Shown here piece after piece: positions 1-64,000 of a stretch of DNA of 64,000 nucleotides. The stretch comes from Antechinus flavipes (Eukaryota). The translations under genes were made by a program, and so were the position numbers. Below the pieces are notes generated by a model. It saw only the letters and a program-made list of their open reading frames with translations, had not been told where the DNA came from and searched no databases. The stretch lies in the NCBI RefSeq assembly GCF_016432865.1, contig NC_067402.1, positions 219,666,001-219,730,000 of the forward strand, in the 5' to 3' direction. Within the stretch, counting starts at the first letter, position 1. Every line of letters starts with the position of its first letter.

Positions 1-26439: not shown

Positions 26440-27989
26440 AAGACTTATGTTAACAGCAAATATGAACCAAATACTGTAAGAAAATATATCTCAGGCATTC
26501 ACTATTTTTGTGTATGTGAATTTAACTCATAAGTTGATGTCACACTAGGTAGCTCTCACTTCAGCAGTTCAAAATAAAATCCTGGCTGAGACGGGGAGGC
26601 ACAGTTGATTGGGTTTCATGAGCAGCTTCAGGGACTCTTCTGGTACTGAGAATNNNNNNNNNNNNNNNNNNNNNNNNNNNNNNNNNNNNNNNNNNNNNNN
26701 NNNNNNNNNNNNNNNNNNNNNNNNNNNNNNNNNNNNNNNNNNNNNNNNNNNNNNNNNNNNNNNNNNNNNNNNNNNNNNNNNNNNNNNNNNNNNNNNNNNN
26801 NNNNNNNNNNNNNNNNNNNNNNNNNNNNNNNNNNNNNNNNNNNNNNNNNNNNNNNNNCAAGGAGACACACAGAGAGACAGGTTTATCTCTCTCTCTCTAT
26901 ATATATAGAGTAGTAGTAGTAGTAGTTACTAGTAGTTATAAGGTCAAACTAAGGAACTATAGGGGAAAATACAAGATAAAGTCCAGAAGCATGGAATTGT
27001 TTTTGTTACAAAGTCCAGCATTAGTTTTTAGTTAAACCCTGGTGACCCTATTTTTATAGACCATTTTTACCTCTGGCTCTTTATACATGGGTTAGTAGTC
27101 TAACATACTCCTTGGGTGTACCTATGGCTGGTACTTAGACGAAACTAAATTTTTTGGTTTCTGGTTATTGCCTTAATCTAAGAGGGATACAGAACATTTT
27201 TCTCTATGCATCTTGGCCATTGTTCTGCTTGAAAGCCAGTTCTTCAAGTGGCCCAGTGCTCAGAACTGATGGTTTAACTTTTGAATATGGAAATTGACAC
27301 TTCTTATCAAATTCTGCCTTTCATTCCTTTCCCTCCCCTGAAGAATTGAAATAATTAAAACTAGATGGGTCCAATGTTCATTTCACACCTGTGCTAGCCT
27401 AGGTACACTGGCTGGTTATGTTCTCATTTATAGAGTGATTCCATCCCTTCCATACCCATTCTCAGTAATTTATTGATAAACTAGTCTTCAAAGTTTTACA
27501 ACAGAATATTTGAAATCTATCCTTTAAACCTAAAGCTTCTTTATCCTGTGGGATTCTTCTCCACATGTTCTTATCCATTTTCTGTAGGAAATCTACTCAA
27601 AACATTAGAAACTTTCTTATCCTCAGAAGCAGGTGGTTGGTGTAGAGGATAGTGTGCTAGGTCTGGAGTCAGGAAGATTTGAGTTCAAATCTAGCCTCAT
27701 ACTAGCCCTATTGACATTGTGATCTTGGGCAAGTCACATTTTTGCCTTTTTGCCTCAGTTTTTTCAGCTGCAACATGGGATAATAACAAGAGGTACCTGA
27801 AAAGTTTGCTGTGAGGATCAAATGATAGAATATCTGTAAAGCCCTTGACATAGCCTTACAATGAATTTTTCCACAGCTTTTTGAATCCCCTTCATTTTTT
27901 TTCCTAAAATAATTTCCATAGTTTGGACCATATAACATTACTAGAGAAATAAAGATATTTGTAGTAGGAAAATGCCTAAAAATCACTGA

Positions 27990-29157
27990 AGGCACTATAT
28001 AATTATATGGATACTATTTTGGGAAGGGCCATTTTCCAAGTATATGCTTATAGAGTATTGTCCAATTGGTAATTAGCCTTAAGTGCTCAGTTGTCCAGAC
28101 CTCAGTGCATGAACTCAAGTGTTTCAGCCCTCTACATCTCCCACTTTCTTTTGTTTTAGAACACAGAATGCCATCCCTGATCTTATCAGAGATCAGAGCC
28201 ACCAAAAGGAGGTGATCATGCCCTCCCTGACATCTCTGGAAGAGAGATGAAAAGCACCAAAGGGAAGTGGGGGTTGCTAGTGGGTTTCTGGGCAGAAGGG
28301 TCTTATTAGAAATAGGTATGCACAAACCCATCAGCATGGGAAGTATTACACAAGCACATAGCAATAACTCACAGGCTATTAGTGTGACTCTCCTCACAAC
28401 CAGTGCAGGCTCAATGTGGTGTAACAAACATGAATTGTACATGCAAGTAGTGATATAACAAACACTATGAATCAACATGGTGTTGTAAAAGATTTCCAGA
28501 AGTCCTAGAAGGAGGGTATAACAATAACAGTCACACATACTCCTTCTTCAGTAGCCAAGAGATAGTCCAAAACCAATCTATTGTCCATTGCTTCATGTGT
28601 CAGGGAATCCAATGATCCCCACAAGTTTTTGAAGTCCTGCAACAGTCTTTTTATGTGTTAGGGAATCAATGATTACAGCAGATTTTGAAGTCCTGCAACA
28701 GTCTTATCATTTCTCAGAAAATCCAATGATTCCTGAGGGTTTTGAAGTCCAAGAATTTTTGATGTCCATGAATCAAATGCCATAAGTGCCACGCTCTTTC
28801 AGTGGTTGGCACAGTCAAAGACATAACTACCCGATGTTTCTTGGATCTTCTCCTTCGTTTCAAGGGTCTGCTCTGTCTCTCTCCAATGGACAAGGCGAAT
28901 ATGGCTCGTTGACACCCATCTGATTTCTTCTCCATCTGTGGAGATACAAGCAAACCCTTTCCCCCAAGCAGTTAACCTAGCTGGTCCCTTCCATTTACCA
29001 TTTTCTGGATCTCTCCACATCACCTGGAGATTATCTAAAGATAATGGAATTGTTCGCACTGGACACTGTCCTTCCGGTGGGTTATAAAACCTGTCTGCCA
29101 GAGCCAGTGCATCTTTGTCAAAAATCAAGAAGTTAATAAAATAAAGAGCTAGATTTA
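27990..29157 (-). mobile_element. Class II (beta-like) ERV 3' remnant: integrase C-terminus, truncated env TM, PPT, partial 3' LTR
   Basis: ORF 28799..29128 (VMWRDPENGKWKGP..LTAWGKGFACIS); TM-like SLDSLTHEAMDNRLVLDYLLATEEGVC at ~28531-28615; PPT aaaacaaaagaaagtgggaga (28137-28157) followed by TGTAG LTR start at 28136; cut at 5' side by an L1. Confidence 0.85.
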
Positions 29158-29810
29158 TTTATTAAATTTTATTTTTTAAAATAACTTTTTATTGACAGAA
29201 CCCACGCCAGGGTAATTTTTTATAACATTATCCCTTGCACTCACTTCTGTTCTGATTTTTCCCCTCCCTCCCTCCACCCCCTCCCCCAGATGGCAAGCAG
29301 TCCTATATATGTTAAATATGTCACAGTATATCCTAGATACAATATATGTATGCAGAACCAAACAGTTCTCTTGTTGCACAGGGAGAATTTGATTCAGAAG
29401 GTAGAGATAACCCGGGAAGAAAAACAAAAATGCAAACAGTTTACATTCATTGCCCAGTGTTCTTTCTTTGGGTGTAGCTGCTTCTGTCCATCATTGGTCA
29501 GTTGGAACTGAGTTAGATCTCTCTGTCAAAGAAATCCACTTCCATCAGAATACATCCTCATACATTATCGTGGTTGAAGTATATAAGGATCTCCTGGTTC
29601 TTCTCGTTTTACTTAGCATCAGTTCATGTAAGTCTCTCCAAGCCTCTCCTCCGTATTCATCCTGCTGGTCATTTCTTACAGAACAATAATATTCCATAAC
29701 ATTCATATACTACAATTTACCCAACCATTCTCCAATTGATGGGCATCCATTCTTTTTCCAGTTTCTAGCCACTACAAACAGGGCTGCCACAAACATTTTG
29801 GCACATACAG
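29158..29810 (-). mobile_element. L1 3' end, 5'-truncated; its truncation point is the left edge of block B
   Basis: T-rich tail then ttgacagaacccacgccagggta 3'UTR; ends ggcacatacag at 29810. Confidence 0.85.
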
Positions 29811-31807
29811 ACTCGTTGGATTAAATAGGAGTATCAGTGTAGCAAGGCTACAAAGATAGGGATGATATAAAAGGATTGCAACATTCATAAAAAGTGAAGA
29901 AATTAGGCCTAAGTTTCACAATAGTTAATCAATCTAGGATATTTTCTCAGTGAGTCCACATTTCTCTGTGGAGTTCTAAGTGAAGGCTTATGCATAATTT
30001 GGGGGATCAGCCAATTTTTCCATATCTTGTGATTGGATATATCTATATCTATATCTATATCTATATATCTTGTAAGCATTTATGGCTTCCAATCATAGAC
30101 CTGGTTTTATGCTTAAAAGTTTCTATATACCAATCAAAAAAGACATTCTATGAGTTCTAATCTGTTTTGGATCCAAAGGATTTAAAGATTAATTGTTTTT
30201 ACCTCAAGGAATTTCTTAGTGGGTTCATCTCATGTGTACTACAGTGACCCTCATCCAGAAACTTTAAAGTCTGTAGAAAATAAATGTTAAAGGTAACATA
30301 TTGTTATAAAGGAAAACTGTTGTATTCCTTTATGAGGTACTAGAATTTAATGTAATTTACTCTTCCCTATCTCATTCACTAGGGAGATATAGAAAAGCTT
30401 ATTCAAAGCATGTCGTGATACCTACCCACTGCAATTGGTGTCTTGGCTAACTAAAACCATATGTAACTTTCTCAATTGAGGAATTTGCCTCATACTTCAC
30501 TGAAAAGTTAAGGCTATTCATTGAGAGCTCCCTCTTCTCCCTTTCTCATCTCAGATGATGTTTCTCTCCCTGAGGCAGCTTCCATATGCCTCTTTTAGAA
30601 AAACCCTGAAGTTCTCACCAGATCAAATAATGACCAAGATATCCCATGAGGAATTATAATTCTCCCCAAATTTGCTCTAGAAGTCAGGAAGGAGGCAATG
30701 GGAAAGGGGGATTACCAGCAAAAACAATACCTGTACAGATAAACAAGCAGGCCCAGAAGATCTGAGATTCTCCCTAGTCTTAGAATACATCTACAATCTT
30801 TTTTGCCATTACAACTACTCTGTGAGTCTAGAGTCTCTCTAAGTATATCCAACATCTGGTCTACTTTGGTCCAAGGTCTTTGTCATTGAATCTTGGATTT
30901 TTGTCATTAGGTCAGAAACATCAGTCTGAGTCCTCAGTGAATACAAGTTTTTTTTAGTTCAGTCTCCTTTTAGGCTAGAGGACATTTATGACTTCCTTAA
31001 TGGGTCTGTGGAGGTTGTCTTCCTAGTCAGGATTTGAAATCTAGTCTTCTGGTTTCTTATTGAATCTTGCCTTGGATCTAAGGGGTCTCTGTCCATGAAC
31101 TGACATCTTTCCCCACTTGTGGCAGGTATCTCTCTGGGCATATAGTATTTCTTCCTAACTGGAAATATCTGGGGACTTTCTCCAGGAATTTGTCTTTCCT
31201 GGTCTGGGCATTCGGTGAGTACTACATACTTCTCTGTGTGGCCCCTGGGATTCTGGACCTCTCTTCTCCACCCGAGTCTGAGAACCCTGGGAATCTGAAG
31301 TCTCTCTGAGTGGGTTCAGGATTTCTGTCATTATCTCCTATGGGAGTCTCCCTGTCACATCAGAATTGATCTTCAGATCTCAGCCACAATGTACCATACT
31401 TCGGATTCCAAGAGAGCTGACATTGCTGTTGGAACTAGAAGGGGATCCTTGGCTTTGTGACCTCCTAGAATGTGCTTGAATGGTGATAGAAATGTGTGGA
31501 GCTGTTAATGTTTCTGGAACTGTTATCGTTTCCCTGTCTGTTTTGGGAAGTCTAGGTGCTCCCACTAATCTTTCTCTACTTTTGCCTCTTTATGACTTTG
31601 ACAGAAGCAGGGGAAAGGGAAATTGGGGATTCAACTATCACACAGTAGAGGATGATATGCAATTTCTTGGCTAAAAAAATCAATGAATAACATTTTTAAG
31701 TGACTATGATGTGCCAGGCATTGTGTTAAATGCTTTGTACAAATAAAAGGCAAGAAACAGTTCTTATTTTCAAGGAGCTTACAATCTAATAAGGGAGGAA
31801 ACATGCA

Positions 31808-31812
<5 letters not shown>

Positions 31813-31876
<64 letters not shown>
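31813..31876. repeat. (AT)n microsatellite, expanded in block B only
   Basis: ~32 AT units vs about 4 at 20024-20031 in block A. Confidence 0.9.
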
Positions 31877-31880
<4 letters not shown>

Positions 31881-32646
31881 CAAGCAATATACAGGATAAA
31901 TAGGAAGGAATCAACAAGATGAAAGCACTTCTTGTAGAGGTTGGAATTTTAGTTGGAACAAAGAAGATCACTACTCAGAGCAGGTTAAGAAGAGTATTCA
32001 GGGCTTGGGGAACAGTCAGAGAGAATTCTGGGAAAAACAACAACTTCCTAGCTTTGTCTTTCTATGGATAGATGTCATTCCAATATCTGGTTCACACTTC
32101 AGGTATTTTTATGCTTTCCACAAGGGCATAAAAGAGGAGAAAAATATCCATAACAAGAGAAAAAAGAAACTTTTTTTTTTCTTTCAGTAGTGGGTAATAT
32201 CTGGAGCACCGTATTTGAGAGCAATAAAGTTTTTGGAGTTGAATTGAATTGATTAGCTCCACTTTTCAGCAGATTAGTATCCAATCACAACCAGGATGGT
32301 TGGGAAATCCTCTGTGTCAAGGTGGTAATATGATGGACTGAGGAGAGGGCTTAATTACTCCCTCTTTCTCACCCCCATCCTTGTATAGGTGGGGGCTATT
32401 CTTTCTTAGTTCTTTCTTTTTTTTTTGTCTCCTATTTGAAACACACTTAGTAATTCAATGGCAAACAATCTTTTCTTAGAGAAATCAGTTTATTTTAAAC
32501 ACAAAAGCAAACTGTAAAGAAAGAACTCTTTTACAAAAAATAACTACAATACATTTTATTTATTCTAAAATAAAAACAAATATAAATCCACACTGTTCAC
32601 ATTTCTTTTCTTGGTATCCAATAAAGCATAGGTTTAAATTGCTTAA

Positions 32647-33933
32647 ATGTTTCCAACTTTCTCATATATTAATAGTGTTACTCAGTTACTTAGAGTAGCA
32701 ATACATTATTATCTTCATTCCTCCTTTAAAGTTGCCTTTGCTAAAGATTGTAATTTTTTAGATGACCATTCTGTATACTCTCATGATTTAACCATAAAAA
32801 GAGTAGTCAGAACTCCTTTTCAGTCCACTCAGCAGAACGAATTATATGCGATCATGCTAGCTCTCACTTATTACCCAGGCAACATAAATATAATATCTGA
32901 TTCAGCCTATTCAGTAGGTGTGGTACAAAGAATTGCCACAGCCCAAATAAAATTTGCAGCTTCTAATATATATCAGCTCTTTAAGGAACTTCAAGAGCAA
33001 GTGAGAAAGCATCCAGGAAAGATTTATATCCTGCATGTCCACTCACATAGTGGACTTCCAGGTCCTATTTTTGATGGAAATTCAAAGGCAGATAGCCTTT
33101 TAACTATGTTGGCCAATACGCCTTTATTTCAGGAGGCTCAGGAATCCCATTCTAAATACCATCAGGCTGCTCGAGCTTTGCGTTTACAGTTTGGGATTAC
33201 AAAAGAAGAAGCTAGGAGCATAGTGAAAAGCTGTACAGCTTGCCTTCCCTTCCACGCTCCTACACTGCCTCCAGGGAAGAACCCTCGTGGTTTGAGACCC
33301 AATGAAATCTGGCAAATGGATGTGACCCATTATAAATCTTTTGGTCGTCTGTCTTTTATCCACGTTGTGGTAGACACCTTTTCAGGATTCACTTTTGCCA
33401 TACCAGCAGCAAAAGAGACAGCCCGAGTGGTCACTGAATTCCTCATTCAAGCATTCGCAATTATGGGTGTGCCACAAGAAATAAAAACAGATAATGAACC
33501 GGCATATACCTCCAAACATTTTGAACACTTTTGTGCACAGTATAAGATTTTACACACTACTGGCATACCCTTTAATCCTCAAGGTCAAGCAATAGTAGAA
33601 AGAAGAAACAGGGACATTAAGACACTCCTCCAAAAACAAAAGATAGGGGGAGCCACGGGTAACCCTAGAGAACTTCTAAATTTAGTTCTCTATACCATTA
33701 ATTTTTTAATCTTTGATAAAGATGCACTGGCTCCAGCAGACAGGTTTTATAACCCACCAGAAGAGCAGTGTCCAGTGCGAGCAGCTCCACTATCTTTAGA
33801 TAATCGCCAGGTGATGTGGAGAGACCCAGAAAGTGGTGAATGGAAGGGACCAGATAGGCTAACTGCTATGATCCACTGTGCTGATCAATCCCATATGCAT
33901 TACATAGTATTTAACAGTGACATGCTATCTTAG
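32647..33933 (+). CDS. 428-aa chimeric ORF: 42 host-derived codons + ERV RNaseH/integrase + ~21 host-derived codons; expression unknown
   Basis: ORF track; ATG 32647 in weak Kozak context; no promoter or transcript evidence visible. Confidence 0.3.
   Translation: MFPTFSYINSVTQLLRVAIHYYLHSSFKVAFAKDCNFLDDHSVYSHDLTIKRVVRTPFQSTQQNELYAIMLALTYYPGNINIISDSAYSVGVVQRIATAQIKFAASNIYQLFKELQEQVRKHPGKIYILHVHSHSGLPGPIFDGNSKADSLLTMLANTPLFQEAQESHSKYHQAARALRLQFGITKEEARSIVKSCTACLPFHAPTLPPGKNPRGLRPNEIWQMDVTHYKSFGRLSFIHVVVDTFSGFTFAIPAAKETARVVTEFLIQAFAIMGVPQEIKTDNEPAYTSKHFEHFCAQYKILHTTGIPFNPQGQAIVERRNRDIKTLLQKQKIGGATGNPRELLNLVLYTINFLIFDKDALAPADRFYNPPEEQCPVRAAPLSLDNRQVMWRDPESGEWKGPDRLTAMIHCADQSHMHYIVFNSDMLS
32773..33867 (+). 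mobile_element. LTR-less class II ERV pol fragment: C-terminal RNase H + nearly complete integrase
   Basis: QQNEL, IISDSAY, HVHSH, GNSKADSL (RNase H); HSKYH...CTAC zinc finger; WQMDVTH, IKTDN, AIVERRN (D-D-E); VMWRDP..WKGP; no stops or frameshifts; absent at the paralogous site in A (20917/20918). Confidence 0.9.
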
Positions 33934-35911
33934 TTGACAATCTCCATTTCAATCATCACCTATTTCTTTGATTTTTTTTCTTTCTCCTTCCATTTTCTTT
34001 TTCTTCTTTTGTTCCAGATGAACCTGAAGAGAATGTCCTCATATGGGATTTATTTTAGCAATGAGTTATTCCTTCTGATTAAGATTTCAGATTTTTCATG
34101 TTAATTATACTGCTTTTTTTATATCTGGCAAATGTTTCAAGGTCTTTGTCAAAATTTTAACATTGTTGAAAGGTAACCTTAGAAATAGCTAAGGTTACTT
34201 TGCTGAACTACATCTCTTTGTCAGTTGATAGAGTAAGACAACAGTGCAGTGAATTGCACTCTGACATTCAGGGTGAATGAGACTAGCTGCTTATCCTCTT
34301 CTTTGTCTTTATCCTTGTTCTCATCTTCCTCCTTCACTTTCTCCTGCTTCTTTTCCTGCTCCCCTTTTTGCTCCATGGTAGCAGAGGCAACTACATATTC
34401 CTGAAAAGAACTCTTAAGAGACAAAGACAGGAAACCCAGTTTCTTCCAGAGAGAAGAAAATTATCAGATCTGTCCTTAACATCAGGAACAATTTCAGATT
34501 CTACATTTTTCTGTGTTTCCTGCACTATAGAGTTAGGATTATTAGGACTATTATTATTTTAGTATCTTAGCTTTTACCTCCTTGACAATTTGCTGGCAGT
34601 GGTGGTGGCTGTAGCAAGAAGGTCCCAGCACTACTGCTGCTGGAGGTATCCTCCCTTCCCTGTTGTCCTAAATTCTGTTCCTTTTACTCTCAGGTAGCCA
34701 GAGAGCCAGCTTATGGTGGAATGGTGACTATGATTATCTTCAGATTCTATCATAGCTGTTATATACCATCTGTCTGCCAGGCCCATTGACAGCTTGTTTT
34801 GCATGAAATTAAAAAAAATACTCAGTTCACATTCTTAAAAGTAATGTGGGGTTGTGGCTAGATAAGAAAACTTGCTTATCAATCAAATTCTGGCTGCTTT
34901 GGTCTGTGTGTTAACTACTTAAAGGCCGAAGGGAGGAAAAGTAGGTAATTTCCATCTTGAACAGAGGCTATGCATCTTCAGAATCCATGTCTCTTTAGCA
35001 TTCTGTAAGAATATCTACCTTAGACTCACTGGATAACATTTCAATGTGTTATTTGCCTCTTTCTGGACCTTTCTGGACCTGTTTCTCTTCAGACTTGAGA
35101 CATTCCCTCAATCCCCTAATCCTTTTGGCGGAGTTGAGGTGACAGAAATGAGACTGAGCTATCTCTTGACAGATCTCTATACCTGCATTTTAGGGAGCTC
35201 GGGGAGTAGAAGGAGCTGGGTAGTCACTTCTCTTTAGGAAGGTCAAGGACCAAGGACAAACTTCTCTTCTCTCTTCCTTCTTTCCTCTAGATTATAGTCT
35301 GATTTCCGATGATGAGTCCCCATGGGATAGTAAGCCAGGGAACCACATGAGAATGACTGCTAGCAGTTATTGCCTCTAACAGAAGCTCTGAGAGGGACAC
35401 CCATAGGGATCATATCTGAAGCTTAAAGTTTCCCCTATTATTTCTCCTTTTCTTGTGTGTCTCACTCCTGTTTCTTTTTTTAAAACTCTCTCCTTGCTCC
35501 TCTTTCTCCTCTCCTCTTTCCACTCTCTCTCCCTCCTTTTCTTTTCTCTTTTCCCCCCTTCTCATAAAATTTTTCTATGTCTGCCTGTATGTGTTCCCAT
35601 TTTTAAGTTTAATGCTGAAAGACTGAAGTTTTTGACGCTAGAACCCAGGGTTTTATGAGATGGAAGGGACTCATATTGATATTGTATACAGCTAGATCCC
35701 ATTTTACTTTTGATGTCAAAAAATCATTTATGTTATAGTTTTCTCAGAGAGGACATTCTAATGCTTATTCATCACAATCTCCACACTTGGGATGTTCTTG
35801 TCTTCTCTAATCTGGATCTCTTTTGCTGCAGCAGTTTATCTACTTCTTTCTCTTCTTTGGGATTATTAACAATTTTTCTTTGGTCCTGTGCCCAGATGCA
35901 GATTTAGGGAC

Positions 35912-36841
35912 ATGGATGATGATAATGGGACAGCAGTGATCGAGTTCATTTTGTTGGGATTCTCAGATTTGGGCATTTACCAGAGTGCTCTCTTTTGGGG
36001 AGTGCTCTTTGTCTACTTGGTCACCTTGCTGGGTAACTCCTTGATCATTACACTTACCCTGTTGGATCCAGTCCTGAACACTCCCATGTACTTCTTCCTT
36101 CGACATCTCTCTATGATAGAGATTCTCTACACTATGACTATTGTACCCAGGATGCTGACTGATCTGCTTTTCTCCCATCCTGCCATCTCTCCTGCCAGCT
36201 GCTTCACCCAAATGTATTTCTTTGCCCTCTTTGGCATTGCCGAATGCTGTGTGCTCACTGCCATGGCCTATGACCGTTATGCTGCCATTTGTCGGCCCCT
36301 GCACTATGCCATGCTGATGAACCGGCAGGCATGTGTGGGTATGGTAGGTGCTTCTTATTTAATAGGCATCATTACAAGCACTACCCACTCCATACTCATC
36401 TTTACCTTGCCCTTCCATGGCACTAACATTGTTCACCACTTCCTATGTGACGTTTTACCTGTTTTGAGACTGGCAAGTGGAGACACATTCTGGGGTGAGG
36501 TTGGGAACCTTGTTGTCACCCTCCTCTTTATCATTACTCCCTTTGCATTGGTTTTGTTTTCCTATGTTTGCATCCTCATTACCATCCTTGGGGTTGCCTC
36601 TGCTCAGGGACGCCAAAAAGTCTTCTCTACTTGCTCTTCCCACCTATTGGTAGTCACACTTTTCTTTGGGACTGCAAGTTTAACCTACATGAAACCGGGA
36701 ACCAATGATACTAAGGACACAGATCAAGTTCTCTCCCTTTTTTACACAGTTGTAACTCCCATGCTCAATCCTTTTATCTATACTCTGAGGAACAAGGAGG
36801 TGATGGGAGCCCTGAGGCGTAAATTAACAAAACACCTTTGA
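35912..36841 (+). CDS. OR10P1: Olfactory receptor, family 10, OR10P1-like, copy B, intact (309 aa)
   Basis: Full 7TM OR motif set: N-glycosylation [60 protein letters not shown]; resembles human OR10P1 from memory (symbol is best-match, not proven orthology); true start is ATG 35912, not the GTG at 35888. Confidence 0.9.
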   Translation: MDDDNGTAVIEFILLGFSDLGIYQSALFWGVLFVYLVTLLGNSLIITLTLLDPVLNTPMYFFLRHLSMIEILYTMTIVPRMLTDLLFSHPAISPASCFTQMYFFALFGIAECCVLTAMAYDRYAAICRPLHYAMLMNRQACVGMVGASYLIGIITSTTHSILIFTLPFHGTNIVHHFLCDVLPVLRLASGDTFWGEVGNLVVTLLFIITPFALVLFSYVCILITILGVASAQGRQKVFSTCSSHLLVVTLFFGTASLTYMKPGTNDTKDTDQVLSLFYTVVTPMLNPFIYTLRNKEVMGALRRKLTKHL

Positions 36842-39515
36842 AGTCCTTGCATGATCCAGATTTGCTTGGCTTCCTTTTTGGTGAGTTGAGAGTTGTTCCC
36901 TGATTTTTATTTTTTTCTTTTAATTTTATATTTTTAAACTATCAAACATTTGTTTTTCCACATACCCCCCCTCCCCGCCTTGCATTAAAGGAAAAAAGAA
37001 AAGCAAAATCCTTGCTATTATATAAGTTAAGAAATTCCTTTTTCAATTTTGCCCAGAAATGTCTCATGCTGCATATTTAGTGTTCTTCATCATCATGACC
37101 TGATCTTTGTAAAAGGAGGAAATCCCTAGACCTTTTGCTTGTAGGGGGATTCCTGGAGATTTTTAATTAAGATGCACTTGGTCTTTCAGAAAGACATCCT
37201 ATCTTTTCTGAAGGTTCCAGGAATTTAATATATTTTCATCTGAGATACTGACCTGGTATCTGTTTTCAGGTTTGTGCATTAAGTGGAGGCTGGGTGAGCA
37301 CATTTGGAGGGATGTTCAGGTATGGATTAGACGACATGGATTAGGAAGTTAGTGTTTGAAGGAAATAAATACTGGGAAATCTTCAAGTATAAAGTAGTTG
37401 GGGTGGAGGAGGCTGTGAGCTGGACCTCCTTAAGTTTACTTTTAACATTGAGATTTTATATTTTTGGGGGTTTATTATATATATTAATATAAGTATGTGC
37501 TGAGTCTAGTACTGCAGTTTGAGAGGGATTCACATGGATTAAGGGACATAGATGTGAATGATTTTGTGTGATTATGACACACCTCAGGATTTGGGACCCT
37601 TCCCCTTCCTCTGTAGTAAGTCATTCCATTGGTTATGTTCAGTACCAGTAACTACTTTAGTGGTAAGAACTATCAGAGAATAAGTCTATAAAAGTTTGGG
37701 CAGGGAATATTCAGATCATTTTAACGAATATTAAGTGCTTACTATATGCAAGGTTACTTTTACAAGACACAAATGTAACAGGTCCTCCTTTAAGGAACTT
37801 AGATTCTACTGGAGGAATGATCTAAATTAGATGTCTAGTTTAGATCACCCTTGCTTATAGCTGCTTTTGTCTCCAGTATCTGTTCACCACTTATCCTCAT
37901 CTTAGGCTAAGCTCTTCCCAAGATCCTTTTGGAATCATTAACTCCACCAGGTTCTGAGTCCTACTTTAATCTTAGATGGATGTACAGCATATTTTAAAAT
38001 CTCTTGTTTCTGGAATCAGCAGATCTGACCTAGCCTCTATATCTAACTTACTTTGCCGTATCTAAATATGCCATTCTATAGAGATCCTGGTGGTGATTTA
38101 CTGACCCTTCAGATCATTTGTGAGGCTCACAGACATCTTTTCTTTTTGGAGAAATTGGGGTTAAGTGACTTATCATACAGCTAGTAATTGTTTGAATCCA
38201 CAATTTGAAATCAAGTCCTCTAGACTGCTAGACTATTGTGCCACCCAGTGGACCCTTTAGGGGGATTTCAATATACATGTTTATATCCCTTAAACACAAC
38301 TGGCTTCCCATTTCACTGTTTCCTCTATGACCCTGATCTTTACCTTTTCTCCATCTCTTTTTCTCTTACACACATAGAGGGTAGTTACTTGTCCTTTGAT
38401 ATCTTTAATCTCATCATCACTAACATGTATTCTACCTGTACAATCCAGAAATTGTTACATGCCATTAACCTTTTCCGTTTGTATCTCTTATTGTCTCACA
38501 CCCCTTCTGAAGCTATTCTTTGTTTTCAGGGCAGTTCTCAAGTCATTTCAATCTTCATTGCTCTTTTAGTATATCACTGTTGTCCTGGCTTTGGGATATC
38601 ACTTCACAGACTTGAAGATTATTTAATTTTATGTTGTCTACCCTTAACTCTCTTGCATCCTTATCTTATCAACACTTATGCCCTTTTAAGTATCAGGTTT
38701 GGATTTTCCCCACCACCTACCTCCACTCCATCTCACTTATGGGTGAAGTCACAGAACCCTGCTACAAATTTGGCAGCTAAATGTAGTGGATAGAACTCTG
38801 GGCCAGGAATCAGCAAGATCTGAATTCAGATGTGACCTCAGATATTTATTAGCTGAATGACTCAGATCAAATCACTTTACCTCTGTTTCAGGCTCCTTAT
38901 GTGTAAGGTTTATATTAGCACCTACCTCAATGTTATTATGAGATAATAGTTATAAAGTGAATAGCATAGTTCCTAGCACATAATAAGCACTATGTAAATG
39001 TTTATTATTATTATTATGTCTTAGCTGGATCCTATGGCTGCCTAGTAATCTTTACTCTTCCCTGATTGACTGGTGCACTTTTTATTTGGAACCTTTTATT
39101 TCTTCAAGTCATTGATATCACCCTGCCCTCTCCTTCTAAGCAGATTTTGTTTCATATTCTACCAATAAAAGACTATTTTTGCGATCTCCCTTTCATTTCC
39201 AATCCTACATCTCAAGTACCCTTAACAACATTTCATTCTTTCTTGCAATCTCAGGGACAAAGCTAACTACTGATCACATCCCCTGCAAACTCACATGGGA
39301 GCTTGTACTTTTTAATTATACTATCTTTCTAATCTCCAATTTCTTTTTATCCAGTTTACTTCCTTGATGCATGCAAAGATGCTTAGATCTCCCTTAAAAA
39401 ACAAAACAAAACAACTTACTGTGGTATTAAAAAAAACAAACTATCACACTACGCGTCTTCTGCCTTTGATGAATTCCTTAGGGGGGAAAAAACCCTGTAT
39501 TTTCGCACAGCTTCA

Positions 39516-39549
39516 TTTTTTTTTTTTTTTAAAGAAACAAACTTTTATT
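39516..39549 (-). other. Poly(A) signal and genomically encoded poly(A) tail of the retrocopy
   Basis: tttatt at 39544-39549 (+), T15 at 39516-39530, 13 nt apart. Confidence 0.85.
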
Positions 39550-39668
39550 TCTGTGATTTTTACATTGCAATTTGTGTTTGACAAAAAAATAAAATCTCTG
39601 CAAAAAAAAAAAAGAAACCCCAAACCCCAAAACAAAACCCTCTCCACTTTCCAGCTACTGAGCTGATA

Positions 39669-40535
39669 TCAATAGCGTCTGTTCATTTTCTTAAACTTCT
39701 CATAGTGATAATCATCAGTTGCTTTTTCGTTGGGGGGGCGCTTGCGATTCGGGGGTGACCTCTCGGCTTCCGGCTTCTCAGTATCTCCCACCCTGAGGGG
39801 TCGGGTTTTTGGCTCTTCCTTGTGCCTGCGAACTGGGGCATGGAGCTCTTCATGATAAAATCGGTTGTGCTGCACGTAGTTCACAGCCATGTTCGTGGGA
39901 ACAAAAGAGGTTTCGCTGTCTTTCTTTTTGTTCCGTTGCTCAGCCAGCAGACGGGCTTTGGCATCCTCGGTCGAAATGATATTTTTTATTTTTGCCTCAA
40001 TGCCTAAATCCACTTCGGGGATGCCGCTCAGCATTTGGTTGGACAGCATCTCCTCCGTTTTTTTGGCGGACGAGACTCGGATGCTCTCGGGGAGCTCGTA
40101 GAGACAGTCTTCCGCATTCTTCAGCTTTACTTTCTGCTCCTCGTTTTCCACAATTCCTTTCCTCTTCTTTAGTTCTGTCTCAATGTACTTCATCATGTCG
40201 GCGTCTTCATCCCTTCGGTTGGTTTCGGCCGAAAATGATGTTCCTAAATTGAGATCCTCCTCTTCGCTAATTCTGTCCTTGTTTCTTTCCTTAAGTTTCT
40301 TCATGTCCACCATTCCACCGGTTTTGACCTGAAAGGGATCGTCTACCAGGGCTGTCTCTTCCTGTACTTTCTCCCCAACCAGGAGGGCTACTGCACTCAC
40401 CCCATTGGGTCGTCTCCTCAAGCTCTGAACTTCTTTGGTTTCCTCCAGTTTCAACCGGACCTCCTCACTGTCCTGGTCGTCCGACTCCGACTCCGAGTCG
40501 GCACGGCGCCTGCGGAAGGTCTTGCCCGCCCGCAT
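39669..40535 (-). CDS. C9orf78: Intronless retrogene of C9orf78 / TLS1 homolog (spliceosome-associated protein), 288 aa, intact
   Basis: FRRRR..DSEEVRLKLEET..NGVSAVALLVGEKVQEE..SAETNRRDEDADMMKYIETELKKRKG..SETSFVPTNMAVNYVQHNRF..KATDDYHYEKFKKMNRRY, about 90% like human C9orf78 from memory; no introns; AATAAA at 39549-39544 and A15 at 39530-39516 on minus strand. Confidence 0.93.
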   Translation of the reverse strand: MRAGKTFRRRRADSESESDDQDSEEVRLKLEETKEVQSLRRRPNGVSAVALLVGEKVQEETALVDDPFQVKTGGMVDMKKLKERNKDRISEEEDLNLGTSFSAETNRRDEDADMMKYIETELKKRKGIVENEEQKVKLKNAEDCLYELPESIRVSSAKKTEEMLSNQMLSGIPEVDLGIEAKIKNIISTEDAKARLLAEQRNKKKDSETSFVPTNMAVNYVQHNRFYHEELHAPVRRHKEEPKTRPLRVGDTEKPEAERSPPNRKRPPNEKATDDYHYEKFKKMNRRY

Positions 40536-41460
40536 GATTCCCCGCGCTCGGGATTCCCTCAGGGACCGCAGCAGGGAACCCTCCCGCGGCTCTCCGACCA
40601 GGGCCCCGGTCCTAGGTCCGAACAGGGGCTGGGAACTAGTTCCGGCGCAGGCAAGTGAGGTCAGAAGGGCGCGCAGCGGCCCGTCCTGGGGGTGTGCTCT
40701 CGTGGGGTAGTGCGCTCCCGCCTGCCCGTCCCAGACTGGGAAAGGCGGCGAGAGGGTAAGGGGGCGGGAGGAGTCCTGTAGCTCGGCCTCGCGGAAGCTC
40801 CGCCCATAGCCCATCTAGGCGAACGTGGCCGGGCCGCTTCAGCTCTGGGACCGAATAGGGAGGCGCCCGTCCGTGTACTTCGCAAACTTTCAATCTGTCG
40901 TTTGTCCGTTCTGGAAGAGGACCGTGACGTCGGGGAGCGATGCCATGACATGCGAGCGAATTGGATTTAAGAGAGGGAGGGCTGTGCAAAGTCATCTGCT
41001 TCACTTTCTCCTCCAGAGCCATCTGGGTCCAGCGGCCCCATATAGATCAAGACGACTGGAGATGGCCCTCAATGAAATGGGAGAACTTTGTCTTTTTAAG
41101 TTAAGGTCTTCAACAGGTCTCCCTTTGGCTGAGGCGGCCCCATTCAGTGATTAAAGCTGGTAGCAATCTGGGCAAAGAAGCTCCTCTTCCGTCTAGTCTC
41201 CTCGCCTCCCACAATCTAAAAAAATAAATGAATGAATGAATGAATTAACAAACAAACAAATAAATAAATCTCGGAAGGAAAGACCCTCAGGGTTTCTGGC
41301 CAAAGCCGAAATAACTGCTATTTACATTCAAACTGAAACTGCTTTCTCCAAGGTACCGAGTGTGGATCGCTGAGTCCAAATCTTAGTCTTCATCTTTCTT
41401 GCTCTCTCTGCAGCTCTGGATACAGCGGACTACGACCTCCTGCACATTCTCCTCGAGAAT
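40480..41460. promoter_or_regulatory. CpG island / probable promoter of the retrogene
   Basis: Only long GC- and CpG-rich stretch in an AT-rich window; GC box GGGCGG 40762-40767, ETS cores TTCCGG 40640-40645 and CGGAAG 40792-40797, CRE-like TGACGTCG 40925-40932. Confidence 0.75.
40893..41270 (+). mobile_element. RTE-associated marsupial SINE with A-rich tail, CpG-rich copy
   Basis: Same element as 9905-10052 (-) and 57965-58330 (+); A-rich (AATG/AAAC/AAAT)n tail at ~41217-41270. Confidence 0.65.
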
Positions 41461-42461
41461 AGACAACTTCTGGATATTTCTTCTACCTAGAAAGCTGGTC
41501 CTCTTCCCGAATGAAGGACAACCAACTTAGAAATTTGCTGCTTCTTAGTCTCTTTGTTGTATCATCATTCATCTCTCTCTCCTATGAATGGATATACCTC
41601 CAGCATCTGACCCAGGTCTTTTCTCTTTTTTTCCCCTTAAGGCAATTGCGATTAAATGATTTGCCCAGGATCATATTGTCCCAGGTCTTCTTTCCCTTTT
41701 CTAAACTCTTTTTTTGGGGTGATCTCATAACTCCTGAAAGATTAAGGATCATCTCTAGTTAGACGATTCTTCCTCCTGCTATGTGAGACTTGCATTTGAA
41801 TGCCTCAGAGGCATCCCATAGTCAACAATTCCAAAACAATTCATTTTTCTATTTCTTCTAAGCCAAATTTTCTTCTATTTTTGTTGAGAATACCTTCATC
41901 TTTCTAGGTTTAAAGCCTTTTACTCCTTGTGACATATCAATCAATCACCTAGGTTTGGTGATTCTGTCTCCAAGATAGTATCCATGACTATCTTTTCACT
42001 TCCTTGATCATTACTCTAATTGAGGCTTTCTTCACCTTTTTTGGTGGGCTATTGCATTGCTTATCTAATTAGTAACAATAATAATATTAACAAATAATAA
42101 TTATTTAACTTGCTTCCTTGTTTTCAGCCTCTTTCCTCATGAATCTATTTCTGAGGTACAGGTGTTTTTTTATTCTTTTTTGGTGGGCAATCAGAGTTAA
42201 GGGCAGGATCACACAACTATTAAGTGTCTGAGACATTATTTGAACTCAGATCCTTTTGACTCCAGGCTCAGTGTTCTAGCCATTGCACCATCTAGCTGTC
42301 CTGAGATACAGCTTTGAGCATGTTACTCCTCTGTTTAAAAACTTTTAGTGACGCCCTGTTATTTCTAAGATAAAAAACAAACTCATGTGTTTGGTATTTA
42401 AAGCCCTCGACAATATGGCTCCAGCCAGTTTTTCTAGACATTGCTCCCTATCATGAACTCT

Positions 42462-42618
42462 TTTTTTTTTTTTTTTTTAATTTTTGGTGAGGTAATTGGG
42501 GTCAAGTGACTTGCCCAGGTCACACAGCTAGGAAATGTTAGGTGTCTGAGACCAGATTTGAACTCAGGTCCTCCTGACTTCAGGGCTGGTGCTCTATCCA
42601 TTGTATCATTTAGCTGCT
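42462..42618 (-). mobile_element. WSINE1-type SINE with 15-bp TSD
   Basis: T-tail; ggggtcaagtgacttgcccagg..gtgtctgagaccagatttgaactcaggtcctcctgacttcagggctggtgctctatcca; TSD cctatcatgaactct at 42447-42461 and 42619-42633. Confidence 0.85.
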
Positions 42619-44869
42619 CCTATCATGAACTCTTATGTTCTAGTCAAATTGGAGTTATGACTATCTAGCCAAATATGAGAGTAAAGTCTTTACTTGCTAC
42701 TTCTTTAGAGGCTGTTTTCTTCATCTGGAGTATATTCTTTCTTCAATTCTGTCTCATACAATCCTTAGCTCTCTATGAAGATTAACTTGACTGTAATGAT
42801 ATCCTAAGTGAAACCTTTCCCAGATTCTGCCACCTCAATCCTCCCCATCAGACATTAACATTGTCCCCTTGAAATTACTTTCTATATCTGTTGTATTTAC
42901 TTAACTGTGCACATACTATTTTACCCGGGAAAAATGTAAGATCCTTAAGTTAGAGACTGTTTCAGTTTTGTTTTTATATCTATAATTCTTAACACAGTTG
43001 TTGCTACAGAGCAGCACTAAATAAACCTATTTTGATGCTTGACTTGGGATGACTTTGATTTTCTATCTAGAGGGTACCAAACACAACTCTGTCTCTTCTA
43101 GAATGGTCAGGTCTTCTTGATGGTGACTTGGAACATGTAGTTTCAGTTGTCAGCATATGTGTACAGTCATTAATCCTAGAGCTAGAAAAGGTAACCAGAT
43201 GACCAGAGTAATATTGCCCACATATGCAGGCACTTTTGTCATTTTGTTCAGGTCAAGGAGATATGTTGTGTGATGATGACAATTATTTGATTAGAGAAAG
43301 GTCATGGGCATCTACAATTTGCTAGGCACATGCTTACAGATATTGTCTGGAGGAATACTGAACTGTGAATAGCTCTTAAGGCTCAGAAAGGAGGTCATGT
43401 GGAAGACAAGACTTCTTTGTCATTTCCTTCTGCTTTGGATTGAATACTATGGATGTAGCAGGAAGAATGATAACTAAAAGCAGTGAAGAACTTTATGATA
43501 AAAAAATTAATCCCCTTCACAAGCAAAATGCATTTCAACTTTCCAGACATTACTTATTTCACTTTTTATTTCTACTATATTCTATTAAAATTGATTGTTC
43601 CCCACAAATGTCATTCCATTTCCCAGCTCTGATTTTGCTCAAAGTATATTCTATACTGGAATGCACTTTGTCCTCATATCCATCTCTTAGAATTCTTAGC
43701 TTCCTTCAAAACTCAGTTTAATCTCCTACAGCATCCCTTTCCTGATCTTCCCAATTGCTAGTGCATTTTCCCTGACCTACCAAGTTATTTTTGTGCAGGT
43801 TGATTGGTTGCTGTCTTTTGTTCTTGAAGAGGATAGAAATGCCATTTCTATTTTGGAGTCAAGGTACTGTTTCCAACTGTGACTGATTAGATTAATATGA
43901 GTGTGAAAGTTACCCAGGATGGGCACAAATTGTACATAAGAATATTGAAAGTAGAGCTTCTGCCACATTTTCTGACATGTAGTAAGTACTTAATAATTGC
44001 TTGTTGTTCCAGGTGAGATGGCCATGTAAACAGTGCAGAGGACCTAACTCTTCTACCTTTATTTCAGCAATGATTTATTTAACAAGAGCACCAGATCAAG
44101 CAACACCTCTCAAATCCAAAGTGATCCTTCAGGAAGCTAATTCATCCCATTCAGGCTGAAAAAAAAGATGGCCAGAAGCTAAGAGCCCTGGAAGAGGAAA
44201 CAGTCCAAAAGTTCTCATCTCAGAGAAGTCCCAAAAGCTTCCTGACTGGAAAAACTCCAGCAATAGTGAAGCAGTAGTATGAACAGAATTATTCCCAGAG
44301 GGTACAGAAGAGGCAGGATCCTGATCTTAGAAGCCTCAGAGGGGAGAGAAGACTATCTATTGTCTTGATTAGGGACCATCACGCACAGAGCTCTGACCTC
44401 ATGGTAAAAAAAAAAAATTAATGGTCTTAAGAAAAAAGGAAGAAAAGGGGAAATGTATTAAGGAAAAAATGACAAAGGGGATGAACTATCTTGCATAGTC
44501 AGTGAATGTGTGATAAAGGGTGTATAAATATAAGGGAAGGGATGATTCAGTATGATATAAATCTCACTTTCATCTGAACTGAACAAAAAGGTTTAACACA
44601 ATTTCACACACATAGTCACACAGATTTTTGGTACACAAATATATTAACCCTCAAAAGGGAAATAGGGATAACAGGGAAGGAGGATAGTTTAGAAGGAGGA
44701 TAGGGATGGTATAAAGAAAACAAATTTTAGGGTGGCTATGATAGATCATGAATGGGAGATTAAGAGGAAAGAAAGAATAAGAACTTGAGACCGAGACTAG
44801 ATAAGGAGAAGAGAAGAGGAACAGTGGGGCAAAGAAATCACTTTTGGTATAGATCACTAAATGTTAAAC

Positions 44870-45319
44870 TTTTTTTTTTTTTTTACCATCACCTTTGTTT
44901 TTTTTTTTTTTAAGTTTATTTTTTTATTATAGCTTTTTATTTACAAGATATAAGCATAGGTAATTTTTCAGCATTGACAGTTGCAAATCCTTTTGTTCCA
45001 ACTTTTTCCCTCCTTCCCCCCATCCCCTCCCCCAGAGGGCAGGTTGACCAATACAAGTTAAATATGTTAAAGTATAAATTAAATACGATATATGTATACA
45101 TGTCCAAACAGTTATTTTGCTGTATAAAAAGAGTTGGACTTTGAAATAGTGTACAATTAGCCTGTGAAAGAAATAAAAAATGCAGGTGGACAAAATAGAG
45201 GGATTGGGAATTCTATGTAGTGATTCATAGTCATCTCCCAGAGTTCTTTTCCTGGGGGTAGCTGGTTCAGTTCATTACTGCTCTATTGGAACTGATTTGG
45301 TTCATCTTCATTGTTGAAG
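44870..45319 (-). mobile_element. L1 3' end truncating the 5' LTR of the adjacent ERV
   Basis: T-tails 44870-44925; marsupial L1 3'UTR. Confidence 0.8.
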
Positions 45320-48300
45320 CATTGATTTGTGATCATAAGCTGAGAGTCACAGCCAGTGGTTGTGTGAACTGGGATGCCTGAACAGGACTTCTTGCTTGTG
45401 AGCGAGCTGCTGAATTGCTGGATTGTCGCTCCTCCCATTAGTGATACCATGCATACACAATGCCTATGAGTTACTTCTCTGAATGGTGATTGGGCTGATC
45501 AGGCTTGCAAAAATGTATATCAACAAGGCTGTACAGCATAATAAACTGGAACTCTGTTCATCTGTCTGCCAGATCTCTTTGGAGATTGTATGGGGTGTCC
45601 TGGCAAGAAGCTGCAAGCATAGTAAAAAGGTGTAGCTTGTATACCATATTCTCAAAAACCTGTAGGGTTGGGGACTAACTCCAGAGGTGATAGGCCAAAT
45701 GATATATGGCAAATGAATATTACACATATAGGAAAAACATGCATTCATGCTACAGTTGACACTTATTCAGGCTTTGTATCTCATCCTCTCAATGAAGGGA
45801 AGCCGTTTCACATGTAATAAATCACCATTTCACTGTTTTGCCTCTATGGGTATCCCACACATCATTAAGATTGATAATGGACCCTCATGTACCTTAAAAA
45901 TATTAAAATAGTTCTTACAGGAATTCTCCATACATCATATTTTTGGGATTCCTTACAACCCTACAGGACAGGCCATTGTAGAAAGAACTAATCAGACCCT
46001 CAAGAGATAGGATTACTAAGAAAAAATATAGATAATAAGTATATAATATATAAATGATATGATATGATATAAATATAGACACAATAAATTACTTAAACAT
46101 TTGATTCAAATGATTTAAGTCCAGCTATGAAATACTCTCTGGTGAAAATAGACAGAGAATCACTCAAAGATTACACCCATCGTCATTAAGAAGGCCCCCT
46201 AAGAACGAGACTATGGTAATGAAAAAGGTTTTTGAAGGATGGGAGGGACTTTATAGGGTTCTAATGTGGTGGCCAGGATATACTTGTATCTCCACAGGAG
46301 AAAACCTTCAGCAGACACCTCAAAGTTGTCCATAGAACTGAAGAAAAAAAAAGGAAGAAGAGGCAACTGTCCAAAAGGAGGAGATGTGCCCCCAATTCCA
46401 CTAGCAAGATGCTTTCTATATATATGGGTTTATGTTACATACAATCAGCATTGGCAACAGAGACCAAAAGGTCATGATGGACCCACCATGGCCTAGGATT
46501 GTATCATGGGGGGAATGCATACCGATGCACTGCTAACAGGAAATGCATCCCAAATAATCAGGGATGAATTTCACTTTGAGAAATATAATGGAACTATGGT
46601 AAAAGGGAAGTACAACTTTGCTGAACTTGCTAATAGGCTTCCTTTGTGCTGGTCAGGAAGGAATAGTACCTACTGTGCACAAGTGAAAAACACGACTTTA
46701 CAAATGCCAGCTTCAGGTATGGGGTATCACGTGGCACACACTCTGGGCCATGTCAGAGCGACCCCTTCATCCCCGTGGGAGGGCTGCTGAGGTGTGTCTA
46801 CATATAGCGGTCATCAGGCTGGCCCCTCATATCTGCAGGCCGTGCCCATACTTGTACTTGTTATACGATTGCAAACTGGACATTACAAGCGTGGCATGAG
46901 GCCAAAAAGATGACTATGACGGTCTCCCAGGACCTGTTTGGGAACCTTACAAAAGCAATGCCTGGAAAGGTTTATGGAAAACACAAGCCTCCATGGGACA
47001 CATTCTTGCCCCTCAACAAATGGGCCTGCAGTTGGCACATGGAAAAACACCTCGGGCCCTGGTTCTTGGACAAATGGCCCCAGAATTGGATACCAGTTCT
47101 ATACTCAAGCCTGTCTGGGAGGGAAATACGCATTTTTGTGGGGAGACTCTGTAATGTTACCAAAGAAACTTTACAATGTTACTTGTTGGAATTGGACATT
47201 TAGTGATTGCTTGGATACTGAAATTGAAAATCAGATGGTATTTGTGATCACTAGAGCTTATGTATCAATGCTTCCTGTCAAAAGTGAGAAAGAGTATCGT
47301 GCTAGGACTGATCATATGTTCAATAGCATAATAGAAAAGAAGGAAACAGACCTTAGTCCCTCTAGAAAAAAGAGATGTATCAGCTGTGTCATATTAGATA
47401 TTTCTATGTAGGTTTCACTTACAGTTTCATCGGTCTCTCTTGCAATGTCCATATCTAATGTACAAAACAGCCTAGTACAAGCTAGATACATAGAGGAACT
47501 AGCCAGGAATGTCTCAGTGGGTTTTGCTCAACAAGCTGAGAGTGATGAACAATTGTATCAGATGACAAAAGGTTTAAGAGAAGTATCATTGGAAATAGGA
47601 GCAGAAGTGGAGTTATTGAGACTCCAGGCTCCATTACAATGTGATTACAGATATACAAAGGTTGTGTAACCCCTTTGCTGTATAATCATATAGGTCAAGA
47701 TTATGATTGGGAGGCATTTGAAAGGTTTATTTCTCAATAACACAATTGAAGGTGAAATAGAAAGTTTATATAAATTAGCATCTGATATAGAGAAAGCTTC
47801 TCATGAAGATTTGAATCCAGATAAAACTGCTGAAAAAATCATACATTGGTTTGATAATACCTCTTCATGGTGGTTAAAATTAGACTCATCGATTGCCCTG
47901 TGTGTTGTTATGTTGTTCCTACTTTGTTGATACCCTGTAATATTAGGATGTTTTTATAGAGCTTTCTCCACCATCCTTTCAGAGGTTGCAGCTCAAGAAA
48001 GGGCTTTTTAATCTAAAAGATAAAAAGGGGGAATTACTGAATTATGGAATCCTGCAGAAAGGGAGTACTGAAGTCACCTTTGATGCACAGTAAGTTTTCT
48101 GCCATGTTGCAGAAACCACGGTGCAGAAATGCCCTTGTTAAGCAAGAAACATTGATTTGTGATTGTGGGAATGAATATAAGCTGAGGGTCACAGCCAGTA
48201 GCTACCTGAACAGGAATGCCTAAACAGGGCATCTGGCCTGTGAGCAAGCTGCTGAATTGCTGGATTGGCTCTTCTCCCATTGGTAGATGCCTTGCATACA

Positions 48301-48512
48301 CAATGCTCACGAGCTTCTCTGAATGGTGATTGGGGATTGCCTACTGTTCATGCACTCATCATGCTTACAAAAATGTATATCAACATGGCTGTATGGCATA
48401 ATAAACTGGAACTCTTTTCTCACCCTATGAGTCTCCCACTTCATTCATCTCACCTCTGAGATCAAAGGGCTCATATGCCATGAGATAAGAGCCGCTAAAG
48501 AAGGCTGCAACA
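45320..48512 (+). mobile_element. Old, internally deleted beta-like ERV: partial 5' LTR, integrase remnant, degraded env, PPT, 3' LTR
   Basis: LTR copies 45320-45560 and 48035-48512 (~80% alike); RPNDIWQMNITH..HATVDTYSG, IKIDNGP; furin RKKR at 47364-47375; TM IEELARNVS...QCDYRYTKV(C) CX7C, no ISD; PPT aaaagataaaaagggggaat ~48015-48034. Confidence 0.85.
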
Positions 48513-48654
48513 AACCACAAATATGAATGGGGTGAAATCACCCATCAAATGAAAGAAAGTAATAGTATAATTTAGGAAGCAGAGCCCAATAAATTATTTA
48601 CAAGAAACATAGCCTCACACAGAATTGTACCAAGGGGACTGGGTTAAAATTTAA

Positions 48655-49215
48655 TTATACCATGAATGTTATGGAATATTATTGTTCTGTAAGAAATGAC
48701 CAGCAGGATGAATACAGAGAGGCTTGGAGAGACTTGCATGAACTGATGATAAGTGAAATGAGCAGAACCAGGAGTTCATTGTACACTTCAAAGAGGATCA
48801 ATTTTGATGGAAGTGGCTATTTTCAACAAGAGGATCCAAATCAGTTCCAATTGATCAGTAATGAACAGAACCAGCTACAGAACAGTGAAAGAACCCTGGG
48901 AAATGAATGTGGAGCACAACATAGCATTTGCACTATTTCTGTTATTGTTTGCTTGCATTTTTGTTTTTCTTCCCAGGTTGTTTTTACCTTCTTTCTAAAT
49001 CCAATTTTTCTTGTGTAGCAAAACAACTGTATAAATATGTATACACATATTGTATTTAACATATACTTTGACATATTTACCATTTTTGGGACTACCTGTT
49101 ATTTAGGGGAGGGGATGGGGGAAGGAAGGGAAAAGTTTGAACAGAAGGTTTTGCATGGTTCAGTGTTGAAAAATTACCCACGTATATATTTTGTCAATAA
49201 AAAGCTATAATAAAA
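48655..49215 (+). mobile_element. L1 3' end with internal deletion
   Basis: ORF 48662 (MEYYCSVRNDQQDEYREAWRDLHEL); 3'UTR and aataaaaagctataataaaaaa tail. Confidence 0.85.
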
Positions 49216-49761
49216 AATAAATTGATCATTCTTAGAAAAAAATTTAATTGTACTTCAGTTGAATTTAATCTAATTTTTTTTCAAGTGAATTTTTAAAAAA
49301 GCAAGGATAACAATTATAACTTCAGATAAAACAACCATATAAATGTACAGAATTAAAAGAGATAAACAGGGAAACTTCAATCTATTTCAATTCACCATGA
49401 ATAACAAATCAGTATCAATATTTAATATATGAAGAAACACCTAAGATAGCTGGGTTATACTTCTGGATATAATGTTGGTCCTGGAATCAGAAGAACCAGA
49501 GTTAAAATCTGGCCTTAGATACCTACTAAGTGATCATGGCTAAATTTCTTAATATCTGTTTGCCTCTGTTTTCTCAGTTTTAAAATAGGAATAACATCTA
49601 CTTTCCAGGTTTGTTGTGAGAGTCAAATGAAATAATATTTGTAAAGTGCTTAGCACAGTGCCTGATTAATAATTAGTACTTAATAAATGCTTATTTCCTT
49701 CTTTAATATCTATCTAATTGCACTGAATGGTAAAACTTCTGAATACTTTAAGAAGGAATAT

Positions 49762-49816
<55 letters not shown>

Positions 49817-49973
49817 GGTCACTAGGAGATGTAGTGGATAATATTGGAGGTGGAGTTAGAAAGACCTGTGTTTAAATCCAACTTTAGACATTTATTTGCT
49901 GTGTGATCAGACTAGGCACTTAATCTCTGTCTGCCTTAATTTCCTTATTTTAAAAATAGGAATAACAAAAGTA

Positions 49974-51460
49974 CAGCCATATCTCAGAGATAGTGATAAA
50001 ACACATATTTCTTGTATTGTGGTGGCCTAGAACCAAACTCAAAATATCTCTGAGATATGGCTGTACTTTTGTTATTCCTATTTTCTATTCTATTAAGGGT
50101 ATAATAGTATTATGTCCAAACAAACTCCAAACATAGTGATTCATTTTATCACTATATTTCTTGTATTGTAGTGGCCTAGAACCAAATTCAAAATATCTCT
50201 GAGATATGGCTGTACTTTTGTTATTCCTATTTTCTATTCTATTCTATTCTATTCTATTCTATTCTATTCTATTCTATTCTATTCTATTCTATTCTATTCT
50301 ATTCTAATATAATAGTATTATGTCCAAACAAACTCCAAACATGCCTTAATTTAAAAAATCCTTATTGCTAGAAAATGCTAATCCTTATCTGACTTTTCAA
50401 TAAATTGTAATATTTTTGCTGGTTGATGTCTTGTTTCCATGTTGATGGCTGCTGACTGATTAGCCTGGTGGTTGTTGAATGTTGGGTGGTTGTGGCAATT
50501 TCTCAAAATAAGACAACAATGTAATCCTGAACAAGTCACTTTTTTTGCCTCAGCAAAAAAAAAAAAAAGGCAATAATGATTTGTATACCAGTTGGTTCCT
50601 CCTTTCATTTGAACATCTAAAGATCTTTGTAGATTTATTAACTAGTTTAATTTCAATATTGTTATGTGTCGGGGGCCAAGACCTAGTCGCAGGGAACCTT
50701 AACAGAGACTGCCTCTTCTAGCTTCCCCGAGCCGGACGGGGCATTGGACGTCTCTGGCCCTCCTCGTGGAGACGGGAGGAGGGAATTACCAGACAGAGAG
50801 CCGAGGTGGATAGAATGCAGTGATGTTTATTGGTGTTACAAGTCAGCGGTGTCTCCCACAACCCATCCCGTGTCCATTCCTTTTATAGTCCTTTTCCCTC
50901 CACCTGTCGTTCATCAATTGGGGTAGGGACTCCTTCCCAATCCCTCCCCGAAGGAGGAGCCCATCCTTTCTGTGCCTCCCCTGCCACGGGCCAGGTTTCA
51001 CCACTTCAGCGTGGTAATCAAGGAATCCTGGGTTAGGGTGGGTCCTGGCACAAAGGAGTCCTTGACTCACTCCAGGAGGTTCAGGTCCAGAGCCTCCCAC
51101 AGTTATGTCCCAGGCAATAGGGAGAAGAAGAAAAGACAGGGGAAGAGATAGTCAGTGAAGCAGAACAAAGAATATTTATGAATTAAGTTTGATGTTTTAC
51201 ATGGGAGTGGTTTATGGCATAGCAAAACAATTACAATAGTAACATCAAAGATCACTGATCACAGATCATTATAACATAATAATAATGATGAAAAAATCTG
51301 AAGGATCATGAGAGTTACCAAAATATGACAGAAATATCATGTGAGTCCATGATGTTGGAAAAATGGCATCAGTAGACTTGTAATGCAACATTCAATTTAT
51401 AAAAACTGTAATATTTGTAAAGCCCAATAAAGCTAAGTGCAAAAACATGAAACATGCCTG
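49974..51460 (+). mobile_element. Tigger1-like (Tc1/mariner) non-autonomous DNA transposon, rearranged left end, interrupted by SINE tail and solo LTR
   Basis: TIR cagccatatctcagagata ... atgcctg; internal ttattgctagaaaatgct, gttgatggctgctgactgat, aaaacaattacaatagtaacatcaaagatcactgatcacagatc match Tigger1 as recalled. Confidence 0.75.
50667..51101 (-). mobile_element. Young solo LTR (435 bp), 6-bp TSD GTTATG (class II-type)
   Basis: Minus strand TGTGGGAG...CCCCGACA; TATAAAAG ~50879-50888; AATAAA 50826-50831; TSD 50661-50666 and 51102-51107; many CpGs retained. Confidence 0.9.
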
Positions 51461-52049
51461 GATGTATCTTGATAAAATAATGTAATATTTATAAAATGCT
51501 TTACTTTAAAGGACTATATAAATACTAGTTATTATTATTAATTATTTTTTCAAGGAGAAATACATGGTAAAAACTGTAAAAGGGAGAAGTCTTACTGTAC
51601 CCCTTTATGCCTAACAAACCTAACCAAAAGATAAAAAAGAACAAAGTTAAAGACCTGAATAGAATTTTTTAAAAGTTCAATATGAAAGCTCTTTTTTGAT
51701 TTCTGAATTTAAATAGAAAAATATCTTTCTTCGGATACTTGGTATCATAACAGCTAAAGTATTGGATGTGGAATCAGGAAAACTGCAGTTCAAATTTGAT
51801 TTCAATCATGAATTGGCTCTGTGGCTCTGACCAAATCACTTACTTTTCAGTAAAATAAAGTTAGGATAATAAAAATAGGAGTTATATCACATAGTCATGC
51901 AGATTGAATGAAATAATACTTATAAATTGCTTTACAAATCTTAAAGCACTATGTAGATGCTATTGCATGTTTTTCAGTTATGCAAAATACTCTTACAAAC
52001 ATTGACCAAGTATTAGGGCACTAAAAACCTCACCAACAGATTCAAAAAA

Positions 52050-52760
52050 ACAATCATCAAAACAATAATAGCAATAGCTTATCAAATTGAGAAATAAAAC
52101 CAGGAGCTAGAATTCTGAATGAAACAAACCAAATAGCTGGTGGATTTGACTATAAATGAACAAGAGGACAATTTAATTGTCAGCATCAAAACTGGAAAAA
52201 GAGAACTCAAAAGAAATGAAGATGAAATAAAGAAATTCTAAAAAAATTTTTAGCCAATCATATGGCAACAAAACTGTTAATGTTAATGAAAGTGTTGAAT
52301 TTGTACAAAAATACAAAAGATTCAGATTAATTGGACAAAAATTAGAGAATCTGAATTACCTAACAAATTAGTCATAAATGAACTCTCATTGCCCAGGACA
52401 AAATAGATTTATAAGTGAACTTATGAAACATTCAAGGAACAATTCATTCCAATATTACTTAAACTGTTTATAAAAATAAGAGAAGAATGAATCACATGAG
52501 ACTCCTTTTATGATACAAATATTGGCTTGATATCTAAACCAGAAATGTACCCCTATCCCCCAAAAGAAAACAATGGTCCATTATCTTTAATGGATAGCAA
52601 ACCAAAAATATTAAGTGATATATTAGCAATGAGGTTACAGCAATAAATAAATAAATTATAAACTATGTTCAGGTTGTATATTCAATATATGTAAAACTAT
52701 CAATACAGCAATGTTAATAATGAAAAATAATAAAATGATATAATTTTATTAATATAAGCT
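52050..52760 (+). mobile_element. Degraded L1 ORF2 (RT-region) fragment
   Basis: ggtccattatctttaatggatagc..aaaatattaagtgatatattagcaatgagg resembles YRPISLMN.D.KIL.KILA. Confidence 0.55.
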
Positions 52761-52779
52761 GTTTTTTGACTGATCTCTG

Positions 52780-55700
52780 TATCTATATTGTAGGGAGCTC
52801 AGGGAATAGAAGGAGCTTGGTAGCCACTTCTCCTTAGGAAGATCAGAGCCTAAGGATGAAGCTTTTCTTCTCTATTCCTTCTTTCCTCTAGATTACAGTA
52901 TGATTTCCCTTTCTCTTGCTCCCACTCTGGGGATGACAAATCCCCATGGGATAGTAATCCACATGGGAATGATTGCTAGCAGCTATTGCCTCTAACAGAG
53001 ACTCTGGGAGGATCACCCATGGCTGATGGCGATCATATCTGAAGCTTTAAGTTTCCCCCATTATTTCTTCTTTTCTTGTGTGTCTCACTCTGTCTGCCTC
53101 AGTTTCCTCTGTTTCTTTTTTCATTTTCTCTCTCCTTGCTCCTTTCTCTTTTTATTTCTCCACTCCTCTTTCCACTCTCTCTCCCCCCTTTTCTTTTCTC
53201 TTTTTCCCCCTTCTCATAATATTTCTCTATGTCTGCCTATATCTATTCCCATTTTTAGTTGTGTTTAATGCTGAAAGATTGAGGTTTTTTACCCTAGAAC
53301 CCAGGGTTTTATGAGGTGAAAAGGACTCACATTAATATTATGTACAGCTAAATCCCATTTTACTTTTGATAATTAAAAAAATCATTTATGTTATAGTTTT
53401 CTCAGAGAGGAGATTCTAATATTATACTGCTTATTCATCACAGTCTCCACACTTGGGATGTTCTTGTCTTCTCTAATCTGAATCTCTTTTGCTGCAGCAG
53501 TTTATCTACTTCTTTCTCTTCTTTGGGATTATTAACATTTTCCTTTGGTCCTGTGCCCAGATGCAGATTTAGGGAGATGGATGATGATAATGGGACAGCA
53601 GTGATCGAGTTCATTTTGTTGGGATTCTCAGATTTGGGCGTTTACCAGAGTGCTTTCTTTTGGGGAGTGCTCTTTGTCTATTTGGTCACCTTGCTGGGTA
53701 ACTCCTTGATCATCACCTTTACCCTGTTGGATGCAGTCCTGAACACTCCCATGTACTTCTTTCGACATCTCTCTATGATAGAGATTCTCTACACTATGAC
53801 TGTTGTACCCAGGATGCTGACTGATCTGCTTTTGTCCCAGCCTGCCATCTCTCCTGCCAGCTGCTTCACTCAAATGTATTTCTTTGCCCTCTTTGGCATT
53901 GCCGAATGCTGTGTGCTCACTGCCATGGACTATGACCGTTATGCTGCCATTTGTTGGCCCCTGCACTATGCTATGCTGATGAACCGGCAGGCATGTGTGG
54001 CTATGGTGGGTGCTTCTTATCTAATGGGCATCACCACAGGCACTACCCACTCCATATTCATCTTTACCTTGCCCTTCCATGGCACCAACATTGTTCACCA
54101 CTTCCTATGTGACATTTTGCCTGTTTTGAGACTGGCAAGTGGAGACACATTCTGGGGTGAGGTTGAGAACCTTGCTGTCACTCTGCTCTTTATCATTACT
54201 CCCTTTGCACTGATTTTGTTTTCCTATGTTCGCATCCTCATTACCATCCTTGGGGTTGCCTCTGCTCAGGGATGACAAAAAGTCTTCTCTACTTGCTCTT
54301 CCCACCTATTGGTAGTCATACTTTTCTTTGGGACTGCAAGTCTAACCTACGTGAAACCGGGGACCAATGATACTGAGAACACAGATCAAGTTCTCTCTCT
54401 TTTTTACATAGTTGTAACTCCTATGCTCCACCCTTTTCTTTATATCCTGAGGAACAAGGAGGTGATGGGAGTCCTGAGGTGTAAATTAACAAAACACCTT
54501 TGAAGTCCTTGCCTGGCCCAGATTTGCTTGGCTTCCTTTTTGGTGAATTTAAAGATCTTACTGATCTTTTATATTTTTAAAGTTAAATTTTATACTTTTA
54601 AATTATCAAACATTTTTATTTATTTATTTTTTTATTCCCTGCCCTCATGGAAAAATAAAAACAAAAAAACTTTGTTACAAATATATAAATTAAAGAAAAC
54701 AGATTCTTATGTTGATTTTGTCCAAAATGTGTGGCTCACTCTTCCTTTTTAGTGTTCTTTACTTAGTGACCTGATCTTTGTAAAACGAAGAAGGATCTAT
54801 ATGGTCTGGATCTCTAAATCTTTTACATAGTGTGGGAATTCCTGGGAGATGATGATTGAAATGGGCCTCATCTTTCAGAATGATATCTTTCCTATTTTGA
54901 AAATCCCAGGAATCTCTGTCAATTTTCATCTGAGATCTTCATCTGGTAGCTGTTTTCATGTTGTGCTTCAATTGGAGGCTAATTGACCACTAATAATATT
55001 CAGATATGGGTTAGACTACATGGACTAGGAAACCAATGTCTGAAGGACATAAATATACATGTTGAAATTTCCAAGTATAAGGGCTGTGGTTGGGCTGAGA
55101 AGACTGTGAGCCAGACACTGACCTCCTAAGATTACTTTTAACATTGAGATTTTGTGACATTATTTGGGGATGTTGAATATATAACTGTATTCTGAGTCTA
55201 GTGCTGCAGTTTGAGAGGGATTCGCATGGACTAAGGGATACAGACATGAACAGTTTAGTGTGATTATAATATCCCAGCTTTAACAGACTTTAGGATTTGG
55301 GACCCCTTGCTGTATAAGAGCCTTGAAATGGAACCTTCCCCTCCCTTTGTAGTAAAACATTCTATTGGCCATGCTCAGTAGCAGTAACTACTTTAGTGGT
55401 GAGAACTATCAGAGAATAAGTTCTATACAATTTTCCAGGGTTAAGGAATATTCAGATCAGTTTAACAAGCATTCATTAAGTGTTTACTATGTGCAAAACA
55501 TTGTACAAGGTGCTGAGAACATAAATGTAACAAGTCCTTTTTAAGGAACTTAGATTTTCCTGGAGGAGATGCAGAATTTGGTTTGATCTAAATTAGAATA
55601 TAAATCTAGTTTAGATCACCATTGCATATAGCTGTTTCTGTCCTATTCCTTTGATCTCTAGCATCACCATGAAATGAATATTCCCTGCCCATATCTTTTC

Positions 55701-57130
55701 TTTTGAAATCATTAATTCCACTAGGTTCTGAGTCCTACACTGAGCTTGGATGGATGGATGTGTAGCTTGTTTTTATCTAAATCACTTTGCCCTATCTAAG
55801 TATATTACCTTATTGAGATCCTGGTTGTGGTTATTTTCTGGACTCTCTGACTATTCTCTCTTTTTTCTTAAGGACTTTGATGTCAGACTCAATGTCCTAT
55901 TCTCAGGGGACTTCAATGTACATGTTTATATCCCTTAAACACCCTGGTTTCTCATTTCATTGACTCCTCAACTACTATGATTTATTTTCTTATCCTTCCT
56001 TCCCTCTCTTTCCTTCCCTCTCCTCTCCATCCCTNNNNNNNNNNNNNNNNNNNNNNNNNNNNNNNNNNNNNNNNNNNNNNNNNNNNNNNNNNNNNNNNNN
56101 NNNNNNNNNNNNNNNNNNNNNNNNNNNNNNNNNNNNNNNNNNNNNNNNNNNNNNNNNNNNNNNNNNNNNNNNNNNNNNNNNNNNNNNNNNNNNNNNNNNN
56201 NNNNNNNNNNNNNNNNNNNNNNNNNNNNNNNNNNNNNNNNNNNNNNNNNNNNNNNNNNNNNNNNNNNNNNNNNNNNNNNNTTTCTATTTCTCCCTTTCTT
56301 TCTCTGTCTTTCTGTCTCTATTTCTGCACATACAAAAGATCATTACTTGTCTTTTGATATATTGCCTATCACCAGTAACTCAAGTGTCTCTGGTTTGCTA
56401 AATCCAAATCTCAGTCTTTAGCTTCCTGCTGAGGTAGACATTCAACTAGTTGACCAATGTAATTTAATGCTGAGATTTTATGATTCCCTGATTTCTTTTA
56501 GCTTTTGCAGCTTTTGATATCGTTGACTACACCCTCCTCAATATTCTTTTATCCTTGAGGTTTCTTGATAGTGTTTACTCTTGGTGCTTCTTCTACCTAG
56601 AAAATTTGATTCTTCTCAGTGTCTTATTATGTCACCATTCATATCTCTTCCCTCTTGCATCTGCCCCATGCCTTCTCTACTCTTTCTACATTCTTTTGGG
56701 CGATTCCAAAAACTCCTGTGAATTCAAGGATCAGAGTTAACAACTTCATCCCCATCAGGCATGGCTAATTGACTGCAGGACATCTGCATTTGAATGCTTC
56801 AGAGGCAACTCAAAGTCAACAAGTCCAAGATAAAACTCATTTTCTACTCCTCTAAAATAATTTTTCTCTTAAAATTCTTATTTTTAAGGGCACCACCATC
56901 TTTCTACATATGAAAATTATGAGAACCTAAGCTCTTTCCTCCCCCTTGTACTGAAGATCTAATCAATCATTCAGTTTTGTTGATTCTGTGTCCCCAGTAT
57001 TGCTAGTATCCATCTTTCTATTTAAAGTAACCATTACTCTAATTCAGGCCCTCCTCACTTCATATACAATAATATGAATTATTGTAATAGTTTTTTAGTC
57101 TCCTTATTTCCAGCCTCTCCCCTCATGAAT
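52780..57130 (+). repeat. Older paralogous block C (shares OR, promoter region, 3' flank and L2 with A/B)
   Basis: Homology starts at atctatattgtagggagctc (cf. 22250/35178); 3' flank ~75-80% to B 36900-38430 then jumps to B ~41350. Confidence 0.75.
53577..54503 (+). pseudogene. OR10P1-like olfactory receptor, copy C, pseudogene
   Basis: Premature TGA at 54273-54275 (CGC in A/B); 3-bp deletion PMYFF-RH; MAYDRY>MDYDRY; CRP>CWP; NP>HP. Confidence 0.9.
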
Positions 57131-57208
57131 GTACTGTCCACACAACCAGGAAATTAATATCTCTAAGGCATAGGGTGTCTCTTTTTGTTCTTTGTTTTTA
57201 CTGTGTGT

Positions 57209-57258
<50 letters not shown>

Positions 57259-57964
57259 TGTTGTTATTGTTGTTGAAGTATTCAGGATTAAATGATTTGC
57301 CCAGGGTCACACAGCTATTTAGTGTCTGAAGCTGAATTTGAATTCAGGTACTCTTGATTCCAGGGCTGGTGCTCTGTCCACAGTAATAATGGGGAAAAAG
57401 TGTCATGAAAGAAGAAGAAACTTACTATCTCAAGTATTATATGCTTAATGAAGTTTTCTAATCCCCCCAATTGCTAGTGCCCTCTCTAATTACCTTGTAT
57501 GTAATTACTTTTTTATATATTTGTATTTATGATGGATATATTTGTATATTTATTTGTCTCCCCAATTATAATAAAAAAGTTCCATATGAGTAGAGATTAT
57601 TTCATCCTTTGTACTTGTACCACTATGGTTTAGCACAGTGCCTTGTATGTAATACAATTTTTTTGAGCTGACCCTTTTTCTGGATTTTCTAGAGGTGTAC
57701 TAGATAGTGTCAGGAGGCAAGATAATCTGGGTTGGATACATCTTTTTGCCTAAGCTTTGGAGTGAAATGGGATCAGCTTAATTTCTTTGATTCCTCTCCC
57801 TAGAGGTCTTCAAGTTATAGTCAGATGATTATAGTCAAATGATCACTTATTGTAGGGAGAAATCCTGCTGAGGTAGACATTCAACTAGTTGGCCAATGTA
57901 ATTTAATGCTGAGATTTTATGATTCCCTGATTTCTTAGGTTGACCCATGAGAGTTTCCCTATTG

Positions 57965-58510
57965 CTGTTGTTTGTTTTCAAAGAGGACCAGTGACATGGA
58001 TGAATTGGATTTAAGTGAGGCATAGCTGCATAAAGTCTCTTTTCCAGAGTCATTGAAGTCCAGTGGCAGGACAAAAGTCAAGATGGCTGATGATGGCCAG
58101 GGATGTACTGGATGTGGTATCTTCAATGTCTGACCAAGCTCAAAGTGCTCTACAATGCCTTCTTTAGTTACCTTCATGGCATTGAAACAAGTTGTTCTTA
58201 TCCATCTGTTCCAATGGGGAAAGTCTTTACATGCCTGTGGTAGACAGCCTCCTAACTCACCAATGATTTGAGGCCTGTTGGTTACACTTGACCTGATTTG
58301 GGCAGTTTGACAAGATGGTTTCACCAGGGTATGGATGCTTCACAGGCTACATCTTCTTGGAACTATAGATGAGAGTTGAGTGAAAGATGGATACTAAAGG
58401 AGGATGGAGCAGCCCTGAACAGGGCTTGATGTGATTCCTCACATCAAAGGTGTTAGTATTCCTAGAATACCACCCACATCCTTCTGGCTTCTCCATTAAT
58501 AAAGCAAGGA
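57965..58510 (+). mobile_element. RTE-associated SINE / RTE 5' remnant
   Basis: gaggaccagtgacatggatgaattggatttaagtgagg matches copies at 40920 and 10050. Confidence 0.55.
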
Positions 58511-59049
58511 AGGACCTTGGACCATATAGCACCTTCCAATGCTCTCAAACCCCTTATTTATTTTTCAATACTTGATTGACAAGCTACTCTGGGACCTTTG
58601 GCACCTACTTTTTTCTCTTGGCAATAGCAAAATAATCTTCAGATTCTTATTATAAAAGAAAGATCCCTATTGAATGCATCATATTTATAAAAGAAAGAGC
58701 CCTGCAATGCATCATATTAAAATATTTTTTTCCAACTGTGTATATAGTCTTCCTTGTCCTTCTCCTCCCAGATAATTATCCAGTTCCTTCCTAGAAAGCT
58801 TGTGGATGAGGCTATATTCAGATTTATTTAGATTTTGCTTTAATCCTTTGGAAAATGTTTTCTAAACAAAAATTTTAAAGAATTAATGGCACTTTTGTTC
58901 AAATCCTCAAAAAAAAAAAGAGAAAAATCTCTTTATTTCTCTGGGACTTAGTTGTCTGTTTTGCAAAATCATGATGTTGGGCATCACATATTGGTTTCAA
59001 TTTGTCTTTCTAGTCTTGTCCTATGTTATTCCTCTTCCATCACTCTTTG

Positions 59050-59420
59050 CTTCAGTGAAATTGATCTTTGTGTTACTCACAAATAACACTCTTTTGTCTT
59101 TGTGTCTTTGAATTGACTGTCCCCTAAAAAGTTTCACTTTTATCTCCAGTCTTTGAACCCCAACTTTCTTCAAAGCTCTGCTCAAGCACTATCATTGCAA
59201 GGATTTTCTTGATCTGCTTCTCTTTCCGCACAAGTTCTAGTCTTAATTCTTGAACACACACAGACACAGATACAGCCATACAATACCTATATATACTGTG
59301 TCCCCTGCTAGAATATAAGCTTGAGAGCAGGAACTATTTCAGTTTTTCTTTGCAATCCCATTGACTAGCACAGTGCTTGGCAAATAGTAGGTGCCTACTA
59401 AATGTGTAATGGTAGATGAT
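59050..59420 (+). mobile_element. L2 3' end
   Basis: ctagaatataagcttgagagcagg...tagcacagtgcttggcaaatagtaggtgc. Confidence 0.7.
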
Positions 59421-59790
59421 TTCCATGCTTTTTTTTTTTTTTTTGTATCCAAATCTATGATCTTTAGATTAATTGGGAAAGTTGGGAACATATATTAACT
59501 TTTCCATATTTCTTACTCTGGTTGTGTTCTAGGAAATAGCAAGAGCATCTTTCTGTCATAATCAGTTAAGAGAGGTGTTTCTTTCACAGACTTTCACAGC
59601 AGGGTATTTTCCTTGTGGATTAAAGGTAACCTACACTTTCCAGGTTCAGAGAAGAGGGATCATCTGTGGCTTGAAGTTTAGATCCTGCTTCTTGGGCACA
59701 GGTGCTGTGGATTTGTTCTGAGGAGACCACTCCACTCTGTTCTTGGCAACATTCATAGCCCAAAGTAGAGAAAGCTGCTGCTTCTTTTTC

Positions 59791-60729
59791 TTACCTGTTC
59801 TGGAGTCGAGTAAACTTCTTAATCAAGTCTTTCACCACCTGCTTGACTTGCTGATTCCTGAGGGTGTAGATGAAGGGATTCATGAGGGGAGCAATGATTG
59901 TATTGATCAATGAGACTCCCTTGTTGAGATCAACTCCTTTGCCTGGAGAAGGTTTTACATACATGAAGAAACAGCTACCATAGCACATGGAGACAACAAT
60001 AGCATGAGAGGAGCAGGTGGAAAAAGCTTTTCTCCTCTCTTGGGGTGATGGGATTTTAATGATTGTCCGGATGATCTGGACATAAGACAGAGTGATGAAC
60101 ATCAAGGTACTGAGGAGGGCTACCAAGGCCAAAGTGAAGTCTACCATCTCCAGGACTTTTGGCCCTGTGCAAACCACTTCCATCAGAGGAGTGTAGTCAC
60201 AGAAGAAGTGATTGATGTGAGAGTCACAGAAGGGGAGCTGGCTCGTCAGGACCAGAGGGATAATGATGACAGAGAAGCCAGCTAACCAACAGGTGAGGAT
60301 GAGCTGTGTGCAGATTTTGCTGCTCATGAGGATTGGGTAGTGAAGGGGCTTGCAGATGGCAATGTAGCGGTCATATGACATGGCAGTGAGGAGGAAGAAT
60401 TCAGTGGCCCCCAGAAAAATATGGAAGAAGTCTTGGGTGATACAGCCAGCAAAGCTAATAGTCTTGGTCCCTGTGGCGATGTTGACCAACATTTTGGGAA
60501 CGATGACTGTTTGGAACCAGATCTCTAAACAGGACAGGTTCCGGAGGAAGAAATACATTGGAGTCTGTAGGCGGGTGTCCAATAGTGTCAGAGTGATAAT
60601 GGTCAAGTTGCCAGAAATTGTTATCAGGTAGGCTAGCAGCAGGAGCAGGAAAACTACCATCTGCAGGTCCTCAGTATCTGTTAATCCTTGGAGGATGAAC
60701 TCAGTTATTTTGGTTTCATTGCCCATCAT
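59791..60729 (-). CDS. Olfactory receptor, family 6 (OR6C-related), intact 312 aa
   Basis: NET glycosylation site, [70 protein letters not shown]; candidate acceptor ttttttcag at 60840-60848 (minus). Confidence 0.92.
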
Positions 60730-62979
60730 TGGCTTTGGTCATTTTCCTTCCATGTACAAACGTGGGGCAAATGAGACAGGTCAGAAATCTCCCCCACTTC
60801 CCAGGAATATTTATTTATTTGGACTATTAACACCAAGACCTGAAAAAACTAAAAAACAAAGCTTCATATAACACAAGTAAAAGAAATTTCAACATCAACA
60901 TTCCTCTTTGATATTTATAGTTCTCCTTTCCACATCTCAATTTTCCCCATGATGATTCTGATATATTGCAGTTTGACATAAGAAATTAAATGGAAATTCT
61001 TTTGAAAATTTTGCGAAGTCAGAAGATGACAGAAAAAAGCTTAGAAACTCAGAAATGCATAAAATACACATATAGCATTGCATAATATCAACATATTTTA
61101 TCTTTTAAAATTTATTATCTACCAAAATAATTAAGCCTTCTCTGAAATGAAGGAAGGCCCAAAAACTTTACACAGATTTTCCAGATGGGAAGGCACCATA
61201 CCCCTCACTTTCATGATATAGAAGTGATAACTGTATGTAAACTTCAAAGCATGCATTGATTGAAGTAAACAATGAAGCATCAAGATTGATAAATATCAAG
61301 GTTATTTATATTAAAATTGTATGTAATTCTGTTCCCACTGACCCTCCACAGCTTTCTAGTCATTATAGTAAGTTTATGAGTAGTCATTATAAAGGATCAG
61401 TTGCAGGAAATGAAACTGCAAAGAGGAACCTAGAAGTCCTGTGCAAACCATTCCAAAGATCACAGAAGCAGAATTTACAAATTGTATCCTATATTAACCA
61501 AAATTCCTAACCTGTGATGTGATGAATCAGTAAAAGCCATGTAGGTGCTGTTGTCAGGGTTCCAGATAAATTCCAGATCTCTGTTGCTCTAGATCAACAG
61601 ATTTATTAGCAAATTTTATTAGCAAAAAAGGTGCTAATAACTTTGAGTTCTAACTTTGAAATTTTCCTGAAAATGTTGAGATGATTTGGGTATGTTAATG
61701 AACTAACCCCAATGTGACACACATAGGAATCGGTCTGTTTCTCACCTAAACCCTATAAAAAGTGAGACCTCATGCTCTTCTTACCCTAGTATTCTTCTAT
61801 CTTCATTCAGTCCATTACTGCTGAGTGCTACCAATTCTAACCCATGGTTATGTAAATGATATGCTCTATCTTTTCCCCCATTTTATTCTCCATTCTTCCT
61901 TCTTTCACCATCACATCTCCTGTCCCCATGCCCCTGAGTCTGCCTCTGTACCAATTTTTCATTTCTTGTCAATGCTTTTATGGACTTTTTGCCCCAATAT
62001 GCTCTGTGTTTAATTAAAGTGTGATTGCCACTCTATTTCCTGTACCAATAGTGGTCTTTTTTGACCCTGAATCAGGCATGCCTACCCTCATTTCATGATT
62101 TTATAAATTAATTGTCAATTAATTATTAATTTCTGTTTGAATATCAAGCACTTCATGGATGGCTAGTAAAGCAAAATTGTAAGTTCATGTAAGCCTCTGC
62201 CCTGTAGTCAGTAGAATGCTAACTCCAGAATCAGGAAGACCTGAATTTGAATCCTGAAAGAATCATTTAGCCTATTTGGGCTTTAGTTTTTTCATTTATA
62301 AACTTATGGGGTTAGGTTTGATGACCCTCTCAATACTAAATCTATGATCTCTTCACAGCAATTCCATTTATTTTTTTCAAATAACAAGCATTTACTTTCT
62401 TTCTTTTATCCCCATCTCCTGGCAATTTAAAAGAAATAGCCTGTTGTAACACATATAGTCAAGCAAAACAAATTCTCACATTGTCCACATTCAAAAATGA
62501 ATGTCTCACCCTGCATCTTGAATGAATGATCTGTCTGTCAGGAAGTGGCAGCATCCTTCATCACCAAACTTCTGGAATCATAGTTGGTCATTGTATTAGT
62601 TAAAGTTCTTAAGTCTTTTAAAGTTATTTATCTTTACAATGTTGTTAATGTTCTGTGTTCTTCACTGATCTTCACTCAACTTTTAATGGATAGATATGAA
62701 TAGGGCTCTTTCTTTTCTTTCTGTAACTCTCCTTACCTTTCCTTCCCTTTCTCCTCTCCTCCCTTTCCTCCTTTGGGGAGACACAAGGCAATGGGGTACT
62801 TTAGAAGGGATGCCCTTTATGTACATCATATCTGCCATACTTCCTTGTCTAAGAAGGCAGGAGATTACAGGACTTTTGTAACTAAATTCTAAGAAGAAAT
62901 ACTGCCCAAATTTTATAGATGGGAGAAAGTGAACCCCAAAGAAATTGAGTCTTGCACAAGTTTACATAAATAGAAGTGG

Positions 62980-63665
62980 CAAAGAAAACTCATTTAAGTG
63001 GAAAGGGAATAGACATTTGTTAAGTGTTAATTATGTCCTAGATACTGTGAAATAGCACAACTATTTCGTTTGATTTTTATAATATCCCTGGAAGTGATGT
63101 CATTATCTCTACTTTACAGTTGAGGAAACAAGCAGAAACAGAGGGTTAAATGACTTACCCAAGATCACATAGCTAATGACTGAAACCGGATTTGATCTAA
63201 GGTTTTCAGAATTCTAGTTTCAGGACCTAGTTTACTTTAAGTAATTTCTATTCTCTTATTTGCTTTTTAGAGTTATGTCTAGAGTTTCTAAGCCTCTTGA
63301 CTGTGTTGATTTACTGGGTCCTGATAATAGATAAATAATATCTCACATTTTAATAACATTTTAAGACGTTTTGTAATAGAAGGATCAGCATTTAAGATTT
63401 TCCTGAAGGACCAAATTGTATCATTTGATGCAGTGCATTTTTTTAAATCCACAAGATAAGAAACAGAAAATAGAAATAGAATGAACATTTTATATGTCAA
63501 AGTTTTCTTCTTCTTCTTCTTCTTCTTCTTCGTAAGGAAACTGAGGTTAAGTAATTTGTCCGGGGTCACATAGCTAATAAATATTAAGTGTCAGAGGTCA
63601 GATTTGAATTCAGGTCCTCCTGACTTCAGGGCCAGCATTCTATTCACCATGCCATGTAGCTGCCC
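62980..63665 (-). mobile_element. MAR1/MIR-type SINE (62980-63240) and WSINE-type SINE with (TTC)n tail (63505-63665)
   Basis: actttacagttgaggaaac..aaatgacttacccaagatcacatagc; gtcagatttgaattcaggtcctcctgacttcagg. Confidence 0.65.
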
Positions 63666-64000
63666 AGTAATCTTGTTCAATAGATTCATTTGCTTAGAGC
63701 ATCTAAATGACTGGCCCAGAGTCACATGGACAAATAAGTGGCTGAAGTTGCACTTGAACTAGTCCAGTCTTTGTCTCATTTTTATTAATTTTCTGTGAAT
63801 AATTTTCATTCCTGTGAATACAGGAAAGATCCTAATTTACAAGAATGAAAATTATTCCTCTCTCCACCATAGTAATTCAGCTAATGACTAAGTTAGAAAT
63901 TCAATCCAGATCTTTCTAGTGTCAAGTTCACCACCTGATCTACCATATCATCTTGACTCCCTTTTACTTTAGATTGTATACCTGACAGCCTCATAGCTTG

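What the first reader, a model, noticed from the sequence alone, without database searches (positions are those of the whole stretch)
39496..40892. Intact, apparently old C9orf78 retrogene inside an olfactory receptor cluster (candidate functional or parent-replacing gene)
Seen: intronless 288-aa ORF with no disabling change, AATAAA + A15, inserted within an ancient L2; a possible degraded TSD tgtattttcgcacagcttca (39496-39515) / tgtacttcgcaaactttca (40874-40892), about 15/20 matches; CpG-rich synonymous positions through the CDS although the surrounding DNA is AT-rich. Known: eutherian C9orf78 is a multi-exon spliceosome-associated gene. Inference: decayed TSD plus a highly conserved protein implies long purifying selection, so this is probably an expressed retrogene, perhaps the only functional copy in this lineage, in normally silent OR chromatin.
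Basis: partly seen in the sequence, partly recalled or inferred. Interest (0 to 1): 0.78.

Follow-up and report, generated by a model that had tools for sequence, protein, structure and literature searches.

The report
Old, selected C9orf78 retrogene in dasyurids
An intronless copy of the splicing-factor gene C9orf78 sits among smell-receptor genes in the yellow-footed antechinus and at the same place in the Tasmanian devil; it encodes an identical protein in both, so it is a working extra gene kept by selection beside its intact parent, not a dead copy and not a replacement.

Summary
Window 39669-40535 (minus strand) is an intact 288-aa Hep_59/C9orf78 ORF with no introns. It has an AATAAA signal and an A15 tail placed where the parent's 3'UTR homology ends.

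The window is Antechinus flavipes (an identical locus was fetched). The Tasmanian devil carries the same copy at the collinear locus, next to the same olfactory receptor gene.

- **Selection:** neutral flanks differ by about 8%. The CDS differs at 17 sites, all synonymous (dN 0, dS 0.10; P about 1e-9 under neutrality).
- **Age:** against the devil's own 9-exon parent, dS is 0.72-0.77 and dN/dS about 0.05. That is at least as deep as the opossum-devil parental divergence, so the copy is tens of millions of years old.
- **Methylation proxy:** the whole copy is a CpG island (o/e 0.6-1.0) in DNA with o/e about 0.1.
- **Expression:** k-mer holdings in 18 small runs from 8 studies (3 recorded as RNA) suggest transcription.

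"Only functional copy" is not supported, because the parent is intact in the devil. The TSD is not above chance and the L2 claim was not testable.

This is a new member of a known kind.

The parts
39669..40535 (-). Retrogene coding sequence: 288 codons plus stop, a full-length C9orf78/TLS1 (Hep_59) protein.
   Evidence: ORF and translation. Pfam PF07052 at E 7.9e-29. Aligns end to end with human C9orf78 chains 8c6j/7os2. The devil orthologue L001:10001-10867 encodes the identical protein, with 17 synonymous differences.
39531..39668 (-). 3'UTR inherited from the parent mRNA, including the poly(A) signal AATAAA at 39544-39549.
   Evidence: Aligns with the devil parent 3'UTR up to the cleavage site. 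It is 97% identical between antechinus and devil, against 91.6% in the flanks (binomial P 0.01). AATAAA is kept in window, devil and L004.
39516..39530 (-). Poly(A) tail remnant (A15; T15 on the + strand).
   Evidence: Read directly. It lies where parental homology ends, while the parent continues into unrelated genomic DNA.
40536..40680 (-). Proximal 5' leader homologous to the parent's exon-1 upstream region. It contains a 40-nt block (40639-40678) identical in antechinus and devil and recognisable in the devil and opossum parents (it holds GCCGGAAC).
   Evidence: Alignments. It is 95.1% identical between species.
40681..40873 (-). Distal GC-rich 5' region (GC 0.66-0.71, CpG o/e 0.8-0.9). 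Its origin is undecided: either a long parental leader or a locally evolved CpG island.
   Evidence: No significant similarity to parental upstream DNA. The GC drop at about 40880-40900 fits an insert boundary. The opossum parent transcript contig L005 carries a 395-nt leader, so a long parental leader is possible.
39496..39515 (.). Proposed target-site duplication, 3' copy.
   Evidence: Best local match to 40871-40892, about 15 of 20 with one gap. It is not significant: 361 of 2000 shuffles score as high.
40874..40892 (.). Proposed target-site duplication, 5' copy.
   Evidence: Same test as for the 3' copy.
39700..41100 (.). CpG island covering the gene body and 5' region. It fades upstream to about 41500 in antechinus.
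   Evidence: CpG o/e in 200-bp windows is 0.58-1.06, against 0.0-0.3 outside. The same pattern is seen at devil L001:9600-10800. The whole window has o/e 0.137.
35888..36841 (+). Neighbouring intact olfactory receptor gene (317 aa), used as the synteny anchor.
   Evidence: ORF. The devil orthologue lies at L001:13755-14702 with 93.7% amino-acid identity.

Best explanation
This is a functional, protein-coding retrogene of the spliceosome factor C9orf78 (TLS1/HCA59).

Origin (shown): a spliced, polyadenylated parental mRNA was reverse-transcribed and inserted into an olfactory-receptor cluster long before antechinus and devil split. By synonymous distance the insertion dates to around the early marsupial or Australidelphian radiation.

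Selection (shown): the copy has since been kept by strong purifying selection on the protein, alongside an intact multi-exon parent on another chromosome.

Mechanism (inferred): it is transcribed from a germline-unmethylated CpG-island promoter at its own 5' end. This promoter was at least partly carried over from the parent's leader or core promoter. The product is a full-length C9orf78 paralogue that should bind the BRR2 helicase through the conserved F-R motif and the R41/R43/N45 region, and so modulate alternative splicing as the parent does.

Unknown: which tissues use it, and why two copies are kept.
For: Retroposition:
- The copy has no introns, against 9 parental coding exons.
- The A15 tail sits at the parental cleavage site.
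- Retrocopy and parent lie on different chromosomes of one devil assembly.

Orthology:
- The window is identical to Antechinus flavipes GCA_016432865.2.
- The devil locus is collinear on both sides at 90-93% identity, with the same OR neighbour.

Selection:
- 17 of 17 CDS differences are synonymous, giving dN 0 and dS 0.099. P is 4e-12 to 1.5e-9 under neutral models with ts/tv and CpG bias.
- From the inferred ancestor the retro lineage has 58-64 synonymous and 10 nonsynonymous codon changes.
- dN/dS against the parents is 0.03-0.05.

Age:
- dS to its own parent is 0.72-0.77, against 0.58 for the opossum-devil parents.

Function-bearing residues:
- The equivalents of human F8, R9, R41, R43 and N45, which contact BRR2 (PMC8894380), are all kept.

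Expression proxies:
- CpG o/e is 0.6-1.0 across the copy in two species, in a background of about 0.1.
- The 3'UTR and the poly(A) signal are conserved.
- 18 small runs of organism A from 8 studies, 3 on record as RNA, hold 0.37-0.39 of the words. The ceiling for a devil copy is 0.36, and the parent would give 0.011.
- One transcriptome-sized run of the window's own species holds 0.75 of the words.
Against: - Transcription, strand, TSS and tissue are therefore not shown.
- Most holder runs are only guessed to be RNA.
- No Logan contig with a full-length gene call for the 288-aa protein was on record.
- There is no protein-level evidence.
- The origin of the promoter is unresolved: the distal 5' region is not demonstrably parental and the TSD is not significant.
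- Dating is loose. GC3 shifted from 0.51 to 0.615 on the retro lineage, and the key tree nodes have only 33-83% support.
Confidence: 0.85

Rival explanations
1. A young processed pseudogene that merely has not yet picked up a disabling mutation.
For: It has no introns and has a poly(A) tail. C9orf78 throws off retrocopies readily: there is an independent one in Dromiciops, and '-like' copies appear in other vertebrates.
Against: - The CDS is only about 87.5% identical to the parent in the same lineage, with dS 0.72-0.77.
- It is present at the orthologous site in two dasyurid tribes.
- It shows 0 of 17 nonsynonymous changes.
- Its CpG has not decayed, despite a background o/e of 0.1.
Confidence: 0.01
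2. An orphan or parent-replacing retrogene: the intron-containing gene is dead or dying in dasyurids and this copy carries the function.
For: - The devil parent has 12 lineage-specific substitutions plus one codon deletion, against 1 lineage-specific substitution in the wallaby parent (Tajima-type test P 0.002). They include N45K at a BRR2 contact.
- The retro protein has 10 changes and keeps N45.
- The CpG-island promoter is of the type reported for orphan retrogenes (PMC4772013).
Against: - The devil parent has 9 exons with GT/AG (or GC) splice sites that translate exactly to the annotated 287-aa protein.
- Its dN/dS against opossum is 0.045.
Confidence: 0.07
3. The DNA is conserved for a non-coding reason, such as a CpG-island insulator or enhancer of the OR cluster or a regulatory RNA, and the open frame is incidental.
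For: - The island sits in an OR cluster.
- The 3'UTR is more conserved than the flanks.
- In antechinus the island extends beyond the copy.
Against: Conservation is codon-periodic. All 17 differences between species fall at third positions and are synonymous. The whole-history ratio of nonsynonymous to synonymous codon changes is about 0.16, against about 3 expected under neutrality. DNA-level constraint does not produce that pattern.
Confidence: 0.04

Closest known systems
Human/vertebrate C9orf78 (TLS1, HCA59), a BRR2-binding spliceosome factor (PDB 7os2, 8c6j; PMC8894380)
   Same: Same length class and Hep_59 domain. About 91% identical, aligning over residues 5-288. The BRR2-contact residues (human F8, R9, R41, R43, N45) are all present.
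   Different: It has no introns, lies at a new locus in an OR cluster, and is a lineage-restricted second copy. It carries ten derived residues: K9R, E20D, T62A, K69Q, I70V, N90S, D180E, Q201R, N232H and P257A. BRR2 binding was not tested.
Selectively preserved mammalian retrogenes with CpG-island promoters (Carelli et al. 2016, PMC4772013), e.g. HAPSTR2 (PMC9834230)
   Same: An mRNA-derived duplicate of a housekeeping nuclear factor, with an intact ORF, low dN/dS and a CpG island at its 5' end. It coexists with its parent.
   Different: It is marsupial-specific. The island spans the whole gene body and gained synonymous CpGs. Part of the parent's leader or core-promoter block came along, which that paper reports for only about 3% of expressed retrocopies. 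It may already sit unnamed in that paper's marsupial tables, which could not be read.
Intronless C9orf78 copy of Dromiciops gliroides (P0008; L006:10001-10849)
   Same: An intact ORF without introns, annotated as the TLS1 homologue. dN/dS against the opossum parent is 0.05.
   Different: It is an independent event.
- It continues along the parent's longer 3'UTR past the dasyurid cleavage site.
- Its 5' end starts about 30 nt further in.
- There is no OR gene within 10 kb, and the flanks are not alignable.
- It lacks the retro-specific residues and has a 6-codon deletion.
Ordinary processed pseudogenes
   Same: The same birth mechanism (poly(A) tail, loss of introns).
   Different: Its frame, CpGs, poly(A) signal and protein sequence have been preserved over a long time in two species.

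Membership tests
C9orf78/TLS1 (Pfam Hep_59) protein family | Significant match to PF07052 above the curated cut-off | tested here: met
   100.8 bits against a cut-off of 22.7, E 7.9e-29.
C9orf78/TLS1 (Pfam Hep_59) protein family | Full-length collinearity with experimentally studied C9orf78 | tested here: met
   Residues 5-288 align to 6-289 of PDB 8c6j chain CT, E 2e-166.
C9orf78/TLS1 (Pfam Hep_59) protein family | BRR2-contact residues F8, R9, R41, R43, N45 (human numbering) | tested here: met
   Present as F7, R8, R40, R42 and N44. The residue list comes from PMC8894380. Binding itself was not tested.
Processed (L1-type) retrocopy | Lacks all parental introns | tested here: met
   The CDS is contiguous. 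The devil parent has 9 coding exons with canonical GT(GC)/AG splice sites at L003:3001-7583.
Processed (L1-type) retrocopy | Poly(A) tract at the parental polyadenylation site | tested here: met
   The A15 tract begins where the parent 3'UTR alignment ends, and AATAAA lies 13 nt upstream.
Processed (L1-type) retrocopy | Target-site duplication flanking the insert | tested here: inconclusive
No empty site was recoverable: the paralogous block ends at 39503/25794.
Processed (L1-type) retrocopy | Located away from the parent | tested here: met
   In the devil, the retro copy is on CM109178.1 and the parent on CM109175.1 of the same assembly.
Functional retrogene | Intact ORF in orthologues of more than one species | tested here: met
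   Antechinus and devil carry it. The probable third orthologue L004 is also open.
Functional retrogene | dN/dS well below 1 between retro orthologues | tested here: met
   dN 0, dS 0.099; P(17 of 17 synonymous) is at most 1.5e-9.
Functional retrogene | Transcribed | tested here: inconclusive
   Word holdings in 18 small runs from 8 studies (3 recorded as RNA) sit at the ceiling expected for the devil copy, and cannot be explained by the parent.
Functional retrogene | Translated into a stable protein | not testable with these tools
   No proteomic data are available here.
Orphan (parent-replacing) retrogene | Parent lost or disabled in the same genome | tested here: not met
   The devil parent is intact and spliceable to the 287-aa protein. 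A parent is noted in the antechinus genome.

The most novel reading that the evidence does not exclude
A hand-over between parent and retrogene is under way in dasyurids.
- The intronless copy carries part of the parental core promoter inside a germline-unmethylated island and has stayed closer to the ancestral protein, keeping BRR2-contact residue N45.
- The intron-containing parent has sped up about tenfold relative to the wallaby parent (12 substitutions against 1, plus N45K).
- On this reading the retrogene now carries much of the ancestral splicing role, and the parent is specialising or decaying.

A related possibility is that the insertion predates the Australidelphian radiation and was kept or lost repeatedly, with Dromiciops re-inventing it independently.
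Probability: 0.12. Interest if true: 0.6.

Novelty: new member of a known kind. Interest (0 to 1): 0.42.

Why it matters
It adds a clean, well-supported case of a core spliceosome regulator that was duplicated by retroposition and kept for tens of millions of years in marsupials.

Three features make it useful:
- The gene-wide CpG island stands out in CpG-depleted olfactory-receptor DNA. That makes it a natural marker of an active, unmethylated promoter inside otherwise silent chromatin.
- Both copies evolve faster than the wallaby and opossum parent genes, which may be single-copy (not checked). This offers a small test bed for how redundancy relaxes constraint on a BRR2 regulator.
- For annotation, the antechinus model of 381 aa is probably too long at the N-terminus. 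The extension is not conserved in the devil.

It does not overturn anything. Retrogenes of this kind number in the hundreds per mammal.

Tried and rejected
- **Read laying:** Nothing was laid. Those places were not sent to any search tool afterwards, and later scripts started at 39100.
- **Empty site from the window's own tandem OR blocks:** the paralogue of the 3' flank (24657-25794) stops at 39503, 12 bp before the A-run. It then runs into an L1-like insert and an N gap, so no pre-insertion site could be read.
- **Homology of the distal 5' region to parental upstream DNA:** not above dinucleotide shuffles.
- **TSD significance:** not above shuffles.
- **Same-event test for the Dromiciops copy:** rejected. 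The flanks are unrelated, the 3'UTR is longer, and there is no OR gene nearby.
- **Identity of run SRR17300728 (source of L004):** not found in the paper library.
- **Carelli et al. supplements:** no supplementary files are held.
- **DNA of the wallaby and opossum parent loci:** The opossum parent was taken from a spliced transcript contig, L005.
- **Upstream in-frame ATG at 40814 (381-aa ORF):** rejected as the conserved start, because the devil has an upstream stop.
- **Parent exons:** these were located exon by exon.
Full report
**What is in the sequence**

On the minus strand, 39669-40535 is an uninterrupted ORF of 288 codons plus a stop.
- It matches Pfam Hep_59 at 100.8 bits.
- It aligns over residues 5-288 with human C9orf78 in PDB 8c6j and 7os2.
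- On the + strand a T15 run occupies 39516-39530, and TTTATT (AATAAA on the gene strand) lies at 39544-39549.
- GC rises from about 0.35 in the surroundings to 0.64-0.71 at 40350-40950.

**Which genome, and is there an orthologue**

An exact-protein look-up of the longer in-frame ORF (381 aa, starting at the ATG at 40814) returned L009 from GCA_016432865.2. L009 is identical to window 34669-45814 with 0 mismatches. That accession is Antechinus flavipes (PMC11965985).

The 288-aa protein is also encoded, residue for residue, at L001:10001-10867 in GCA_048593225.1. That assembly carries the protein named Sarcophilus harrisii KAM9061584.1 on its 690-Mb contig.

L001 is collinear with the window on both sides of the gene at 90-93% identity. 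It has the orthologous olfactory receptor 2.9 kb beyond the 3' end, at 93.7% amino-acid identity. The copy therefore predates the antechinus-devil split.

**Retroposition**

The same devil assembly holds the parent on another chromosome (L003, CM109175.1). The retro CDS hits it in nine separate pieces. With GT(GC)/AG splice sites, the nine exons translate exactly to the annotated 287-aa protein P0129.

The retro 3'UTR follows the parental 3'UTR up to ...AAAGTTTGTTTCTTT. There the parent continues into unrelated DNA and the retrocopy turns into the A-run. Loss of introns, a tail at the parental cleavage site and a new chromosomal location together show an mRNA origin.

Exons were found one by one, and codons were compared only inside local scripts.

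**Boundaries**

The 5' leader is clearly parental for about 145 nt (40536-40680). It includes a 40-nt block (40639-40678, with GCCGGAAC) that is identical in antechinus and devil and recognisable in the devil and opossum parents.

Further upstream, 40681-40873 is GC-rich but not significantly similar to parental upstream DNA.

However, 18% of shuffles match as well.

Two findings leave a 338-nt parental leader ending at 40873 possible but unproven:
- the GC step at about 40880-40900;
- a 395-nt leader on the spliced opossum transcript contig L005.

An empty site could not be recovered from the window's own tandem OR blocks. The L2 claim could not be tested.

**Selection**

Between antechinus and devil the flanks differ at 8.4% of aligned sites. 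The CDS differs at 17 of 867 sites, the 3'UTR at 4 of 135 and the proximal leader at 7 of 144.

All 17 CDS differences are third-position and synonymous, giving dN 0 and dS 0.099. Under neutral mutation models with ts/tv of 1-4 and CpG hypermutability of 1-15x, the synonymous fraction is 0.21-0.30. The probability of 17 synonymous out of 17 is then 4e-12 to 1.5e-9.

From an ancestor inferred by codon majority, the retro lineage shows 58-64 synonymous and 10 nonsynonymous codon changes. Pairwise dN/dS against the parents is 0.03-0.05. The protein has been under strong constraint through the copy's whole history.

**Age**

| Comparison | dS |
|---|---|
| Retrogene vs devil's own parent | 0.72-0.77 |
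| Retrogene vs opossum parent | 0.64-0.67 |
| Opossum parent vs devil parent | 0.58 |

An ML tree places the antechinus and devil copies together (100%). They join L004 (60%) in an unresolved group with the devil parent and the Dromiciops copy (33%). That group lies inside Australidelphia (83%), with opossum and turtle outside.

The copy is thus many times older than the antechinus-devil split and roughly as old as the early marsupial or Australidelphian radiation. I do not give a date. GC3 rose from 0.51 to 0.615 on the retro lineage, which distorts synonymous distances.

**A probable third orthologue**

Logan contig L004 (run SRR17300728, organism unknown) carries an open 288-codon copy. Several lines link it to the retrogene:
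- It shares five derived residues with the retrogene: K9R, K69Q, D180E, N232H and P257A.
- It shares 12 nucleotide states with the retrogene against all parents. It shares 2 with the devil parent and 5 with Dromiciops.
- It has the same raised GC3.
- After a short A-run it has TGAAGC, the first six bases of the window's 3' flank.

It has 39 derived residues, and its ratio of nonsynonymous to synonymous codon changes is about 0.7. That is relaxed but still below neutral. If it is orthologous, the insertion is older than that species' split from dasyurids.

**CpG island**

In 200-bp windows, CpG o/e is 0.58-1.06 from 39700 to 41099 in antechinus and 0.57-0.91 at L001:9600-10799 in the devil. Outside it is 0.0-0.3, and the whole window stands at 0.137.

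The CDS holds 31-33 CpGs at codon positions 2-3 and 3-1, against 11-16 in the parents. Protein-level selection cannot protect such sites. The simplest reading is that the locus is unmethylated in the germline, as active CpG-island promoters are. This is an inference.

In antechinus the island fades into the upstream host DNA up to about 41500 (o/e 0.43-0.69). In the devil the extension is weaker.

**Expression**

| Runs | Share of sampled 31-mers of 39516-40873 |
|---|---|
| 18 small runs of one organism, 8 studies, 21-576 M letters, 3 recorded as RNA-Seq | 0.37-0.39 |
| Transcriptome-sized run (121 M letters) of the window's own organism | 0.75 |
| Whole-genome-sized runs of the window's own organism | 0.97 |

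The devil orthologue shares 0.36 of all the words, nearly all of them in the CDS. The devil parent shares 0.011. These runs therefore hold essentially the whole retro CDS and not the parent.

This points to widespread transcription, but it is indirect. Strand, transcript ends and expression level are therefore unknown. Those places were not sent to any search tool afterwards.

**Function and the parent**

C9ORF78 binds the C-terminal cassette of BRR2 through residues 5-58. F8, R9, R41, R43 and N45 are conserved contacts, and R41A abolishes binding and the splicing effects (PMC8894380). The retro protein keeps all five.

Opossum and wallaby parent proteins differ at only 4 positions. Against the state shared by those two parents:
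- the devil parent has 12 derived substitutions plus one codon deletion, including N45K;
- the retro protein has 10 derived substitutions;
- the wallaby parent has 1.

The Tajima-type test gives P 0.002 for the devil parent and P 0.007 for the retro protein. Both duplicates are faster than the opossum and wallaby parent genes (not checked for extra copies) yet still strongly constrained. That fits partial redundancy.

The parent is intact, and it is noted in the antechinus genome too. The 'only copy' idea is therefore not supported.

**Literature and novelty**

No paper in the library pairs C9orf78 with retrogene or retrocopy terms. Carelli et al. annotated devil retrocopies and report 52 marsupial-specific intact families. 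They also report that about 3% of expressed retrocopies inherit a parental promoter and that many use CpG islands. Their tables could not be read, so the copy may already be listed there without a name.

It is annotated by NCBI as 288 aa in the devil and 381 aa in antechinus. The extension is not conserved, because the devil has an upstream stop.

**Verdict**

This is a well-supported, old, selectively preserved retrogene that coexists with its parent. It is a new member of a known kind and of moderate interest.

Noticed in passing
L006:10001-10849 (Dromiciops gliroides, GCA_019393635.1 CM033370.1): An independent intronless C9orf78 copy with an open 282-aa frame, annotated as the TLS1 homologue. 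It extends along a longer parental 3'UTR, has a 6-codon deletion, has no OR gene within 10 kb, and shows dN/dS 0.05 against the opossum parent. Whether Dromiciops also keeps the multi-exon gene was not checked.
   Followed up: partly
window 16978-25794 and 30183-39503; also 52757-55969: Tandem paralogous OR blocks, about 89% identical for the first two and about 69-84% for the third. The right edge of the duplicated unit (39503/25794) lies only 12 bp from the retrogene's poly(A) tract. In the other copy it abuts an L1-like insert and an N gap. The devil's single block is closer to window block A (93.3%) than to block B (90.5%).
   Followed up: partly
L003:3001-7583 (devil parent) vs P0125/P0133: The dasyurid parent protein has 12 lineage-specific substitutions plus one codon deletion. 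The changes include N45K at a BRR2 contact, K69N, K71N, V129M and Q134L. Opossum and wallaby parents differ at only 4 sites in total.
   Followed up: partly
window 40536-40814 (minus strand): An in-frame upstream ATG at 40814 gives a 381-aa ORF, which is the product on record for the antechinus assembly. The devil has an upstream stop and only the 288-aa frame, so the N-terminal 93 residues are probably an annotation artefact.
   Followed up: yes
P0017 and P0019 (Tachyglossus aculeatus): The echidna has two C9orf78-like proteins (286 and 287 aa, 84-85% identical to the query) on different large contigs. One may be another retrogene. Trichechus inunguis and Zootoca vivipara also have '-like' copies.
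   Followed up: no
window 32647-33933 (+): A 428-aa ORF with a retroviral RNase H/integrase-like sequence, present in block B only. It was already noted by the scan as s1-220948.
   Followed up: no
window 39570-39603 (minus-strand 3'UTR): The dasyurid retro 3'UTR carries about 30 nt of T/G-rich sequence absent from the parent and from L004. This is a lineage-specific insertion inside an otherwise conserved UTR.
   Followed up: no
The places lie in the 3' flank, outside the retrogene.
   Followed up: no
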